Below are positions 1-64,000 of a DNA stretch of 64,000 nt, in pieces (positions within the stretch are counted from its first letter, which is position 1; every line of letters starts with the position of its first letter). Both the position numbers and the translations under genes were made by a program. Below the pieces are notes generated by a model that saw only the letters and a list, made by a program, of their open reading frames with translations, was not told where the DNA came from and searched no databases. Location of the stretch: IMG/VR virus record IMGVR_UViG_3300042465_007929, positions 75,991 to 139,990 of that record; one strand, 5' to 3'. This stretch comes from a virus.

Positions 1-1741
1 CAGATATTTGATTAGATTTTCCACCAACAATTGTTATATGGTCTCCAGAAAACCCAGAATTAGAAAACCCACCACCTATAGTTGCGAAAGATATTGTAGT
101 ACTATTTCCAGTTGGAGCTAAAATTCCATTAGAAGAGCCTCCCCCAATCGAACAACATGATGCATTGGTTTCTAAACTTCCAAAAATAGAATTATTTAAT
201 CCTGCAACTATGTTCGACTTTGTTGCTCTAACTGTATTAGTGTCTCCCCCTAAAATACTTGAATATGATCCTTGTATTTTGTTTAAATACCCAGCACCTA
301 TTGTTGAATAAGCACCACTAGTAGAATTAGTGCTTCCACCTAGTATTGCTGAATAAATAATATTTTGAGAAGCTCCAGTTATTGAATTGCTAAATCCACC
401 CGCGATAACAGCATCATCTCCAAATAATTTATTTCTATGTCCAGCCCCGATAAAAGATCTTTGCGCCCCTGAAATACTATTTTCAGCTCCTCCTATTATT
501 GTAGAATAAGTTGATACTCCGCTATATTTATTCAAAGAGCCTACATAAATTTTTCCAGAAATTTGACAATCACCATTTATATTAACGCCTGTTAAATATG
601 TTTTTATTCCTGAAATATTTTGGTTTCCAGTATTGAAAACACACATTCCAGATAAATCTAGTAACAAAGATCCAGTTGATAATAAATTATTATTTAAAGC
701 TAGTCCAGAACCACTAATAGTTGGTATGAATTCAAAACTTTTTAATCCAGATATTAATTGAGTTCCTGTTGTGTATACAACTGTAGACGGTAATTGGTTT
801 GATGATAAGCTAAGAGAGTCTCCACTAATTAAAAATCCCGTTCCATTAAGAGTGGGTCTAGAATAGAAATTTTTAATTCCTGAAATATTTTGATCTCCAG
901 TATTTATTATAAAATTTGCATTTCCTAATTTTGGATTTTTTTCAAATGTTGTCGCTCCACTAATAAATGTTCCATTAAGATAATTAATAGTTAAAGTGTT
1001 TGATCCATTAGAATATTTATAATTGGCACTAGTACCATCTCCAAATACTGCTGCTCCTAAATCGCCAGAATATATTACGCATCTCTGACCTAACGCCACT
1101 GATCCATCAGAACGAGCTTGGTTTTGATAACCAGCCCCTACGAAAGAGCATACTCCAGAAGCTACATTCTCATCTCCTCCAGCAATAAATGATCTTGTTC
1201 CTAATGCTTTATTATTTAAACCACCAACAATTGATGATTGATAACCAGTTACTTGATTATTTTGACCACCCCCAATAAAAGAATAATCCGAATTTAATGA
1301 TATTTTATTATTATCTCCACCTACAATCGATACTCCAAATCCAGATCCAGTATTATATTGTCCTCCCCCAATAAATGATGAATTATTTGTTAATCTATTC
1401 GCAAGACCACCACCAATAGCGGAAAATGAATTTGTATAATTTGAAGAACCTCCACCAATAAATGAATTACCACCTCTTGTCGAATTTAAATATCCACCTA
1501 CAATTATTGAATTTTGTCCGCTTAAAGAATTATTTTGACCACCACCAACAAAAGAATTGTCGCCAGTTATTGAATTATTTAAACCTCCCCCAATAAAAGA
1601 TAAATTAGAAGAGGCATTATTACTTACAGCTCCAAAAGAAATAGCATTTACATCGTTTCCATTTCCAAGAGTAACATGACTACCAGAAAGATTTAAAAGA
1701 TATTGATAGGTTAAATTAACTGTATTTGGTCCTAAATTCAT
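1..1741 (-). CDS. Tail fibre/adhesin with glycine-rich beta-solenoid repeats, running off the left edge
   Basis: ATG at 1741 (MNLGPNTVNLTYQYLLNLSG...). About 14-aa repeats of the SFIGGGxNN type and repeated GDQNISGIKNF-type fibre motifs. Absent from the ORF track because it is truncated. Confidence 0.75.
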   Translation of the reverse strand, partial: MNLGPNTVNLTYQYLLNLSGSHVTLGNGNDVNAISFGAVSNNASSNLSFIGGGLNNSITGDNSFVGGGQNNSLSGQNSIIVGGYLNSTRGGNSFIGGGSSNYTNSFSAIGGGLANRLTNNSSFIGGGQYNTGSGFGVSIVGGDNNKISLNSDYSFIGGGQNNQVTGYQSSIVGGLNNKALGTRSFIAGGDENVASGVCSFVGAGYQNQARSDGSVALGQRCVIYSGDLGAAVFGDGTSANYKYSNGSNTLTINYLNGTFISGATTFEKNPKLGNANFIINTGDQNISGIKNFYSRPTLNGTGFLISGDSLSLSSNQLPSTVVYTTGTQLISGLKSFEFIPTISGSGLALNNNLLSTGSLLLDLSGMCVFNTGNQNISGIKTYLTGVNINGDCQISGKIYVGSLNKYSGVSTYSTIIGGAENSISGAQRSFIGAGHRNKLFGDDAVIAGGFSNSITGASQNIIYSAILGGSTNSTSGAYSTIGAGYLNKIQGSYSSILGGDTNTVRATKSNIVAGLNNSIFGSLETNASCCSIGGGSSNGILAPTGNSTTISFATIGGGFSNSGFSGDHITIVGGKSNQIS

Positions 1742-1753
1742 AATCTATAATTT

Positions 1754-3415
1754 TTACACTAAATTCCAAGCTATATTTAAGTTATTCCATAAATCATAAA
1801 TATCATTCCATTTATCAGCGTAAATAGTTTTTCTATTGATATAAAAACCTTTTTTATCTGTAATTTCCACATTAAACGATGCTTGAAATTTCATAATATT
1901 ATTTATCGTTAATGAGTAATTAAAATTTTCTAATTTAGCATTTTCAAATTTATATTTTGATGTAGTATATTTTTGTTGATCAGAGCATGATACAATAAAA
2001 TTGTATCCAGATTCATTTGTAAATAATTTATTTATTTCTCCAGCATTAAATCCAGATACTAAAGATTCTATTGTTACGTTTGCATTAATTGGATATTGGA
2101 GTTTTCTATTAAAAATATAATTACTTCCTAATCCATATAAATCAACTCGATCAAAATTTATTGATAACCCAAATGATTGAAGAATAGGTTGAGATCCAGA
2201 AGATAATGCGACTCCACCAACTTGTAAATCTTCCAAAGTAAATATACTATTATTAGATAAAGATACAGGCGGATTAAACTCTGTTCTATTATTTAAATCT
2301 CCACTTATATATCCAGAAACTAAACCAGAGTAATAAGAAGGCAAATCAAAAAATCCAGAAGTATTTATCGATCCATTTTGATTTATTGACGGTGTTGATA
2401 CATCTAAATTATTATTCAAATTATCAAATTTCATATTTGAACATGAATATTTAACAGAAACAATAGGTATTGCATTATTTGAAAAATTTAATGAATAATT
2501 CTTTAAATAAGAATCTCCAAATGATAAAACATCAAAACCAGAAAAACTACTTGGTAAAGATCCTTGTTTTTTTACTAAATCAAGTCCATCTCTACCGTCT
2601 TTATTATCTATTACTAAATAAAAATTATTTTTTATTTTTTTTAAATCTGCAAAAGCATTTTCTTCTAAAGTGTTTTCGCCTTTAAACCCCATTAATAGTT
2701 CATTATTTAAATAAGGACTTAAATAATAATCAAAAGAAAGATCTACATTAGGGGCTTTTATTAAATTATTAATACAATAATCTTGAGATCCTATTTGTCG
2801 TAATTTTTGTCTATCATTTTCAATTGAAAAATTACAATTTTGCACTAAAGAAAATAATCTTGGTTTTTCAAGATACTCAGAAACGGTTAAAGATGAATTT
2901 GTTGTTTTAATATATCTCGTTGGCGATGTACCAGATTCAACTTGAGCGCCCCATGCATAAAAACTAAAAGGGCTTGCACCCGCTATTCCTCTTTGTATTT
3001 GAGGATAAATACTACCAATAGGTCTGTTGGCCCATACTTTAAAAAATCTTTTCCACTCTGTTGTAACATCACATCTTTGTTCCGCACTATTAAATCCTAT
3101 ATATATAATTTGTGGAGAGTCAGCTCTTAACCAAATAGAAAAAACATAATTCCCAGCGGTTGAAATAGATCTTCCTTGTTGTTCAACTCTACTATTAGCA
3201 CTAACTCCAAAAGTTATTTTTTCGGCAGTTTGTGTATTAAATGGGCCATTAACATTTGTCTCTGTAATAGTAGGCCGATTATCTCCTAATAGAGTCCAAT
3301 TATTGAATGATTCACTATCAAAAAGAATGTTTGTCCTCTGTCTAGTTGTTGATCTATCTAGAGGATTAGTAATGCAAACAAATGCTGAATCGCTTTTAAT
3401 TATTTGTCTTTTCAT
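1754..3415 (-). CDS. Tail-tube-like protein with an inserted carbohydrate-binding-like beta-sandwich domain
   Basis: VQNCNFSIENDRQKLRQIG...PNVDLSFDYYL aligns by eye with VQSANYNYTINRQDVNQFG...PTVGVDLTYYL of the 17398 tail tube. The insert at aa ~25-180 ends in WGAQVESGTSPTRYIKT. Confidence 0.6.
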   Translation of the reverse strand: MKRQIIKSDSAFVCITNPLDRSTTRQRTNILFDSESFNNWTLLGDNRPTITETNVNGPFNTQTAEKITFGVSANSRVEQQGRSISTAGNYVFSIWLRADSPQIIYIGFNSAEQRCDVTTEWKRFFKVWANRPIGSIYPQIQRGIAGASPFSFYAWGAQVESGTSPTRYIKTTNSSLTVSEYLEKPRLFSLVQNCNFSIENDRQKLRQIGSQDYCINNLIKAPNVDLSFDYYLSPYLNNELLMGFKGENTLEENAFADLKKIKNNFYLVIDNKDGRDGLDLVKKQGSLPSSFSGFDVLSFGDSYLKNYSLNFSNNAIPIVSVKYSCSNMKFDNLNNNLDVSTPSINQNGSINTSGFFDLPSYYSGLVSGYISGDLNNRTEFNPPVSLSNNSIFTLEDLQVGGVALSSGSQPILQSFGLSINFDRVDLYGLGSNYIFNRKLQYPINANVTIESLVSGFNAGEINKLFTNESGYNFIVSCSDQQKYTTSKYKFENAKLENFNYSLTINNIMKFQASFNVEITDKKGFYINRKTIYADKWNDIYDLWNNLNIAWNLV

Positions 3416-4731
3416 TATGTATTTCTTGGTATAACTCCCATTGTATCTTCGATTAAAGAGACTTCTAAATCGTTACTATTATGATATTTCCAAGTGTGCG
3501 TCCACTGTGGACATGTAAAAAGCTTTGGTCTATTATATACAGATGGTATTTGATGCCTGAATCTTCTATAACCAGCTTTATTTTCTAAAAAATGAAGCAT
3601 ACACGTTAATTGTTTGTTGCTTATATTCGAAAATTTATAGTTTAAATCTATCGGAGCGATATTATTTTTAGTTTTAATTCTAAGAGGGAATGAATTTTTA
3701 AATTCGAGTTTTTTTACATTTAATTTTACATCATTCTGTAATCCAACATCTGGTTGAAAAAAGAACTCTTGACTCCATTCTGGACCTTCAATCATCTCTA
3801 ATATATAACCACCAATAGAAGCATGGCTTTCTGGAAGATCATTCCATTTATTTGCCGCCGGACCCATATTTTGAACATAAATTGATGCATAGTCTTCACC
3901 ATTAGAATCATTTGGTTCTCCATTATTCCAATTTGAATACGAATCAAATACTCTTGATCCATCTATCCACCTCCAATCTCCTTCAAAATCTTTATCTGTA
4001 GCTCCAATCCATAAACAATTAAAAGCATTTCCAGTGTATTGTGGGGCTTTATTATTTTTTTCTTCAGTATTTAAAACAGCCAATCTCCCACCTCTTCTTT
4101 CGGCATCATCTCTAGCTTGAGTCCAACTAAAATTTCCAGTTATTATTTGAAAAACATTTTCACTAGAATTTAAAACATTTAAATTATCTTTCTTGCAATA
4201 CCAAAAATTATTTAATTTATTTTTATTTCCATCTATATAAACTATATCATATTTTTTATATTGAACGCCTAATTCATAATTTTGAAAATTATAATTTAAA
4301 AAATTCATATTAGACCAATTTAGTATAGTTGGCGATTGATCAATAGCTATATTTACAGCGAACTCATATCTATCATCATTAATATGATTAATTGCGTAAT
4401 TATCAGAAAATCCTAATAAATTTCTATAAACATTAAAATTATCTGGGACAAACTCAAATGAAATAATAGCACTTCTCGCTTCAAAGAAATTAACTAATCT
4501 TTGTGCATCGATTTCATTAACATCATATTTTATATCAAATGAAGCTCTTAAATTATTAATAGAAGATGGTATAGTATTAAAATAAGAATCATCCGTCTCG
4601 TATGAAATGTTATTAGAAGAAAATTGAACTTTAGATCCATAAGAAGGAGTTAAATTAAATTCCGAAAGATTTTGCGGAGATATAAATCCAGATAAATTAA
4701 CATCTCTATTATAAAAAAGATCTTCACTCAT
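3415..4731 (-). CDS. Minor/distal tail protein with an inserted C-type lectin domain
   Basis: CTLD motifs W..A...A...GGRLA, LWIG, W.WIDG, YSNW..GEPN and KWND, flanked by two halves resembling lambda gpM-type minor tail proteins. Tail gene context. Confidence 0.65.
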   Translation of the reverse strand: MSEDLFYNRDVNLSGFISPQNLSEFNLTPSYGSKVQFSSNNISYETDDSYFNTIPSSINNLRASFDIKYDVNEIDAQRLVNFFEARSAIISFEFVPDNFNVYRNLLGFSDNYAINHINDDRYEFAVNIAIDQSPTILNWSNMNFLNYNFQNYELGVQYKKYDIVYIDGNKNKLNNFWYCKKDNLNVLNSSENVFQIITGNFSWTQARDDAERRGGRLAVLNTEEKNNKAPQYTGNAFNCLWIGATDKDFEGDWRWIDGSRVFDSYSNWNNGEPNDSNGEDYASIYVQNMGPAANKWNDLPESHASIGGYILEMIEGPEWSQEFFFQPDVGLQNDVKLNVKKLEFKNSFPLRIKTKNNIAPIDLNYKFSNISNKQLTCMLHFLENKAGYRRFRHQIPSVYNRPKLFTCPQWTHTWKYHNSNDLEVSLIEDTMGVIPRNT

Positions 4732-5915
4732 AAATGTCCGTTATAGTTAAGTGTTAATTTTAAAACTCCATCAGCAGAACTTGATAATTCTTGACTAATT
4801 AGACTTGCTTTTGGTATATTGATTGATTGTAGTATGTTACCAGTTCTTCCCGCTATTGATATATTAATATTTTTGTCTTCTTTAGAATAAATAAAATTAG
4901 AAGAACTAGAGATTAAATCTTCATCAAGTTCTATTTGAACTGAAGCCGAATACTCTATTGGAGGCAGTGTTTCTACGCGAATTGGCCCTAATTTTCTTTT
5001 TGCATTTAAATCATAAAAATATCCAATCCCATAAATTGGTTTTCTATTGATTTTTAAAGAATAATCAAATCCAACAACTCTATTTGTTGAACTATAATCA
5101 CAATTTATAGTTATAGATCCTTGATTTGGTACAAAAATTGGAGGAGGAGTACTCGATGGATACTCTATAATATAACCAGATGTAGTTTTCTGCCATAAAT
5201 CACTTGCATCATCCCATTTTCCATTACTATACCTTTGTAAATAATTTTGATCTCCAAATGTATTACTTGGTTCCGCATCATCCCAATTTGAATAGTTTCC
5301 ATTGTAATTAGATCCACCACTAAAAAAAATAGTTTCATCTATCCACTTCCAAACTCCTTCTTCACTAACATCTGAGCCTCCAATCCACATACTTTGGCTA
5401 TAAGGTGGAACATTATCATTTTTTTCTTCAGTATTTAAAACAGCCAATCTCCCTCCTCTTTTTTGGGCATCTATTACCGCCTCATCCCAAGTATAAGAAC
5501 CATAAATTAATTGAAATCCAGAATTTAATAATAAATCTTCACTATTTATATCTCCAAATACTGAAAAATTACAAGTTACTTTAGGAACAGACCCAACAGC
5601 ACAATTCACCATGTATTCAGTAAGATATGCATTTTCAAATGTATAGTACTTATCATTATTTTCACCATACATTATGCTCCCATAAATTTTTGAAACTCCA
5701 GTATAATTAAGTATAGGATCTCTATATATCAGATTTCTAGAAATAGATACTGTTTTTTTAGTGTCTCCTTCTTGGGATGTTATTCCTTTTGAATAGCCAA
5801 GAGGCTTTAATATTTTTAATTCTTGGTTATATGAAATATTGATAGAATCAATACCCAATATTTCTTGATTATTGATTAAAACTTTGGAATTATAATTTAA
5901 ATTAGCATCAAACAT
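4728..5915 (-). CDS. Tail-tube-like/baseplate-proximal protein with an inserted C-type lectin domain
   Basis: CTLD motifs GGRLAVLNT, MWIG, YSNWDDAEPS and KWDD. The flanks carry tube-like motifs (NAYLTEYMVNCAVGSVP, compare NAYLTNYSVDFAVGAIP in 17398). Confidence 0.65.
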   Translation of the reverse strand: MFDANLNYNSKVLINNQEILGIDSINISYNQELKILKPLGYSKGITSQEGDTKKTVSISRNLIYRDPILNYTGVSKIYGSIMYGENNDKYYTFENAYLTEYMVNCAVGSVPKVTCNFSVFGDINSEDLLLNSGFQLIYGSYTWDEAVIDAQKRGGRLAVLNTEEKNDNVPPYSQSMWIGGSDVSEEGVWKWIDETIFFSGGSNYNGNYSNWDDAEPSNTFGDQNYLQRYSNGKWDDASDLWQKTTSGYIIEYPSSTPPPIFVPNQGSITINCDYSSTNRVVGFDYSLKINRKPIYGIGYFYDLNAKRKLGPIRVETLPPIEYSASVQIELDEDLISSSSNFIYSKEDKNINISIAGRTGNILQSINIPKASLISQELSSSADGVLKLTLNYNGHL

Positions 5916-5916
5916 T

Positions 5917-8900
5917 TTAACTTCTTCTTAATACGCCTCCAAGTCTTTTTTCTTCTTGAATCACTTTAATAACAGCTTCTTTTATTTTTCTTGAAAGATT
6001 TTTATCCTGTTCTGATGATCCTTCAGATTTTGTTTCTTCTTTACCATTAGAAGCTACATTTACAGTTACACCTTTTCCTGATTCTTTAGAGGCTGCAATT
6101 AATTCGTCAAGTTTTGATATTAATTTATCATTAAGCTCTTTTGAGTCTTTGCCAGTATCAGATGTCCCAGAATTCATAGCATTTAAATTAGCCGGGCCAA
6201 TTCTCTGCGCTGCTCCAGCATTCATGATGAATTCTCCACCTGAAAGCATCGTTGGAACAGTATCTATGCCTGATCTTTGCGGGATAGATCCTCCTGTAGC
6301 TTTCTTCGGCAATACTGAATAATTATAATCAGTATCACCTTCTGGGAGAGGTAATCCTTGTGTTGGCATATTATCTGGACCTAATATATTATTTTGTCCT
6401 AATGTATTATTTAGACCTAATGTATTATTTGGCCCCAATCTATTAATGTCCAAACTTCCACTTGGTCCAGATATGTTCTTATAATCTGATGAGCCTAAAA
6501 TTTGTTGTGCTATTTTTGGGTTATTAGATAGATAATTTTGATAATCTTTAAGACTTCCAACTTGAGATAATCCTATATTTCCAGTGAATAAATTCTTTAG
6601 ACCACCTGCTTGAATTCCTCCGCCGATATTCCCACCACTAAATATTCCTTTTAATCCAGCACCTACCTGACCCATTCCTGTAGCTCCATCAGCTTTTGCG
6701 GCGGCAGAGGCAGCATTATATCCACTACTAGCAGCACTCCCAACAACGCTCACACCTGCCATAACAACAGCACTTATTAATGCTGTTTTTAAAGCTTTTT
6801 GTCTTTCTTTTATTGCATCTTTTCTAGCTTTTTCAATTGCCGCTTCCTGTTCCATCTGTTGTACATATAGATCAAGTGATTGACCTTTTGATTCGGCAAT
6901 GGCTTGAGCCATTGGTCCTTGCGTTCTTCCGAAATTAGTTAAAGCTACGCTTTCTCCTTCTAAACTTATTCCTGCGAAATTTGTTCCGCTTGTTATTACG
7001 TCTTTAGCTCCAGATGTATAAGCTTGAGATGCATAAGAAAGCAAATTGTTTTTACCGGAAATAGTCCCCTCTCCATAATATCCGGGCATATAAAAACCGC
7101 CTTGACCAGTTTGCATTGGAGATGATGAAGTTGTTTGAGATGGGCTTCCTAATCCACCAGAAGATATTTTATATTTATCTAAATCTCCTACTGCCCCTCC
7201 AGAGGCAAAATGAGAGAGCGTACCATTATTTAATTTCTCCATGAATTTATTGCCATATTTTTGTACGGCTTTTTTATTCATAACAAATTCTCCACCCATA
7301 AGCATTGATGGAACATCATCCTTGGTTCCAGAACCGCCAGTAATTCTTCCGCCAGAAGCATAACCTTTGAAAAGAGAAGACCCAGCCTGTTGAAACATTG
7401 AAGTTGTGGAGTTAGCTAATTGACTAATACTAGCTTTAGTCATTTCATTCAAGAAGCTAGTAGCAGCGCTTCGAAGTGTGTCTTTTAAATCGCCACCCTT
7501 CATAATGATTGCTTCCATGGCTGTAGCCATGTTATCAGCAAACATCTGAGGTATTCTTTCACCTATGTTTCCAGCGAAATCTTCTACCTGCTTATTAAGG
7601 TTCGTCATTCCCTGTCCAAATCCTTCGCCAAATGTTCTTGGTCTAGACTCTAATGATCTTAAAGCTTTAGCTTCTTCTTCCGTAAGACCTCTTTCTTTAT
7701 TTTTCGCTGTAGCCGCTTCAATCTGATTGGCTACACTCATAATTTGATTAACAGTAGAATCAATAGCTTCCTCTGTTTTTGCTCCTAATTTTATAGCCGC
7801 CGCCCTTGCTTCTGCATTTTTCTTCTCTGGTGAAATATTCAAACCTGCTATTGTTGATCCAGAAGACAAAATATCTGTTCCATATTTATCTCCAGTAGTA
7901 AATACGGATTTAACATTTTCCATTGGATTTCCTCCAAATTGATTTTTATAAATAGAAGAAACGCTTGGAATCCAATCTTTATTTGTATTTCTTGGATCAT
8001 TTTTAGCGCCAACCGGAGAATAAATAGGGCCAATTTGAGCTATTGTTGATGCGTTTTTGTATGGACCCGATAAAGAAGTTAATGTTTTAGCTATTTTATC
8101 GATAGAATCTTCAACGGTAGATTGTTTTTTAACGCCATATTGATCTGAAATTCCCATGGCATTATTCCCTAATCTAAACGCCTGTGAAGTTCCACGCCCA
8201 GTTTCAAATTCAGATGCTGCCGCTAAAAATTTAGGATTTACTCCATATTTTTCTCCAGAAGATTGAAATGAAGCAGCATATTTTTTCAGCGGTTCTGAAA
8301 GATTTTTTTCTAAATCCGTTTTATTTCCAGCCGTAGAAGTTGCTGTAGTTGGTAATGACGTATTCTGTTTTAATTGCTCAGTTAAAGCTTTTGTTGCATC
8401 TACATTATCTTTTACAGCAGTTTCATTTTGCCCTAATGCTAATATATTTTTTTCAGTAAATGCATTTTTCCTTGCTTCAATAGCTATTTGATTTAATTCT
8501 CTATCGAGATCATTTTTTTGTTTTAAATCAAAATATTTCTTTTCTATCTGTTCTCTTTTTGCTAAAATAGAAGCTGAGTCATACATACCAGCAAATGTTG
8601 CTGGTTGTTTTAATTCTATTTGTTTTTTAATGTCAATTCTTTGGGACTCACCCTCTAATACTATATTCTGTAAAGACTTTTTAGCTAAAATAGAATCAGA
8701 TAACGTTTTCGCTTTTTCAAAAAGATTATTCTGTTCTCTTTGCAAATCATTTACATCTCTCTGGATTTTTTGACCAGCCATTTTCGCGGCATTTTCTTGA
8801 TCTATTTTTATTTTTCCTTTATCTAATAAAGTTACATATTCTAAAATAGCAGCATTCGCAGCTTCAGCTTGTTGCTTTGGTAAATTTAAAGATGCGCCAA

Positions 8901-11900
8901 TTCTATCAACAATTTCTTCTATTTTTGCAGTATCGACATTTTCAAATGCTATTTTTAATTCTTCTTGAGCGTTAGCTGCTCCATCTGTTATTTTTTGAAA
9001 AATAGTATTAAATTGTTTAGGATCAATAACAGCACTTTTCATAGATTCTTTTAAAGAACCACCTAATCCTTCTACCGCAGATGATTGATTTTTAATTATA
9101 GATATAGCTTTTTCATTTTCATTATTAGCATTTTCAATAGCTCTCTGTCTATCCGTATCAGTCAATGTTAAGTCTTTAGCAATACTTAATAAATCAGCTT
9201 GTTTGTTGAGAGCTTCATCCTCTAAATCATCTATCATAGTTCTATATAATGATTGAGCTTTTAAAGTAGTTAATAACTCTTTATATTTAATATTTAAATT
9301 ATCTACGCCTTGTGATAGTTCAGATTGCGTTTGTTTTGATCTTGAAGAAAGTTCTGCCCATAATTGTTTTAATACATCAAATTGAGCTTTAGGATCTGTT
9401 TTTCCTCCTTTGGCCATTTCATCTCTTAGTGGTTTAAATGACTCATCATCTATATTTTTAGCTTTTTGAGTAAACTGCTCTCTAGTTAGACCCCCAATAG
9501 ATTTGCCTAAATCTGTGGATGGAGAAGTCATTCTTTTTATTGCTAAATCACCTGCTGAAAGATTATCTATTAATCCTGCAAATTGTAAAGATAGAGCTTC
9601 GATTTCTTCTTTAGTCAATTTTGTATCACCTGAAAAAGCACGAATTCTGTTTTGCAATTCACTTGTTGAAACTCCTGCGGCATTTGCTTCTGTGGTTATA
9701 TCTTTTAATGATTGTTTTAATTTTCCACTAATATCATCTACGATAGTAGCAGATACCGTAGATGCTACTACTGCTGGTCCAGATCTCATTCCTACTGATC
9801 CGCCTTTTCCACCTTGCGCCGCTAGGAGATTAACCATTTTAGTGGTTTCGGTTTTCATTCCTTCAGAAATAATAGATTCGGCTGTTTTTTTAACTTCTTC
9901 TTGCCTATCTTTAGATAAACCAGATAAATTAATAGAAGCTTTAGACGCTGCATCCCCAACAGTTGCTAAAGATTTTGCAACTGATTTATTTATTCCATTG
10001 ACTTCATTATAAATTCCAGTTCCAATTTGCCAAGCAGCAGCTAAACCACCGATAGCAATTCCAGCAGGACCAAGAAATCCAGCGAATTTTGGTATAGCAG
10101 CAGCTAATCCTTGTAGCGCAAATACAGCAGTAGTTCCACTGGATAATCCATCTGAAACAATATTAGTGTATTTTGCGATTTCCGAACTAGAACCTGCTGT
10201 CGCAGCGCTTAATCCAGACATAGCAAGCTGAACAGCAAAAATAGTACCTAAATTATCTTTTTGTCCTTTATTTGTTTGGTCTGCTGAATCAGCAACCTTA
10301 TCTAATGATGCAGCAGCTTTGTCAGCAGCAGAACTAATTGGTTCTGTTGACGATCCATCATTATTAGATGAATTTGTTGATGGTCTATATTTTGGATTTT
10401 GACCTTTAAAACCAGCAAAATTAGGAATAAATCCTCCAGCAGCTCCATAAGCAGTTATATCAGCTCCTTCTTTTCTAGCTCTATTTATACCCTGCCAGCC
10501 TCCTGCTGGCTCATCACGACGATTAGCCACCATAAGACCCATGGGATTACCTGAGTTCTTTAAAGAGCTATTCTGATCAATGTAGACCTGACTAGGATCT
10601 AGTCCAGTGCCAATTTCTCTTGAGATGGCTTCTTTTAATGGATCAACAAAATTAGGGATATAACCAGAAGCTGATCTCCCAAAAGCTGGTTGAGGTTTTT
10701 TATCTCCATATCCATTAATTTTTAATATTTTTCCAGCAGTAGAAGAAATAAGATCTGGACCAGCATTAGCTTTTGCTTCTAATCCTTTTCCAGCTTGTCC
10801 TCCTGTCACACCAAACAATTCTCTTAATTGTGGATTAGTTCTAAAATCAATAAGTGAATTCCTATCTTGAGCTTTAAAATCTTTAAAATCATCATCTTTT
10901 AAAATACCAGCAATTCCCGCTTCAAAAATAGCTCCAGCAGTAGCAGTCAAAGATCCCTTATTAAGTAACGATTGGATTAATTCAATATTTGCTGGTTCTG
11001 GTAATACATTGCCAGATAAATCTTTTGCCATTTTTAAAGCAGCAGATGCTGAAACTTTCGACAATTGAGAAGTTAGTTTATCTGTAGATTTAAATTTTAA
11101 ATTTTTATCATTAACCCTAAAAATAGGAACATCAATTAAATATTTACTACTATTTGTTCGAGTTTCTGTTATTCTGCCTTCATTATCAGCATATCTAGAT
11201 TCAGAAGTCCCAACTCCTCTTTCTCCAACAATCATTCCAAAATCTTTGCCGCCAGCATTAAGTCTCGCTAAACTCTCAAAAGATTTTTCTTTATTGAGTG
11301 CTTTTTCAGCATTTTTTTCTGCTGTAGTTTTATATCCAGCATTACGAGCATCTTCTCTGCTAATATACTTAGGATCACTTGGATCTAAATTAATACGGCT
11401 ACCTATTTGTTGTGCGCTTAATTTTTTTATATCAACAAAATTAGGAATAAATCCTCCAGCAGAATTAATTTTTTGTGCGCCAGATGGTAAACCAATTTTA
11501 GAAACCATATCTTTGTTAAATATGGCAGACCCACCACTTCCACCATAATTATTAACAACGTATTCGCTGTCATTAGCTACCATTGTTCCAACTTTTCCAC
11601 CACCAAAAGCGAAATTAGGAATAACAACAGGCTTATTGGATGAGTTTGCTCCACCAACACCACGTTTAATATCAAAACTTTCTTGAGCTACTGCTGGCAT
11701 GTAACCTTCAGCAGAAGTTTTAACAGGGCTTCCGCCTCCAGCTTTGAATACAGCAGCCGCACCCGGAGCTAGCCTCTTGCCCATTTCGACAAATCTTTGC
11801 ATTTCTGCATTATTTTGTTTGAGAATATTGCCCAAAAGAGTCGCTTGTGCAACATGATTTCCTTCCAAACTTAAAACAGCTTTATGAATATTTTGATTCG

Positions 11901-13332
11901 TCATTAACGTATTAGTTAATGATGATGCTAATGCATTAATTTCTTTTTGAGCTTGACCAATTCCAAAAAAGGCTTTTAAGCTTTCAGCTCCAAACGCAAC
12001 TAACCCATAAGTTAATTTTGCAATAATTGCTCCAAAAATTACAAATCCGGGACCAGTGATAATGCCTGAAAGCCCTTTTATGATTCCGTTTGCAAGATCA
12101 GAACCTATTCCTTCGCCCTGTAATAAATCTTTTATATTAGTTGTTAAACTACTAAAAAATGATAAAATGTTTTTTAAACTATCTGTAACTCCAATTTCAC
12201 CAAGAGTATTAGCTAATTCTTGTAAATTTACAGTTGCCTCGTTGATTGATGCTGCAAGAGTCTTATTGAGAGCTGTATTTCTTGCGTAAGCTTCATTACC
12301 AGCACTTGCCATTGCTTGGGTAGCCCCCATGTATGTCGAAGTCTTACCAGTTAAGTCATCTAAAGCAGCAAGCAACGGTCCAATTTGGAAACCACCACCA
12401 ATTTTTTCTGTGATATTTGCTTTTTGAATATCACTTAGACTATTCATCTTTTGAGCAAGATTTTCAATAAGTTTTGTAGCAGGAAGAATTCCGCCTTGCA
12501 TATCAGTTACGGCAGCGCCGACTTCTTGTAAAGCAGCTAAACTATCAGGTCTTTGAATTCTTGTAAAAATTGTTTTGAAAGCATTACCAATAACAGCTCC
12601 ACCACGGGCTGTTTTTTCTTGAACAGCAGTGATAATGCCGCCAAGTTCATCAAGACTGACTCCAGCTTGTTGAGCGACGGACGCAGATCTCTTAAAGCCT
12701 TCTATAAGATCTTTTTCTGAAACAGAGTATGCAGCAGCGGTCTTAGCTATTTTATTTAAAACTTCAGTAGTAGTGATTCCAGATTTTGAGAAAGAGTTTA
12801 CAGCAGCAGTCAAGCCTTCAACCGCATTAGCCGCATCCATTCCAGAAAGTCTAGAAAGAACCATTGAGTCTTTTAGCCTCCTAAGAACTTCGTCAGATTT
12901 TAAACCCTGACGACTTAATTCCAGCGCGGCTTCAGAAACAGTTTGAAATGAATTGCCAGTTTCTTTTGCGATACTAAATATATCATTTTTAAATTTATTA
13001 AGTTGAGCTGAACTAGCTCCCATAACAGAATTAATATTTGCTAAACTTTTCTCAACTTGAATTGTTACTGAGATCATCTCTTGGAAACCTCTAGTAATTG
13101 TTCCAAGGATACCAACAGAGGCTCCGAAAGCTAAAACGCGAGCATTAGCAGCTTCCATCGATTTTCCGAACTGATCAGCTTGACCAGTAATCCTACCTAA
13201 TGGCTGAGATATTGAATCAATAGCCTTAGAGCTTGTACCCAAATCTATCTTAGCATTCTTTCCAGCTATATTCATAGCTCTTTGAATGCTTGCTTCTAAA
13301 CCGACTACTACTGCTTCTAGTTCTAATGGCAT
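5917..13332 (-). CDS. Tail tape measure protein with an internal peptidoglycan hydrolase (glucosaminidase/lysozyme-like) domain
   Basis: 2471 aa, Ala/Gly-rich and helical, with a TP901-type N-terminal TMP region. Muralytic domain at aa ~1680-1800 (KYGVNPKFLAAASEFETG...NNAMGI...YSPVGAKNDP..N..W). Duplicated DxVPxMLxGGEFxMN motif at the C-terminus. Confidence 0.9.
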   Translation of the reverse strand: MPLELEAVVVGLEASIQRAMNIAGKNAKIDLGTSSKAIDSISQPLGRITGQADQFGKSMEAANARVLAFGASVGILGTITRGFQEMISVTIQVEKSLANINSVMGASSAQLNKFKNDIFSIAKETGNSFQTVSEAALELSRQGLKSDEVLRRLKDSMVLSRLSGMDAANAVEGLTAAVNSFSKSGITTTEVLNKIAKTAAAYSVSEKDLIEGFKRSASVAQQAGVSLDELGGIITAVQEKTARGGAVIGNAFKTIFTRIQRPDSLAALQEVGAAVTDMQGGILPATKLIENLAQKMNSLSDIQKANITEKIGGGFQIGPLLAALDDLTGKTSTYMGATQAMASAGNEAYARNTALNKTLAASINEATVNLQELANTLGEIGVTDSLKNILSFFSSLTTNIKDLLQGEGIGSDLANGIIKGLSGIITGPGFVIFGAIIAKLTYGLVAFGAESLKAFFGIGQAQKEINALASSLTNTLMTNQNIHKAVLSLEGNHVAQATLLGNILKQNNAEMQRFVEMGKRLAPGAAAVFKAGGGSPVKTSAEGYMPAVAQESFDIKRGVGGANSSNKPVVIPNFAFGGGKVGTMVANDSEYVVNNYGGSGGSAIFNKDMVSKIGLPSGAQKINSAGGFIPNFVDIKKLSAQQIGSRINLDPSDPKYISREDARNAGYKTTAEKNAEKALNKEKSFESLARLNAGGKDFGMIVGERGVGTSESRYADNEGRITETRTNSSKYLIDVPIFRVNDKNLKFKSTDKLTSQLSKVSASAALKMAKDLSGNVLPEPANIELIQSLLNKGSLTATAGAIFEAGIAGILKDDDFKDFKAQDRNSLIDFRTNPQLRELFGVTGGQAGKGLEAKANAGPDLISSTAGKILKINGYGDKKPQPAFGRSASGYIPNFVDPLKEAISREIGTGLDPSQVYIDQNSSLKNSGNPMGLMVANRRDEPAGGWQGINRARKEGADITAYGAAGGFIPNFAGFKGQNPKYRPSTNSSNNDGSSTEPISSAADKAAASLDKVADSADQTNKGQKDNLGTIFAVQLAMSGLSAATAGSSSEIAKYTNIVSDGLSSGTTAVFALQGLAAAIPKFAGFLGPAGIAIGGLAAAWQIGTGIYNEVNGINKSVAKSLATVGDAASKASINLSGLSKDRQEEVKKTAESIISEGMKTETTKMVNLLAAQGGKGGSVGMRSGPAVVASTVSATIVDDISGKLKQSLKDITTEANAAGVSTSELQNRIRAFSGDTKLTKEEIEALSLQFAGLIDNLSAGDLAIKRMTSPSTDLGKSIGGLTREQFTQKAKNIDDESFKPLRDEMAKGGKTDPKAQFDVLKQLWAELSSRSKQTQSELSQGVDNLNIKYKELLTTLKAQSLYRTMIDDLEDEALNKQADLLSIAKDLTLTDTDRQRAIENANNENEKAISIIKNQSSAVEGLGGSLKESMKSAVIDPKQFNTIFQKITDGAANAQEELKIAFENVDTAKIEEIVDRIGASLNLPKQQAEAANAAILEYVTLLDKGKIKIDQENAAKMAGQKIQRDVNDLQREQNNLFEKAKTLSDSILAKKSLQNIVLEGESQRIDIKKQIELKQPATFAGMYDSASILAKREQIEKKYFDLKQKNDLDRELNQIAIEARKNAFTEKNILALGQNETAVKDNVDATKALTEQLKQNTSLPTTATSTAGNKTDLEKNLSEPLKKYAASFQSSGEKYGVNPKFLAAASEFETGRGTSQAFRLGNNAMGISDQYGVKKQSTVEDSIDKIAKTLTSLSGPYKNASTIAQIGPIYSPVGAKNDPRNTNKDWIPSVSSIYKNQFGGNPMENVKSVFTTGDKYGTDILSSGSTIAGLNISPEKKNAEARAAAIKLGAKTEEAIDSTVNQIMSVANQIEAATAKNKERGLTEEEAKALRSLESRPRTFGEGFGQGMTNLNKQVEDFAGNIGERIPQMFADNMATAMEAIIMKGGDLKDTLRSAATSFLNEMTKASISQLANSTTSMFQQAGSSLFKGYASGGRITGGSGTKDDVPSMLMGGEFVMNKKAVQKYGNKFMEKLNNGTLSHFASGGAVGDLDKYKISSGGLGSPSQTTSSSPMQTGQGGFYMPGYYGEGTISGKNNLLSYASQAYTSGAKDVITSGTNFAGISLEGESVALTNFGRTQGPMAQAIAESKGQSLDLYVQQMEQEAAIEKARKDAIKERQKALKTALISAVVMAGVSVVGSAASSGYNAASAAAKADGATGMGQVGAGLKGIFSGGNIGGGIQAGGLKNLFTGNIGLSQVGSLKDYQNYLSNNPKIAQQILGSSDYKNISGPSGSLDINRLGPNNTLGLNNTLGQNNILGPDNMPTQGLPLPEGDTDYNYSVLPKKATGGSIPQRSGIDTVPTMLSGGEFIMNAGAAQRIGPANLNAMNSGTSDTGKDSKELNDKLISKLDELIAASKESGKGVTVNVASNGKEETKSEGSSEQDKNLSRKIKEAVIKVIQEEKRLGGVLRRS

Positions 13333-13370
13333 ATCCTTAAACCTCTGTGATATTTACACAGAAGTCTAAG

Positions 13371-14351
13371 TTAATAACCTGCCAATTTCATCATTTGTTC
13401 CATATCTAATGAGCCGCCATTTTTAGCCAACTCATCACTTAAAATTATAGTTTTAGAATCCTTATTGCCCAAGGCAATCATGTCTTCTTTTGTTGCTCCA
13501 AAAATACTAGAAGCATCTGCATTATCATCAATCATATTTTTACCAGATGATTTATTTTTTTGCATATCTGAAAACATTAATAATTTTTCTGGATCATCTT
13601 TAATGTCATCAGGTATATCTTCAACATATTGGAAAATATTAAAAAACATTCTACCAAAAAGAGCCGTCTTTAACTGATAAACAGATAATTTTACTACAGC
13701 AATTCCATAAAAATCTCTTATATTTTCACATAAAGAAAGATACATGCTAAAGAATGGTCTTAATACAGCTTTTTGTAGATTAAGTTCGGAAAGCCTTTCT
13801 GATATTTCATTCTGTTTTCTTGAAAAAAATAATATATCAACATCATCTAGTTCTGAAAATTCATCTTCGCTAAATAAATTAATTGTTAATTCTTTATCTT
13901 TGAAAATAAAATAACGAAGCATCTCTTCAGATGATCTAGTAGAAGCGTAATCTTCGGCAGTCTTGCCAATAATTTCTTTCTTTTTATATTTAAGGCTAAA
14001 GACTTCAGATTTTCTTTGCTCTATATCTTCAGCCATTGATAATTTCTGAGATGGTAGAAAGATGCTCTTTTGGGTCTGTATAAGATTTTTAATTTCGTCC
14101 TCAAGGATAGATATTTTTAAATCATCATCTTCAGACCAAATATTATCAGCTTTAGTAGCAATGAGTCTTTCCTGCTCATTCTCTAAACCTTTTTTTTCAG
14201 CAATTTTTTTATACTTTTCGTAGTACTTTTGTATATATCGCTGATCCCTAATATTAAAATGCTTAATATATACGGGGTCGCCATTATAGACGACCTCCGT
14301 ATATCCATCAAACACTTCGCCTATTATTGAAATGTATAGCTCGTCATTCAA
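13371..14351 (-). CDS. Probable tail assembly chaperone
   Basis: Directly upstream of the tape measure gene, acidic and helical; call is from position. Confidence 0.45.
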   Translation of the reverse strand: MNDELYISIIGEVFDGYTEVVYNGDPVYIKHFNIRDQRYIQKYYEKYKKIAEKKGLENEQERLIATKADNIWSEDDDLKISILEDEIKNLIQTQKSIFLPSQKLSMAEDIEQRKSEVFSLKYKKKEIIGKTAEDYASTRSSEEMLRYFIFKDKELTINLFSEDEFSELDDVDILFFSRKQNEISERLSELNLQKAVLRPFFSMYLSLCENIRDFYGIAVVKLSVYQLKTALFGRMFFNIFQYVEDIPDDIKDDPEKLLMFSDMQKNKSSGKNMIDDNADASSIFGATKEDMIALGNKDSKTIILSDELAKNGGSLDMEQMMKLAGY

Positions 14352-15103
14352 AGCTCTCCTTTTTCAAGTTTATCAATCAAAGCGTCAAAATCCTTTGGAT
14401 CAGAAGCTTGGTTAAAGAACCAGAACGCAAGAATAGTTGAAGCTTTCTTAATTGCTGAAAAATAGAAAGAATCACCAGACTCTTCTTTTTGATAATAATC
14501 TTCCAACTTATCTTCAAATGACTCTCCTTCAAAATAAGGAACAAAATCTTCCAACTTATCATCCATGATATATGTCAAATTAATAACATACCATAGAAGA
14601 AGTCTATTTTGAGCTTTGACATCCGCAGTATGATCAAAGAATGACTGAAAGTTTGACTCAATATCAATAATCTTTCTTTTTACAGAAGCTAAATTATTTT
14701 TTACAACTTCAAATCTTTTTGTTTGTTTCGGATCTTTTTTATCTGCCGATTCCAAACGAATATATTCATTTTGAAGATCTAAGATTTGCTTATAAAGATC
14801 TGTATAATTCTTTGCTTCGTCTTCACTAAAAATTCCTCCTGTATCGCTATACTTTTTTGCAAGCATAGCTTTAGTTAAAATGCCCTTCTTGACACATCTA
14901 CTCATTTCAACAGAATATTCTAATTCTGCCTCTTCAAGTTCGCGCCTAGATGGTCTTTTAATTTGAAACTCAATAGGGAAAGGTTCCTTTACTGTTTTCT
15001 TAATAGTGACCTCTTCGCCTGTTTTACGATCCTTTTTGGATGTTTCTACCACTTTTTCGATTTCTTTATCAATCGAAAATTTATATAATGTTTTAATTTT
15101 CAT
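14348..15103 (-). CDS. Probable tail assembly chaperone
   Basis: ATGA overlap with the next gene; position before the TMP; coiled-coil character. Confidence 0.45.
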   Translation of the reverse strand: MKIKTLYKFSIDKEIEKVVETSKKDRKTGEEVTIKKTVKEPFPIEFQIKRPSRRELEEAELEYSVEMSRCVKKGILTKAMLAKKYSDTGGIFSEDEAKNYTDLYKQILDLQNEYIRLESADKKDPKQTKRFEVVKNNLASVKRKIIDIESNFQSFFDHTADVKAQNRLLLWYVINLTYIMDDKLEDFVPYFEGESFEDKLEDYYQKEESGDSFYFSAIKKASTILAFWFFNQASDPKDFDALIDKLEKGEL

Positions 15104-15119
15104 TCCTTTTTCCTTAATA

Positions 15120-15407
15120 TTATTTAAAAATAAATCCTACACTGTAATTATCTATCTCAGATTGTAAATTTCTAATAGATTCGTTACCATAATCTAAAAT
15201 TCTTTTTCTAATCCAAGCTATCTTTTCTTCTGTAAAATGATTAGCAGTATTAATTACTGGGTGATATTCTTCTGGAATGTTTTCGTAAAGTTTTTGGTAA
15301 TGAAAATTATGATCTTGTTTCATATCTTCAACCATAAGTAACATCATCTTAAATAAAGAAGAAACCTCTTCATTCGAACTTCTTGCCAAGCTTTTTTTCG
15401 CATTCAT
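15120..15407 (-). CDS. Hypothetical protein
   Basis: 95-aa ORF with an upstream GTGTATAAT motif. Confidence 0.6.
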   Translation of the reverse strand: MNAKKSLARSSNEEVSSLFKMMLLMVEDMKQDHNFHYQKLYENIPEEYHPVINTANHFTEEKIAWIRKRILDYGNESIRNLQSEIDNYSVGFIFK

Positions 15408-15455
15408 ACCTTTGCCCTTATCTAATTATACACAAACAAGTGTAAAAATCTATAT

Positions 15456-15923
15456 ATGGCTGGATATTTAAATCAAAATGCATTAGATACTATTGTAAAT
15501 TCTTTATTTAAAATGCACGACACTTTTGCAAGAAGTATTTTTGTTTTTAAAAATGGGAAAAAAACAGTTATAGCCACAAATAGTAATTATAATGCTATCT
15601 ATGGGAAAACCAATACAGGTTCTAGAGAAAATATAAAATATGATACAATATCAAAGGAATTCAAGGCTAGAATTTACTATACCCAAGAAGATCAAGAGTT
15701 TTTAGCTAGTGAAGGATCAGATCAATCAGGAACTCAAAACAAAATCATTTTGCCAAAAGGCTCTTTGAGAATTGTTGTAACTCTTGAAGCTTATTTATTT
15801 TTAAAAGAAGCACGAAGGGTTGATGTTGATGGTAAGGTTTTTGCCATTAAAAGCGGAGGTCATAGTTCTGGATTCCCATCTAATGAATTTTACCATTTCT
15901 ACTTAACTCCAATAGATGAATAA
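15456..15923 (+). CDS. Probable head-closure/neck protein
   Basis: 155 aa, first gene of the neck/tail-tube operon; inferred from size and context. Confidence 0.4.
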   Translation: MAGYLNQNALDTIVNSLFKMHDTFARSIFVFKNGKKTVIATNSNYNAIYGKTNTGSRENIKYDTISKEFKARIYYTQEDQEFLASEGSDQSGTQNKIILPKGSLRIVVTLEAYLFLKEARRVDVDGKVFAIKSGGHSSGFPSNEFYHFYLTPIDE

Positions 15924-16501
15924 TGGCTACTCTACCTTTAGATGTTAGATATTCTTTAAATAAGCAAGTAACTAAGTTACTGAAAAAAGAATTTGAAAAA
16001 GAAGCTTATAAAGAATTTAAAAAAATTAAAGAAGAATTAATTATTGAGTTTTTAAATCATCCAGTAACTCAAGAAATTAAAGCTGGGCCATCTGCAACAA
16101 ATATAAGTGGCACTTTAAATGGAGTATCAAATCTTTTTGCATTTATAGGTTTTGAAGAATCTGATGATCCAATCAGCCCAATACTCGACTTATTAAATAA
16201 TATACAAATGAATTATGCTGGTGAAATAAACATGGGTAATAAATTTAATGTAACAATCCCAGAACCTGCAAATATATTTTCTGTAACTCCAATGCCTTGG
16301 GCTTCAGGAAGAAGCTGGGCGGAAGGTATAGAAACTGGAATATCTGGATTAGGTTATCTCCTTAAAAGTGGTTTAAAATCTAGCAGATCAGGCGCTGCCA
16401 TACAATCTAGTGTAAAAGTTAGAAGTGGCGGATTTAGAAACGTACAATATATTTCCGCTTTAATTAATAAATATAAAAAAAAGTTTGAAAAACTCAAATG
16501 A
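15923..16501 (+). CDS. Probable neck/tail completion protein
   Basis: Context between the head-closure and tail-terminator candidates. Confidence 0.4.
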   Translation: MATLPLDVRYSLNKQVTKLLKKEFEKEAYKEFKKIKEELIIEFLNHPVTQEIKAGPSATNISGTLNGVSNLFAFIGFEESDDPISPILDLLNNIQMNYAGEINMGNKFNVTIPEPANIFSVTPMPWASGRSWAEGIETGISGLGYLLKSGLKSSRSGAAIQSSVKVRSGGFRNVQYISALINKYKKKFEKLK

Positions 16502-17346
16502 TTGAACAATTTCAGCACAGACTAACTAATTCATTTTTCTTATGGTTTGATAATTATCTTCTTACCAAAGGACAAGCATATACCAATACAACTGGAACCT
16601 TTTTCAATTATGAAGATGAAAGATTAGATTCGACATATCGTGTATTTGGAAGCGCTTATAAACAATGGGTTAATGATAGTTCAATTTTGGGGGCAGAAAT
16701 ACCTTCTGGCGTTTATGCCAATAATTCTTATATTCCAAGAAGTTCAAATTTAATTTTAGATTTTGAAAATGGAAGAGTTTTATCTACAGGCTTATCCACA
16801 AATGCAAATATTACAGGATCTTTTGCGATAAAGGATTTTAATGTTTATTTTTCTAATGAAACAGAAGAGGATTTAATTGTAGAAAATAAATACGATATTA
16901 ATTCAAGAGTAATATTAAATGATGAAACATATATAATTCCATATGATTATGTCATTCCAGCGATTTTTCTTTCTGTCGAAAGTATGAATAACAAAAGTTT
17001 CGCATTAGGAGGTTTGGAGGAAACAAATATTAGAGCAAAAGCAGTTATTATTTCTGAAAATAATTATCAATTAGATGGTGCTTTATCTATTTTTGCAGAT
17101 TCCAAAAATGAAGTTTTCGCTGGTATACCTATGGCAGATCATCCTTATAATGAATATAATGATTTAAAAACTGGGTTTTACTCTTACACAGATTTAAAAA
17201 ATAAATACGATAATGAAACTAAATTTTATATTAATAGTGTAAATACTTCGAAACTTACAGATAAATCTAGAAAATCATTAACTAGTGACATATATGTAGG
17301 ATTCATAGATTTCGACATACAACAACATCGCTATCGTCATCAATAA
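16498..17346 (+). CDS. Probable tail terminator/structural protein
   Basis: Immediately upstream of the tail tube gene; beta-rich. Confidence 0.4.
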   Translation: MIEQFQHRLTNSFFLWFDNYLLTKGQAYTNTTGTFFNYEDERLDSTYRVFGSAYKQWVNDSSILGAEIPSGVYANNSYIPRSSNLILDFENGRVLSTGLSTNANITGSFAIKDFNVYFSNETEEDLIVENKYDINSRVILNDETYIIPYDYVIPAIFLSVESMNNKSFALGGLEETNIRAKAVIISENNYQLDGALSIFADSKNEVFAGIPMADHPYNEYNDLKTGFYSYTDLKNKYDNETKFYINSVNTSKLTDKSRKSLTSDIYVGFIDFDIQQHRYRHQ

Positions 17347-17397
17347 TCTTCACAAATCAATCAATCAACTGTAACAAATAACAAATAATCAACCATT

Positions 17398-18594
17398 ATG
17401 GCAAGAAATAGAGTAATTTATCAATCGGACGCACTTTATATTAGTGAAAACCCCGGATCAACAGCATCTGGAAAACACGCTCAATTAAGAAGAGTTCAAA
17501 GTGCAAACTATAACTACACAATCAACCGTCAAGACGTTAATCAATTTGGGCAATTAGCTCGTATTGATTCTATTGTTATCGATGAACCTACAGTTGGTGT
17601 GGATCTCACTTATTACTTGGGTGACGGCTTCAATGAAAAAGCTTTAGAGCTTCAAGCTACTGGTAATCTAAGTACACAATTTGGTGGTGTTCATATGTCA
17701 GCCGCGCATAGTGGCCAAAATATTTATATTTTAACTACTGACGAAGGAGTTGATGCAAATACTCAAGATGCAGCATCAAGAGTGCTTGCTTCTGGAGCCA
17801 CAGGATCAAGTATTATCGGCATTGGTAACGCTTACTTGACTAACTACAGTGTTGACTTTGCAGTTGGAGCAATTCCAACTGTTTCTGCGACATTTGAAGG
17901 TTTAAATATCATGTCACAAGTTGGTATTGGCAGAACGACAGGTGCAGTTGGGAATATCGGCTACACAGGATTGTCAACTGCTGGAGTTAATGCAACTGCT
18001 GGTACAAAATTAACAGATAAGGTCTCATTATTCTATGCTCAACCGGGTATCGTTTCTGGTACTATAGCTGGAGCTAGCGCTCCTACGGCTCTTCGTCCGG
18101 GAGATGTTACAATAACCTTGAATACTGCTGGTTCTGGAATTTCAGATCATGGAAGTGCTTCATTCCCAGTCCAAAGTGCAACGATTACTCATCCATTTGC
18201 TAGAGAATCAATCAATAAATTAGGATCAAGATTCGCTACAGCAAAAGTAGTGACGTTCCCAATTGTAGCTACTGTAGCTATCAAAGCAACATTAACTGAT
18301 ATTGTTGCAAGAAACCTTGCTGATATGTTAGATTCTAATGCAACTCAAGATATTACTATCGCTATAAAGAAGCCCGGAACTACTACTAATATTATACAAT
18401 ACAAGATAACTTCTTGTAAGTTAGATTCCGAATCATTCTCTTCAAGCATTGGTTCTAATAAATCCGTTGATTTATCATTCTCTACTCAAATCGGTGGATC
18501 TAATGATACAGTAAATGGTATTTATGTAAGTGGTGTTTGCGATATTGATCCATTCAATGCTTCGGTTATCCCAGTTACTGGTGTTGCTCCTTAA
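17398..18594 (+). CDS. Major tail tube protein
   Basis: MARNRVIYQS start and RVQSANY..TINRQDVNQFGQLA motif. Small-residue-rich virion-like composition, followed by a strong terminator. Confidence 0.7.
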   Translation: MARNRVIYQSDALYISENPGSTASGKHAQLRRVQSANYNYTINRQDVNQFGQLARIDSIVIDEPTVGVDLTYYLGDGFNEKALELQATGNLSTQFGGVHMSAAHSGQNIYILTTDEGVDANTQDAASRVLASGATGSSIIGIGNAYLTNYSVDFAVGAIPTVSATFEGLNIMSQVGIGRTTGAVGNIGYTGLSTAGVNATAGTKLTDKVSLFYAQPGIVSGTIAGASAPTALRPGDVTITLNTAGSGISDHGSASFPVQSATITHPFARESINKLGSRFATAKVVTFPIVATVAIKATLTDIVARNLADMLDSNATQDITIAIKKPGTTTNIIQYKITSCKLDSESFSSSIGSNKSVDLSFSTQIGGSNDTVNGIYVSGVCDIDPFNASVIPVTGVAP

Positions 18595-18618
18595 TAGTCT
18601 ACCTCAAATAGATAAACG

Positions 18619-18648
18619 AAAAACCCCACTGAAAAGTGGGGTTTTTTT
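18619..18648. terminator. Bidirectional intrinsic terminator
   Basis: AAAAACCCCACT-GAAA-AGTGGGGTTTTTTT between convergent genes. Confidence 0.85.
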
Positions 18649-18672
18649 ATATACATATACTATAAATAAAAA

Positions 18673-19176
18673 TCAAATATACACAGAAGGAACATATGTA
18701 TTAGATGTATAAAATCCAGTCCACATTTCTCCTTCAATACCACCAAGTTGTCTTGGTTCTGCTCCATAAATATTATATTGGGCAACCAACTTATCAATAT
18801 TAAGTTTAGCGTCTGTAGCCATACCCTTATAAACTTTTGATACTTCATTTTTATTAACAAAAGTAACTTGACTATCTGCGTCTTTAATCGATAAGATATT
18901 AGAACCATCACTAGATTGTGATGAGCTTATAATCCCCCTCAAAGCGTTCCTAGCTTGTTTTGAATAATAATTATATAGATATAGTTCTTTGTGAATAGAT
19001 TGAGCTTCTATAGGCAGATTAGATCCATCTCCACTAAAATCTGAATAAAGCATAGTGTTTAATTTGCCTAAGTTGCTTTGAAGCCAACCACTAATTGCTG
19101 AAACAGTAGTTACTGTAGAGTCGCCATCAAATTCAAAAGAATATATATCAGAAGCTATAGCCCCAAAAGTGTTCAT
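18673..19176 (-). CDS. Probable head-tail adaptor
   Basis: 167 aa, two genes downstream of the MCP; inferred from context. Confidence 0.4.
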   Translation of the reverse strand: MNTFGAIASDIYSFEFDGDSTVTTVSAISGWLQSNLGKLNTMLYSDFSGDGSNLPIEAQSIHKELYLYNYYSKQARNALRGIISSSQSSDGSNILSIKDADSQVTFVNKNEVSKVYKGMATDAKLNIDKLVAQYNIYGAEPRQLGGIEGEMWTGFYTSNTYVPSVYI

Positions 19177-19196
19177 GCTATATTTTACACTAAAAA

Positions 19197-19634
19197 TTAG
19201 AACTCGCCTAAGATTTTCAATGCTGCTGCTTGAACAGGATCATTAGGATCTAGGATAATGCTATTCACTTGATTAGGCATAATATTTCTATGATTATTTC
19301 TATTCACAGCGCGAAATTCTTTGATCAAAATATTTTTTAATGTTGATCTATCGTAATTTGAATTAATACCAACTCTTTGTGCTAATTTTTTCATATCAGC
19401 GTAATTCATTTCACGAAGATTTTCCTGAAAAAGATCTAATTCGTTAGTTCCAAATGGATTGATAGTATCAACGCCAAGCATGATCTCTAATTCTCTAGCT
19501 TTTTCTCTAAATTCTTGAGTATTAGTTTCTCCAGAAGCTTTTAATTGTTCAATTCTTTCTAGAATGCCAACCTTTGGAGATTCTTCAATTTTGCCTGTAG
19601 AGATTTCAATATTTTTTGCTTTTATTTTAGCCAT
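19197..19634 (-). CDS. Hypothetical protein (head module)
   Basis: 145-aa ORF downstream of the MCP terminator. Confidence 0.6.
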   Translation of the reverse strand: MAKIKAKNIEISTGKIEESPKVGILERIEQLKASGETNTQEFREKARELEIMLGVDTINPFGTNELDLFQENLREMNYADMKKLAQRVGINSNYDRSTLKNILIKEFRAVNRNNHRNIMPNQVNSIILDPNDPVQAAALKILGEF

Positions 19635-19669
19635 ATTATATTATATATAAAAACAATAATATTTACAAT

Positions 19670-19700
19670 AAAAAAGGGCTACCCCCGAAGGAGTAGCCCT
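19670..19700 (-). terminator. Intrinsic terminator after the major capsid gene
   Basis: Minus strand AGGGCTACTCC-TTCG-GGGGTAGCCCT-TTTTT. Confidence 0.85.
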
Positions 19701-19715
19701 AATTTAAACGACATA

Positions 19716-20834
19716 TTAAGCAGAGATGCCAGAAGCAATCACGCCAACAAGTGCGCGATTGTCAAGAACCATACGGCCTTCTTCAAGAGAGCCGAAATAG
19801 CCGATCTTGTTTTGGCGAATGCTGTATTGGTCATCAGCGGTAAGATTGAACTCACTGCCATTTTCTGAATCAGTAGCAACTGCACGAACAAGTGATTCGC
19901 GGCTACGATCAAGACCAATGATGATTTCTTGTGAAGCACCAGCGAATGACGAGTACTTAGCATCAGAAACGCTATCAAAGATAGTGTTGAACTTTTGACC
20001 AGCACCGAGTTCATTGATTTCCATGATTGAAACACCATAAAACTCAGGAATACCTGCGGAGTTATAGATGTCTGTTCTCATCGATTCAGGAGCAGCAATG
20101 CCATCCGAAGTTGTACCGCCAGCAGGAGAGCCTTTAGTATTGATTGGGTTATAAGCCATTGCGCGAAGCTCTTGAACGACTTCAGGAGAGACGATAAGAT
20201 CAGTGATGCCACGGCTTGAACGAGAAACTGGAGTACCACCAGAAAAAGAAGTATTAATTCTCTTAGCAAGAGTAAAGAGTCTGTTTAAGTCGTCAAGCAA
20301 GAATCTGCCATTAGTTCCAGCGGAAATAACGTGATTTTTACCGTTTGTAGTTGCACCAGCAAGAGCTGAAAGGATAAGATTAGCAGAAGTCTTTTCTTGC
20401 TTGGCTAAGATTTCTTGAGCCATACGAGTAAAGGTTTTGCTAATGACATCCATTCTGCTTTTTGCAGCATAACGTCTATCGAAGCTGAGAGCAGAATCGA
20501 GAGTGTAAGTTGCAATCTTCATTTCTGAAGCAGTTGGTAAAACTTGGTTTTGTGGAAGACCACCAGCAACCGATTGGCTGTAGACTTGGATATAATCTTC
20601 GTCAGTAATGTCGTAGTAAAGATCAAGCGGGATGCTTGGATTATCTTCGGCATTAAATTGAAGAGTTGTGAATAAATTGCTAAGAGTTGGAGCGTTGTTG
20701 ATAACTTCCGCTAACACTGGGCCGATAAATTCAGCCAATGCAACTTGAGCTTCATAAGCAACTGCACGATTCTTAGAAGCCATAGCTTTGATAAGCTCGA
20801 CCTGTTCAGGAGTTCTTTTTAAAGTAATTTTCAT
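19716..20834 (-). CDS. Major capsid protein
   Basis: 372 aa, follows protease/scaffold and decoration genes. Codon usage typical of highly expressed genes, terminator after it, HK97-like sequence pattern. Confidence 0.8.
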   Translation of the reverse strand: MKITLKRTPEQVELIKAMASKNRAVAYEAQVALAEFIGPVLAEVINNAPTLSNLFTTLQFNAEDNPSIPLDLYYDITDEDYIQVYSQSVAGGLPQNQVLPTASEMKIATYTLDSALSFDRRYAAKSRMDVISKTFTRMAQEILAKQEKTSANLILSALAGATTNGKNHVISAGTNGRFLLDDLNRLFTLAKRINTSFSGGTPVSRSSRGITDLIVSPEVVQELRAMAYNPINTKGSPAGGTTSDGIAAPESMRTDIYNSAGIPEFYGVSIMEINELGAGQKFNTIFDSVSDAKYSSFAGASQEIIIGLDRSRESLVRAVATDSENGSEFNLTADDQYSIRQNKIGYFGSLEEGRMVLDNRALVGVIASGISA

Positions 20835-20859
20835 TAAATTTTATTTTTTATTGTTAAGA

Positions 20860-21474
20860 TTATAAACCGAGGACGATCATTGCATAATTGCCAGCAAGTG
20901 AATCTGTGATTGATGTTGGGCTAGTGCGTGAGCCAGTAGCCATAACAAGTCCGACTTTTGCAGCATCTGTTGCTAAACAACCTGTAAGCTTTCCGCTAAC
21001 TGTTGAAAGCTTAACGCCTCCACCAAGAGTAAGAGCGCCGTTATATGCTGATGCTGTTACTGTGAAAAGTCCACGGGTAGCGACAGGAACAGCTTGTCCC
21101 GGAAGAACGCATTGAAGTTCTTCACGCTTTTGTGGGTAATAAAGAAGTTTTTCTCCATTTTCATCAGCCTTAGCTGTTTGACGAAGAGTAACACCTAAAA
21201 GAGACTCTCCAGAAACCGCAGGTTTCACTTTGAGCGAAACACTTGGGTATTGGTTAGCTCCAACGAATGGATAATCAGTTTTGCCGAGATATGAATCTGT
21301 AGCATAAGTGACTGGATCAAGGTTAAGGTCGCCAGCAGCAACAGAAACGAAAACGCCAGCATCGCCAGCTCCTGAATCTGTTGTTTGCTCGTTTGCATAA
21401 CCAGCTCCGAGAGCGAACATGTTGATCACGTCGGTCTCGTTATATTGTCTGAATGGTAAAATACGAATTGCCAT
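20860..21474 (-). CDS. Capsid decoration/cement protein
   Basis: 204 aa, Gly/Ala/Val-rich, between scaffold and MCP. Confidence 0.55.
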   Translation of the reverse strand: MAIRILPFRQYNETDVINMFALGAGYANEQTTDSGAGDAGVFVSVAAGDLNLDPVTYATDSYLGKTDYPFVGANQYPSVSLKVKPAVSGESLLGVTLRQTAKADENGEKLLYYPQKREELQCVLPGQAVPVATRGLFTVTASAYNGALTLGGGVKLSTVSGKLTGCLATDAAKVGLVMATGSRTSPTSITDSLAGNYAMIVLGL

Positions 21475-21508
21475 AATTTTGTTTAGTTATAAGATTGTTT
21501 GTTAAGAT

Positions 21509-23044
21509 TTATGAGATTGTTACATTTTCACGCTTAAATGCTGATGCAAATTTCTCACGGAGAGAAACTGTTGCGCGTGATGATTGTTCATTCGAGCTTG
21601 AAAGTCCAGCTTCTGAAGATTCAACATTATCAAGAATTTCTTCTGATGAAATTTCAACTTCTTCTTCTTTTTCTTCAGGCTCTGTTGAAGCTAAAGACAC
21701 TTTGCCAACACGCTTTTCAACTTCTGCATTAATGCGAGCTTGAATTTCGGCTTCGAAAGCGGCTTTAGTTTCTTTGTCCTTTGATTTCCAAAGGATAGAA
21801 AGTTTATCTTGGAAAGAAGCAAAAGCTTCTTCAGCTAAATCAAGAGTTTTAAGTTCATTAGCAAGGAATTCCCTATCTTCGTCTTCAAGAGCATATTTTT
21901 GATCGATAAGATCCATACGCTCATTAAAAGCTGCGATAGCTTCTTCTGCTTTTTTAGAAGCTTCAAAAGATTGAATTCTTTCTTGAGCTTCAGCTAACTG
22001 GACTTTCATAGAATCGACAGACTCTTTAAGTTCAGCGCGTTCATTAGCGATAGCTTCCTTTTCTGACTTAGCAGATTCAATATCATTGCGATATTGTTCA
22101 TCCTTTTGCTTAATTGCTTCTGCAAAAGTGCTTGTCATAGAAGCGACCGCCTCTTCAGAAAACTTCTTTTCGACAAGAAGTTCCTTCAATTCCGAGATTA
22201 CATTTTCGAATTCCATGTTAATTTTCTTTTTAGTTGTTACATTAATAATATCACTTTGTGAAACTTTTTTTACAAATCTATCTCTTTTATCTATTATTTT
22301 TACAGAAATAGGTTCTTCATCCTTCATATAAATGCCTTTTACATTGGCGGCAGGATTTGTTGTGAAACCAATCCCTAATGGATATATCATTCCTTTGATT
22401 AATCTATAAATGTTTTTGCCGTCTTTAGTTTTACCAGATCCACCATAAACTTTTAATAAACTTTTAAGTTCATCAACTTTTTTAGGGTCAGTAATAATTT
22501 CAGCATCATTTAAGTTTGTACTGCCAATGGCTAAATCATAATCAGTAAATCCAACTTCCCAGCTCGTGGAGATTTGTTGAAAATATGAATCTTTTGGGTT
22601 GGTAGATCTCTCAATTAAATTTACAAAATCTTTATTAGCGGAACGATAAACTACAGCTCCTAAAGCAATATTAAATGGATCTTTTTTTCCAACTAATTCT
22701 TCGGCAGTTAATATTTGACTTGTATTATAATCGCTAAATCCAGCAGTGGCGATATGGCCAACAATTTTTTCTTTATTATGTTCAATATTAGTTGGTTTAT
22801 GAATAAAGTTTTTAGTAAACGCTAAAGCGGTTTCAGTATCCATTCCATCTCCATTTTTATTAAACATATTGACAACTGCCGCATTAAAAGACACGCCAAT
22901 TAAATCAATATTTTGTTGGTAATCAATTCCTTGAGGAATTAAAGACTCAAGATTATCTAATGAAGCTTTTGAAATAAATGATGATTCATTAATTTCGCAA
23001 GCAATAATAGGGGCTTCAAAAGTTGTTGTATATTTATAATCCAT
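21509..23044 (-). CDS. Prohead protease fused to a scaffold domain
   Basis: N-terminal NKNGDG, P.NIEH...IVGH, S.SWEVGF and GIG.T.NPAA protease motifs; C-terminal acidic coiled coil. Confidence 0.75.
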   Translation of the reverse strand: MDYKYTTTFEAPIIACEINESSFISKASLDNLESLIPQGIDYQQNIDLIGVSFNAAVVNMFNKNGDGMDTETALAFTKNFIHKPTNIEHNKEKIVGHIATAGFSDYNTSQILTAEELVGKKDPFNIALGAVVYRSANKDFVNLIERSTNPKDSYFQQISTSWEVGFTDYDLAIGSTNLNDAEIITDPKKVDELKSLLKVYGGSGKTKDGKNIYRLIKGMIYPLGIGFTTNPAANVKGIYMKDEEPISVKIIDKRDRFVKKVSQSDIINVTTKKKINMEFENVISELKELLVEKKFSEEAVASMTSTFAEAIKQKDEQYRNDIESAKSEKEAIANERAELKESVDSMKVQLAEAQERIQSFEASKKAEEAIAAFNERMDLIDQKYALEDEDREFLANELKTLDLAEEAFASFQDKLSILWKSKDKETKAAFEAEIQARINAEVEKRVGKVSLASTEPEEKEEEVEISSEEILDNVESSEAGLSSSNEQSSRATVSLREKFASAFKRENVTIS

Positions 23045-23052
23045 TTATAAGA

Positions 23053-23586
23053 TTACTTTTTATCAATGGAGCTTTTGTCAACAATATCTTTTTTAGAAAG
23101 CATAGTTGTTTTTTGTCCAGAAGCTTTTGCTTTTTTATCCTTCATAGCGCATGCGCTTTTTTCTTCATCGTCTTCCTCATCGTCTTCCTCATCAAGCATT
23201 TGGGCTTTTGTGGCGCATTTAGCTTTAGCAGCTTCTTCCTTCTTTTCACCGTCTTTAACTGCACTCTTTTCTTCTTTTTTATCTGAACCATTTTTATTCA
23301 TCTTTTTTAACATCATTTTTTGAATAAAAGGAGGAAGTTTTTTTTGCGCTGGAGTAAGTTCTCCCGCTTCTGTATTTTCAAGGATAATTGATTCATATGC
23401 TACGAATTGAGCAGCAGCTTCTTCAACAGTAGAAGCTTCAACTTCAGCAACATATGCCGCAACAAATTCTTGATAAGCCTTACTATCAGAATCGCTTCTT
23501 TTGGAGAGAGAAACTTCAAAATTACCACCAATAGTGGTTACAACTTTTTTAAGTGGGACTTTAACGTCACTTGGGTTAATTATCAT
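23053..23586 (-). CDS. Hypothetical protein with a charged low-complexity C-terminus
   Basis: Likely start MIINPSDV at 23586; lies between portal and protease. Confidence 0.55.
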   Translation of the reverse strand: MIINPSDVKVPLKKVVTTIGGNFEVSLSKRSDSDSKAYQEFVAAYVAEVEASTVEEAAAQFVAYESIILENTEAGELTPAQKKLPPFIQKMMLKKMNKNGSDKKEEKSAVKDGEKKEEAAKAKCATKAQMLDEEDDEEDDEEKSACAMKDKKAKASGQKTTMLSKKDIVDKSSIDKK

Positions 23587-25588
23587 TTGATTGACTATGG
23601 TATAAGATTGCTGATGAGTATACATCTAACTGGTGTTCGTCTGATATATTTAAAATATCATCGATAACTCCTAATTTTTCGATATTATCGAAATTATTTA
23701 CACAAGAAATTAATTCTTCGTTCCAATTTTCTAATTCAGTAGAACATATAACTGCTTCACAAAGTTTATCTAACATTTTTTCTTGATTTTTATTAAATCT
23801 TTTAATGTTTAATACTTCTTTTAAAGCGTCTTTTGCTGATGCTCTTGATTTTTCAATTTGTCCAATAGTTTCTTGGATTCCTTGTCTAGAGAAAGAGGCT
23901 TTAGTGATTGGAATTCCTGTTGTTCCTGCTGGACGACCTGCAACTTTATTAGTTTTATTGATTGCTGGGGCTTGAATACCAGCTTGCGCTCCTTTCGGAA
24001 GTTTTGGTGCTGGAGCAGGGATGACAGGCACTCCACCAACAATAGGATTATAATAACCCTTCTTTCTTTCCTCAATATAAGTCTCTTGAGCTGGTGTTAA
24101 TTCTTCAGCTAATGGGAATTTTCCATTATGGAACATTTCAAGACCTTGTTGTGGAGTTAATACTCCAAGTTCAATCAATCTAGTTGCCGCTCTCATTAAT
24201 TGAGTTTCATCTCTCATATCGATGTCTTTAAATACGGCAGTTGGGTAAGATCTAAAACCTAAATCATTAGCTATTCTCTTAATTTCCTTTTGCAAGAAAT
24301 CATTTAAGAAGGCGTATCTAGATTCTTTAAGTCGATCAGTAAAGATTTGAGCCTTTACTTCTGTTGCGCTATACTTCTCTTCACCAACGACAATATTCTG
24401 AAGACCTTGCTTAATATCTTCATTTAAAATTTTATATTTATCAGGCCCAAGGACTTTATTTAAGTCTGGAATGACAAAATTTGCTTTTGTAGTATAATCT
24501 GAAACTAAAACACGACCAACGCTTTCATTTTTGAAAAGGTTTTGCATTGCATTTAAATTCTGAGGATTAATTCCACCCTTATCAGGCTCAGTTCCCATAG
24601 TTATAAGAAGAACTACATTTTCTACAGTTCTTGTAATAGCTTGATCCATTTTCTTGAGTTCAAGCTTTGCATTTATGTCTTCTAATACAGGATAACCAAA
24701 TGGAATCGCAAATGGTTCGTAATCTTGTTTTTTATAGAATGAATATGATAATTTTTTAGGATCAATTTTAATCTTTAATCCATCTTTATAATAACTTCCA
24801 TCCTTAATGGCCTTTTGTACTTGAGGTTCTAATCCATTAAAAATATCTTTATCTTCTTCGGTAACTGGATTTTGTAATCTAGCCATTTCATACTCTGAAA
24901 GAATTTTCTCAAACGCACCAACAGCAAAAGTTGAAGTTCTTTTAGCTACAACATCAAAAGGGTTTAATAAAATATATCTAACGGGTATTTGATTAATTAT
25001 CTTGCCGTCTGGACCACTAGTGGAAGATAATTTCATAAAATCATTAACGGTGAATTTACCATCCACACGATATAAAAAAACATTACCACTGCGATAGTAT
25101 TCTCTAAAATATTGATCTTTTAAATTCCAAATATTGATTTTTTTAAACCAATCTTCAAAAAATTCTCTACTTTTAGCTGTCCCACCTTCAAGAAATAAAT
25201 CTGTATTAGCGAATTCAGACATAATATCAATTGCATTTCTAAAAACAGCAACATTTGCATAAGCTTTTTGGCAAAGTTCAATAGCATCTCTAACATGAAT
25301 GCCATCAGAAGCGTATTTATAAGGAAGCATTCCCTTACGAATACTACTGAATCTATCAATAGTTTCAGCAACTGCCGCTCTATTAATTCTCGATTTAGTT
25401 TGAAGACCTCCATCTAATCCTCTTGAAGCGATTGATTCTTCTGCATAAGAAGCGTCTGAAACATAAAATGGTGCGCCTAGCAAATCAGGAGAAAAATTAG
25501 CCTGACTTTCATGCATGATAGGTGTTTCTATTTGAGCATTAAACTTGCCCCAATAATCAGATTTTTTATTATAATTCCTCTTTGCCAT
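23576..25588 (-). CDS. Portal protein
   Basis: 670 aa directly after the terminase; AYANVAVFRNAIDIM and YYRSGNVF portal-like motifs. Confidence 0.8.
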   Translation of the reverse strand: MAKRNYNKKSDYWGKFNAQIETPIMHESQANFSPDLLGAPFYVSDASYAEESIASRGLDGGLQTKSRINRAAVAETIDRFSSIRKGMLPYKYASDGIHVRDAIELCQKAYANVAVFRNAIDIMSEFANTDLFLEGGTAKSREFFEDWFKKINIWNLKDQYFREYYRSGNVFLYRVDGKFTVNDFMKLSSTSGPDGKIINQIPVRYILLNPFDVVAKRTSTFAVGAFEKILSEYEMARLQNPVTEEDKDIFNGLEPQVQKAIKDGSYYKDGLKIKIDPKKLSYSFYKKQDYEPFAIPFGYPVLEDINAKLELKKMDQAITRTVENVVLLITMGTEPDKGGINPQNLNAMQNLFKNESVGRVLVSDYTTKANFVIPDLNKVLGPDKYKILNEDIKQGLQNIVVGEEKYSATEVKAQIFTDRLKESRYAFLNDFLQKEIKRIANDLGFRSYPTAVFKDIDMRDETQLMRAATRLIELGVLTPQQGLEMFHNGKFPLAEELTPAQETYIEERKKGYYNPIVGGVPVIPAPAPKLPKGAQAGIQAPAINKTNKVAGRPAGTTGIPITKASFSRQGIQETIGQIEKSRASAKDALKEVLNIKRFNKNQEKMLDKLCEAVICSTELENWNEELISCVNNFDNIEKLGVIDDILNISDEHQLDVYSSAILYHSQSNDN

Positions 25589-25645
25589 AACTTATTATAA
25601 GTTACACTTCAAAGTATTAAAGTTGACTTTTAACTTTGAGCAAAG

Positions 25646-27505
25646 TTAAATGAACATTGGTTCAAATGTTGCCTGAATATTGCTAGCCTTTTGATTTATC
25701 ATGTCAAAATAAATAGGAACCATCCAATTACCAAGAACCAAAGCTGAATAAGAGTCTTTCCTAGCTTTATCTGCGCCTCTTTGTTTTTTTAAGTTATGAG
25801 GAAGATCAAAACTTTGTGTTCCTTGGGCTGTAGTAGTAACTTGCACTAAAGCGCACTCTACTTTTATAAGATCAATCATATCTTTTTGATGCTCTACGAA
25901 ATCAATCATTTTTGCACCGTCAGGCTGGTTATCTTCAAAACTTTTAGCAAATTTCAAATCTTTAATAGGGATAACAGCTTTTCTTTGTTTATGATAATCA
26001 TCATTCATTGCAGATCCCGCAAAAAGAATATTTCTGTGGTCAAATGCAGCTTGAAGCGATTCATTTGCATATCTAATCCATTGAGAACTTGGCTTTCTTA
26101 AATAAACAATCTTTTTAGTTTGTAAATTATATTGATTTCTAGCATCCCTCAATCCCTTATCATATTCTTGAAGATCATCAAAGTTCGCATCAATAGTATC
26201 CAACTTTATCCCCATCTGTTTAAAGATCTCACTTTCATTGCATGAATTCATGAATTGAACGCCACCATTATAGTCTCCAACAATAGATACAATATTAAAA
26301 TTATTCAATAAATAAGCTAAATAAATAATATGACTCTTTAGGTTTGTCCCAGACATGGCGTAACTATGAACGACAATGCCCTTTGGCTTGTCTTTATCCC
26401 TTTTTATGAGTAACATAGCGAAATCGTCGGAACCCTCGCTCTCAGACCAAGATGGGTCAATTGCGAGTATGTATTCATCATCAGGTTCGCCAATAACTTC
26501 GACACTTTGACCTTCTCCATCTGCAATGGTACAAGCCATCATCTTGCTAACTTTAAAATAACCAGAACTATCATCAGTAAATACAGCTCCAAACTCTCGA
26601 TCAAACTGAGATTCACTCATTGTCGCTTTTGCTTGGTTAATTAAGTTTTGGTCATACAATTGATCAGGCGCACAGTCATAACTAAAATGCATAATTGTTC
26701 TATGAGCGCCATCTTGAGTGTTTTCATTAAGAATCAATGATTCATATTGAGAATATATTTTAAATAAATGCTCAAATCTATAAGATGCGGAAGATAAACC
26801 AATAATTTTGTTATTTGGCCATTGTTTTCTTTCTTCTTCTGTCATTTCGCCCATTTCAATTAGTTTTGTTTCTAAATCAAATATTTCTTGTCGTTCTGTA
26901 GGGTTTTCTACGACAGAGAGGAAAGGCATAATAACTTCATTCAAAACTTTTTCAGGCATAAGTAAAAGTTCGTCGATAATCATTCGTTGGAAACGAAAAC
27001 CACGAAGTTTTTCACCATCGCCAAGTGGCAAAGCAGTAATTTTACTTCTACCTATCTCCATTGTCCATTGGTCATTGCTTTTTGACACTCTAGTAATGGC
27101 TTGAGCAAGTAATTCTGCTTTAGGGCTTAGAGCTATCTCTTCAATCTTGTTGAAAATCATTTTTGCCTGACGAAATGATTTACTAATGATACCAATGTGA
27201 ACTCCTTGATGTAAAACAGCATCTAAAATAGCAAACACAGCAGTTGAGAAGGACTTACTCATACCGCGAGACCATATTCCTAAGAAATAATCTGTTTCCA
27301 TCATAGCTTTAATAGACATATGTTGGAATGGGAATAATTTCACGCCAGTTAATAACTCAGAAGCAAAGGATGGGTTCTCTCTAAGGAATTTATAAAACAA
27401 TATCTTAGCTTCATGCTCTTCGATATATCCTTCCGCATCCATTAACTCTTGGTTAATATTTGGAAATGTTTTTCTTCTTTTCTGTATACCCGGTTCCCAA
27501 GACAT
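25646..27505 (-). CDS. terL: Terminase large subunit
   Basis: LFPFQ adenine motif, Walker A-like SRGMSKS, LRGFRF..IIDE Walker B, coupling motif LSSA, RNase H-like LAIDP nuclease domain and C-terminal KDSYSA. Confidence 0.9.
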   Translation of the reverse strand: MSWEPGIQKRRKTFPNINQELMDAEGYIEEHEAKILFYKFLRENPSFASELLTGVKLFPFQHMSIKAMMETDYFLGIWSRGMSKSFSTAVFAILDAVLHQGVHIGIISKSFRQAKMIFNKIEEIALSPKAELLAQAITRVSKSNDQWTMEIGRSKITALPLGDGEKLRGFRFQRMIIDELLLMPEKVLNEVIMPFLSVVENPTERQEIFDLETKLIEMGEMTEEERKQWPNNKIIGLSSASYRFEHLFKIYSQYESLILNENTQDGAHRTIMHFSYDCAPDQLYDQNLINQAKATMSESQFDREFGAVFTDDSSGYFKVSKMMACTIADGEGQSVEVIGEPDDEYILAIDPSWSESEGSDDFAMLLIKRDKDKPKGIVVHSYAMSGTNLKSHIIYLAYLLNNFNIVSIVGDYNGGVQFMNSCNESEIFKQMGIKLDTIDANFDDLQEYDKGLRDARNQYNLQTKKIVYLRKPSSQWIRYANESLQAAFDHRNILFAGSAMNDDYHKQRKAVIPIKDLKFAKSFEDNQPDGAKMIDFVEHQKDMIDLIKVECALVQVTTTAQGTQSFDLPHNLKKQRGADKARKDSYSALVLGNWMVPIYFDMINQKASNIQATFEPMFI

Positions 27506-27506
27506 A

Positions 27507-28424
27507 TTATTTAATTTTCTTTGACCAAAAATATTGTATGTCTGTCTTCCATAAAGACTTACCTAATACCAATAATTTTGGAGTTAATTCCACACTTAGC
27601 TCTCTTGAGCCACTAAAAACGAATTGACAACAATCGCTATAATCTCTTTGTAAACTTCTCATGCTATGAAAAACATAATTAAGGTTAAATTTCTTATAAC
27701 TTTGCTTATTATATTCAGCCATACCGTGAAGAGGCGCTTCTATGACGATAAAAAGATAGCAACCTAAACTTCTGCAACGATCTAGCTCTTTTGAGAAACG
27801 AGCATAGGAATTTGTAACTGTCGCACAGAAATCAGCAAAAGATTTTCTATCAACATGAGTATAATTATATAAATCACCACCAACAGCATAATCGCCTATG
27901 TCTAATTTCATTATTTTAGACTTTTTAAATTTTAATGGTTGCTGTTCCCTAGTGTCTACAAGAATATTGACATTTGAATAATCATTCCAGAATTCTTTTG
28001 GCAATTTTTGACCAAACATAGGTTCAACTAAACAATTTTTGCAAGCATCAGTATAACTGCCAAAATATTTTTTATAAACATCAATTTCTGGCAATCCATT
28101 GGTGATAAGTTCAATAGAACTTAAACCAGACTTTAAATTCTTGGATTTTATTTTCTTATTGAGTATTTCTCCTATATAGTTTTTTACTGCACCAAACGGT
28201 GCTGTATCACACCACTCCATTAATTGGTGCGGTTGAGAAAAATCTCGTTCAAAATAATCATCATAATTTTTAAATGGTAATAATTCACCAGTTAATTTGT
28301 TTTTGCGTTGAAAGTGTTTGACATAATAATCCCCAAGCAGCATATCGTGTTTTTTGATATGTGCATGAAGGCTTTTTAAAGCATCAAAGGATGCTTCGCA
28401 CTCTTTACAGTTAAATAACATCAT
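27507..28424 (-). CDS. ERCC4/XPF-family nuclease with an N-terminal C2H2 zinc finger
   Basis: CKEC...LHAHIKKH; ERCC4 motifs ILVDTREQQP, LDIGDY and VDRKS..DF. Confidence 0.75.
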   Translation of the reverse strand: MMLFNCKECEASFDALKSLHAHIKKHDMLLGDYYVKHFQRKNKLTGELLPFKNYDDYFERDFSQPHQLMEWCDTAPFGAVKNYIGEILNKKIKSKNLKSGLSSIELITNGLPEIDVYKKYFGSYTDACKNCLVEPMFGQKLPKEFWNDYSNVNILVDTREQQPLKFKKSKIMKLDIGDYAVGGDLYNYTHVDRKSFADFCATVTNSYARFSKELDRCRSLGCYLFIVIEAPLHGMAEYNKQSYKKFNLNYVFHSMRSLQRDYSDCCQFVFSGSRELSVELTPKLLVLGKSLWKTDIQYFWSKKIK

Positions 28425-29460
28425 CTTGATTTACGCCTAAAACACGCGCCTTCCATTCCGCCATTCCTTCAAGACGATGAGCTTCTTCTTTGACTAGCGC
28501 CTTCTGCATTTCAGCAATACGCACCATGTTTTTGCGCTCATCTTGTTCTTGAAATAATTGAACTATTGATAAAATTGAAGCATTTTCCTTACTTCTGTTT
28601 TTCATTCTTTCTGCTCGATCACCTTGCAGTTTTTTAGTTAAATTTTCGATTCTAGTTTCGCACTGATGGTATTCACTACTTTTTGACTTAATAATTTCTG
28701 ATAATCTATTAGTCATGTCGCTTTGATCATTAGCTTCATCAAATAATTCATTAAGTTTATTCAAATGCTTACTAACAACTTCTAGATTAATAATTTCTTT
28801 ACAAACATTAAGGTAAAGATTGATTTCATCAGCAGTAAGATCGGGCTTATCCCAAGTTAAACGAATAAATTCCTGCTCGAAGAGTTCTCTATCATCTTTT
28901 GATAGATAATTATTCATAACTCGAACAAAACGTGAGTTAGCAAGATTAATTGCAAGCTTTTCCACTCTGACTCTAAATTGTCTATTGAGCTTATCCTCTT
29001 CTAAATCTGATCCAGTAGCATCATTGATTTTTTTGACGATTCTTGATGGAGATTTTGCTGGAATATAACTATTTAATAACCCAGAATCTTGCGACGGGAC
29101 AATATCAGGATTAATTTCCCTTAAAATATCTAAAACAGCTCGTTGTTCAATACTTAATGGCTTAATTTCCTTGTCTGGAAACAATAATTCTGCAATTCTT
29201 AACGAGGAAAGTCCAGATTGAGCCTGATTTATAATAAATTGCTTTTCTTGCTCAGTAAATTCAACCCCTTCTTTCTTTTCCTTCTTTGTTGTTTCAAAAG
29301 AAATTTCATTTTCGATCAAAAACTTTCTCACAAGTCGCCCTTCTTTAGCGCGACCATCTAATGATTCATTATTAAAGCATTTTTGAGTCAACTCTATTAA
29401 AGAATTAATCTTTGTGCCATTTTCTTTAAGAAATTGTTGTTGTTCTTCAGTCAGTTTCAT
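28411..29460 (-). CDS. Hypothetical protein (possible terminase small subunit or DNA-binding protein)
   Basis: HTH-like FTEQEKQFI...GLSSLRIAELL plus coiled coil; lies upstream of TerL. Confidence 0.4.
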   Translation of the reverse strand: MKLTEEQQQFLKENGTKINSLIELTQKCFNNESLDGRAKEGRLVRKFLIENEISFETTKKEKKEGVEFTEQEKQFIINQAQSGLSSLRIAELLFPDKEIKPLSIEQRAVLDILREINPDIVPSQDSGLLNSYIPAKSPSRIVKKINDATGSDLEEDKLNRQFRVRVEKLAINLANSRFVRVMNNYLSKDDRELFEQEFIRLTWDKPDLTADEINLYLNVCKEIINLEVVSKHLNKLNELFDEANDQSDMTNRLSEIIKSKSSEYHQCETRIENLTKKLQGDRAERMKNRSKENASILSIVQLFQEQDERKNMVRIAEMQKALVKEEAHRLEGMAEWKARVLGVNQDDVI

Positions 29461-30160
29461 TGATTATAATGTCAAAGTTTCTAATTATCTCTTCAGCCTT
29501 CTTTTGAAATATAGATTTTAAGTTTTTTACTTGTCTATATCCTGCTTTTCTTTTTTTCTCATTAGTTTTATATCCCATATATGCAGCTACTTCTTCTTCT
29601 GAAGAATTTTGAAAAAATAACATAAGATATGCTTGATAATGAATTGCACTTAATTGTGTTGCCATATGTTCATTAAGTTTTGAAACAGATAAATCATAAG
29701 AAAAATCATTATCTGGACGTGAACTTATTTCATTAATATGGTTTTCAGTGGAAACAGTAATTTTTAAATCTAATCCTGCTTTTTTTTGACTTGACCATTT
29801 ATCATATAATTTACATTGGTTATCTTGAATACCAGTTCGTGTTGCCGAACAGGTATTATCTCCCATATTAAATTGACACTTTACACAAGGACGAACATAG
29901 TTACCATAATGGTTTCGAACAAGGTTTCGTATTTGATTGGATATAATCCTGCCAATCCAAGGCTCCAAAGGTCTAATCTGATCCCACATATCCCATTTTT
30001 TATGAATATGAATTTTAATGATTTGTTCAACGTCTTCAAAATCAAACCAATTAATAGCGTTTAGTTGCCATTTGTTTTTTTGCTTTTTAATTGCTGCATC
30101 AATTACATCAGAATAATCTTCGAATGTTTGTTTATCGTTTTTTTTCATCAATGAAGTCAT
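29447..30160 (-). CDS. Phage RNA polymerase sigma factor (ECF-like, Cys-rich insert)
   Basis: Region-2-like DFEDVEQII..H..KW...D..RPLEPWI..IISNQIRNL and region-4-like LS..HYQAY..L....SEEEVA..MGY, with a CxxC insert. Confidence 0.7.
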   Translation of the reverse strand: MTSLMKKNDKQTFEDYSDVIDAAIKKQKNKWQLNAINWFDFEDVEQIIKIHIHKKWDMWDQIRPLEPWIGRIISNQIRNLVRNHYGNYVRPCVKCQFNMGDNTCSATRTGIQDNQCKLYDKWSSQKKAGLDLKITVSTENHINEISSRPDNDFSYDLSVSKLNEHMATQLSAIHYQAYLMLFFQNSSEEEVAAYMGYKTNEKKRKAGYRQVKNLKSIFQKKAEEIIRNFDIIINETD

Positions 30161-30470
30161 CTATTGATTTTCTACGACCACCATTATAAGCTTTTGTGCC
30201 GTCGCCAAATAAACTGCCAAAAGTAAAAGAATGGTTTCCGCCATCAGACTCTACATCAACAGCCAATCTTTTAATATCAGGAACAAAATCTACTCCTGTT
30301 TCGTCTTCCTCTAAATCATCATATTCTTCTTGAATATTAACTTTAGATGGCGCAACATTTTTTGCAACAGATATAGAAGATAAGCCTGTACCGCATTTCG
30401 TGCAGAAATTTGGTTTAGCTAAACTATATTGGATCTTGTTGCCACAACTAGAACAAAAAATATGATTCAT
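30132..30470 (-). CDS. Zinc-ribbon protein
   Basis: FCSSCG...NFCTKCG. Confidence 0.7.
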   Translation of the reverse strand: MNHIFCSSCGNKIQYSLAKPNFCTKCGTGLSSISVAKNVAPSKVNIQEEYDDLEEDETGVDFVPDIKRLAVDVESDGGNHSFTFGSLFGDGTKAYNGGRRKSIDDFIDEKKR

Positions 30471-30482
30471 ACCTATACATTA

Positions 30483-30511
30483 AGTATAAATAGTAAACCA
30501 TACTTTTTCAA
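30483..30511 (-). promoter_or_regulatory. Sigma70-type promoter for the zinc-ribbon/sigma-factor operon
   Basis: Minus strand TTGAAA-N17-TATACT, 12 nt before ATG 30470. Confidence 0.6.
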
Positions 30512-30592
30512 TAATAAGACAAAAATATCTTTTAAATTAGCTTTTCGCAGCTTGAGCGTGATATGTTATTGTCAACTATATTTACACACTAC

Positions 30593-31321
30593 TTAACCAT
30601 TTAGTCTTTTAATAATAAATTTAAGTATTTGACTTCTAACAATATCTGATTCATTAAAAGTAAATGCACATATACCATTACTTTCTGAAACTGGATCATT
30701 AAAAATACTAAACATTTGATTAAATCCACCGCGACCATTAATATCACTTTGCATGAAATCGCCGCAGATGATTATCTTGGTATCTTCTCCTATGCGAGTA
30801 ATTAGCGTTGTAAGCTCTTTGAATGTGAAGTTCTGAGCTTCATCAGCAACAATCAATTTATTATTCCAAGAAGCCCCTCTAAGGAAGTTAATTGGTGCGG
30901 CAGCAATTTTTTCCTGACCTTTCAAGAACGCCACATCTCCTGCATGAATGATTTCTTCAAGCTTATCATAAAGTGGCATTAGAAATGGATCAAACTTCTC
31001 AGAAATATCTCCCGGAAGTGAACCCAATCCCTTATCAGCACTTTCTGCAATACTTCTAATATATATTAAATCTTTTTCTTTGTTTTCTTGCATTATCTGC
31101 AATGCACCATAAAGAGAAATATATGTTTTAGAAGTTCCTGCTGGACCCGAAATAAATATAATTTTATTTTCGGGGTTGAGAATTATATCTAATAAAGTTT
31201 TTTGTTTATCAGTGAATTTAAATTTTCTATTTTTGAATTTAATTGGTTGGTCCAGTATATTTTTAATATCTGGTAAATCAAACTCTTTCCTTTTTACCTT
31301 CGCAGCTTTTTTAATTGCCAT
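30593..31321 (-). CDS. phoH: PhoH-family ATPase
   Basis: GPAGTSKT, LGSLPGD..EKF.P, FLRG, ADEAQN, TRIGE..K..ICGD..QSD and DIVRS motifs. Confidence 0.92.
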   Translation of the reverse strand: MAIKKAAKVKRKEFDLPDIKNILDQPIKFKNRKFKFTDKQKTLLDIILNPENKIIFISGPAGTSKTYISLYGALQIMQENKEKDLIYIRSIAESADKGLGSLPGDISEKFDPFLMPLYDKLEEIIHAGDVAFLKGQEKIAAAPINFLRGASWNNKLIVADEAQNFTFKELTTLITRIGEDTKIIICGDFMQSDINGRGGFNQMFSIFNDPVSESNGICAFTFNESDIVRSQILKFIIKRLNG

Positions 31322-31331
31322 GTTCCTTTAA

Positions 31332-34300
31332 TTACACTACAATTTCTTTGATTGATATTTGAGATGTTAAAATATCTCCTTCTTGAATAGTTTGTTGTTG
31401 ACTTAATACATGGGAACCGCTTGATACTTGTAATATTTCTGCGTATTTCTGAGAAAAATCGAAAGGATAGACTTTTATATCTTCAACTATTTTAGATCCA
31501 GAAAAATTAATTAATGATGGAAGATTTGTTGAAGAAATATCCATTTGTTTTTCAATCGTATCTAGTGTTACTCTTGAAGGCGCAATAGAACCTATTTCAT
31601 AAATAGGAGTTCTTCCACAATTTACAGTATATCTTATGCTACTTTTAACATCGCTTACCACGCCTTCCATAAAGTATGGATTTTCTACAGCCGTGTCCGT
31701 TCCAACTATAGCGCAATTAACTCCATTCACTATGCCGCTTGCAAAATTTAAAATGCCAGTGCCATCTATATTGAATCCAGATCCAGTAAATATACCATTA
31801 GTTGTTTCAATATATGGGAATGGATAGTATTTTCCATCTAATGCTGTTTCTAATTGAGCGCCAAACACATAACATCCCGTAATATTCATTTGTTGTCCAG
31901 TAGGACTGATTATTTGAACATCATTATTTAAATAATTATATCCTTTATAATTTTTATAACTGCCAGTAGTATTATTTTGATTGACATAATATGAATGATA
32001 ATCTTCATAATCTTGATTAAGGTTTCCCCAAGGTCTCACTGAATTACTAATTGAATAAGATGGAAGATTTCCGCTGGCCCCTAAAGACCCAAAAGAAAAT
32101 CCATAAATACCTTTATTTTTACCCGGCATAGTTACAGCTAATCTATACCATCCGCCGCCGCCACCTGTCATTAATTTTATTTGAGGATTTAAATCATAAA
32201 ATTTATCAGGACTACCATTGACAGCAACTATCCCGCTATTTAAATCAAAAATTGCATACTCTGATTGATATGGCCAATATTGATAATAATCATCATAATT
32301 ATAAGCATTTAATTTGATATAAAAATATGGATTATTTTGTTTTTTAGCATGAATCGAGAAAATTACAGGCTCTTTATACTCTTCAAATCTATAATTTGAG
32401 TTTAATTTTGATCTAATGAGGCTTGGTAAATTAACAGTGATAACGCCTCGATCTTCGGAGTTTTGAAGTACTCCACTATTTATAATTGCTGTAGCATTAT
32501 AAAGTCCACTTGGCGATAATGTATTTGATACTCCTGTTCTAATTTCTACGCCATTCTTTTTGTATAAATAAATGTTATTATGATATGCAGTGAATTGATT
32601 TGAATAATGCAACAAATTTTGATCAACAAGTGTATTTTCTAAAAGCTTACATGATGTGATGATATCATTTCCTGTCAAAAATTTATTTGCAGAATCAATT
32701 ATAATTGGATCAATTGGAGGATCATAACAAATGAAATTAGCAGATAAAGTAGATGTTTTATATGGCTGAATATCTATATTATAACTGTCCAAATAGCAGC
32801 CAGAAAATAAAGTATTTCCAATTTTAAGCACATAAGCATCATTTCCTGTAGAATTAATAATGTTAGGGAAAGAGTCTAAATTATTATTAATATAAGAATT
32901 AAAAGATATCTTTGCTTGTAATGGCGATGAATGATAAAATTGATCATCTTGATCAACATTTCCACCTAAAACTCTTTTGGCTGAAGATGATGATGAGTAA
33001 TCTATAGAAACATTTGAAGCAGGAATATAACTATAATTTTCATTTGGTGGATCAAGATAATATGAATATAGATAACCAACTTTAACTATTCCAGTGCCTT
33101 CTAAATATGAAAGATCTGGAGTAAAATAATTCAAAGAATTTTCATTATTATCTATTGGTATTCTAGACGTTAGAGATGCTTTAATTATCCCCGAAGCAAT
33201 TCCTGTGTTTATAGCTTCTATAAATTGTTGAGCTGATGTACCTAATGCAGTAGTTGCAAAAGTTGATCCACCTGTAATATGTCTAAAAGAGCCAGTTGGT
33301 GCAGAATGAATTGGGTTTTTAATTCCTGTGGCTATAAATTGAGGCGTATTATTATCATATATTGTCCAAGCATTATAGCCGCTATTGTAAGCAATAAAAA
33401 CATCTCCATTAAGATCGGAATATCTTTGTTTGCCACTTATTGATATTCCAGATTCAGCATAATAAATATTATTTATATATCTCGCAGATCCAACATAATT
33501 ACTTATTCTAAAAACTCCATAAGATGATGGGCTTACAGTGAGATTATAACTATTATTAGTTATTGTGGTTAAATAAGAACTTGTATTTGGGCCACTTGGA
33601 TAAGATATTCTTATTTTTTTATTATTTATATCTTGTTTGGACAGTCTAGATTCTATTAAAACTGCATTATCAATATTTGTGCCGCGATTTGATATATTTC
33701 CGCCAAAATCTTCAATTATAGTGCTATAACTTTTTCCAGTTTCACCTTTACCAATATAAATGGGCAAATCTTGATAATTATAACTTCCATAAGGAATTCT
33801 TTTTGGCTCTTTCCAATAGAAATTAGAATCTATTGTTAATAATGCGGCTTTACTTTGTGTATAACCAAGAGTATTAGATACTATTACAGAATAATAACCA
33901 TAATCATCTCTGCTAACATTTTCTATAAGTAAAGAAGGAGATCTTTTCCCATATAGTTTTATATTATTTTTATACCATTGATAATTAACTAGATCAGAGG
34001 TAGTTGTCACATAAAAACTAATTGTTTGCCCCATTGAAGATTCAATCGATTGAGGAGGAAATACTATTGTCGGATAAATTAATTCTGAATCAAATTTGGC
34101 AAATTCTGCTTCGCTATATCCAATATTGTTGGATATATATTCAACTTCAATGTCTGTAATAGCTTTTCTTTGAACTGTGACTATTGCCGCATTAGAATTT
34201 GTATGGCCAGCAGGATTAGTAATTCTTACCCAATATTTTCTATTTTCTCCATTTGCCCACCCTTTAGTTTGTATTGTAAGATTTGAAGAATTCGTTCCCA

Positions 34301-37001
34301 CTGGATTATTAGTAACTCCCGATTCTCCTTGATACCATTGATAAGTTGGACTTATTGCTGAACATATAACACTAATTGTCGTAAATTCTAAAGTATCGCT
34401 TACTGTGATATTTTGTGGCTGTGTCAACATTATTGGTATAGAATAAGTTGGAGGTGTATATGATATAACACTTATAATAATAGTATTTGAAGTTAAACCT
34501 ATTGTATCAATAGCGGTTGATATATTTACCCAGTAATTTGTAGATGCTATAATGCCCGATAAACTTAAAGTTGATGTGGCGGTAGTATTACTCGCATTTA
34601 TTGTCTGCGTCGCAAGAAGATTTGATGTATCTCCAGAGTTTCCTCTATACCATTTGAATATGAATTGAGATGATGATCCTTTGGCTGTTGCTTCTAAAGT
34701 GAATGGGCTATTGGCTCCTATAGTTTTATTGGCAATTATAGTTATTGTTTGTAAAGATTTTCCACCAACAGTTACTTTCGCTGATCTAGATTGACTCGTT
34801 AATGTTCCTTCTTCATCAGAATTTTGAGCAATGACATAATAATAATTATCGCCTACTTCAGAGTCTGTTAAATTAGTTAAAGATAAAGCTAATCCAGTAG
34901 CTCCATTAATAAAATTGCTATTTTTATACCACTGATATGTTTGGGGCATTCCTCCTCCATCAATTATCGGTGTTAAAGTGACACCTCCATTATAAACACA
35001 AGATTGATCGGTTGGAGTAGTACTTCTAATATCAGGACGAAGTAAAGACGCTGCTACATTAACAACAGCACGATTACTTTCAACAGTTCCCATTTCATTT
35101 GCTACTTTTACAAAATATTGCCCCGAACCAATAACTGGTGTTGTGAAAGTTAAGTTAGATGGTTTATTTACATCATTTACATTGCCAGTTGCATTAGGAT
35201 ATGCTACATTATTTTGAAACCACTGATATGTTTGGGGGAATGATCCTGCTGTTGCAAAACTCAAATTAACAGAAGCCACGCCATTTGATCTTTTTATTTT
35301 TACTGATTGAGCTTGGGGATGAGTTGTAAAAGAAGCAGGAACCGGAGCTGATCTGACGAGAATAGAGCATTTTATAGAATCAATGCTTCTTGCTGCTTTT
35401 TGTGCATAATTACTGCACTTAACATATATATTTAATCTGTCATATGTAATATTACTCAAAGTAAGTGATGCTGTTGTCGCACCAGCTATAGCGCTTGTTC
35501 CCTCGTACCATTGATATGCTATAGGGGTAGTGCCTGAAGCTGTAACACTTAAAGTTGCAGATTTCCCAGTGATGACAGTAGTTGATGATGCTGGTTGTGA
35601 AGTTATTGATACAGCAATACTATTATCAACTGGTGGTATTGGCGGCGGTCTTACTGTGACATATGCACCCAACCATAGATCTGAAAAACTATTATAAATA
35701 CGCACTGCATAATTAGTGCTAGTAGTCAGAAGACTCGTTGTATAAGATGTACTAGTAGCTCCAGTAATCAAAACGCCATCGTCTTTATACCATTGATATT
35801 TAACATTAAATCCTGCGGCTACAACACTTAATGTTGTATTAGTATTATAATCAATACTAACTGCTGCTGGTGCAGTAACAGCAGAAACTGGCGCATTTAC
35901 AGAAATAACACATGATGAATATTTGATATTAGTAGGATCATAGGTTGAAATTATTTTAACTGTATAACTAGTTTGGGCAGTTAATGCTGGAGTAGTATAT
36001 GAATCTTCATTAGCAGTTTTTGATGAGGATTCTCGAACCAAAGTCTCAGTTGTACCAACTACTTTATACCAAAGAAAAGAAGCCCCACCAGTTGAAGAAG
36101 TTTTAACAGTTAAAGTCGTGCTTGCTCCACTATTAATCGTAAGGCTAGATATGTTTTGGGTAATGGTTAATGGATCATAAGTCTTAACAGCAAATATTTG
36201 GTAAACAGCCACAGCACTCCAACTATCAGAGTAAACCTTACAAATATAATCTTGAGTGGTTACTGTCGCCGCTGCATTAAATGTATATGCAGAAGATGTG
36301 GAAAGAATTGTTGCTTGTGAGTCTCTTTTGTACCAAGCATATTTTAATGTTTCAAAAGAACTTCCAACACAACTCAAACTAACAGAAGATCCACACGCAA
36401 CTTCTTGTGACTCTGCCGACCTTGAAGCTACCGTTATGGAATAAATCCTAATAGCAAAAGCTGGAATTTGTAAGTATGCGGTAGAAGCAACCTTTCTAGT
36501 CTTCCACTGCCTACCTGCGGTATAAGATTCACTTCTAATTGCAGTATTTTTAATTCTTACGCTTGCACTGCTAATTTGAGGATTCGTTATAGCTACATTA
36601 CTCCAACTAGGTTGTTGTGAATCTAACCATTTAATTGTTGATGCCCCCAATACTGTTTCTGATGTTATATTATAAGGCGTTGTATCTGCATAAGTCCCAT
36701 GAAAAGTCCATGCGAAAGAACTAACCAATGGATTGCAATAATCCTCTAAGAGTCTTACATACATAGGGTGCTTTGCATCATATTCAGCTACACCATCATA
36801 TTTAAACTCTGCTGATAATCTTATATTTTGCCCAACATAACAATCTGCATACCTATAACCATTTATATAATTATTAGTTATATCTATATAAGTTGCTCCA
36901 TTATCTCTACTAAAAAGCAATTTAACTAATGTAGGAGCTAAATTAAATCTCCTTATGCTTTCGGACCCAGCGCTTTGCCTCCATGAAAGTGGTGTCATCA
37001 T
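31332..37001 (-). CDS. Large virion protein: tandem Ig-like domains fused to a C-terminal tail-tube-like domain with a carbohydrate-binding-like insert
   Basis: About 9 repeats of (IT.QP...L.V.A.G...Y.WY...Y.V.V.N). C-terminal GCYLDSYNIDIQP and RTPIYEIGS tube-like motifs. Insert ends in FGAQLE...PYIET. Confidence 0.7.
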   Translation of the reverse strand: MMTPLSWRQSAGSESIRRFNLAPTLVKLLFSRDNGATYIDITNNYINGYRYADCYVGQNIRLSAEFKYDGVAEYDAKHPMYVRLLEDYCNPLVSSFAWTFHGTYADTTPYNITSETVLGASTIKWLDSQQPSWSNVAITNPQISSASVRIKNTAIRSESYTAGRQWKTRKVASTAYLQIPAFAIRIYSITVASRSAESQEVACGSSVSLSCVGSSFETLKYAWYKRDSQATILSTSSAYTFNAAATVTTQDYICKVYSDSWSAVAVYQIFAVKTYDPLTITQNISSLTINSGASTTLTVKTSSTGGASFLWYKVVGTTETLVRESSSKTANEDSYTTPALTAQTSYTVKIISTYDPTNIKYSSCVISVNAPVSAVTAPAAVSIDYNTNTTLSVVAAGFNVKYQWYKDDGVLITGATSTSYTTSLLTTSTNYAVRIYNSFSDLWLGAYVTVRPPPIPPVDNSIAVSITSQPASSTTVITGKSATLSVTASGTTPIAYQWYEGTSAIAGATTASLTLSNITYDRLNIYVKCSNYAQKAARSIDSIKCSILVRSAPVPASFTTHPQAQSVKIKRSNGVASVNLSFATAGSFPQTYQWFQNNVAYPNATGNVNDVNKPSNLTFTTPVIGSGQYFVKVANEMGTVESNRAVVNVAASLLRPDIRSTTPTDQSCVYNGGVTLTPIIDGGGMPQTYQWYKNSNFINGATGLALSLTNLTDSEVGDNYYYVIAQNSDEEGTLTSQSRSAKVTVGGKSLQTITIIANKTIGANSPFTLEATAKGSSSQFIFKWYRGNSGDTSNLLATQTINASNTTATSTLSLSGIIASTNYWVNISTAIDTIGLTSNTIIISVISYTPPTYSIPIMLTQPQNITVSDTLEFTTISVICSAISPTYQWYQGESGVTNNPVGTNSSNLTIQTKGWANGENRKYWVRITNPAGHTNSNAAIVTVQRKAITDIEVEYISNNIGYSEAEFAKFDSELIYPTIVFPPQSIESSMGQTISFYVTTTSDLVNYQWYKNNIKLYGKRSPSLLIENVSRDDYGYYSVIVSNTLGYTQSKAALLTIDSNFYWKEPKRIPYGSYNYQDLPIYIGKGETGKSYSTIIEDFGGNISNRGTNIDNAVLIESRLSKQDINNKKIRISYPSGPNTSSYLTTITNNSYNLTVSPSSYGVFRISNYVGSARYINNIYYAESGISISGKQRYSDLNGDVFIAYNSGYNAWTIYDNNTPQFIATGIKNPIHSAPTGSFRHITGGSTFATTALGTSAQQFIEAINTGIASGIIKASLTSRIPIDNNENSLNYFTPDLSYLEGTGIVKVGYLYSYYLDPPNENYSYIPASNVSIDYSSSSSAKRVLGGNVDQDDQFYHSSPLQAKISFNSYINNNLDSFPNIINSTGNDAYVLKIGNTLFSGCYLDSYNIDIQPYKTSTLSANFICYDPPIDPIIIDSANKFLTGNDIITSCKLLENTLVDQNLLHYSNQFTAYHNNIYLYKKNGVEIRTGVSNTLSPSGLYNATAIINSGVLQNSEDRGVITVNLPSLIRSKLNSNYRFEEYKEPVIFSIHAKKQNNPYFYIKLNAYNYDDYYQYWPYQSEYAIFDLNSGIVAVNGSPDKFYDLNPQIKLMTGGGGGWYRLAVTMPGKNKGIYGFSFGSLGASGNLPSYSISNSVRPWGNLNQDYEDYHSYYVNQNNTTGSYKNYKGYNYLNNDVQIISPTGQQMNITGCYVFGAQLETALDGKYYPFPYIETTNGIFTGSGFNIDGTGILNFASGIVNGVNCAIVGTDTAVENPYFMEGVVSDVKSSIRYTVNCGRTPIYEIGSIAPSRVTLDTIEKQMDISSTNLPSLINFSGSKIVEDIKVYPFDFSQKYAEILQVSSGSHVLSQQQTIQEGDILTSQISIKEIVV

Positions 37002-37334
37002 ACATATATTTATACACTATTATTTTTATTTTTTTGAAATTCAACGGAAGAGTTTTTTTGATTTTTTTTACTTTTTTCAAAATACGGTCCCGTATTTTTT
37101 TTCACTCTACGTTTAGAGCTTTTGTAAATGAATGAATGAGAAAGTGAGAAAACTGTCCCCCCTCCGCTTCTGAAGATCTAACAGTCAAAAAGTTTTGAGT
37201 AATGGGGTGGGTCAGGGTAGGTCATGGGGCTAGCCATAAAGGGGGAGGGGGAGTATCCTGTCAAGCACAAAAATAAATCATTTTTTATGCAGAAAGTTCT
37301 TGTATGGCCGCACGTTTTTCTTTATGCTTTGGGC

Positions 37335-37481
37335 ATGAGCAACACCGCTACACAATATCAGTTCGCAATCTACAACGGCGAAACCGTCCTCATCCTTGAG
37401 CAATTCGGAATGAATGCTTGGGTTTCTTTCAACGAAGGGGAAGAGATGGAAGTCTCAATGTTCGACCTCTGCCTTATCTGA
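37335..37481 (+). CDS. Small early protein (48 aa)
   Basis: Start reassigned to the ATG 6 nt after the TATGCT -10 box (TTGTAT at 37300). Confidence 0.65.
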   Translation: MSNTATQYQFAIYNGETVLILEQFGMNAWVSFNEGEEMEVSMFDLCLI

Positions 37482-37534
37482 AATAAACGAAAATAAACCT
37501 TGCGGTTCTACCCCGCATTTACTACATTATCCCC

Positions 37535-37693
37535 ATGCAAGACACTACTGCCCAACTCCTCGCTGACCTCGCTGCCGTTACCGCTCGCTTTGAAGCTCTC
37601 GCGCAACGCACGGGCGAGAACGCGCAAGCGTTCATCGAAGGTCTGAAAGATGACAAAAAAAACCTTGAGAACATGAAAAAAGTTCTTGCCTAA
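37535..37693 (+). CDS. Small early protein (52 aa, MQDTTAQLLADL...)
   Basis: Own promoter TTGCGG-N17-TACATT at 37500; below the ORF-track cutoff. Confidence 0.65.
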   Translation: MQDTTAQLLADLAAVTARFEALAQRTGENAQAFIEGLKDDKKNLENMKKVLA

Positions 37694-37720
37694 GCTCTCC
37701 CAATTCACTACACTACGCAC

Positions 37721-37993
37721 ATGACCACTTCAGCTCTTCCCTTCCCAATCGGCACTCTCACGACGCAAGGCATCTTTATCGGTATGCAAGGCAAGCTCGC
37801 ACGGTTTGAAAAGAATATCGGCACACGCACTAGCCCTTGCCTTTGCTCTCCTAAGCTCGCCCAAGTCATCACGCAAGAACAAGAAGACGCTCGCCTTGCT
37901 GCCGAGGACGCTTGCCGCACTCGTGGCTTCTGGGGTAACGCTACTGTCTTGCGCGGTGACGCTGCCCTTGCTGCCCTCGCTACCCTCGCCTAA
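37721..37993 (+). CDS. Small early protein
   Basis: Own promoter TTGCCT-N17-TACACT at 37686. Confidence 0.65.
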   Translation: MTTSALPFPIGTLTTQGIFIGMQGKLARFEKNIGTRTSPCLCSPKLAQVITQEQEDARLAAEDACRTRGFWGNATVLRGDAALAALATLA

Positions 37994-38011
37994 CCTCTAC
38001 ACACTACACAC

Positions 38012-38248
38012 ATGAAACAACCATTGACCAATAGAGAGAAAGCCACGCGCCTAGTGAATCGAGCCGTCAAGCTCTTGAGTGATAACGCCGTATGCCTTAG
38101 CGACCTAGCCGATACCTTTGATCTATGCGCTGGACTAGATGAACTAGAGGAGATGATGGCAGATAGATCTATCCCTATGTGCGACCTGCAAGACACCGCG
38201 CAAGACATAGCTTCCCAACTACTAGAAGAAGAAGGCTTCCCAGTCTAA
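38012..38248 (+). CDS. Small acidic early protein
   Basis: 78 aa, D/E-rich C-terminal half. Confidence 0.6.
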   Translation: MKQPLTNREKATRLVNRAVKLLSDNAVCLSDLADTFDLCAGLDELEEMMADRSIPMCDLQDTAQDIASQLLEEEGFPV

Positions 38249-38260
38249 CACCCAACACTT

Positions 38261-38467
38261 ATGCACCTAACGCAAGACAACCTCGAAACTCTATCACACA
38301 TGGGCTTTCCTATGTATAGCGGATGTCGCAATGAAGCCGTCGCCTATGCAATAGAAGAGATGGGTATCTCACTAGATGAGATACTAGGCAAGCTATCAGA
38401 TGACACCGTTCTAACAGCTATCTTCCAAAGCATACAAGTTATGGGTTTGATGCCATACAAGGATTAG
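38261..38467 (+). CDS. Small early protein
   Basis: 68-aa ORF in the same run. Confidence 0.55.
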   Translation: MHLTQDNLETLSHMGFPMYSGCRNEAVAYAIEEMGISLDEILGKLSDDTVLTAIFQSIQVMGLMPYKD

Positions 38468-38542
38468 TATAAATCAAATGTATAGTATAACTCCTCCCCC
38501 ATGTGGGGGCGGGGTATCTGTGCGCCTCATGTAACCGCCTCT

Positions 38543-38619
38543 GTAAGTCGCTGAATATCAACGAGTTACGGCGGCAGAGCCGCCCCGCCTCCATAAGTCG
38601 TTGATAATCAAGCAGTTAT
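38543..38619. repeat. 77-bp paired-palindrome element, copy 1
   Basis: gtaagtcgctgaatatcaacgagttac + 23-bp GC core + ataagtcgttgataatcaagcagttat. Confidence 0.95.
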
Positions 38620-38744
38620 GAAGGGAGAAAGATCATGCCCCGAAAGCTTTGTCAAGAAAAAAGTGCAGAAAAAATGAGAAAAAAAAGATGAAAAAGATCA
38701 AAAAAGATCTTGCGACAATCGGGCTTTTCAGTTACTCTCTGGGC

Positions 38745-39074
38745 ATGGAAACACTCCTTACCACTACCGCCCCAAACCTGAAAGCCGCTTATACCGCTGT
38801 CCCTCTTGAGACAACAACAAAAACAACAGAAGGAAAAGTTGTTACTTGCTACTACGCAAAAGAACAAATCGTTTGCGACTATGGCTACAATCAAATAACA
38901 ACCTACGAAATTGGCGACAGAATCAATGGTGAGTATCGCAAAGATGGACTTGTCCAAGCTGATACTTACGGTTGCCTCACGACTAAAACAATCCCTTGGG
39001 AAAAGATCGTTACCCGCGAATATATCACGGTGCGCGAATACAAAACCACCACTTGGGAAATTCTCGATAAATAA
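38745..39074 (+). CDS. Early protein (109 aa)
   Basis: Start METLLTTT, 6 nt after TACTCT (TTGCGA at 38710). Confidence 0.65.
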   Translation: METLLTTTAPNLKAAYTAVPLETTTKTTEGKVVTCYYAKEQIVCDYGYNQITTYEIGDRINGEYRKDGLVQADTYGCLTTKTIPWEKIVTREYITVREYKTTTWEILDK

Positions 39075-39122
39075 ACGAAAAAAGATCTTGCTACCTGCTA
39101 AAAATTAACCTAGAATCTGCTC

Positions 39123-39311
39123 ATGACTGAAACACTACTTACCACTACTGAATTGCTCGACCTCGCTTGGAACCTCTACGACATCGTGGAAAACAAAGGC
39201 AATCATCTTCTCGAAAGTCTTTTGATTGATGTTGAAAAAGAACACGGCGAAAAAGTCCGTAGTCAAATTGAATACCTCTTGGAAGTCGAATGCAACATTC
39301 AAGACATGTAA
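39123..39311 (+). CDS. Small early protein
   Basis: Promoter TTGCTA-N17-TAGAAT at 39088; N-terminus ETLLTTT shared with 38745. Confidence 0.65.
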   Translation: MTETLLTTTELLDLAWNLYDIVENKGNHLLESLLIDVEKEHGEKVRSQIEYLLEVECNIQDM

Positions 39312-39365
39312 AAAAAGATCAAAAAAGATCTTGCTATAAGCTCGAAACTGAACTAAAATAACGCC

Positions 39366-39509
39366 ATGACCACCCAATACAACGAAATGTTCGCCAAGTT
39401 CCAAAACGGCCAAATCACCGAAAAAGTCTGGTTCGACTTCTGCTTCGAAACACTGAGCCAGATCATGGAGGATAACAAGGACGTTTTTGTTCGCTTGAAA
39501 AATTGCTAA
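39366..39509 (+). CDS. Small early protein (47 aa, MTTQYNEMFAKF...)
   Basis: Promoter TTGCTA-N17-TAAAAT at 39331. Confidence 0.6.
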   Translation: MTTQYNEMFAKFQNGQITEKVWFDFCFETLSQIMEDNKDVFVRLKNC

Positions 39510-39518
39510 TGTCAAGGA

Positions 39519-39548
39519 AAATCTTCCCGAAAGGGGAGGTTTTTTTAT
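39519..39548 (+). terminator. Intrinsic terminator
   Basis: ATCTTCCC-GAAA-GGGGAGGT followed by a T-tract. Confidence 0.75.
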
Positions 39549-39604
39549 GCAAAAATCTGAAAATAAATCTTGACTGGGGCAAAAATGCCTGAAAATAAAA
39601 AGTC

Positions 39605-39681
39605 ATAAGTCGCTAATACTCAATGAGTTATGGCGGCGGGGCGGCAGCGCCGCTGTAAGTCGTTGATAATCAATGACTTAT
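39605..39681. repeat. 77-bp paired-palindrome element, copy 2
   Basis: ataagtcgctaatactcaatgagttat + ggcggcggggcggcagcgccgct + gtaagtcgttgataatcaatgacttat. Confidence 0.95.
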
Positions 39682-39796
39682 GCAAGTACTAGGTGCGCCG
39701 TAGTTAGGATCTGTCAAGCGAAAAAGTGAAAAAAATAAATAAAAAAAACACAAAAAAGATCTTGCGCGGGGTCGATTCTTTCGCTATACTTTGGGC

Positions 39797-39904
39797 ATGC
39801 GAGGGAGTGAACGCCCTTTCAGAAAAGGACTCTCGGAGCTGGCTAGGTTGCTGAGGATAAAGTCGGGGTAAGATCCCCCAAATCGTGCCACTGCTTTTCT
39901 GAAA
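39797..39904 (+). ncRNA. Candidate structured small RNA (alternatively a 24-aa peptide gene, 39797-39871)
   Basis: Strong promoter TTGCGC-N17-TATACT at 39762. A perfect 11-bp stem (39817-39827/39894-39904) encloses smaller hairpins. Confidence 0.35.
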
Positions 39905-39946
39905 AAACTTCTTGCACTACCTCTCAAAATTAACTACTCTTTGCAC

Positions 39947-40096
39947 ATGGAAAACTATAAAGGATTCAAATTCGACTACGATCAAGGCTTCATCACTTTC
40001 TATCATCCAGACATGGAAGAGGGGAATGGAGATTGGAGCGGTTCCGCTTCCTGCATGGAAGATGCAATGGAAATCATCGACGAAATGACTTTCTAA
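39947..40096 (+). CDS. Small acidic early protein (49 aa, MENYKGFKFDY...)
   Basis: Promoter TTGCAC-N17-TACTCT at 39912. Confidence 0.6.
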   Translation: MENYKGFKFDYDQGFITFYHPDMEEGNGDWSGSASCMEDAMEIIDEMTF

Positions 40097-40151
40097 GATA
40101 AAATCTAAAAAAGATCTTGCCATAGGTAAAAAAACAAACTAAAATTTCGCC

Positions 40152-40346
40152 ATGACCTTGGAAGACCAAATCACCCGCAACTCGAAAGAGTGCCTCGACT
40201 ATCTCGCATTCTCAAACTACGAATTCAATCGGATTCTCAACCCTGAGATTTCCCCTCAACGCTGGGGGCTTGTATACGGCGCGGAGCTTGTCGAGAAAAT
40301 GGAAGCGGCATTCCAAGCAAAAAAAATGTTGACAATAGACGTTTAA
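40152..40346 (+). CDS. Small early protein
   Basis: Promoter TTGCCA-N17-TAAAAT at 40117. Confidence 0.65.
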   Translation: MTLEDQITRNSKECLDYLAFSNYEFNRILNPEISPQRWGLVYGAELVEKMEAAFQAKKMLTIDV

Positions 40347-40366
40347 AATTCTAAACTTTCCCCGAC

Positions 40367-40540
40367 ATGAAAAACGCAATCCTCGAAAGTCTCTTCCTGC
40401 TTCTCTGCTCTATCCTCTGCGGTGGATTCCTCTTTCTCATCGAATGCCCCGCTTGGCTTCAAAATGGTTTCTTTGCAATGATGGTTGCACCTGCTCTCTG
40501 GTTCATTCCTCAAAGAATTTTGAGCGAGATGAAAAAATAA
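40367..40540 (+). CDS. Small two-helix membrane protein (57 aa)
   Basis: MKNAILESLFLLLCSILCGGFLFLIE...EMKK; promoter TTGACA-N17-TAAACT at 40329. Confidence 0.6.
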   Translation: MKNAILESLFLLLCSILCGGFLFLIECPAWLQNGFFAMMVAPALWFIPQRILSEMKK

Positions 40541-40579
40541 GTTGACCAACTCCGAAAAATTCGTTACTCTTTCCCCGAC

Positions 40580-40762
40580 ATGAAAACCGCTACATTCCAA
40601 ATCACTGTTCACTTCCCGAAGGCTAAATGCTATGACACATTCCTGATTGATGCCTCTGGCATTCGCTGGGCAATCGAAAATGGATCAAAAGCTGTCCAGA
40701 TGAAATATCCATCCATGATTGAAAAAGCAGATTTTGAGATCGTAACAGCAGAAAAAGTTTGA
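40580..40762 (+). CDS. Small early protein
   Basis: Promoter TTGACC-N17-TACTCT at 40542. Confidence 0.65.
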   Translation: MKTATFQITVHFPKAKCYDTFLIDASGIRWAIENGSKAVQMKYPSMIEKADFEIVTAEKV

Positions 40763-40809
40763 CACCTGCAAAAAAATCCTTTATTCTCACCTCGCAACCA
40801 ATAAATAAC

Positions 40810-41064
40810 ATGACACTGACCTATAATACCCCATCCGCTAAAATTGCATCCGATCTTGTCGGAAAGACCGTTCGCTATCTCTCGAACAAATCCAAGACAA
40901 CTCCTTCGGGTGTTCGCGTTTTCAAAATTGAAAGCGTGGAAAATGTTGACTTCGCCGCCAAGACTGGCAAGCGTTATGTAACCGTCCTTGCAAAGGACAT
41001 CGACGACGCAGGAACGCCCAAGTATCGCAACTTGCACCTTGCAGGAATCGACTTGATCGTCTGA
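40810..41064 (+). CDS. Small basic early protein (84 aa)
   Basis: Start MTLTYNTP after promoter TTGACA-N17-TATTCT at 40759. Confidence 0.65.
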   Translation: MTLTYNTPSAKIASDLVGKTVRYLSNKSKTTPSGVRVFKIESVENVDFAAKTGKRYVTVLAKDIDDAGTPKYRNLHLAGIDLIV

Positions 41065-41135
41065 AGAAAAAAAGTCCTAAGCAAGACGAAAAAAGGCTTG
41101 ACTCAAACCTATAAAAAATTCTAAACTCTCCCGAC

Positions 41136-41300
41136 ATGAAAAACATTATCCTTACTGCTCTGTTCTCCGCTTCTCACATTCTCATCTTCATGGTTGCCCG
41201 TGAATATCTGAACATGAAGGGCGAGCTAAACTTTCTTGTGTTCTGGTCAATGCTTGGCGTGACATGGGCCGCAGCGATTCGCGCTGAGTTGAAAAAATAA
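41136..41300 (+). CDS. Small two-helix membrane protein (54 aa), similar in plan to 40367
   Basis: MKNIILTALF...ELKK; promoter TTGACT-N18-TAAACT at 41098. Confidence 0.6.
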   Translation: MKNIILTALFSASHILIFMVAREYLNMKGELNFLVFWSMLGVTWAAAIRAELKK

Positions 41301-41323
41301 TTTCTGGTATAGTGTGTTAGGGG

Positions 41324-41364
41324 GGCTGGTTTCTGCGTAGTGGCGGAAACCAGCTTTCCTGTTT
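41324..41364 (+). terminator. Probable terminator hairpin
   Basis: GCTGGTTTCTGC...GCGGAAACCAGC followed by TTTCCTGTTT. Confidence 0.6.
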
Positions 41365-41424
41365 ATGAAAAAATAATTAAAAAAAGTCTTGACAACCTGC
41401 CAGCGCGTCTGAAATAAAAAAGTC

Positions 41425-41501
41425 ATAAGTCGCTAAGTATCAACGAGTTACAGAGGCGGGGCCGCAGCGTCGCCGTAAGTCGTTAATAATCAACGAGTTA
41501 C
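41425..41501. repeat. 77-bp paired-palindrome element, copy 3
   Basis: ataagtcgctaagtatcaacgagttac + 23 bp + gtaagtcgttaataatcaacgagttac. Confidence 0.95.
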
Positions 41502-41589
41502 GACATGTCAAGCAAAATAATAAAAAAATAATTAAAAAAAACATCAAAAAGTTCTTGTCATGGGGTCAGATCTTCTTTATTCTCTGGGC

Positions 41590-41928
41590 ATGAGCTTGCT
41601 CCCATTCCCATCCGATTCCGCCGACTACGAAGAATATTGCTCCGTCATGGAGGCGATGGCTGACGAGGCCGAAGCGTCCGCGCCTGATCCTGAGCCTGTG
41701 CATTCCGATGCTCGTTACACCGATGCCGAACTCTACCCCGAATCCCAGTATGGGGGCGATGGCCCTTGGAATGCCGACGAGGAGTCGGATGAGCTTCGCG
41801 CCCGTGAGGATGCCGACTACTATGCCTCCATGCACGAGTGCGAGAATGAACCAGAGGATCGCTACCTTGACTCCCAATGGGAGGATGCCAATGAGTACGG
41901 CATGGAGGGATGCTGCGGAGATTTTTGA
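41590..41928 (+). CDS. Extremely acidic 112-aa protein (candidate DNA mimic)
   Basis: By hand count 34 D/E, 4 R and 0 K. Promoter TTGTCA-N17-TATTCT at 41555. Only gene between elements 3 and 4. Confidence 0.65.
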   Translation: MSLLPFPSDSADYEEYCSVMEAMADEAEASAPDPEPVHSDARYTDAELYPESQYGGDGPWNADEESDELRAREDADYYASMHECENEPEDRYLDSQWEDANEYGMEGCCGDF

Positions 41929-41946
41929 AAAAAAGTCTTGACACGC

Positions 41947-42023
41947 CTAACTCGTTGAATATCAGCGAGTTACGGCGGCGGGGCGGCGCAGCCCCCATAA
42001 GTCGTTGATAATGAGTGACTTAC
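41947..42023. repeat. 77-bp paired-palindrome element, copy 4 (third degenerate palindrome at 42039-42065)
   Basis: ctaactcgttgaatatcagcgagttac + 23 bp + ataagtcgttgataatgagtgacttac. Confidence 0.95.
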
Positions 42024-42069
42024 AGAGATTTTGTTTTCCTAACTCATTGATGCTTAATGTGTTATCTCC

Positions 42070-42191
42070 TATTTGTGGCATAATAATTTGCAGCCTATTT
42101 GGGCTATAAAAATTTGCAGCCTATTTGTCAAGAAAAAAATCACAGCCTGTTAGGAATTTATTTTCATATTTAAGCAATAAAAGATTGCAGC
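42070..42191. repeat. Four direct repeats of TATTTR.-N9-.(A/T)T(C/T)(A/G)CAG, three at 26-bp period
   Basis: Copies start at 42070, 42096, 42122 and 42167. Confidence 0.75.
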
Positions 42192-42222
42192 CTAAAAGAG
42201 TTTCTGTCATTCTCTCCTTGCC

Positions 42223-42417
42223 ATGACATTTAAAGAACTCCTAGAATTAGAATCCTCATTCGACTCCTGCTTTAACGAACTGGTTTATCAGTTGAAACAA
42301 AAAGGAATGGATCGTGAATACTATGCACTACTCACAGAAAAATATCGGTCGTTGTCTGCTCAAATTGGCACACAATTAGATTTGATTTCTCTTGACGAAC
42401 AACCATTGAAAGACTAA
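42223..42417 (+). CDS. Small early protein
   Basis: Promoter TTGCAG-N17-CATTCT at 42185. Confidence 0.6.
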   Translation: MTFKELLELESSFDSCFNELVYQLKQKGMDREYYALLTEKYRSLSAQIGTQLDLISLDEQPLKD

Positions 42418-42429
42418 CCTATCCCTGCC

Positions 42430-42594
42430 ATGAAAACATTCATTAGCTCCGTTACAATCAACATCGAAATCCAAGCAGAGAATCTAATCGACGCTGAAGA
42501 GAAATTCTTTGAAATGGATTTCGCCATCACTCATCCCGACGGTCAAGAAGCCGATTGGACTTTTATCGAACAAGAAATGGAAGAAAAATACTAA
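42430..42594 (+). CDS. Small acidic early protein (54 aa, MKTFISSVTINIE...)
   Basis: Promoter TTGACG-N17-TAACCT at 42392. Confidence 0.6.
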   Translation: MKTFISSVTINIEIQAENLIDAEEKFFEMDFAITHPDGQEADWTFIEQEMEEKY

Positions 42595-42595
42595 T

Positions 42596-42748
42596 ATGAA
42601 ACTACTAAAGAAAATCTACAACAGGATCAATCCTCCACCACCATCAATCTATGGCAAGAACATCTTTGTTCAAAAAAGTTGGTTGACAAAACAGATGGAA
42701 GATGCTGTGTTCAATCAAGCAAAGAATCAAATCTATCAACTCCGATAA
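42596..42748 (+). CDS. Small protein (50 aa)
   Basis: ATG immediately after the previous stop codon. Confidence 0.5.
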   Translation: MKLLKKIYNRINPPPPSIYGKNIFVQKSWLTKQMEDAVFNQAKNQIYQLR

Positions 42749-42752
42749 TGTT

Positions 42753-42974
42753 ATGTACCTCGCAACTCTTATCCATAATCAATCTCTTGGCTGCATTTTC
42801 ATGTGTGACACTTTTGAAAAGGCACTCACAAAGGCTCATTCAATCGCTGTCAATACTCTTGATCGGGATCTGCTTGAAAATGAACTCTTTGATCTCGAAG
42901 AAACTGGAGAGATTTTCGTTGAATATGATGACGACAATCAATACACTTTCTGCGTGGCACTAATTGAAGACTAA
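42753..42974 (+). CDS. Small acidic protein (73 aa)
   Basis: Start MYLATLIH, 4 nt after the previous stop. Confidence 0.55.
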   Translation: MYLATLIHNQSLGCIFMCDTFEKALTKAHSIAVNTLDRDLLENELFDLEETGEIFVEYDDDNQYTFCVALIED

Positions 42975-42987
42975 ATAAAAAAATAAT

Positions 42988-43185
42988 ATGAAAAAAGATA
43001 ATACACTGAAGCGTTGGTTGAAACTTGGATGGTCTGCTAGCTGGACTGAGCGTGAAGACAAAGCGCACAAGGCAGGCATTCTCCTCGGAGTTAAGCAGGG
43101 TCTTGAAATGGCTCGACAAAAGGAAAATAATCGTAAGCGATTGAGTTATCAAAAAAAACTTGCAAACAAGTTGACTAGCGTTTAA
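42988..43185 (+). CDS. Small basic protein
   Basis: 65-aa ORF in the operon. Confidence 0.55.
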   Translation: MKKDNTLKRWLKLGWSASWTEREDKAHKAGILLGVKQGLEMARQKENNRKRLSYQKKLANKLTSV

Positions 43186-43194
43186 TCTTCGCCC

Positions 43195-43521
43195 ATGTCA
43201 GTAAATCCTCAAGAGGCGACACTCTATTGTCGTATGGAACTCAAAAGCTATGGCTTAAAAGATCATTCCATTGTGTGGCGCGAATGGTCACACACTCTTG
43301 GGGAAGCATGGCCCTCTAATAAAGAAATACATCTTAGCTTTAGATGTTTAAAAAATAAAGAATTGCTGATCGAAATCATAAAACATGAAATCGCTCATGT
43401 GTTAGACCATAAAGAACGTGGAACATTTTTGCGTAATGGTCGCAATGACTTTCACGGCGCAAACTGGAAAAAATGGTGCAAGGTTGTTGGCGTAAGACCT
43501 AGAAGGTTTATCCCTGTATAA
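43195..43521 (+). CDS. SprT-like zinc metalloprotease
   Basis: LG.A......I.LS, HEIAH and HGANWKKWC..VG SprT motifs. Its stop codon is the TAA that begins element 5. Confidence 0.8.
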   Translation: MSVNPQEATLYCRMELKSYGLKDHSIVWREWSHTLGEAWPSNKEIHLSFRCLKNKELLIEIIKHEIAHVLDHKERGTFLRNGRNDFHGANWKKWCKVVGVRPRRFIPV

Positions 43522-43594
43522 GTCGTTGATTATCAACGAGTTGCGGGGGCGCGGGGGCAGAGCCGCCATAAGTCGTTGATTCTTAGCGAGTTAT
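43518..43594. repeat. 77-bp paired-palindrome element, copy 5
   Basis: ataagtcgttgattatcaacgagttgc + 23 bp + ataagtcgttgattcttagcgagttat. Confidence 0.95.
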
Positions 43595-43700
43595 AAACAA
43601 TTAATTTCTTAGCCCCAAAAGCTTGTCAAGCAAAAAAGAATTTTATTTTTTATCAAATAGTTCTTGCAGGTATGGGGCATTCTGTTATTCTTTGGTCGCA

Positions 43701-44015
43701 ATGAACGAACCCTACGAACACTATCTAACTAACGGAGTCGATCTTCGTATTCCGCTCCATGCTCGCGCATACCTTAAAGCAGCAAGCCATTATCTTTCCA
43801 GTTGGCCGCAAGATTGGAGTGCAGAGCGTCTTTCCCTTGCTATCATGGCAGACGAAGATGAACCAGAAAGCCAAGCATTGAAAGACCGTAAAGAAGTTAA
43901 AGTTTGGGAGGCTCTAGACAGAGTTTGGGAGAATCTAGAAACAACGGAAGACGCTGGGCTTTATGTTGAAACAATGATTGCTAATCTTGCAGAAGACTTT
44001 ATCCTTTTCAAATAA
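43701..44015 (+). CDS. Early protein (104 aa)
   Basis: Start MNEPYEHY after TTGCAG-N16-TATTCT at 43664. Confidence 0.6.
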   Translation: MNEPYEHYLTNGVDLRIPLHARAYLKAASHYLSSWPQDWSAERLSLAIMADEDEPESQALKDRKEVKVWEALDRVWENLETTEDAGLYVETMIANLAEDFILFK

Positions 44016-44016
44016 G

Positions 44017-44235
44017 ATGAAAAACACTTTAGAAAAACTCAACGAAGTAAAAACATTTCTCAATACTTTGCTTGACAGCTCAAACGAAGAAGCGATAGAC
44101 TTGCTCGTCAACTATGGCGAAGACATCGAAGAAACATTACAAAAAGCCATTAACCAAATAATCTTATCAAAAACAAATGATCTCTGTATACCTACAAAAC
44201 AAAACATATTCGACCTTGATTGCAAAATTTGCTGA
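44017..44235 (+). CDS. Small protein
   Basis: ATG right after the previous stop; overlaps the next ORF. Confidence 0.45.
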   Translation: MKNTLEKLNEVKTFLNTLLDSSNEEAIDLLVNYGEDIEETLQKAINQIILSKTNDLCIPTKQNIFDLDCKIC

Positions 44236-44338
44236 TGACGAAATCTATCAGCTTTGCTTTCCTACTTTACAAAAAGAAGCTAGCACATATGGTTGGATCA
44301 TCACCGAAACGAAAGACGAGAACCCCTTAGAAGATTAA
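44177..44338 (+). CDS. Small protein (53 aa, MISVYLQNK...)
   Basis: Read manually; fills a gap in the operon. Confidence 0.45.
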   Translation: MISVYLQNKTYSTLIAKFADDEIYQLCFPTLQKEASTYGWIITETKDENPLED

Positions 44339-44342
44339 AAGC

Positions 44343-44510
44343 ATGAAACATTTAGTATTTACAGTTACAAACGGCTTTGTAGAATTTCGCATGGGCGGAC
44401 GCATGGGGAGTCATCCCCTTGGGGACGATTCGCCAGATTGGGTTATCGACTACTTAATCAAAATAATCAATCCAGACACACATGAAATCATACGATCCAA
44501 AACGAATTAA
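44343..44510 (+). CDS. Small protein (55 aa, MKHLVFTV...)
   Basis: Read manually; ATG 4 nt after the previous stop. Confidence 0.45.
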   Translation: MKHLVFTVTNGFVEFRMGGRMGSHPLGDDSPDWVIDYLIKIINPDTHEIIRSKTN

Positions 44511-44670
44511 AGTAAAGGCAACAGTTATCATTGACATGGAAATCAATGACGGCTATACCCTTGAGGAAGCAATCGACAATCTTGTAGTCAATATGCACTG
44601 CAATCATACAGATTCTGCTTATGTGTTTGATAGTGAATTAACCTCTTACCAACCCCTATATCAATTATGA
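44482..44670 (+). CDS. Small protein
   Basis: 62-aa ORF in the operon. Confidence 0.5.
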   Translation: MKSYDPKRIKVKATVIIDMEINDGYTLEEAIDNLVVNMHCNHTDSAYVFDSELTSYQPLYQL

Positions 44671-44843
44671 CTGAAGAAATGCAATATGTAATCAATAGCC
44701 CTTATACAAGCTATTGGTTGAGGAATGCAATCCAAGAATGTCTTGCGCGTGATGCGCTGGATGCAAGAGCAGATGCAAAACTATTGTTTAATCTTTTAAA
44801 CGATAGGCTGAACGAAATGCTTGACAAACATAAATCTGTTTGA
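44667..44843 (+). CDS. Small protein (58 aa; SYWLRNAI..CL.RDA.DA.ADA motif)
   Basis: ATGA overlap with the previous gene; read manually. Confidence 0.55.
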   Translation: MTEEMQYVINSPYTSYWLRNAIQECLARDALDARADAKLLFNLLNDRLNEMLDKHKSV

Positions 44844-44855
44844 TTCTCTTCCCCT

Positions 44856-44932
44856 GTAAGTCGTTGAAACTCAGCGACTTATGGCGGCGGGGCGGCAGCG
44901 CCGTTGTAACTCGTTGATAATGAGTGAGTTAC
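44856..44932. repeat. 77-bp paired-palindrome element, copy 6
   Basis: gtaagtcgttgaaactcagcgacttat + ggcggcggggcggcagcgccgtt + gtaactcgttgataatgagtgagttac. Confidence 0.95.
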
Positions 44933-45078
44933 GCAAGTACTAAGACAGTAGTAGTTGGCGGGTGTCAAGCGAAAAAGAAAAAAGAATTTTCAGAAAAGAT
45001 CAAAAAAGATGTTGCAGTCCCACTCATAACGGGTTAATCTTTCCCCGTCTCCAGTAAACAACTAAACCAATAAAAAAT

Positions 45079-45819
45079 ATGTCACTTATCATCTCAAGCA
45101 ACAAAGTATCCGCCGAACAACTCGCCAGCGTCTTCACGCCAGCGAAAACTGATTCGCATCAGCCAATCGCTCACTCTGTCCTTGTCGATATGACCCGCGA
45201 AGCTCTCGACCGTGTTGGCTTGCAAATCCGCGAGGAAGAGCATGGTCTTGCCAATGGCGGCTTGAACTACTTTGGTGGCTTTGCCCTCAAAGGTTCCGAC
45301 ATCTATTCGGCGGAACGTGAAATCGTTCTTGGTCTTCGCAATTCAAACAATAAGCGTTTCGCTGCTTCGATCTGCCTTGGCAATCGCATGATGGTTTGCG
45401 AAAACCTTTGCTTCTCGTCTGACGTGAAGCTGTCCCGCACTCATACAACGCACATCATGCGCGATCTTCCGCGCATCATTGCCGATGCCATGAGCCGCGT
45501 TGTCACTTCATGGAATGACATGGAACAACGCATCGAAAGCTACAAGAACACCGAAATTTCCAGCCGCCGCGCTGAAAACATTGTTGTTGACTTGGCCGAT
45601 TCAAAGGCTTTGCCAATCCGTGAAATTTACAACACCATTCAGGAATTTCGCAACCCTCGCCATGAGGATTTCAAGGGCGGAACCTTGTGGAGTCTTTACA
45701 ACGCCGTGACTGAAAACCTCAAAGGTTCTTGCTTTACCAAACTGCCACAGCGCACGATGGTAACGCAAAGCATCTTTGATCGTATCGCAAAGCCAGCTCA
45801 AATTTTGGTCGAGGTCTGA
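45079..45819 (+). CDS. DUF932-family protein
   Basis: TP..T.SH.PI.H, LGLRNS, G.R..VCENL.F, RTHT and TLWSLYNAVTE motifs; only gene between elements 6 and 7. Confidence 0.75.
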   Translation: MSLIISSNKVSAEQLASVFTPAKTDSHQPIAHSVLVDMTREALDRVGLQIREEEHGLANGGLNYFGGFALKGSDIYSAEREIVLGLRNSNNKRFAASICLGNRMMVCENLCFSSDVKLSRTHTTHIMRDLPRIIADAMSRVVTSWNDMEQRIESYKNTEISSRRAENIVVDLADSKALPIREIYNTIQEFRNPRHEDFKGGTLWSLYNAVTENLKGSCFTKLPQRTMVTQSIFDRIAKPAQILVEV

Positions 45820-45832
45820 TCCGTATGCCGCG

Positions 45833-45861
45833 AGCCTCGCCCCGAAAGGGGCGGGGTTTTT
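45833..45861 (+). terminator. Intrinsic terminator
   Basis: AGCCTCGCCCC-GAAA-GGGGCGGGGTTTTT. Confidence 0.8.
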
Positions 45862-45888
45862 CGCGTTGTCAAGAAAAAACTTTCAGTC

Positions 45889-45965
45889 ATAACTCACTAA
45901 GTATCAAGGAGTTACGGGGGCGCGGGGGCCGCGCTGTCCTAAGTCGTTGATAATCAACGAGTTAC
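45889..45965. repeat. 77-bp paired-palindrome element, copy 7
   Basis: ataactcactaagtatcaaggagttac + 23 bp + ctaagtcgttgataatcaacgagttac. Confidence 0.95.
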
Positions 45966-46071
45966 GCTGTCAACAAAAAACATAAAAAATCTCCTGTCAA
46001 GTAAAATAAAATAAAAAATAAATGCAGAAAAGTCTTGTGCATCTCTCGCGTTTTGCTAACCTGTGGGCCAC

Positions 46072-46779
46072 ATGAACTTGCTCAACTCTGGAAACTCCAA
46101 AACTCGTAAAGGTGAAAAAAAAGGCTGGACGACGTTCGGCATTCACCTAGCTCCCGCCTCTCTGTCTGGTTTCAATGTTTGCGACTCGTCAAGTGCGGGT
46201 TGCCGTTGGGCTTGCCTCAACACTTCGGGGCGTGGCGCAATGTCTTCCGTGCAACGCGCACGAATTGCAAAAACAAAATTGTTCTTTACTGACAAGCGGC
46301 TTTTCATGTCGATGCTCTTCAAAGAAATCACAGCAGGAATTAAGAAATCCGCAAAGACTGGAATGCGTCCTTGTTTCCGTCTCAATCTGACTTCTGATCT
46401 GCCTTGGGAAAAAATAAAGTTCGATGGATGCACTGTCATGGAAGCATTCCCAAACGTGCAATTTTACGATTATTGCAAGTCACCAGAACGCATGACTAAA
46501 TTTCTGGCGGGTGAAATGCCAGCAAACTATCACTTGACCTTTTCCCGCAGTGAAGAGAATGGCGATGTTGCTTTGGCTTTCCTCAAGTCTGGCGGCAATG
46601 TTGCAATGGTCTTTCGTAATTCTCTCCCCTCTTCTTACTTTGGCCATGAGGTAATCGACGGAGACGAAACCGATTTGCGCTTCCTCGACGGTTCGGGCAA
46701 GATCATTGGTCTGAAAGAAAAGGGTCTTGCTAAAAAAGACTCGACAGGCTTTGTCCTCGAACCTACACTTGCATCATGA
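46072..46779 (+). CDS. GP88-like protein with a Cys cluster
   Basis: C.SSSAGC..ACL..SGRG, RLN.TSD..WE, VQFYDY.K, NYHLTFS and DGD.TDLRFLD motifs. Start MNLLNSG after promoter 46035. Confidence 0.65.
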   Translation: MNLLNSGNSKTRKGEKKGWTTFGIHLAPASLSGFNVCDSSSAGCRWACLNTSGRGAMSSVQRARIAKTKLFFTDKRLFMSMLFKEITAGIKKSAKTGMRPCFRLNLTSDLPWEKIKFDGCTVMEAFPNVQFYDYCKSPERMTKFLAGEMPANYHLTFSRSEENGDVALAFLKSGGNVAMVFRNSLPSSYFGHEVIDGDETDLRFLDGSGKIIGLKEKGLAKKDSTGFVLEPTLAS

Positions 46780-46882
46780 AGCCTTGGCAATACCTGATTC
46801 TGTTTTTTACTTTTCTGATTCTCGCTTTCCATCGAGACAGAAAAAACATCTTCAAGCGTGAACTTAACCCAGAAAATTTTGA

Positions 46883-47080
46883 ATGAACCTTTTTCAATTC
46901 ATCGAAGATGTTGATGCTGGCAAGTTCTTTGTTTCTGCCGTGCATGATGGTTGCAGCGTAACAAACATTGCGATTTATCCCATAGTTGATTCTTTAGTAT
47001 ATCCTGCGCTACTCATGGACTTGCATTCGATGCAGCCTCTGATTGATATGGTAGAGGATAAACTTGCGGAAGTTGCATGA
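46883..47080 (+). CDS. Small protein
   Basis: 65 aa; preceded by a 36-aa hydrophobic ORF (46776-46886) with ATGA overlaps. Confidence 0.5.
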   Translation: MNLFQFIEDVDAGKFFVSAVHDGCSVTNIAIYPIVDSLVYPALLMDLHSMQPLIDMVEDKLAEVA

Positions 47081-47091
47081 GATAAAATTGT

Positions 47092-47117
47092 CCACCTCGC
47101 AAGAGGTGGCTTTTTTG
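47092..47117 (+). terminator. Intrinsic terminator
   Basis: CCACCTC-GCAA-GAGGTGG-CTTTTTT. Confidence 0.8.
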
Positions 47118-47174
47118 TGAAAATTTCTTAAAATAATTCTTGACAAGCGAAAAAAGTTCTGAAAATAAAAAGTC

Positions 47175-47251
47175 ATAAGTGACTCATTATCAACGAGTTA
47201 GGGAGGCGGGGCCGGGACGCGCCCGTAAGTCCTTTAGTATCAGTGAGTTAT
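47175..47251. repeat. 77-bp paired-palindrome element, copy 8
   Basis: ataagtgactcattatcaacgagttag + 23 bp + gtaagtcctttagtatcagtgagttat. Confidence 0.93.
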
Positions 47252-47316
47252 AAAAGAAAAAAAATAATAAAAAACTTGTTGACGTTGTGAGCTGACTGGG
47301 TTAATCTCTCCCCGTC

Positions 47317-47610
47317 ATGAAAAAACTATTCTTTGAATACACGCTTGCTGCCTTTCCAATCTACGACGAAGGAAAGAAACTCTTTTCAGAAGTCATCGTC
47401 GAAGACGATATGGATGACGATTGCATTCTTGAAACCATCTTTGCTTGGTGCAATAATGGATCGCGCAGAGAATGTCAAGCATTTCTTGATTCAAATCTTC
47501 GCTCTCTTTCCGTCGGTGATTATGTTACTATTGGCACTTGCTTTTCCGACGCTCGCAAGTATCGTTGTGAATCGCAGGGCTGGACTCACTTCCTTGCAAG
47601 ACTCCACTAA
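47317..47610 (+). CDS. Early protein (RSLSVGD motif)
   Basis: Promoter TTGACG-N17-TAATCT at 47279. Confidence 0.65.
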   Translation: MKKLFFEYTLAAFPIYDEGKKLFSEVIVEDDMDDDCILETIFAWCNNGSRRECQAFLDSNLRSLSVGDYVTIGTCFSDARKYRCESQGWTHFLARLH

Positions 47611-47614
47611 TACC

Positions 47615-47992
47615 ATGAAACAAATCCAAGTATACTACAACTTCCGCAAAAAGCTTTTCTCCGTTCAAGAGAAGATCAATGGCAAGTGGAAGGTCGTTGA
47701 ACACACAAACGAAATCTTTATCCGTAATGCCACGTTCAAGGTGAGCGAGGCAGGGCGGCAAAGAGTAATCAAGGAGAAGCGCAAAAATGTTCATGCAAAG
47801 ATCGTGGGTGAGCGTTTCCCATTCATCCCCAAGTCTTTTGTCTACCGCGACGAAGTTTCTTACAACCCTTACAAGGGACCAAACTTTATGGTAGTATCAG
47901 AACAAAAACCTCTTGACTGGGCAAAATATGTCACTATTCTCAACGGCAAGGTGATCGCACTGATCCCCGAATTCAAAGGAACAAGAATCTAA
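47615..47992 (+). CDS. Conserved phage hypothetical protein (GRQRV..EKRKNVHA...YNPYK motif)
   Basis: Start reassigned to MKQIQVYYN. Confidence 0.65.
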   Translation: MKQIQVYYNFRKKLFSVQEKINGKWKVVEHTNEIFIRNATFKVSEAGRQRVIKEKRKNVHAKIVGERFPFIPKSFVYRDEVSYNPYKGPNFMVVSEQKPLDWAKYVTILNGKVIALIPEFKGTRI

Positions 47993-48003
47993 CAACTAAA
48001 ACT

Positions 48004-48351
48004 ATGGGCCTCGATCAATACGCAAAAGTTCGCAATCCAAAAACGCAAGAAATGGAGGAGTTCCACTACTGGCGCAAACATAACGCTCTGCATGGGTGGA
48101 TGGAAAATCTCTGGAAGTCCAAGGGTAATACTGGCGAGTTCAACTGCGAACCAGTCCAGCTTTCCCATGCCGATCTTGATTCACTCAAGAAGGATCTTAT
48201 GGCAAGCAGCTTGCCAGAGACAAAAGGATTCTTTTTCGGTTCTGATAGCAACCTCGACGATTCGCGTCTGATGGATGACCTTCACTTCATCGCACAAGCA
48301 AAAGAACATCTTGACGTAGGGATGGAAGTCGCCTACGATTCTTGGTGGTAA
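48004..48351 (+). CDS. Conserved phage hypothetical protein (MGLDQY...YWRKHN.LHGW...GFFFG...YDSWW)
   Basis: Recognisable motif set of a widespread phage family of unknown function. Confidence 0.7.
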   Translation: MGLDQYAKVRNPKTQEMEEFHYWRKHNALHGWMENLWKSKGNTGEFNCEPVQLSHADLDSLKKDLMASSLPETKGFFFGSDSNLDDSRLMDDLHFIAQAKEHLDVGMEVAYDSWW

Positions 48352-48376
48352 GATAAATCTCCAACAAACAAACACT

Positions 48377-48643
48377 ATGATACAAATTGCACAAAAAATG
48401 ACAATGTGGGAAGAGTTCAATATCGAAGACGATATGCAAGAATCTCTTTTGAGCTATCTCAAAGACTTTCCCAACGCCGATTATAATGACCTTTATAACT
48501 GGGCTTGTGACAATGGTTGCGATCCAGAGTCTCACACTCTGGAAGGAACCGAAGAAGTTCTAACGCCAGAAGATAATGGTGGGCAATCTACTCTTGAAAT
48601 CACCGCATTCCCAAACAATAAAATCATTTTTCAAAACGCATGA
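48377..48643 (+). CDS. Small acidic protein
   Basis: 88 aa, D/E-rich. Confidence 0.6.
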   Translation: MIQIAQKMTMWEEFNIEDDMQESLLSYLKDFPNADYNDLYNWACDNGCDPESHTLEGTEEVLTPEDNGGQSTLEITAFPNNKIIFQNA

Positions 48644-48810
48644 ACCACATTGACTTTATCATGGCCTACGAAGGTGGGGAAATCACAACAGAAGAAGAAT
48701 TGATCGCTGGCTTTCAAGCTATGATCGACGACGGCTCTGTCTGGGAACTTCAAGGGTTCTATGGGCGAACTGCTCGCGGCTTGATTGATTGTGGCGATTG
48801 CCACGCATAA
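48640..48810 (+). CDS. Small conserved phage protein (IMAYE.GE...FQ..ID.G..W.LQG.YGR.A)
   Basis: 56 aa, ATGA overlap; read manually. Confidence 0.65.
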   Translation: MNHIDFIMAYEGGEITTEEELIAGFQAMIDDGSVWELQGFYGRTARGLIDCGDCHA

Positions 48811-48823
48811 AAGCTTGACTCTC

Positions 48824-48900
48824 CTAACTCGTTGGTTATCAGCGAGTTATGGAGGCGCGGCCCCCTCTTCGTCATAACTCTTTGATTATCAGTGACTTAT
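48824..48900. repeat. 77-bp paired-palindrome element, copy 9 (third degenerate palindrome at 48909-48935)
   Basis: ctaactcgttggttatcagcgagttat + 23 bp + ataactctttgattatcagtgacttat. Confidence 0.93.
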
Positions 48901-49203
48901 GTCAATTCATAAGTTGTTGATGCTTAGTGTGTTATGTATAGTATTGTTTATTTAGATCATGGGTATTCACAGGTAGAAAAGAGTAGGGTAGCGTTGACGA
49001 ACTCATCCGCCGACGCTACCCTTGCAGCATCACCATTGCCGCTTTACGTTAGTGAAAATTTGTTTATTTAGGTTCGTTTTATTCACAGGGAAAAATGGTA
49101 GGGAGTTTATGAACTGAGGAAAACTAATGAAACCTCCTCCCTACCATTCTCACATTAAACCCAACGAAGCACCCCTGCATGTTGAGAAAGTTTAGAAAAT
49201 GTT

Positions 49204-49280
49204 TGGTGATTCAGACAGAACTCGAATCTGTAACCTACACATTAGAAGTGTGTTGCTCTATCCAATTGAGCTACTGAACC
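49204..49280 (-). tRNA. tRNA-Arg(TCT)
   Basis: GGTTCAG-TAGCTCAATTGGATAGAGCA-ACACA-CTTCTAA-TGTGT-AGGTT-ACAGA-TTCGAGT-TCTGT-CTGAATC-ACCA cloverleaf with encoded CCA. Confidence 0.93.
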
Positions 49281-49341
49281 TTTATTTGGTGAATGAGAAA
49301 TCGTAGATGGCTCACTCACTTGTAAATATAATAACGGATCT

Positions 49342-49608
49342 TTAGGCTTTTGTCAATTTAATTTTTGCCATATATTTCGCCCAGCTTCCTCCGTTATATT
49401 TGATTGCTGGTTCATCTAGATATTGGGTAGCTGCATCAAGCATAGCCTGAGCATAAAAGTATTTAGCTTCCCAGTAATTGGATGTCTTACCTTCGCGCCA
49501 TGCTCCTACACGTTCATCATATTGACGAATCTTAAAGTAGTGACCACGATTTTCAATCTCGACATTTTCCTTGGCATGTCGCACTGCTGCTGCTTTAGTT
49601 ATCTTCAT
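49342..49608 (-). CDS. Hypothetical protein
   Basis: 88-aa ORF in the RuvB operon. Confidence 0.6.
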   Translation of the reverse strand: MKITKAAAVRHAKENVEIENRGHYFKIRQYDERVGAWREGKTSNYWEAKYFYAQAMLDAATQYLDEPAIKYNGGSWAKYMAKIKLTKA

Positions 49609-50026
49609 CTTGTTTTTCGGTATAGATACTTCCTAGTGAATAGGTTTGAGAGTGATTAGAAATGTTTTGCATGAAGTTCTCCATGTTGACATTATTTGAC
49701 ATTATTTCATTTGCGGTACGAATCGCAGCCTTAGTGAGTTTTAAAACAGATGCTTTAATCATTGTGACTTTTTCTTCTGCTTCATTTGTTTTATAGTGAT
49801 TAACTGATGCCCAGTATTTATCCCACTCATTGTAGTATGCTCTCATAGTAAGAAGTTGTTTGAGCTTCTTGATGTTGGGCATATAGATTAGATGAGTGAA
49901 GTAATCGTCTGAGTGATTAGTGTTATACAGGTTCTCAGATAGAATAGCAAGACATTCTGCTTCTTCTTTGTTACCTACTAGCCCCACGGCAATACCCGCG
50001 CCATTATTTGAAACAATATAATTCAT
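49595..50026 (-). CDS. Hypothetical protein (143 aa)
   Basis: Start reassigned to MNYIVSNN, just after the RuvB stop. Confidence 0.55.
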   Translation of the reverse strand: MNYIVSNNGAGIAVGLVGNKEEAECLAILSENLYNTNHSDDYFTHLIYMPNIKKLKQLLTMRAYYNEWDKYWASVNHYKTNEAEEKVTMIKASVLKLTKAAIRTANEIMSNNVNMENFMQNISNHSQTYSLGSIYTEKQDEDN

Positions 50027-50030
50027 AGTA

Positions 50031-50939
50031 TTAGTTGGAAAGGATTGTGTTAAGTGCTTGAATGCCGAGTGGAGTGATGTGCCGAGTACGTTCGATCTTG
50101 ATGAATCCCATACGGAGCAAATGCATTTCAACATCTTTCTGAATGCTGGTAGGTGATAAACCTGTGGCTGCTGCTAGCATATTCAAAGTACATTCGCCGC
50201 GATCTTTAAGAATAGAAAGAACTTCTACTTCGCTATTAGTCAAACCATATGGTTTAATATTGACCAAGCTGCAAAGATCAATCCAATGATTGCGGCCAAA
50301 TTGACTGATGTTATTTGATTCGCAATACATTTCAATTTCTTTTGATCTCTTAACAGCACTACGGGCATTACCGCGAAGTGTTAGCGCAATGTCATCAATC
50401 AATCCGTCTTCGAATGTTGTCCAGTGCAAACGCTTCTGAAGAATTTCGCCTAGCTCTTGATTCTTATATGGTTTAAAATCAATAATGGTTAGACGATCTT
50501 TGAATGGGGCAAACAATTTATCCTGCTCAGTAGTAGCGAAGATATAAGTCTGACGCTGGAAATTAAATTCAAAACTATTTTCGCGCCATTCAAAATGTTT
50601 CTTTGTTGCTCCCTCTACATTAAACACAGTAAGGAATGCCATCACAAGATCCTTTGGCAAAGCATGTGCTTCATCAAACAAAATAGTAATATCATTATCC
50701 ATGATGACTGGCATGAAGATCTGCTCAAAGAATTGGGCGCTGTTTTTAATTGTAGAACAATTGATTTCCAGCAATGGTTTGCCCAGATTCTTAGCGAACT
50801 CTTTTGCGAACTCTGTCTTACCCAAACCCTTCGCCCCATTGAGCATAAGGAATGGAGTAAGCCCACTAACTGAATAAGCTTTATGATAAAAGCCCAGTTG
50901 CTTCTTGATATGATCTTGACCGATGAGTGATTCAAACAT
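50031..50939 (-). CDS. ruvB: RuvB-like Holliday junction branch-migration AAA+ ATPase
   Basis: LIGQ..IK, GAKGLGKT, ILFDEAH, IFATT...L..PF.DR, RGNAR and C-terminal winged-helix (VE.HLL..GFI...R.R.IT..G) motifs. Confidence 0.85.
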   Translation of the reverse strand: MFESLIGQDHIKKQLGFYHKAYSVSGLTPFLMLNGAKGLGKTEFAKEFAKNLGKPLLEINCSTIKNSAQFFEQIFMPVIMDNDITILFDEAHALPKDLVMAFLTVFNVEGATKKHFEWRENSFEFNFQRQTYIFATTEQDKLFAPFKDRLTIIDFKPYKNQELGEILQKRLHWTTFEDGLIDDIALTLRGNARSAVKRSKEIEMYCESNNISQFGRNHWIDLCSLVNIKPYGLTNSEVEVLSILKDRGECTLNMLAAATGLSPTSIQKDVEMHLLRMGFIKIERTRHITPLGIQALNTILSN

Positions 50940-50951
50940 TTGTTTAATTGG

Positions 50952-51206
50952 TTATTGGTTAAATGAGGTGATGGAGTAAGCAATCTTTTCTTGCTGTGAT
51001 TCAGCAGTCTTAATTACCTGCTCCGCTCGCTCATGCACGACATTATCCACATCAGATTTAATTGTCAACCCACAATTTTCAAGAAATTTACGGGAGATAA
51101 TTACACACGCCTGTGGACCAAAGTATTCATTGAGGTCTGACAGACGTACTTTACTGAATGAGGTGGAGCCAGCTTTTGGCCCTCTGCGTTTAGGTTCGTG
51201 TTCCAT
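50952..51206 (-). CDS. Small protein with an AT-hook-like KRRGPKAGS motif
   Basis: Start MEHEPKRRG, 8 nt after TACTCT of a TTGACG-N17-TACTCT promoter. Confidence 0.6.
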   Translation of the reverse strand: MEHEPKRRGPKAGSTSFSKVRLSDLNEYFGPQACVIISRKFLENCGLTIKSDVDNVVHERAEQVIKTAESQQEKIAYSITSFNQ

Positions 51207-51621
51207 AGGCGCAAAGAGTAACCACACAGAACCGACCCGTCAATAACTTTTTTCAAACTTTCTGAAAAAAATAATTCTCCAAATTAAAAATTAATTAATT
51301 AAAATTCCTGAGATTACACGAAATCTTTTGAGAATTCATTATTTGGCGCGAAAACATTCACAGGCAAAATCATTATTTGGCAAAAACTAATTCACAGATG
51401 AAATCTCCTGTGTAATAGATGATGTCTAAGTGATTTGTATTCACTATAATCAATTACTACTACATCATTACTGTTTAATGTTTAATCATTCTACTTGTTA
51501 AGGGAAAACCCGCACAACATCGCTGATACTGGAGAGATCTGTAAGGCTGAAACAAGAAAAAAGAAAAAACAAAAAACAGATTTTAAAAGAAGCGATCTAT
51601 TCCTTCTCTTTTTTCGTGCCT

Positions 51622-51858
51622 TTAATTCAACTTTGCTTTGTCCGCCATCTTTTTGATGTGCTTTTCCCAGATGTCTTTAGGCTCTTCTTCTATTTCTTTT
51701 TTGTTTTCACCATATAAATTGCTCATTATTCCCTCATGCGATCCCTGTACGAATGCAATTAGAGTAATGAAAAACGTATACGTCGAGAGGGCTAACGCCG
51801 CGATTGGCGCGGCGATTACGAGTAGAGTTATGGCAATTATATAAATAATTTGTTTCAT
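51622..51858 (-). CDS. Small membrane protein
   Basis: Hydrophobic N-terminal half; TTGACT-N17-TATTAT promoter upstream. Confidence 0.6.
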   Translation of the reverse strand: MKQIIYIIAITLLVIAAPIAALALSTYTFFITLIAFVQGSHEGIMSNLYGENKKEIEEEPKDIWEKHIKKMADKAKLN

Positions 51859-52318
51859 AGTAGTAGCAATAATACCTTATAGAATAAGGAAAGTCAATAA
51901 AAATCGCCGCAAAATAAAGCTTGACAAATGAAATAGAAATTTAATTAGGCGAATCCATCATCCATTTTCTCATCATCTCTAATCATCCTCAGTTGTTTCT
52001 TTTGTTTCCCCTATGTTATCTCTTATGTTTACTATATAGGAGGGGGTATGTTGTTTCCTTATTGTATAAGGGATTGGTGGGTGGTGACGAAGAATATTTC
52101 GTTACCAGAAGAGGCGTAAAACGCTGTCTAAAATAGGGTAAAATTTGATCAAAAAACACACAAAAATACACCCTAGTACAGATATTTGCAAATAAACTCT
52201 GCGTATGAGGTCAATTCACAGATGAAATAGTTTCAAAACATTAATTTATAATTTCAAGCGAGTGTTTATTTCAATCATTAATTTGTAACGCATGTTTGAA
52301 ATTACTGTAATGATATAT

Positions 52319-52618
52319 ATGAAGAAGTTATCTTTCGTAAATGTATTAGATCACAAAGTAAAAATAATATATTCTGACAACAAAGAAAATTGGGGAGAAT
52401 GTGATTCGGATAGAATGGTCATTACTCTCTCTACAGAGTGCCTTAAAGACGCTAAGTTACATTTTATGACCTTGGTACACGAAGTGACTCATATGATCCT
52501 CAGAATGTCTGGTGTGGCTTTTATGGAAACAAATGATGAAGAGGCTTATGTGAGATGTATTGAGAACTTAGTTATACCTTGGGTTCTTAAAAATCAAAAT
52601 ATCATTGGCCCGAAATAA
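52319..52618 (+). CDS. Small HExxH metallopeptidase-like protein
   Basis: WGEC......ITLS...TLVHEVTH.IL...EE motif; likely start MKKLSF. Confidence 0.6.
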   Translation: MKKLSFVNVLDHKVKIIYSDNKENWGECDSDRMVITLSTECLKDAKLHFMTLVHEVTHMILRMSGVAFMETNDEEAYVRCIENLVIPWVLKNQNIIGPK

Positions 52619-52648
52619 TATTCCTTATCGAATAACTCTTCTTTATAA

Positions 52649-53344
52649 TCATTTATAAATTTTTATTAATACATGATAAAAGTCCTCACAAATGAATACA
52701 GGTTTTGTGATTATTTCTGTATTTTTAAAATTATCTTTTATAAGTGAAATGAATTCATCTGGATCGCCAGATGCCCAATAAACTAATGTTCCACCATTAT
52801 TTAAAGAATTAAAGAATTTGTTGACCTGCTCTAGTTCATAAAAATTTGAATTATGTTGTTGTAATACTTCTTGATCTGGACCATTATCTACATCCATTAA
52901 AATACTATCGAAAGTTTCTTCTCCTGTAATTAAATCGGATACATCCCCAATATAAATTTCAACTCTTGGATCATCCAAGTATTTCCCATTCAATTCCATC
53001 AAGTATTTCTTATTCCATTCTACAATTTTAGAATACTTTTCAGCTACTACTATTTTTGTAGATAATGGACATAGCTCTATAGCTCTTTTTAAAGTGAAAC
53101 CCATGCCTAATCCACCTATAAGTAATAGTTTATTTTCTTTTAGTAAATTACATCCAAAATCCACCATTAATTCCGCTGAAAAACCAGATATTTTACTCAT
53201 TAACTCATGACCATCTGCGTAGATATAGAAATCATTAGGCGACCGATAAAACTGGAGTAGAACTCCATCATCTGTTAGATATTCCTCTATTAATTGTTGT
53301 TTTTCTATGTCCGCAAGAACTTCATCTAAATTCATATTATTCAT
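52649..53344 (-). CDS. Spermidine-synthase-like SAM-dependent transferase
   Basis: ELMS, LIGGLGMGFTL, VVAE, DPRV...GDV and ILMDVDNGP motifs. Confidence 0.75.
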   Translation of the reverse strand: MNNMNLDEVLADIEKQQLIEEYLTDDGVLLQFYRSPNDFYIYADGHELMSKISGFSAELMVDFGCNLLKENKLLLIGGLGMGFTLKRAIELCPLSTKIVVAEKYSKIVEWNKKYLMELNGKYLDDPRVEIYIGDVSDLITGEETFDSILMDVDNGPDQEVLQQHNSNFYELEQVNKFFNSLNNGGTLVYWASGDPDEFISLIKDNFKNTEIITKPVFICEDFYHVLIKIYK

Positions 53345-53346
53345 AA

Positions 53347-53811
53347 TTAAAACTTTTGTAGTTTATCTTGAGTAAGAGCGAAACCTTTTCCGTGTCCAAG
53401 ATCAATTAGGTTTTCTTCTTTCCTAAGATTCTCTTTATACTCCCATCCTGCAATATCAATCTCATTGCCCGAAACTATTGCTAAGATATAAACGTCTACA
53501 TCTGGATTATCTTTCACAGTACAAAGCAATCTTCCTGTCTTGTAAGTAGTCGCTTTAATATCATATCTCTTACCTTTGACTACTCCATCTGCTGATCCAC
53601 TACGAGGAGATAGACCAAGATCTGGGAAAACATTAAATTGTTTAGCGAATGCGTATTCAGCCATCATACCAATGACATCTGCTTCTGCGCCATCTTGATC
53701 GCCCATCTTAGCATCTTTAACACCAGAACTTCTAGCAATTAATGACCTCATACGCCCAATCATTTGGCATACTGTAACTTCGTCTGGCTGCAATATAATC
53801 TTCATGCCCAA
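53347..53811 (-). CDS. PD-(D/E)XK-like nuclease-fold protein
   Basis: G..AE.AFA...ADG....YDIK signature. Confidence 0.5.
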   Translation of the reverse strand: MGMKIILQPDEVTVCQMIGRMRSLIARSSGVKDAKMGDQDGAEADVIGMMAEYAFAKQFNVFPDLGLSPRSGSADGVVKGKRYDIKATTYKTGRLLCTVKDNPDVDVYILAIVSGNEIDIAGWEYKENLRKEENLIDLGHGKGFALTQDKLQKF

Positions 53812-53814
53812 ATC

Positions 53815-54471
53815 TTAGAAGCAATATTTGAGTGTGTCAATATCTTTCTCAAAAACATTTGCGATAATCTTTTTGCTCTTATCATCATAGTATTCTGTAT
53901 AAATTTTATGATTTGTAGCGTTTTTATGAGGAAAATCAGGGCTAATATGAGAAATATTATAATTTTTTAACATCTGCCCGAATTCTTCTTTGAGATTTTC
54001 AAATCTAAGATGAACTTTTGGTGGGAAAAAACCCTCCATCCATTCAGTCTGATTATGGCAAGCAATAAAATAAGGGTCTTCTTTATACTCTAATAGTAAT
54101 TCACAAAATGATTGAAAAGTCATTTCTGTTTTTAAACCATATAACTTTCCTAGATCATTCTTTAATGAGAAATGATATATCGAAACAGCTCGATCCCAAG
54201 GGTTTCTTACAATGCAGAAAGAAAAGTAGTTAGCCATCTCCCTCTTGAAGACGCTGTAAACTTCATTAGGTTTTGCGTGAGTTGGATCAAACCACCCTCT
54301 ATATAATTTTTTATCAGCTTGATTTTGAAATCTATTTTCATGTTTTTTAATTAAATTAAGAGTCCCTAAATGTTCTGAAATAGATGTACTCGCATTCTTT
54401 GGTATGCGATAAAAAAGAAGATGCAATATCCAGCCTCCTCCTCCCATTAACTGGGGCAAATATTCCTCCAT
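53815..54471 (-). CDS. Sulfotransferase (family 2-like)
   Basis: IPKNASTS 5'-PAPS loop, VRNPWDR.VS.Y 3'-PB motif, RFENL. Confidence 0.8.
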   Translation of the reverse strand: MEEYLPQLMGGGGWILHLLFYRIPKNASTSISEHLGTLNLIKKHENRFQNQADKKLYRGWFDPTHAKPNEVYSVFKREMANYFSFCIVRNPWDRAVSIYHFSLKNDLGKLYGLKTEMTFQSFCELLLEYKEDPYFIACHNQTEWMEGFFPPKVHLRFENLKEEFGQMLKNYNISHISPDFPHKNATNHKIYTEYYDDKSKKIIANVFEKDIDTLKYCF

Positions 54472-54745
54472 TTATTTTTCAATCCTAAAATAAGAAATTA
54501 AAACAAAAGCAATACTTGTCATGGTAATAAGAACAATCATCAAATTTTTTGGATCTGTAAGAAATTCGAACATACTTTATTATGTATAAATTTTAAATTT
54601 TTTCAAGTAATTGATCAACAATTTCTTGTTGTTTGGCAATTTTCTTCCCTTGGTTTTCGATGATCTTCTCTAATTGATTAATCTTTTCATATAGATTAGT
54701 AAGATCTGCATCTATCGACTGCATAAAATATTCTTCTTTCATTAT

Positions 54746-55096
54746 TTAATTATATTCTTTAATGATTGATTCAAAAATTGAGCAATCTGTATAGTAATTA
54801 TCCAAAGAGTAAACACGATCCCTGAAAAAGATATAACAAATTACATTAAGATTAAAAACCTCTGTCGAATCATCTGTTTCTGGGTGAGAAACATAGAAAT
54901 CTTCACCTTTGTAAGTATATTTAACTGCTGCTCGAATATCCTTGATGAAATCTTCATACCAGTTTTCAGGCTCTTCCTGATCATTAGTATAAAAATCCTT
55001 GTACTTGTATTTACGAGCTACTTTGCTTTTTTGGAGGATGCAGTCAAAAAGAATGCTATTCTTCAAATTTTCTAAATTAATTGCGAATTTTTCCAT
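54746..55096 (-). CDS. Hypothetical protein
   Basis: 116-aa ORF in a minus-strand run. Confidence 0.55.
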   Translation of the reverse strand: MEKFAINLENLKNSILFDCILQKSKVARKYKYKDFYTNDQEEPENWYEDFIKDIRAAVKYTYKGEDFYVSHPETDDSTEVFNLNVICYIFFRDRVYSLDNYYTDCSIFESIIKEYN

Positions 55097-55108
55097 ATTT
55101 TTGTTTGT

Positions 55109-55360
55109 TTATTTATTTTTTACCCCTAGATATACTGAATATAAAATTTCTTTGGTATCATTCGTGATAAACCATTCATCGTCATCTTGGTTATGGGCTA
55201 CATTATAAGGCTTCCAACTCTTCACGTCAATATTAATCAGTTCTTCAACTGAATTTTTACTCCCCACAAAAAACAAATCTGTTTCAATGATTTTATAAAG
55301 CTCTCTTCTTTCTTCGAAGAAAACATGAGAGTATTTATCTGATGAGATTTCTTGATTCAT
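55109..55360 (-). CDS. Hypothetical protein
   Basis: 83-aa ORF. Confidence 0.55.
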   Translation of the reverse strand: MNQEISSDKYSHVFFEERRELYKIIETDLFFVGSKNSVEELINIDVKSWKPYNVAHNQDDDEWFITNDTKEILYSVYLGVKNK

Positions 55361-55845
55361 AGATGAGAATGGCTATTATTTTGTTTTGTGAGTCGTTCGT
55401 TATCTTCTTGCAAGATTTTAACATACTGAAGTAAATGAATGTACTCAGCTTTTGAGTCGTTTACCTCATCTTCGAGATCTTGAATTTGCTCTGCTAAATC
55501 AGAGTTAGCTTGTCGCAGAACCTCCATATCTTTTGGCAGATAAGGGATATGAGTTACTAATTTATCGGTATAGTCTTCCAATTCTTGAATGATTTCTCGC
55601 AATTCGTGAATTTCTTGAGCTAAATCACGAACAATTTTCATGTTTGTGTTAGCTGTTTCCTTCCACCATATCAAATCTTGTTGATTTTTGAGTAAATTTT
55701 TGAGAGTTACATCGTTTTCAAGATAAAGTTCTTGCAATCTTTGCGCTGCTTCAGCGATTGCTGCGTTAGCTACGCCATCACTAGATTCAATATCATGTGA
55801 AAGATACTCCATTGCCGCAATAAGTGTTTTTGTGTCTGATCTCAT
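55357..55845 (-). CDS. Coiled-coil hypothetical protein
   Basis: 162 aa with a heptad pattern. Confidence 0.6.
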   Translation of the reverse strand: MRSDTKTLIAAMEYLSHDIESSDGVANAAIAEAAQRLQELYLENDVTLKNLLKNQQDLIWWKETANTNMKIVRDLAQEIHELREIIQELEDYTDKLVTHIPYLPKDMEVLRQANSDLAEQIQDLEDEVNDSKAEYIHLLQYVKILQEDNERLTKQNNSHSHL

Positions 55846-55963
55846 GTTTAATGCTCTTTCGAAACTTAGAATAATCTTTATTGGTCTGGATGTAAAGAAA
55901 AATTTTACTAAAAATTAATTTGCACTAGAATCTAATTGTTTTTATTTTATATTAAATATAAAT

Positions 55964-56602
55964 ATGTTTGATATCGATAAGAAATTTATTTTTACTCACC
56001 CACCAAAATCTGGGGGTACTAGTATAGAATCTTTATTGGGTTTTTTCACTAAAGAAAAAAGATATGATCAACGTCAATATAAACATAAAAGCCTCTCTGA
56101 GCAGATTGCCGTAATTAATGAATCTGGGTATTCATCAGAAGATTTTTTTAAATTTTCTATCACTAGAAATCCATGGGATAGAATGGTGAGTTATTATTAT
56201 TTTGATTTTAATATACAAGAATCATGGTGGATAAAAAAACATCCGGGCGTACCTCTTCCAGATTACATAAAGCAAATACTTAAAATGAATTTTGAGGACT
56301 ATGTTAAATATCGGTGTGGAATTATACAAAAAAAATCTTTTAGTGCGAAAAGATTTATGTTTCATCAAGATAAATATGCACTAGATTATTGTATTAGATT
56401 TGAAAATATAGTTGAAGATACCAAAATAGTTATGAATAAATTAGGTATTGAATATAAAGAAATGCCACATCGAAATAATTCTATTTCATATAAACCACAA
56501 AAACATTATAGTGAGTTTTATAATGAAGAAGCTAGAGATTTGGTTGCATCGGCATTTATTGATGATATTGAATTCTTCGGGTATGAATTTGAATCAAAAT
56601 AG
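55964..56602 (+). CDS. Sulfotransferase (family 2-like)
   Basis: FIFTHPPKSGGTSI, RNPWDRMVSYY, IRFENI. Confidence 0.85.
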   Translation: MFDIDKKFIFTHPPKSGGTSIESLLGFFTKEKRYDQRQYKHKSLSEQIAVINESGYSSEDFFKFSITRNPWDRMVSYYYFDFNIQESWWIKKHPGVPLPDYIKQILKMNFEDYVKYRCGIIQKKSFSAKRFMFHQDKYALDYCIRFENIVEDTKIVMNKLGIEYKEMPHRNNSISYKPQKHYSEFYNEEARDLVASAFIDDIEFFGYEFESK

Positions 56603-57298
56603 TTAATTAAGTTTTATATTAATCGGACTCCATTCGTCAAAAACGAATATGTCGCCACACCATATTGGACCTCCCGTTGGATAAAAAACATTATGTGCTT
56701 GGCTTAAAAAACCAATCCACCAACTAAATGTGCCACTACTCAATACTATATTTTTAAAATTTTTTCCAAAATTTATAGTATTTATTCTAGATTTGTCATA
56801 TGGAATTAAATTAAATCTATCGATTAAACTTGCGACTATTTCATGAGAAAATGAATCACTACTAATATAGCCTCGTTGATAATTAATCTGCTCTATTGCT
56901 TTAATATAATAATCTAATCCGGGATTTTTATTTATAGTGTCACCTAATCTAACATGAACGAATAGATCTTCTGAATGTTCTCCATTATTTTGTAAATCGA
57001 AACAATCTAGAATTTCTTTTTTATAATTTAATATAAAGGGTTTAAGCTGAAATAGACCAGTCAATAGTAATCCGTGATGGATTTCTTTTTTTTCTAATAT
57101 TTCAAACAAATTTGCATTTGTAACCTCAACCTGTTCTTCATATATTCTTTTTCCTGTATGAAATTTAGGATTCAATAAAGATAATTCTTTTTCATGAAGA
57201 TATTCAGCCTTCATATCGAACTTTTTTGAAAGGATGCTTGCAACACAATTTTGAAATATGCCATTACCTAAACGTCCTCTTTTATTAATTGTTATCAT
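56603..57298 (-). CDS. GT11 alpha-1,2-fucosyltransferase-like protein
   Basis: GRLGN.IFQ, VHVRLGD, YY.KAI and TFSWW.GFL motifs. Confidence 0.8.
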   Translation of the reverse strand: MITINKRGRLGNGIFQNCVASILSKKFDMKAEYLHEKELSLLNPKFHTGKRIYEEQVEVTNANLFEILEKKEIHHGLLLTGLFQLKPFILNYKKEILDCFDLQNNGEHSEDLFVHVRLGDTINKNPGLDYYIKAIEQINYQRGYISSDSFSHEIVASLIDRFNLIPYDKSRINTINFGKNFKNIVLSSGTFSWWIGFLSQAHNVFYPTGGPIWCGDIFVFDEWSPINIKLN

Positions 57299-57352
57299 CT
57301 AAAAAATTCTAAAAGTTTTATTATAATTTGCATCTATGAATATGTATTAATT

Positions 57353-57991
57353 TTAACCTAACACTAGTTTTTTATTAGCCATTATAAAATCTTGTTTTGT
57401 GTTTGAGATTAATTCAAAACCATTATCTTCCATTAATTTTAATATCTTCTGACCCTTTTCTTTTTGTCTTGGTCCTAAATGAGAATTATGTTCAATTGTC
57501 GCAGTCATCAATGTATATTTTGAAAATGGAAATGTTTCTAATATTAGAAATTCAGCACCCTCTACATCTAATGACATATAATCAATAATAGGTGGGACAT
57601 TGTATTCACGAAATAAATCCTCAAAAGTTATGCAATCAACTTCATAAAATTTCTGGCTAGATAATCGTTGGGCTGGACATTCATCTGTAATTGTTTCGTC
57701 AGCAACTCCAGATAAAACCCCGATATCCCGAAAAGAAATTTTACCAGTATATGAATATACTGCTGCTTCTTTAAAAAAACATTTTCTTTTTTCTTTAAAT
57801 CCATTCTGCAACCCCTTTCGAGGATCTACACACAAACCATTCCAATCAAAACTTCTTTCTAGAGCGAAAGTATTAGAGATTTGCCTAAAGTGAGCGCAGC
57901 CTATGTCTAAAAAATATCCATTTCTTTTATAATTTAATAATTTTAAGATTTGTATATCTTGTCCATTTTGAGAAAAAGATCTTGTGTTCAT
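57353..57991 (-). CDS. FkbM-family methyltransferase
   Basis: SQ.GQD, G.FLDIG, SNT..LE...W.GLCV.P and IDYMSLDVEGAE motifs. Confidence 0.85.
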   Translation of the reverse strand: MNTRSFSQNGQDIQILKLLNYKRNGYFLDIGCAHFRQISNTFALERSFDWNGLCVDPRKGLQNGFKEKRKCFFKEAAVYSYTGKISFRDIGVLSGVADETITDECPAQRLSSQKFYEVDCITFEDLFREYNVPPIIDYMSLDVEGAEFLILETFPFSKYTLMTATIEHNSHLGPRQKEKGQKILKLMEDNGFELISNTKQDFIMANKKLVLG

Positions 57992-57993
57992 AT

Positions 57994-58983
57994 TTATATT
58001 GGCAATAGCTCTTTAAGTTTTGATAAATCTATAGTAGATTCTTCATAATTTATTTTCTGTATGATTTGTAAAATAGACATCCCTTTCTTCTCGAATGAAA
58101 ATTGGTATGGTATAGAATGATATTCTACAGATTTTGAAATAGCACCATCAAATAAATTATCAAAACTTTTTGCGCTCATTGGGTAGAACTCTATGACTCT
58201 TGGATTTTTTTCTAAATCTAAAAAAATTAAATTTGAAAAAACAGCTCCATGTGGTCCAACAACTAATTCTGCCTGACTAAAAAGTTCATATTGTTTAGAG
58301 ATAGATGTAGGCATATCATCTATTTCTATTCCAGTTAATAAATAAAATTCAAGATTATGAATTAATGCAAATTCTTTAAGTATTTCTATAATTTGATTTT
58401 CATTCTCTTGGGTTAATCTTCTTCCATGTTTTGCGCTGGGAGTATTTCTAGAGCAATATAATAATATATTTTGTTTTTGTTTTTGAATTGGTCTGGCGCT
58501 ATGGAAAATCTTTTTTAACTTTTCTACATTTTCTATTTTATTAACATAACTTCTTGGACAATGATTAACTATTTTAAGTGTTTTGAAGTCGATAACAAAG
58601 GTCTTATTATTAGGAATAAATCGAATCTTATCAGATAATTTTAAATTAAACACATTAATAATGTTGATCATTAAAGGAGATATTACTGTTATTATGCAGT
58701 CATAATCTTTATATGTTTCATCAACTGCGAAAAGTTCTGAAAATACTTCTGAATAGATATGACCATATACATTGCAGTGGTTCAAATTAAGAATCAACAT
58801 ATTATTGCTAGTTATAGTAGTCAATTCTTTATTGTTAATTAAACTATCCTTATCCCATGAAGGAGCTATTATTACTTTCATTTTAAAATTTAATGATTCT
58901 AACATTATGGCATCAGAATCTCTATAGCATAGAGATTCATCATCATCTCTTTTGACATAAATATGATTTACGGGATTTTCCAT
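57994..58983 (-). CDS. GT61 (DUF563)-like glycosyltransferase
   Basis: YGH...E, Y.SR......RR...ENE, Q..LFS.A.LVVGPHGA.FSN..F and VIEF motifs. Confidence 0.75.
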   Translation of the reverse strand: MENPVNHIYVKRDDDESLCYRDSDAIMLESLNFKMKVIIAPSWDKDSLINNKELTTITSNNMLILNLNHCNVYGHIYSEVFSELFAVDETYKDYDCIITVISPLMINIINVFNLKLSDKIRFIPNNKTFVIDFKTLKIVNHCPRSYVNKIENVEKLKKIFHSARPIQKQKQNILLYCSRNTPSAKHGRRLTQENENQIIEILKEFALIHNLEFYLLTGIEIDDMPTSISKQYELFSQAELVVGPHGAVFSNLIFLDLEKNPRVIEFYPMSAKSFDNLFDGAISKSVEYHSIPYQFSFEKKGMSILQIIQKINYEESTIDLSKLKELLPI

Positions 58984-59007
58984 AGTTTATTGAAATTAAA
59001 TTATTTC

Positions 59008-59841
59008 TTATTTACGATATTTTTTATATAATCTCCTATCGAATCTTGTTCGCTTCATAAAAGCTTTTTTAGTTTCATCATCTAATTCTGAAAATGCAAT
59101 CTTTGGTGCATTCATTTCATTTTTTCTAACACGAATCTGACTTGCTGGCATGTCTTTTCGTTTTATATAACAATATTCTGCAAGCATTTCATCTATTAAT
59201 AATTCAACATCTTTAATATTGAAAATTTGCACATTATCAAGAGTCTCACACGCAGAGTTAAAATGATCTTCAGTGATTGATTCATTATCTGAAATATTCA
59301 TTAATACCCTAATCAACCAACTATCTGACAATTTTGTTGATTTTAAATAATCTGAGAAATTTGAAAATTTAATAGAACCATGTGTTAATTCATGATTAGA
59401 TTTTTCACTATTAAGATAGTTATATAAAGATTGACAGGTAGAAAAACTATCACGCATTGTCATATAATATATTGGTTTCATATTCACAATATCACATATG
59501 GATTCTATTATTTTTTTACGCAATAAACTAAAACCCTCTGATTTTACTGTTATAAAAAATATGTCTATTTTTTTATTAGATAACTCTGATAAAAATAAAT
59601 CAATATCTATATTAAAATAGTAATTATTCACAGGGTTTACATAAAAATTTTCATTATCTTTAAAATTTGGGATACGACAAAAAACAGTGAAAACTGTTTT
59701 ATTATTACTTTCGACGGAGATGTTCATCGCATCATTAATGTTGTTTTTTCTACACCATAATCTCAATATAGATACCGCCCAAGTCCAAACGTAAGTTCCA
59801 CCGCTTTTAGGAATATGTAAAAATATGGGTATTTTATTCAT
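59008..59841 (-). CDS. Sulfotransferase-family protein
   Basis: IFLHIPKSGGT, T.RD.....SLYNY and C-terminal D..LY motifs. Confidence 0.7.
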   Translation of the reverse strand: MNKIPIFLHIPKSGGTYVWTWAVSILRLWCRKNNINDAMNISVESNNKTVFTVFCRIPNFKDNENFYVNPVNNYYFNIDIDLFLSELSNKKIDIFFITVKSEGFSLLRKKIIESICDIVNMKPIYYMTMRDSFSTCQSLYNYLNSEKSNHELTHGSIKFSNFSDYLKSTKLSDSWLIRVLMNISDNESITEDHFNSACETLDNVQIFNIKDVELLIDEMLAEYCYIKRKDMPASQIRVRKNEMNAPKIAFSELDDETKKAFMKRTRFDRRLYKKYRK

Positions 59842-59849
59842 AAAATTTA

Positions 59850-60581
59850 TTATAAATTCATTATTATTCTTGCTAAAGATCCATCATCGCATCCATGAAC
59901 TAATACAACATCGTCTTCGATTGCTCGATGAAAATTATATTTATTATTTCTTACCTCTTTTATTTCTCCACTAATATTTTTATTAATATTAGTATAATTA
60001 TAAGTTCTAAAGTTATGTTGCATTAATTTCGAGTTGACAGATATTGGCATGATTTCATCTTGACAATAAACATCAAACGCTAAAGAATCATCATCTAAAT
60101 TCTTCCAAGAATTACAAATAATATTAAAATCAGGAGGATAAATAGCGACCCCAACAAGATGAGATGTAGGTATTTGACCAAATATAAAATCTTGAATCAT
60201 GCCTAAACATTTTGATTTATTTTTTTGATACTCTTCTTCTAATAAATCTATCCAATTTTTTTTAATTGGAGTGCAATCCAATTCCATCCATAACCATGGC
60301 GATTTATTGTCAGTAATTTCTAAATATTTAATCGTTTCTTTCCAGTAATGATTTGGGCCTTGAGGCCAACCATAAGTTCCATTTTTATCAAAAACATGTA
60401 TTTGTGCTTCTGAAAACAAATTATTTAATTTATCAAATATTTTCGAAGCGAAACCGACATCAGAGGGTCGAGCAACAATTAACAATTCATGATTTTTATA
60501 TGGAGCAAAAAACTTCATTATATCGCAAAAATCATCAATCAACCCTTCATCGTGGCTAGAGACAGGTATAACTATTTTCAT
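59850..60581 (-). CDS. Putative glycosyltransferase-like protein
   Basis: KIVIPV N-terminus and W.WMELD.TP DxD-like motif; cluster context. Confidence 0.4.
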   Translation of the reverse strand: MKIVIPVSSHDEGLIDDFCDIMKFFAPYKNHELLIVARPSDVGFASKIFDKLNNLFSEAQIHVFDKNGTYGWPQGPNHYWKETIKYLEITDNKSPWLWMELDCTPIKKNWIDLLEEEYQKNKSKCLGMIQDFIFGQIPTSHLVGVAIYPPDFNIICNSWKNLDDDSLAFDVYCQDEIMPISVNSKLMQHNFRTYNYTNINKNISGEIKEVRNNKYNFHRAIEDDVVLVHGCDDGSLARIIMNL

Positions 60582-60633
60582 TCTTAATATATTATAATTT
60601 ATTATTAATTAAATTTTAATTTAAAATAAATTA

Positions 60634-60885
60634 TTATTCTTTTACGCAATCAATAAATTCAACAGTATCAAGATAAGGTTTGCCAATGTCATCATCTGCC
60701 CAAGCCACATCTAAAGTAAGAGAATATTTTTCATTTTCATACTCAAAATATGATGTAAATTTGCAATTACCTGATTTATCTGGAGGATCTTTTTTAAGAA
60801 GACTAATTTCTACCATATCAGTCTCATAACTAATAGCTCCTTGAAGATTGGTAATGTATTTTTTACCGTTAAAGTATTTTCTCAT
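60634..60885 (-). CDS. Hypothetical protein
   Basis: 83-aa ORF. Confidence 0.5.
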   Translation of the reverse strand: MRKYFNGKKYITNLQGAISYETDMVEISLLKKDPPDKSGNCKFTSYFEYENEKYSLTLDVAWADDDIGKPYLDTVEFIDCVKE

Positions 60886-60972
60886 TTTAGTGAATTTTTA
60901 ATTATCCAAACATAAGTGGCAATCATAAAGAATGCTGAACTAAAAACAAATAAATTAATTATTGTTTCCATC

Positions 60973-61182
60973 TTATTGTTTTTCCCATGCCCAGTTTACC
61001 ACAACCCAATCATCAATACAAGTCTCTTTTGTTGTCAAATGATAATTCGGTCCAAACTTAGCATCCATTTTATCTTTCCAATAATCCCAAAAGAAACCAA
61101 GAATACTTTGTTCTGTCATTTCTGTTGGAGCTTCTGGATAAGGCTCTTTATATTCCCAGTATAGATATGTTTTCATTACCAT
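60973..61182 (-). CDS. Small Trp-rich phage protein
   Basis: CIDDWVVVNWAW C-terminal motif. Confidence 0.6.
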   Translation of the reverse strand: MVMKTYLYWEYKEPYPEAPTEMTEQSILGFFWDYWKDKMDAKFGPNYHLTTKETCIDDWVVVNWAWEKQ

Positions 61183-61610
61183 TTATAAAAAATTCCCCAG
61201 TTCTGAGATGCTTCTATATGAGATTCATTATCCCAGTCAAAATCAATATCAATAGATAGATTTTCAATTGAATCATGATGCTCTTCATTTAGACGGGGAG
61301 CATCGCAGTCTTCATCATAAAATATATTTTGATACATCCACTCTTCAAGAAGCCCTAATTGATGACTATAAATTTCACTGTCATCTACATAATCTAATTC
61401 TTCAACAGTTTCAAGTACTGATTCATTAAATTCATCCATTCGGTATACACCGCAGAAACTTGCATAGCATCCACCACCTTCATAACCAATTGCAGTTATG
61501 ATAGTAATGCTATCTCCAATATCTTTCTTAGCGACTGCGACTTGAATGAGTTTAAGACCATCTGGATCTTTAGTTTCATCTCTCAGCGCAACATATAATT
61601 GTTCACTCAT
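61176..61610 (-). CDS. Acidic hypothetical protein
   Basis: 144-aa ORF. Confidence 0.6.
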   Translation of the reverse strand: MSEQLYVALRDETKDPDGLKLIQVAVAKKDIGDSITIITAIGYEGGGCYASFCGVYRMDEFNESVLETVEELDYVDDSEIYSHQLGLLEEWMYQNIFYDEDCDAPRLNEEHHDSIENLSIDIDFDWDNESHIEASQNWGIFYKW

Positions 61611-61622
61611 ATTATTTTTTTA

Positions 61623-62117
61623 TTAAAGATTGAACCATTCTGGTACTGGACGATTTTTCCATTTACCAAGATGGCGTTTATCATGCTTGTAGTATAGTTT
61701 ATAGCAATCTACTGGTTTGTCAAGATTAAAAGAAGGATCTTTACGGCAGAGCATTGTATCTGCAATAGCTACTGCGAAAGGAGTTTGTTCGTGTTTTTCA
61801 AATTTAAGAAGATTTGAGTTTTGTTTTGCCCATTGAATAACTTCAACTGATTTATGTCCTTTACCAGTGCGATAAAGTTTTTCTTCCCATAAAGCAATAC
61901 CATGTTTTATGGTCCAATTAAAGTTTGCGCGAGATTCTCGCATCCATTTAGTTACTGGATGGTTTTGATGACTAGTCTTGTATGGGGCTTCAACACCTTG
62001 AAGATTAAAATTTGTAGATAGGCATTGCGCGATTTCAAGAATAATTTTTGAGCAATGAGCATCACAGTTTAATTGTGCCGCTTTGACTGGATCGTTATCG
62101 AGGATGAACATGTTCAT
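61623..62117 (-). CDS. Pyrimidine-dimer DNA glycosylase (DenV/endonuclease V-like)
   Basis: MNMFILD.DP..AA...CD.H..K.ILE.AQ.LST, H.NHP...W and R.GK.H motifs. Leaderless promoter TTGACA-N17-TAGTAT. Confidence 0.75.
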   Translation of the reverse strand: MNMFILDNDPVKAAQLNCDAHCSKIILEIAQCLSTNFNLQGVEAPYKTSHQNHPVTKWMRESRANFNWTIKHGIALWEEKLYRTGKGHKSVEVIQWAKQNSNLLKFEKHEQTPFAVAIADTMLCRKDPSFNLDKPVDCYKLYYKHDKRHLGKWKNRPVPEWFNL

Positions 62118-62126
62118 GCCGAAATA

Positions 62127-62357
62127 CTAATCTACGAAGCCAGAAGTGTCAATACAATTTGGACAAAAAGGTTCAATTTCTTCTGGTTCAAATAATTCTT
62201 TTACAGAATCATGAGCAAATGTTTGATGAATCAAAATCGTCTTAAATACATCCGTCCAATCATTAAGATCAGAAAATCTATTCACAGTGAGTTCTAACTT
62301 TTTATCGTCAAAAAGATTTTCAACAGTTATTTTTACTTTATTTTTATGGTCATTCAT
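62127..62357 (-). CDS. Hypothetical protein
   Basis: 76 aa with a C-terminal CxxC. Confidence 0.5.
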   Translation of the reverse strand: MNDHKNKVKITVENLFDDKKLELTVNRFSDLNDWTDVFKTILIHQTFAHDSVKELFEPEEIEPFCPNCIDTSGFVD

Positions 62358-62598
62358 TATTTTGAATTTCTACCAAATAATCTACAAGATCAGCGATTTT
62401 TTGATCGTCGAGAATAACCATATCTGCATATGGCTTTCCTTTCAAGCATTCCCATGCGAGAAGAAGACGGTTTTTGAATGAACGATTTTGAGGATCAGTT
62501 TTAAACAATGAGATTTCTGTGCCAAATCCATAATCATGCTCAATCCATAATCCTTCAGATCCACACTCACATTTAAAAAATTTACCAGTCATCATTGT
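62350..62598 (-). CDS. Hypothetical protein
   Basis: FFKCECGSE motif; start uncertain. Confidence 0.5.
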   Translation of the reverse strand, partial: TMMTGKFFKCECGSEGLWIEHDYGFGTEISLFKTDPQNRSFKNRLLLAWECLKGKPYADMVILDDQKIADLVDYLVEIQNNE

Positions 62599-62764
62599 CA
62601 TATTCTGTTTCAGCGTGATCATACGCCATTAGATTCAACACGCCAAGTCCAATATTTACATAAACACATAACCATGAATGCGTCAATAAATATGTTATAA
62701 CCCAACTAATAGGCGTTAAAAGAATAATAGCAGAAATCAATAAAAACCAACGCAAATATTTCAT
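62582..62764 (-). CDS. Small membrane protein
   Basis: Two hydrophobic segments. Confidence 0.5.
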   Translation of the reverse strand: MKYLRWFLLISAIILLTPISWVITYLLTHSWLCVYVNIGLGVLNLMAYDHAETEYDNDDW

Positions 62765-62849
62765 AGTTTACCTTTGTAGATTAAAAATGTAGCGCATAAT
62801 ACGCCGACAATCATTACGACTGCTATACAGATGATGGGAATGTATTCAA

Positions 62850-63242
62850 TCATTTTAATAGCGCTTTAATGATTTTCTCGGCATTTTCTTGGATGGATGG
62901 ATATTCCAAGGAACTAAATTCTTTTCCGTGTTTCGCAATAAATGCTTTCCAATCTGCGAGAGCTTCAGGAGAAATAGGATTCTGTGATGGTCGAGCTTCA
63001 GAGGCATCACGAATAATGTCCATGAGTTGATCTTCTTTTTCTCTCGCAGCAGCAGTAATTTCTGCCTTATAAGGATGCACTTGTTGACGAATTGAAGTAG
63101 ATCCAGCAGCAACTCTTACAAGCCACCAACCTTCACGCAATCCGTCATAAGCCCAAGGATCATTATCCTGAATATATTTTCGACCAACTTTCTTATAGCG
63201 GATTTGATTCATTTTATGGTAAATATTTGTTTCAGCACTCAT
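62850..63242 (-). CDS. Hypothetical protein
   Basis: 130-aa ORF with a YKKVGRKY motif. Confidence 0.6.
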   Translation of the reverse strand: MSAETNIYHKMNQIRYKKVGRKYIQDNDPWAYDGLREGWWLVRVAAGSTSIRQQVHPYKAEITAAAREKEDQLMDIIRDASEARPSQNPISPEALADWKAFIAKHGKEFSSLEYPSIQENAEKIIKALLK

Positions 63243-63243
63243 C

Positions 63244-63435
63244 TTAATCAGCGATTTCCATTTCAGAAAACTCTTTTACAAGTTCAATAACTTCAGCTAA
63301 AGTTGTGCAGACGATTTTCACATCTGCCCAATCATCTTCGCCCTTTTTGCCGCTGACTTTTACTGCGTAACCATTGTCATAACGGTAAATATTAAGTTCT
63401 TCGTTTACTTTCTTTAGTTTATTTGCGATTTTCAT
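63244..63435 (-). CDS. Hypothetical protein
   Basis: 63-aa ORF. Confidence 0.55.
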   Translation of the reverse strand: MKIANKLKKVNEELNIYRYDNGYAVKVSGKKGEDDWADVKIVCTTLAEVIELVKEFSEMEIAD

Positions 63436-63440
63436 ATTTT

Positions 63441-63653
63441 TTAATTCCAGAATGATGCTGTAAGAGGATAATAACCATCAAATTCTTTGGAGTGGCCACT
63501 CTCACGTTTTCCATCCATTGTTGCGTTGATCTCATCCCAATGCTCTTTAGTCAGAGTGATCTCACCCTCTTCAGTCTTGAGATAAACTTCAGTAACCTCC
63601 ATGCCCATCCCAGATGCTTTATATCTTGCTACTACTTGAATGTCATTTGTCAT
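63441..63653 (-). CDS. Hypothetical protein
   Basis: 70-aa ORF. Confidence 0.55.
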   Translation of the reverse strand: MTNDIQVVARYKASGMGMEVTEVYLKTEEGEITLTKEHWDEINATMDGKRESGHSKEFDGYYPLTASFWN

Positions 63654-63672
63654 TTTCGATATTCTATGATTT

Positions 63673-63909
63673 CTAGTTAAATAGATTTTTTATTGGGTTA
63701 TGAAAATTGTATTCAGCGCGAGCTGTGACAATTTGCTTGAAAAGTTCAGAATCCTCCACTTCATCAAGAGTTTCCATGTCAACAACCAAAGTGTCTTTGA
63801 TTCTTTGCTTATTGTCAAGATAATCATGGATGCCATATGTTTTACCATCAATACTGGTTAATTCATATTCAACAGCCTCTTCATTATAAGTCGTTAGTTC
63901 AATATTCAT
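63673..63909 (-). CDS. Hypothetical protein
   Basis: 78-aa ORF downstream of a TTGACT-N16-TAGAAT promoter at about 63942-63969. Confidence 0.55.
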   Translation of the reverse strand: MNIELTTYNEEAVEYELTSIDGKTYGIHDYLDNKQRIKDTLVVDMETLDEVEDSELFKQIVTARAEYNFHNPIKNLFN

Positions 63910-64000
63910 TTTTATGTTCTACGATTTCTAGTTCGGCAAGTATTCTAGCACGACATCCATCAAAGTCAAGAATTATTTTGGCACTTTTCATTTTTATTGT

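Follow-up and report, generated by a model that had tools for sequence, protein, structure and literature searches.

The early-gene region of this uncultured phage contains nine copies of a paired palindrome, which raises the question of whether they are sites for shuffling gene cassettes, hairpins that act in RNA, or binding sites for a protein that shapes the DNA. We examined them in a 64,000-nucleotide stretch of the genome (the window) and in related contigs. The initial annotation had taken them for an unannotated cis-acting system, and this is upheld. Rfam, in which a tRNA was the sole match, holds no family for the element, and neither the element nor a relative was found in 50,697 cultured phage records (megablast of the region, blastn of one element).

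An array of paired palindromes between early genes

By repeat search, the window contains a single family of nine copies at 38544-48899, which recovers both the positions and the spacings of the initial annotation. Each copy consists of two 25-bp palindromes around a GC-rich core, 75 bp overall. When the window was searched with TAASTCNNTNANNNTNANNGASTTA at ≤2 mismatches, 20 matches were found versus 0.10 expected from shuffles; 18 of these form nine pairs with start-to-start distances of exactly 50 bp, and the remaining two are solitary palindromes at 42040 and 48910. The initial annotation did not list these two. Outside the array, the 139,990-bp phage genome yielded no palindrome at ≤1 mismatch. 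The core is very GC-rich, as described before (65-94% GC), and reads as a G-run followed by a C-run, without conserved sequence; the fixed 50-bp palindrome spacing holds for nine of nine elements in this genome but not universally, as relatives use other spacings. All nine elements are intergenic, in agreement with the proposed module boundaries, and the TAA stop codon of the SprT-like ORF is indeed supplied by bases 1-3 of palindrome 1 in copy 5. Contigs with an identical DUF932 gene are 100% identical to the window, with zero variation. The features, in window coordinates and with strand where one applies, are as follows.

38544-38618: element 1; palindrome 38544-38568, GC core 38569-38593, palindrome 38594-38618; three exact half-sites of the 13-nt IHF consensus WATCARNNNNTTR
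39606-39680: element 2; two palindromes and core; intrinsic terminator upstream, 39523-39539
41426-41500: element 3; repeat family and pattern match
41948-42022: element 4; repeat family and pattern match
42040-42064: solitary palindrome beyond element 4, with 1 mismatch; three direct repeats of ~31 nt come next, 42067-42194
43519-43593: element 5; the SprT-like gene 43195-43521 stops at its first TAA
44857-44931: element 6; repeat family and pattern match
~45838-45861: terminator-like hairpin and T-run upstream of element 7
45890-45964: element 7; DUF932 gene (45079-45819) on its left, GP88-like gene (46063-46779) on its right
47176-47250: element 8; intrinsic terminator upstream, 47092-47109
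48825-48899: element 9; final array member
48910-48934: solitary palindrome after element 9; 2 mismatches
39570-39575, + strand: inward TTGACT box, left of element 2
41389-41394 (element 3), 44821-44826 (element 6), 47140-47145 (element 8): inward boxes equivalent to the left box of element 2
41938-41943 (element 4), 48815-48820 (element 9): close-set left inward boxes
39712-39717, - strand: inward TTGACA box, right of element 2 (TGTCAA on the + strand)
38650-38655 (element 1), 43624-43629 (element 5), 44963-44968 (element 6), 45995-46000 (element 7): inward boxes equivalent to the right box of element 2
41506-41511 (element 3): close-set right inward box
39762-39799, + strand: outward promoter after element 2, TTGCGC-N17-TATACT-N6-ATG; predicted leaderless mRNA
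Starts at 38710, 41555, 43664, 46035 and 47279: other outward promoters after elements

The module order given previously (element, A-tract, promoter, small genes and sometimes a terminator) is borne out, with leaderless-gene promoters and A-tracts downstream of the elements and canonical terminators upstream of elements 2, 7 and 8. Outward promoters lie at distances from the palindrome dyad that have a 10.5-bp periodicity (n=94, nR^2=6.6, from copies that are non-independent). Promoter-like boxes also face the elements: of 410 flanks, 77 have an inward TTGAC at 31-35 nt from the palindrome, and many elements have one on either side, ~46-49 bp from each dyad. These boxes have the form UP-TTGACA-N16-TA, in which the T at -7 of a proper -10 hexamer is missing. 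At one related locus, L119, an element comes immediately after a stop codon and has GGGG-T6 behind it, with no other terminator.

A family with lineage-specific spacing

The element belongs to a widespread family found in dozens of related phage contigs. We collected 208 distinct pairs from 71 loci in related uncultured phage contigs (IMG/VR), always clustered and confined to one 7-12-kb early block per genome. The palindrome spacing is uniform in each genome and variable among lineages (41-60 bp, mode 50; the values in relatives besides 50 are 41, 42, 48, 49, 51, 52, 53, 57 or 58 bp), with an identical half-site consensus, TAAsTCnTTGA, in all spacing classes. Because core identity is higher within loci (71%) than between loci (53%; 44% when shuffled), the shared spacing within a genome is explained in part by common descent or gene conversion. 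Lineages do not differ by full turns of the helix (41/42, 48-53, 57/58), and hence share no single dihedral geometry. Spacer length, whose conservation in relatives the initial annotation had set as a test, is kept inside lineages but not between them, leaving a single universal three-dimensional geometry unsupported.

Among 185,579 species genomes, only one contained the paired pattern, on a phage-like contig of 139 kb; the Saccharibacteria bin that includes it is inflated in size and has a single HU gene, and the phage terminase was found in none of 200 relatives of that bin. The TerL of the phage itself is just 21-25% identical to those of SPbeta-like, Lactococcus 949-like and C. difficile large siphophages.

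Double-stranded constraint and match to the IHF consensus

The initial annotation had favored protein binding to duplex DNA over an RNA hairpin from mismatches that are not compensatory. The 208 pairs confirm that observation. Watson-Crick pairing at position 4/22 is 0.47 within palindrome 1 (0.45 expected) and 0.47 between the two palindromes (0.46 expected), with G.G and C.C oppositions equal to G-C in frequency. RNAalifold gave 0 compensatory pairs, and covariation is also absent at flank positions -1 to -4, leaving a closing stem in the outer flanks unsupported. This lack of Watson-Crick covariation at the variable positions indicates that the element is a double-stranded DNA site for a protein and not a selected hairpin. 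One position is G as often as C and never A/T, which would fit minor-groove or shape read-out.

Each half of the palindrome consensus, YAA-N4-TTGAT-W-ATCAA-N4-TTR, contains that of IHF, in register with the dyad of one dimer. The 18 paired palindromes have 36 half-sites, of which 21 match the E. coli IHF consensus WATCARNNNNTTR exactly; the remaining window has 11 matches, fewer than the 16.6 expected for the whole window. In a position matrix of 416 palindromes, positions unforced by the search pattern agree with the IHF consensus (C16 84%, R18 99%, W13 82%); G20 and A21 are partly forced by that pattern in the matrix and are conserved in the unbiased window copies too. Two features fit less well: the A of ATCAA is just ~45% A, which we count against IHF, and N4 is not free, reading C-G-A-S at 57-93% conservation where canonical IHF sites need no such bases. 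W is the palindrome centre, with TTA at +10 to +12. The geometry of the IHF-H' complex puts the pseudo-dyad on or next to W, to within 1 bp, and TTR on the last three palindrome bases. In that complex, WATCAR is flanked by two kinks separated by 9 bp, and position 44 is the central T of TTR (bioRxiv 10.1101/382655). By sequence, both WATCAR-N4-TTR and the dyad register expected of an IHF site are present. Literature searches returned no paired palindromic IHF sites in phage early regions. Other operators were considered as well: the FNR/CRP operator is TTGAT-N4-ATCAA, and FNR/CRP, Fur, P22 c2 and LacI-type operators were rejected for a spacing that does not match. No HU/IHF (PF00216) gene was found in this phage or in two relatives, and this, together with a half-site that is constant across spacing classes, points to a host factor.

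Candidate function and comparison with known systems

Of the initial interpretation, a cis-acting element read as double-stranded DNA, with an architectural role as the most plausible, is retained; recombination sites for cassettes and a universal geometry are not. A site for a DNA-bending protein is the likeliest identity of the element, ahead of a recombination site. Our preferred reading, to which we assign a probability of about 45%, is that the elements are paired U-turn sites for an IHF/HU-type host protein, forming boundary and promoter-architecture elements between early transcription units. Each 25-bp palindrome would be one dyad-symmetric IHF-type site, most likely for a host IHF/HU-family dimer that bends it into a U-turn, and two such sites at a lineage-fixed spacing (50 bp here) would flank a GC-rich core that resists melting. 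Placed after the end or terminator of the previous module, with the A-tract and promoter of another leaderless gene downstream, the pair would isolate neighboring strong transcription units, either topologically or as a roadblock to read-through and antisense transcription, and would also shape the upstream DNA of the next promoter. In support of the idea, IHF has been described as pinning plectonemes and able to split DNA into topological domains (PMC9519438). The inward boxes would start transcription ~4 nt before the palindrome, so a bound protein would lie within the RNA polymerase footprint and block them; their own role is left unexplained by paired IHF sites. A more elaborate version, which we consider doubtful, is a composite topological insulator in which two dyad-symmetric IHF U-turns zigzag ~50-bp segments around a GC clamp, perhaps itself a strong gyrase site, while inward initiation-defective boxes dock host RNA polymerase, creating one supercoiling and transcription domain per host-takeover module.

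The same inward boxes suit a different binder. If the palindromes were operators of a conserved phage-encoded dimeric regulator of unassigned family, shutting off the flanking promoters and with them immediate-early transcription, the repressor would sit at ~+4 to +29 of the inward-facing promoters, and the fixed 31-35 nt would put the palindrome centre at ~+17, a classic repression geometry. A co-evolving phage factor would also be expected to produce lineage-specific spacing that is uniform within genomes; the conserved CGAS exceeds the needs of IHF, and bacterial genomes lack the elements save for the one phage-like contig. We nevertheless think this unlikely, given that Pfam and PHROGs gave no HTH, RHH or other DNA-binding domain in ~40 early and neighboring proteins, that the half-site is invariant over very divergent lineages while early genes turn over fast, and that the in-register fit to the 13-nt IHF consensus would be coincidental. 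It is improbable that the element acts as RNA, its long imperfect hairpin serving as a bidirectional terminator or insulator, an RNase III site or a 5'/3' stabilizer. Most copies do fold far better than shuffles (z -4.8 to -6.6 on both strands of the two well-folding copies tested), a subset of ~35-40% combines an A-run (-11 to -7) with a T-run (+7 to +11), the inward promoters would yield ~95-nt convergent transcripts, and the element and GGGG-T6 after the stop codon in L119 fit such a role. However, copy 8 is a poor folder (z -2.5 and -1.4), the T-run of the subset lies 4-6 nt off the palindrome and not directly after the stem, and window copies mostly lack one on the sense side, three having a canonical terminator just upstream. 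Neither terminators nor RNase III sites need the 25 conserved bases, and the absence of compensatory change and of an Rfam match also argues against RNA.

One of the two roles offered by the initial annotation was that of cassette-shuffling sites; as such, the elements would move host-takeover modules either as PeSL-like repeats for homologous recombination or as sites of an unrecognized recombinase. Modules with DUF932, GP88 and L5 gp82-like genes, separated by elements, differ in order among contigs; L119 has a whole 330-bp cassette (hairpin, promoter, element, promoter) between two genes that is absent in L083; and copies within a genome are homogenized. By the test that the annotation itself had set, the proposal failed: in the early regions of relatives, neighboring genes are split up in 55% of comparisons with an intervening element versus 49% of those lacking one, and the DUF932-element-GP88 arrangement is stably conserved among relatives. 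The absence of a visible recombinase in the window extends to the complete genome, which has no tyrosine integrase (PF00589), serine recombinase/resolvase (PF00239) or Y1 transposase (Y1_Tnp); WhiB was not found in it either. Any repeat of this length would recombine in a recombination-proficient phage, which would make shuffling a by-product, and shuffling would leave the conserved palindromes and GC core unaccounted for; we therefore regard it as highly unlikely. A miniature mobile element (MITE-like, as Correia elements) spreading in phage early regions would likewise be dyad-symmetric, multicopy, homogenized within a genome and variably present among relatives, and transposon ends commonly carry IHF sites. 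Its chances are slight in the extreme, as we saw no transposase and no target-site duplication in the flanks, the L119/L083 difference is a whole regulatory cassette instead of the 75-bp unit, copies are restricted to one block per genome, and all but one of the 185,579 species genomes lack it.

The element would be a conserved and easily recognized marker of the early region (host takeover, anti-defence) throughout a large clade of uncultured phages of 105-180 kb, one that persists while the surrounding genes turn over and can serve as a sequence tag for locating such regions in phage contigs from metagenomes. The organization of dense strong transcription units by nucleoid-bending proteins, promoter-like boxes and GC clamps could be studied here in a compact setting, and if the binder is IHF, a proteobacterial host would be indicated for a phage group that currently has none.

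Several known systems share parts of this arrangement. The early RNase III sites of T7 are also ~60-90-nt quasi-palindromes at early gene boundaries that fold as long imperfect hairpins, whereas our elements lack pairing covariation and have strong base-specific conservation. Integron attC sites are imperfect palindromes between small gene modules, but here there is no integrase, modules carry their own promoters and nothing indicates a folded single-strand site. PeSLs of T4-type phages combine a promoter with a terminator stem-loop at recombination breakpoints (PMC2839356, PMC4122927). Like them, the elements are repeated regulatory motifs in a plastic early or hyperplastic region, near AT-rich UP and sigma70-type early promoters, with adjoining A-tracts, a segment of G-run then C-run, and whole cassettes gained and lost; a terminator function is unsupported, however, PeSLs have no conserved paired palindromes, breakpoints are not enriched at our elements (55% versus 49%), and PeSLs occur in T4-like phages whereas this phage is long-tailed with an SPbeta-like terminase. 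REP/BIME elements bind IHF and gyrase and have been proposed as terminators and topological insulators (PMC3333891). BIME-1/RIP of enterobacteria (REP, IHF linker, inverted REP) are similarly repeated intergenic composites of GC palindrome and IHF site, but their order is inverted relative to ours, in which two IHF-type sites flank one GC core; the phage elements have no inverted REP pairs, GTAG-type REP, Y1 transposase or high chromosomal copy number, and are not in host chromosomes. Known IHF sites are asymmetric: one side matches the consensus and the other often has an A-tract. Here it lies on both halves, N4 is conserved (CGAS) and the sites form pairs of fixed spacing that enclose a GC core. 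The likeness to lambda H' is that WATCARNNNNTTR fits each palindrome half from the centre to the last base, with a TTR offset and dyad position that agree with the IHF-H' complex.

Element array and its spread among uncultured phages

A repeat search of the window exactly reproduced the nine copies (E1-E9, 38544-48899) with the starts and spacings reported in the initial annotation, and the first TAA of E5 (43519-43593) does serve as stop codon for the SprT-like gene. Allowing at most two mismatches to the degenerate palindrome TAASTCNNTNANNNTNANNGASTTA, we found 20 matches in the window versus 0.10 expected from shuffles; 18 of them form nine pairs with a start-to-start distance of exactly 50 bp, and the other two, at 42040 and 48910, are solitary palindromes additional to pairs. 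The phage record of 139,990 bp, of which the window is the final 64 kb, is rated complete by CheckV, and at up to one mismatch the rest of this genome holds no further copy of the palindrome. All elements in the window are intergenic, and the block bearing them has 41-46% GC versus about 33% for the genome. This rise in GC (window 36000-50000) recurs at 37-49% in the early block of every relative. Direct repeats that could be iterons or regulator sites lie in two places, directly behind the third palindrome of E4 (41948-42022) and in the intergenic region at 51.3 kb:

42067-42194: three direct repeats of about 31 nt (family D14)
51333-51400: two 34-nt repeats (family D13)

The phage is long-tailed, encoding a 2,471-aa tape-measure protein, and it also encodes a 1,889-aa protein with Ig-like domains and a terminase large subunit distantly like SPbeta/YonF; comparison with cultured phage records, by terminase and by the DNA of the region, found no relative. 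Early genes at 43195-47992 include SprT-like, DUF932, mycobacteriophage GP88-like and L5 gp82-like proteins, a set that we take to resemble the anti-defence genes of plasmid leading regions. On either side of the array are the following genes:

27507-28424: ERCC4-type nuclease, adjoining the 237-aa protein
29447-30160, minus strand: conserved protein of 237 aa that matches Sigma70_r2 weakly (E = 2.5e-4, short of the curated cut-off)
30593-31321: PhoH, adjoining the 237-aa protein
49204-49280, minus strand: tRNA-Arg(TCT)
50031-50939, minus strand: RuvB-like AAA+ protein with a C-terminal winged helix, just past the element array

The 237-aa protein is a possible phage sigma factor, and the motif TAGTGTA stands immediately upstream of several late genes (6 matches versus 1.6 expected).

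The element is real and widespread. An exact IMG/VR scan with the single-palindrome pattern matched at least 117 stretches, and allowing up to three mismatches gave 208 non-identical pairs from 71 loci. The start-to-start spacing is 50 bp in 111 pairs, 58 bp in 17, 48 bp in 15 and 52 bp in 12, with rarer classes of 41 bp (11 pairs), 51 bp (10), 53 bp (8) and 42 bp (7). The anticipated conservation of spacing in relatives holds inside loci, with identical values in 23 of the 34 loci that have at least three pairs (most of the others are artefacts of a third palindrome), but not among loci, where the main classes range from 41 to 58 bp. Copies are likewise confined to a single 7-12-kb block in three other long records. 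Because the element block adjoins and diverges from a conserved block of PhoH, sigma-like, nuclease, terminase and portal genes, it constitutes the early arm of a single large family whose phages are uncultured.

None of 50,697 cultured phage records contains the element. A scan of 185,579 species genomes gave the paired pattern in one, on a phage-like contig of 139 kb assigned to a Saccharibacteria MAG, and 0 of 200 relatives of that MAG carry the phage terminase; the element is thus phage-specific. The contig (CAZDRR010000001.1, 138,977 bp) is a related phage genome, with a TerL 52% identical and 13 palindromes at 127.5-138.7 kb (spacing 57-58), and the ‘Candidatus Saccharibacteria’ MAG that contains it has 1.1 Mb at about 33% GC, against 0.5-0.8 Mb in relatives of the MAG, which reflects either contamination of the bin or a clue to the host. 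Stretches 100% identical to window 42885-47891 occur in SRR27420180, SRR27335563 and JGI 3300042445, and a contig of JGI sample 3300059473 matches at the protein level, with an identical DUF932 protein. Two of the contigs with identical DNA stop within 10 nt past the DUF932 stop codon, probably an assembly break at the repeats.

Double-stranded constraint and likeness to IHF sites

The extended palindrome consensus is CG-TAASTCGTTGATWATCAACGASTTA-CG. Across the 208 pairs, the Watson-Crick fraction equals the product of the column frequencies at every variable position, both within a palindrome and between palindromes 1 and 2 (for example, 0.47 observed versus 0.45 expected at positions 4/22, and 0.64 versus 0.64 at 8/18). 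RNAalifold of the nine window copies gave 20 pairs with zero compensatory changes, and pairing covariation was absent at the outer flanks, -1 to -4. Thus, the constraint acts on double-stranded DNA, per half-site, which bears out the original preference for a protein-binding site over an RNA hairpin.

Exact matches to the IHF consensus, WATCARNNNNTTR, number 32 in the window; 21 of the 36 half-sites of the 18 paired palindromes have one, leaving 11 in about 62 kb, below the 16.6 expected by chance for the whole window. The consensus runs exactly from the central W of the palindrome through its last base (TTA). This match calls for caution, since conservation extends to the N4 positions (CGAS) and the A of ATCAA is an A in only about 45% of cases. 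In the IHF-H' complex, two kinks 9 bp apart enclose WATCAR, and TTR falls in the flank, with its centre T at position 44 (bioRxiv 10.1101/382655); the site has 35 bp in total and is bent by 160 degrees. These positions would put the pseudo-dyad on W or at most 1 bp away, so we best read each palindrome as a single IHF-type site that is dyad-symmetric and has its two halves in register, instead of as two overlapping sites. Since the half-site consensus is identical across all spacing classes and neither this phage nor two relatives have HU/IHF protein genes, the simplest candidate binder would be a conserved host factor; alternatively, it may be a conserved phage protein of unknown fold.

The core between the palindromes has a GC content of 65-94% and shows no sequence conservation. 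It tends to be G-rich then C-rich on either strand (55 versus 13), a dyad-symmetric property. Core identity is 71% for copies of the same locus, 53% for copies of different loci and 44% for shuffled cores, and the higher identity within loci indicates that the copies of one genome are related by duplication or gene conversion, which partly accounts for the uniform spacing.

Promoters and terminators around the elements

An A-tract and a sigma70-type promoter follow every window element except E9 (48825-48899), and canonical terminators lie upstream of E2, E7 (45890-45964) and E8. The promoters behind the elements are among approximately 22 in the early block (window 37300-48340), which have the form TTGnnn-N16-18-TAnnnT with an ATG 5-9 nt later, a distance from which we predict that most early genes would be translated from leaderless mRNAs; Shine-Dalgarno sequences are missing from most late genes too. 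In addition, across the family, 77 of 410 flanks have a TTGAC box that points at the element from 31-35 nt outside the palindrome, often with a counterpart on the other side of the element. These inward boxes, preceded by an A/T-rich UP-like stretch and followed by 16 nt, TA, purines and an A-run, are promoter-like without the T at -7, have a predicted start about 4 nt before the palindrome, and centre their hexamer about 46-49 bp from the nearest dyad, near the dyad-to-dyad distance. The spacing between dyad and outward promoter has a 10.5-bp periodicity (n = 94, nR^2 = 6.6) that is no more than suggestive, as related copies are non-independent.

Readings of the element and comparison with known systems

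To compare gene order, ORFs of 35 loci were clustered into families. The DUF932, GP88-like and L5 gp82-like modules vary in order among loci and are separated by elements. In early regions, the adjacency of two genes is lost in 49% of comparisons without an intervening element versus 55% with one, and the DUF932-element-GP88 arrangement is retained in 42 of 63 comparisons. Given these similar rates, and with no integrase, resolvase or Y1 transposase in the phage genome, the earlier suggestion of cassette-shuffling sites is not supported and we consider recombination sites very unlikely; homologous exchange between element repeats may occur as a by-product. Between two related contigs (loci L119 and L083), genes overlapping in one phage are split in the other by 330 bp containing a hairpin, a TTGACA promoter, an element, an A-tract and a leaderless promoter, so the unit of gain or loss is the whole regulatory cassette and not the bare element; a MITE-like mobile element seems to us scarcely credible.

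For a terminator or processing hairpin acting at the RNA level, single-strand folding does give one long hairpin in most copies (z about -5 to -6.6, copy 8 excepted), but the elements have no Rfam match and the pairing positions do not covary, making this distinctly improbable. That the palindromes are operators of a phage-encoded repressor is unlikely. Our tentative preference, at a probability of about 0.45, is that the elements act as early-unit boundaries, with an IHF/HU-type protein bound at two U-turn sites on either side of a stiff GC linker. Such a protein would turn the DNA at both palindromes, and the paired sites would separate strongly transcribed early units; the bound pair would also influence the shape of the DNA ahead of the next promoter, and the inward boxes would be occluded.

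We found no description of this element, nor of paired palindromic IHF sites in phage early regions, in the literature searched; it is a new arrangement of known ingredients, in which an IHF-type site is joined to a GC palindrome-like core and to early promoter cassettes. Its proposed action is like that of BIME elements, which bind IHF and gyrase and have been proposed as topological insulators (PMC3333891). The boundary reading also fits modelling in which IHF pins plectonemes and partitions topological domains (PMC9519438).

Follow-up and report, generated by a model that had tools for sequence, protein, structure and literature searches.

An early-gene block in an uncultured phage carries nine intergenic elements, each made of two palindromes around a GC-rich core. 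Which protein such palindromes would bind, and what it would do between small early genes, is the question addressed here. The window is a stretch of 64,000 nucleotides from the virus record IMGVR_UViG_3300042465_007929.

Nine paired palindromes in the early-gene block

The early-gene block (37200..48950, + strand) consists of small plus-strand genes and holds all of the elements. Its G+C content is 0.36-0.49 (mostly above 0.40) versus about 0.31 in the surroundings. Many of its genes have their own sigma-70-like promoter with the ATG 6-9 nt past the -10 hexamer, and a scan of the block found 30 promoter-like sites versus 19.2 +/- 4.5 expected. Save one weak match, the motif does not occur outside this block in the phage record (139,990 bp).

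The nine copies align without gaps as a 25-bp palindrome (11+3+11), a 25-bp core with a G+C content of 72-92% and a second 25-bp palindrome, with exactly 50 bp from one palindrome start to the next. All nine are unstranded and lie in the gaps between early transcription units, with the left palindrome starting at the first coordinate of each element. Element 1 (38544..38618) has palindromes at 38544-38568 and 38594-38618 around a GC core at 38569-38593, and both palindromes show 0 mismatches to the symmetric pattern described below. Element 2 (39606..39680) has palindromes at 39606-39630 and 39656-39680 with the core at 39631-39655, and element 3 (41426..41500) has palindromes at 41426-41450 and 41476-41500 with the core at 41451-41475. 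In element 4 (41948..42064) the pair at 41948-41972 and 41998-42022 is followed by a third, variant palindrome at 42040-42064. The left palindrome of element 5 (43519..43593; palindromes 43519-43543 and 43569-43593) supplies, with its first TAA, the stop codon of an SprT-like ORF at 43195-43521. Element 6 (44857..44931; palindromes 44857-44881 and 44907-44931) lies upstream of a DUF932 gene at 45079-45819. Element 7 (45890..45964; palindromes 45890-45914 and 45940-45964) is located between this DUF932 gene and a GP88-family gene at 46063-46779, an arrangement that is syntenic in L082, the closest relative. Element 8 (47176..47250) has palindromes at 47176-47200 and 47226-47250. Element 9 (48825..48934) ends the block, with palindromes at 48825-48849 and 48875-48899 and a third, variant palindrome at 48910-48934. 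The hairpin scan placed terminator-like hairpins ahead of elements 2 (39523-39539) and 8 (47092-47109), and similar ones are visible by eye ahead of elements 3 and 7. The 75-bp unit itself contains neither a promoter nor a terminator stem-loop; only four copies (family D2) share an extension of 159 nt, in which a terminator-like hairpin and a promoter-like site are present.

A short inverted-repeat unit in nine intergenic copies might be a selfish miniature mobile element (MITE- or REPIN-like) that spread inside the block. We regard this as very improbable: the copies are only 60-72% identical to each other yet keep their exact length, neither a transposase or RAYT-like partner nor target duplications were found, and the conserved part is identical in kind across phyla and phages. 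Site-specific recombination sites of the attC, dif or res kind do not fit, as the spacer is 3 bp rather than 6-8 or 2 bp and neither PF00589 nor PF00239 was found in the phage record. The recombinase that the original prediction offered as a partner for the core likewise finds no tyrosine or serine candidate in that record.

Register of the palindrome against the IHF consensus

The original prediction was that each palindrome is a back-to-back pair of IHF sites. Scored against a shuffled background, exact matches to the IHF consensus WATCARNNNNTTR numbered 32 in the window versus 16.6 +/- 3.9 in shuffled sequences, and 0 of 100 shuffles reached 32; 22 of the 32 lie inside palindromes. The hand count behind that prediction was exact: 16 of the 18 palindromes contain at least one perfect match, the exceptions are the left palindromes of elements 2 and 6, and the perfect half usually faces the core (7 of 9 left and 7 of 9 right palindromes). 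A mirror-doubled pattern, built from the IHF-specified positions only, had 21 window matches with at most one mismatch versus 0.65 +/- 0.85 in shuffles. All 18 palindromes fit it, and together with the extra single palindromes at 42040-42064 and 48910-48934 they make up 20 of the 21 matches. Counts of TTGACA near the palindromes were left out, being confounded by the partner palindrome.

The palindrome consensus is TAASTCGTTGA-NWN-TCAACGASTTA, frequently with CG flanks. IHF introduces two kinks 9 bp apart, and H'44A, the centre T of TTR, is 6 bp from the nearer kink (PMC5829579; bioRxiv 10.1101/382655). By this geometry the kink is placed between WATCA and R, with W at the dyad. Full symmetry about that point turns the IHF site into an 11-3-11 palindrome of 25 bp, as observed here. 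Aligned to the published H' numbering, the T8-T9 and A17-A18 steps are 9 bp apart, a match of sequence register only. Since the consensus elements overlap too much for two IHF dimers, the best reading of a palindrome is a single symmetric site that takes one dimer. Of the original prediction, the likeness to IHF is in the correct structural register and is indirectly supported, while the two back-to-back sites give way to one.

In a logo of 664 distinct phage sites, the degenerate positions of the IHF consensus are reproduced: A (.83) or G (.16) at position 18 for the first R, A (.95) or G (.05) at position 25 for the second R, and A (.42) or T (.40) at the dyad for W. No variation occurs at T9, A17 and A2, while A3, T23 and T24 are conserved at 98-100%. 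The phage motif therefore has all positions specified in E. coli and phage lambda IHF sites (H' site, PDB 1IHF), in matching register and with the predicted 9-bp kinks. It differs from them in several respects. An E. coli-type site is an asymmetric one for a heterodimer, having the consensus in one half and an A-tract or AT-rich DNA in the other, whereas here the consensus is present in both halves and the inner flank is the GC-rich core. The N4 positions (C/T, G, A, S) and the flanking CG are also conserved, the former beyond what IHF needs, as had been noted from the nine copies. Some 18 of 25 positions carry information, the total of which is far above that of E. coli IHF sites and more like that of a specific regulator.

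The same sites bear on whether palindromes and core act as RNA or ssDNA hairpins (terminators, processing sites, hairpin promoters or origins). Three consecutive inverted repeats invite such a reading, and the class with 58-bp spacing does have a real GC hairpin (MFE -13.7 vs -8.7 shuffled); some bacterial copies also lengthen the stem by variable complementary flanks, with T runs in addition, and a half-site precedes terminators of phage DLP6. However, the core of the 50-bp class folds like its shuffles (-10.4 vs -10.3), no T run follows the core in the phage, where separate terminator-like hairpins stand before four of the elements, and an Rfam search of the block returned tRNA only. What decides the matter is covariation between the arms, which is lacking: compensated pairs are depleted, with pair 4/22 being CG in 180, GC in 168, GG in 137 and CC in 123 sites and pair 8/18 having only 8 compensated C-G. 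The palindrome therefore looks like a duplex protein site, and the hairpin reading, which we consider to have next to no chance, was rejected.

Occurrence in other phages and in bacterial chromosomes

At least 119 IMG/VR stretches contain the palindrome, which in most cases is paired at a distance of 50 bp. Spacing classes in the family are 34, 42, 50 and 58 bp, which share no helical phase. No single three-dimensional design can be derived from them, and the fixed U-turn or loop proposed to present the core is not supported. Megablast of the block against cultured phages gave nothing and tblastn with TerL gave only matches of at most 25% identity; the phage therefore has no cultured relative. 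The neighbours most widely shared across the family are PhoH, a zinc-ribbon protein, a sigma-like protein, an ERCC4 nuclease, DUF932 and GP88 family proteins. PF00216, sought as an HU/IHF-like gene, occurs neither in the phage nor in two complete relatives. A co-occurrence search for a phage-encoded binder yielded small shared families without a Pfam match, none of them an evident DNA-binding dimer. A literature search with half-site strings retrieved primers, one IHF paper and the phage DLP6 terminators, none of which describes the motif.

Cassette order and content differ from those of L082 while the elements persist. The elements might accordingly be module-boundary repeats that serve mainly as homology patches for shuffling of early cassettes, perhaps bound by a phage early protein. 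They separate small early transcription units, and the family D2 copies share their extension. There is also a precedent in the PeSL cassettes of T4-like phages, in which a promoter and a stem-loop lie between small early ORFs of a plastic region (PMC2839356, PMC4122927). Like PeSLs, the phage elements are short, conserved and composite, and they lie between small early ORFs of a likewise plastic region; four copies have a terminator-like and promoter-like extension. Unlike in PeSLs, the conserved core is a protein-site-like palindrome common to bacterial chromosomes and not a promoter with a stem-loop. Homology patches would need no conservation of the palindrome across more than 100 diverse contigs and bacterial core loci, and a phage-only binder leaves the palindromes in those bacterial loci unexplained. 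The divergence from L082 (about 75% identity) is too great for breakpoints to be placed, and the phage has no recombinase. This explanation seems improbable to us.

Among bacterial genomes, the palindrome was found in 23 of 61 Fibrobacterota and 9 of 81 Verrucomicrobiota, with near zero matches for a reversed-pattern control; one Akkermansia genome has 12 sites versus 0 for the control. In the sampled Pseudomonadota the strict motif is essentially absent (2 of 101 genomes, one being the seed genome; reversed control 1). Two unrelated verrucomicrobial type II CRISPR loci, with Cas9, Cas1 and Cas2 and a degenerate far-end repeat, carry the palindrome in the stretch that separates cas2 from the array, at 9 bp from the leader-proximal repeat. 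IHF or HU sites adjoining repeat 1 are known for CRISPR types I-E, I-F and III-A. The verrucomicrobial palindromes likewise adjoin the first repeat; they differ from the known leader sites in that the loci are type II. The phage copies of the motif lie in no CRISPR context. To our knowledge, no host bending factor has been reported for type II CRISPR leaders. Spacers of Akkermansia and Verrucomicrobiales had no match in the phage set. In Fibrobacter (Fibrobacteraceae), the palindrome lies 42 bp upstream of an IHF-like gene, and a half-site is present at the corresponding place in about 11 of 29 orthologues or paralogues of this gene. Both positions are host contexts typical of IHF and indirectly suggest IHF likeness.

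The bacterial sites also bear on a different reading, in which the palindrome is the operator of another dimeric host regulator (winged-helix, e.g. Rrf2- or MarR-type) that represses or activates between early modules and the IHF likeness is due to chance. Inverted repeats of 11-3-11 have been described as characteristic of Rrf2 sites, the information is high and base-specific, N4 included, and host genomes have just 2-12 near-perfect sites, mostly 50-110 bp ahead of start codons. Yet no regulator gene recurs beside the sites and, the IHF-like gene excepted, the genes there form no coherent regulon. The R/R/W degeneracies and the 9-bp kink register suit IHF, and the place in CRISPR leaders and before IHF-like genes suits a bending protein. 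For Rrf2 itself, no gene was found in the phage and only sub-threshold matches in Fibrobacter G004, which has 7 sites; the regulator is thus not present wherever the sites are, and an Rrf2-type operator is not supported. We judge an operator of another regulator to be unlikely.

Candidate binder and comparison with known systems

From the pattern, register, distribution and host contexts observed, we infer the binder, its bending and the role of the elements. The reading that we favour, at slightly better than even confidence, is that the elements are sites of a host IHF-like bending protein marking early-module boundaries. The presence of the palindrome in more than 100 other phage contigs, in host CRISPR leaders and upstream of host IHF-like genes argues that a DNA-bending protein of the host is probably put to use by the phage in shaping its early region. 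The presumed binder would be an IHF-like protein of other phyla, and the guess in the original prediction of a related host protein rather than an E. coli-type IHF fits the taxonomic spread. Besides the asymmetry of E. coli-type sites, the high information content and the varying helical phase noted above, three further observations count against this reading. The next -35 hexamer lies at a variable distance of 29-92 bp beyond the element, some palindrome-bearing Bacteroidota have HU proteins whose arm tip departs from the usual RNP-x-TG, and in those Bacteroidota A and T runs often flank the palindrome in a terminator-like manner.

In the proposed mechanism, each palindrome would be a strong, fully symmetric site for one host HU/IHF-family dimer, which would wrap about 35 bp and introduce its kinks at the two invariant T/A steps, separated by 9 bp. 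Each element would then have two sharp bends 50 bp apart around a stiff 25-bp core of about 88% G+C. As the phage encodes no HU/IHF protein, an abundant host factor would occupy the sites once phage DNA enters the cell. The most likely role would be architectural, with the early region folded and its modules insulated topologically and against read-through; the repeats may double as homology patches for module exchange.

The E. coli RIP or BIME-1 element consists of two inverted REP palindromes around a central IHF site and is extragenic, at the ends of transcription units. The phage elements are likewise repeated extragenic composites at such ends that combine GC-rich dyad DNA with IHF-type sites. 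The order is inverted, however, with two IHF-like sites around one GC core in a phage early region rather than a chromosome, and the phage elements have no REP sequence and no RAYT.

The elements may titrate the host factor, as raised in the original prediction. An extended version of this idea, which we offer as a long shot, is that Fibrobacterota, Verrucomicrobiota and some Bacteroidota have an IHF-like protein, as yet undescribed, that is sequence-specific for a symmetric site of 25 bp, used by type II CRISPR leaders beside repeat 1. The super-consensus arrays of a large aquatic phage clade, placed in the first-expressed DNA, might then be a sponge that pulls this factor off the host chromosome and also folds the phage early region, with spacer acquisition being blocked during infection as a consequence.

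In practice the motif marks early regions in these phages, and it could help to tie them to hosts whose chromosomes use the same site. If the binder is IHF-like, its recognition site would be defined outside Proteobacteria, in phyla with barely studied nucleoid proteins that include the gut bacteria Akkermansia and Fibrobacter. A host bending factor would then be indicated at type II CRISPR leaders, and a large uncultured phage clade would be shown to build its early region around host-factor sites.

Early block and its nine elements

The phage record in IMG/VR is 139,990 bp long, and the window covers its final 64 kb. The phage is siphovirus-like and encodes a large terminase as well as a tape-measure protein; no close relative was found among cultured phages. 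A block of small genes on the + strand (37.2-48.95 kb) has a G+C content clearly above the ~31% of its surroundings, and may be of separate origin or under a different constraint. Gene families at 37200-48950 include DUF932, GP88, mycobacteriophage L5 gp82-like and SprT-like proteins. Many block genes have a sigma-70-like promoter of their own, with the ATG 6-9 nt after the -10 hexamer. Leaderless-looking early genes (38710-38747, 39762-39799, 41555-41592 and many more within 37200-48950) show a TTGnnn -35, a TAnnnT -10 and an ATG only 6-9 nt further on, often inside the shared string yTGGGCATG, with no Shine-Dalgarno sequence visible. Directly beyond the end of the block lies a tRNA gene (49207-49280, - strand, Rfam 68.8 bits). 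A conserved gene row beside the terminase (27507-31321, - strand), common to 30-56 of the 119 related loci among the matches listed, encodes an ERCC4-type nuclease whose N-terminus carries a C2H2 zinc finger, an uncharacterised 349-aa protein, a sigma-70-like protein, a zinc-ribbon protein and PhoH.

The block contains nine copies of a 75-bp unit that align without gaps. In each, two 25-bp palindromes (11+3+11) flank a 25-bp core whose G+C content is 72-92%; a third, variant palindrome follows copies 4 and 9. Although the copies diverge by 28-40% in sequence, the palindrome spacing is exactly 50 bp in every one of the nine, which argues that the length is under selection in the phage's lineage. 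All nine elements are intergenic, and copy 5 provides the stop codon for the gene before it. Terminator-like hairpins were detected by scan 5′ of elements 2 and 8 and by eye 5′ of elements 3 and 7, and the next -35 hexamer is 29-92 bp downstream of the elements. Most elements are separated from the promoter that follows by a stretch with the heptamer TGTCAAG, the reverse of a -35 CTTGACA (38650-38656, 39712-39718, 41506-41512, 43625-43631, 44963-44969 and 45995-46001), and then an A-rich tract of 40-55 bp. A direct repeat of ~31 nt, in three copies ending in TTGCAGCCTA, follows element 4 and its extra palindrome (42067-42194).

Register of the palindromes and the IHF consensus

The original prediction described each palindrome as two back-to-back IHF consensus sites. 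Its count was exact: a perfect WATCARNNNNTTR occurs in 16 of the 18 palindromes and is missing only from the left ones of copies 2 and 6. The window contains 32 matches to the IHF consensus against 16.6 ± 3.9 in shuffled sequences, 22 of them inside palindromes. On the H′ site IHF introduces two kinks 9 bp apart, and the base altered in H′44A, the central T of TTR, is 6 bp away from the nearer of them (PMC5829579; bioRxiv 10.1101/382655). This geometry places the kink after the A of WATCA/R and the pseudo-dyad of IHF on W. Mirrored about that dyad, the consensus becomes YAA-N4-YTGA-(T)W(A)-TCAR-N4-TTR, a 25-bp palindrome with the same 11+3+11 layout as in the elements. Because the mirrored consensus and the observed layout coincide, the back-to-back reading is replaced by that of one palindrome as a single dimer would see it with both halves optimal, rather than two competing sites. 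When only IHF-specified positions were scored, the mirrored pattern gave 21 matches at no more than one mismatch in the window (0.65 ± 0.85 expected), and the palindromes account for 20 of these.

At least 119 IMG/VR stretches match the palindrome pattern. Among the matches listed, ~1 Mb of family loci holds 720 sites, and the commonest distance between neighbouring sites is 50 bp (164 pairs); distances of 34, 41-42 and 58 bp form smaller classes. A logo built from the 664 distinct sites among these matches has T9, A17 and A2 invariant and A3, T23 and T24 at 98-100%. Positions 18 (A.83, G.16) and 25 (A.95, G.05) correspond to the two Rs in the IHF consensus, and the centre (A.42, T.40) to its W. 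Exact WATCAR is absent on both strands in about one third of the family sites among the matches listed, because the spacer is only loosely T-W-A. Predicted terminators of the T4-like Stenotrophomonas phage DLP6 may extend the reach of the motif beyond this clade: the half-site, or its last six bases, immediately precedes several of them (PMC5349666, Table 1).

The logo also bears out the observation that N4 is conserved beyond what IHF needs (along the half-site S, T, C, G/A), as is a flanking CG. The main rival explanation is another specific regulator whose sites have 11-3-11 geometry, as Rrf2 sites do; in the phage, however, no Rrf2 gene was found, and Fibrobacter genome G004 gave only sub-threshold hits. 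A hairpin reading was rejected in favour of a duplex site. Mirrored positions in the sites among the matches listed do not covary: pair 4/22 is CG 180, GC 168, GG 137 and CC 123 times, and compensated C-G occurs 8 times at pair 8/18 against ~22 expected under independence. The core of the 50-bp class folds at -10.4 kcal/mol compared with -10.3 kcal/mol in shuffled sequences, and a clear core hairpin is found only in the 58-bp class. An Rfam search returned no match to the elements.

Sites in bacterial genomes and the candidate binder

In a scan of one genome per species, 95 stretches matched the palindrome, most of them as single sites in chromosomal contigs. These come from Fibrobacter, Akkermansia, other Verrucomicrobiota, Saprospiraceae, Cytophagales, Bacteroidales, Lentisphaerae and one Gemmatimonadota MAG. 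The few multi-site contigs are evidently phage DNA binned into MAGs. Contigs with many paired palindromes are L130, L151 and L183 (labelled Enterobacterales), L145 (a 138,977-bp contig in a Saccharibacteria MAG) and L161/L197 (a Verrucomicrobiales MAG); they look like phage contigs of the clade studied here, and their MAG labels alone do not establish a host. In one Saprospiraceae MAG at least five contigs (L168, L169, L174, L176, L198) carry the palindrome between near-identical flanks, which suggests a repeated element there.

With two mismatches allowed, 2-12 sites were found in each of five host genomes and none with the reversed motif as control. By phylum, a site was present in 23 of 61 Fibrobacterota genomes (control 0), 9 of 81 Verrucomicrobiota genomes (control 0) and 2 of 101 Pseudomonadota genomes including the seed genome (control 1), so that the strict motif belongs to lineages other than the classical-IHF ones. 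The Cytophagales site lies between the 3′ end of a tRNA and a helicase gene, with an integrase gene alongside. Most Akkermansia sites outside CRISPR loci are 50-110 bp upstream of start codons. A second short palindrome, GCATTC-NN-AATGC, is seen 25-45 bp from the site in five Akkermansia stretches (L245, L246, L247, L241, L249), just upstream of -10-like hexamers.

A phage protein had also been proposed as the binder, and a recombinase as a possible partner at the core. No HU/IHF gene and no tyrosine or serine recombinase was found in the phage, and two complete relatives (148 and 170 kb) likewise yielded no HU/IHF gene. A candidate binder was further sought through co-occurrence with the sites. 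Among the loci listed, the neighbours shared across the family are, on one side, PhoH, a zinc-ribbon protein, a sigma-like protein, an ERCC4 nuclease and TerL, and, within the block, DUF932, GP88, an L5 gp82-like protein and a number of small proteins that match no Pfam family. No obvious binder was found among these neighbours. A phage-only binder would moreover leave the chromosomal sites unexplained.

CRISPR leaders, IHF-like genes and the role of the elements

In an Akkermansia genome, an 18-repeat CRISPR array has a palindrome 9 bp away from its end repeat, in the gap that separates the array from cas2/cas1. The far-end repeat is degenerate, which identifies the palindrome side as the leader end. 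The Cas9-Cas1-Cas2 locus of a Verrucomicrobiales contig, which is unrelated and has another repeat, likewise has a palindrome exactly 9 bp from its cas-proximal repeat. From their position, the palindromes of these two type II leaders (L243, 2501-2525, and L219, 172-196) could be host-factor sites for spacer integration. According to published accounts, integration in types I-E and I-F requires an IHF site beside repeat 1, and HU plays this part in a type III-A system. In Fibrobacter genome G004, one site is 42 bp upstream of an IHF-like gene, and a good half-site occurs in the same place upstream of ~11 of 29 Fibrobacteraceae orthologues or paralogues. The IHF genes of E. coli are autoregulated.

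On balance we lean slightly towards reading the palindromes as predicted high-affinity symmetric sites for a host IHF-like bending protein, and the elements as architectural border markers of early modules; any role of the elements beyond binding is inferred. A single fixed design, such as a loop from two bends 50 bp apart, is made less likely by the varying promoter distance and by the spacing classes of 34, 42, 50 and 58 bp, which have no common helical phase. Besides the architectural role, the elements may also have a PeSL-like one in module shuffling. In the closest relative (L082) they persist, and cassette order and content are different there. Published simulations suggest that IHF can pin plectonemes and partition DNA into topological domains (PMC9519438). 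Such domains would suit closely packed strong early promoters.

No description of the palindrome motif was found in the searchable literature. Phage IHF sites are already known, and so are extragenic repeats that contain IHF sites (RIP/BIME-1). What is new is a symmetric, cross-phylum version of the IHF-type site, its pairing around a GC core, the ninefold use of the pair in a phage early region, and the presence of the site in type II CRISPR leaders.
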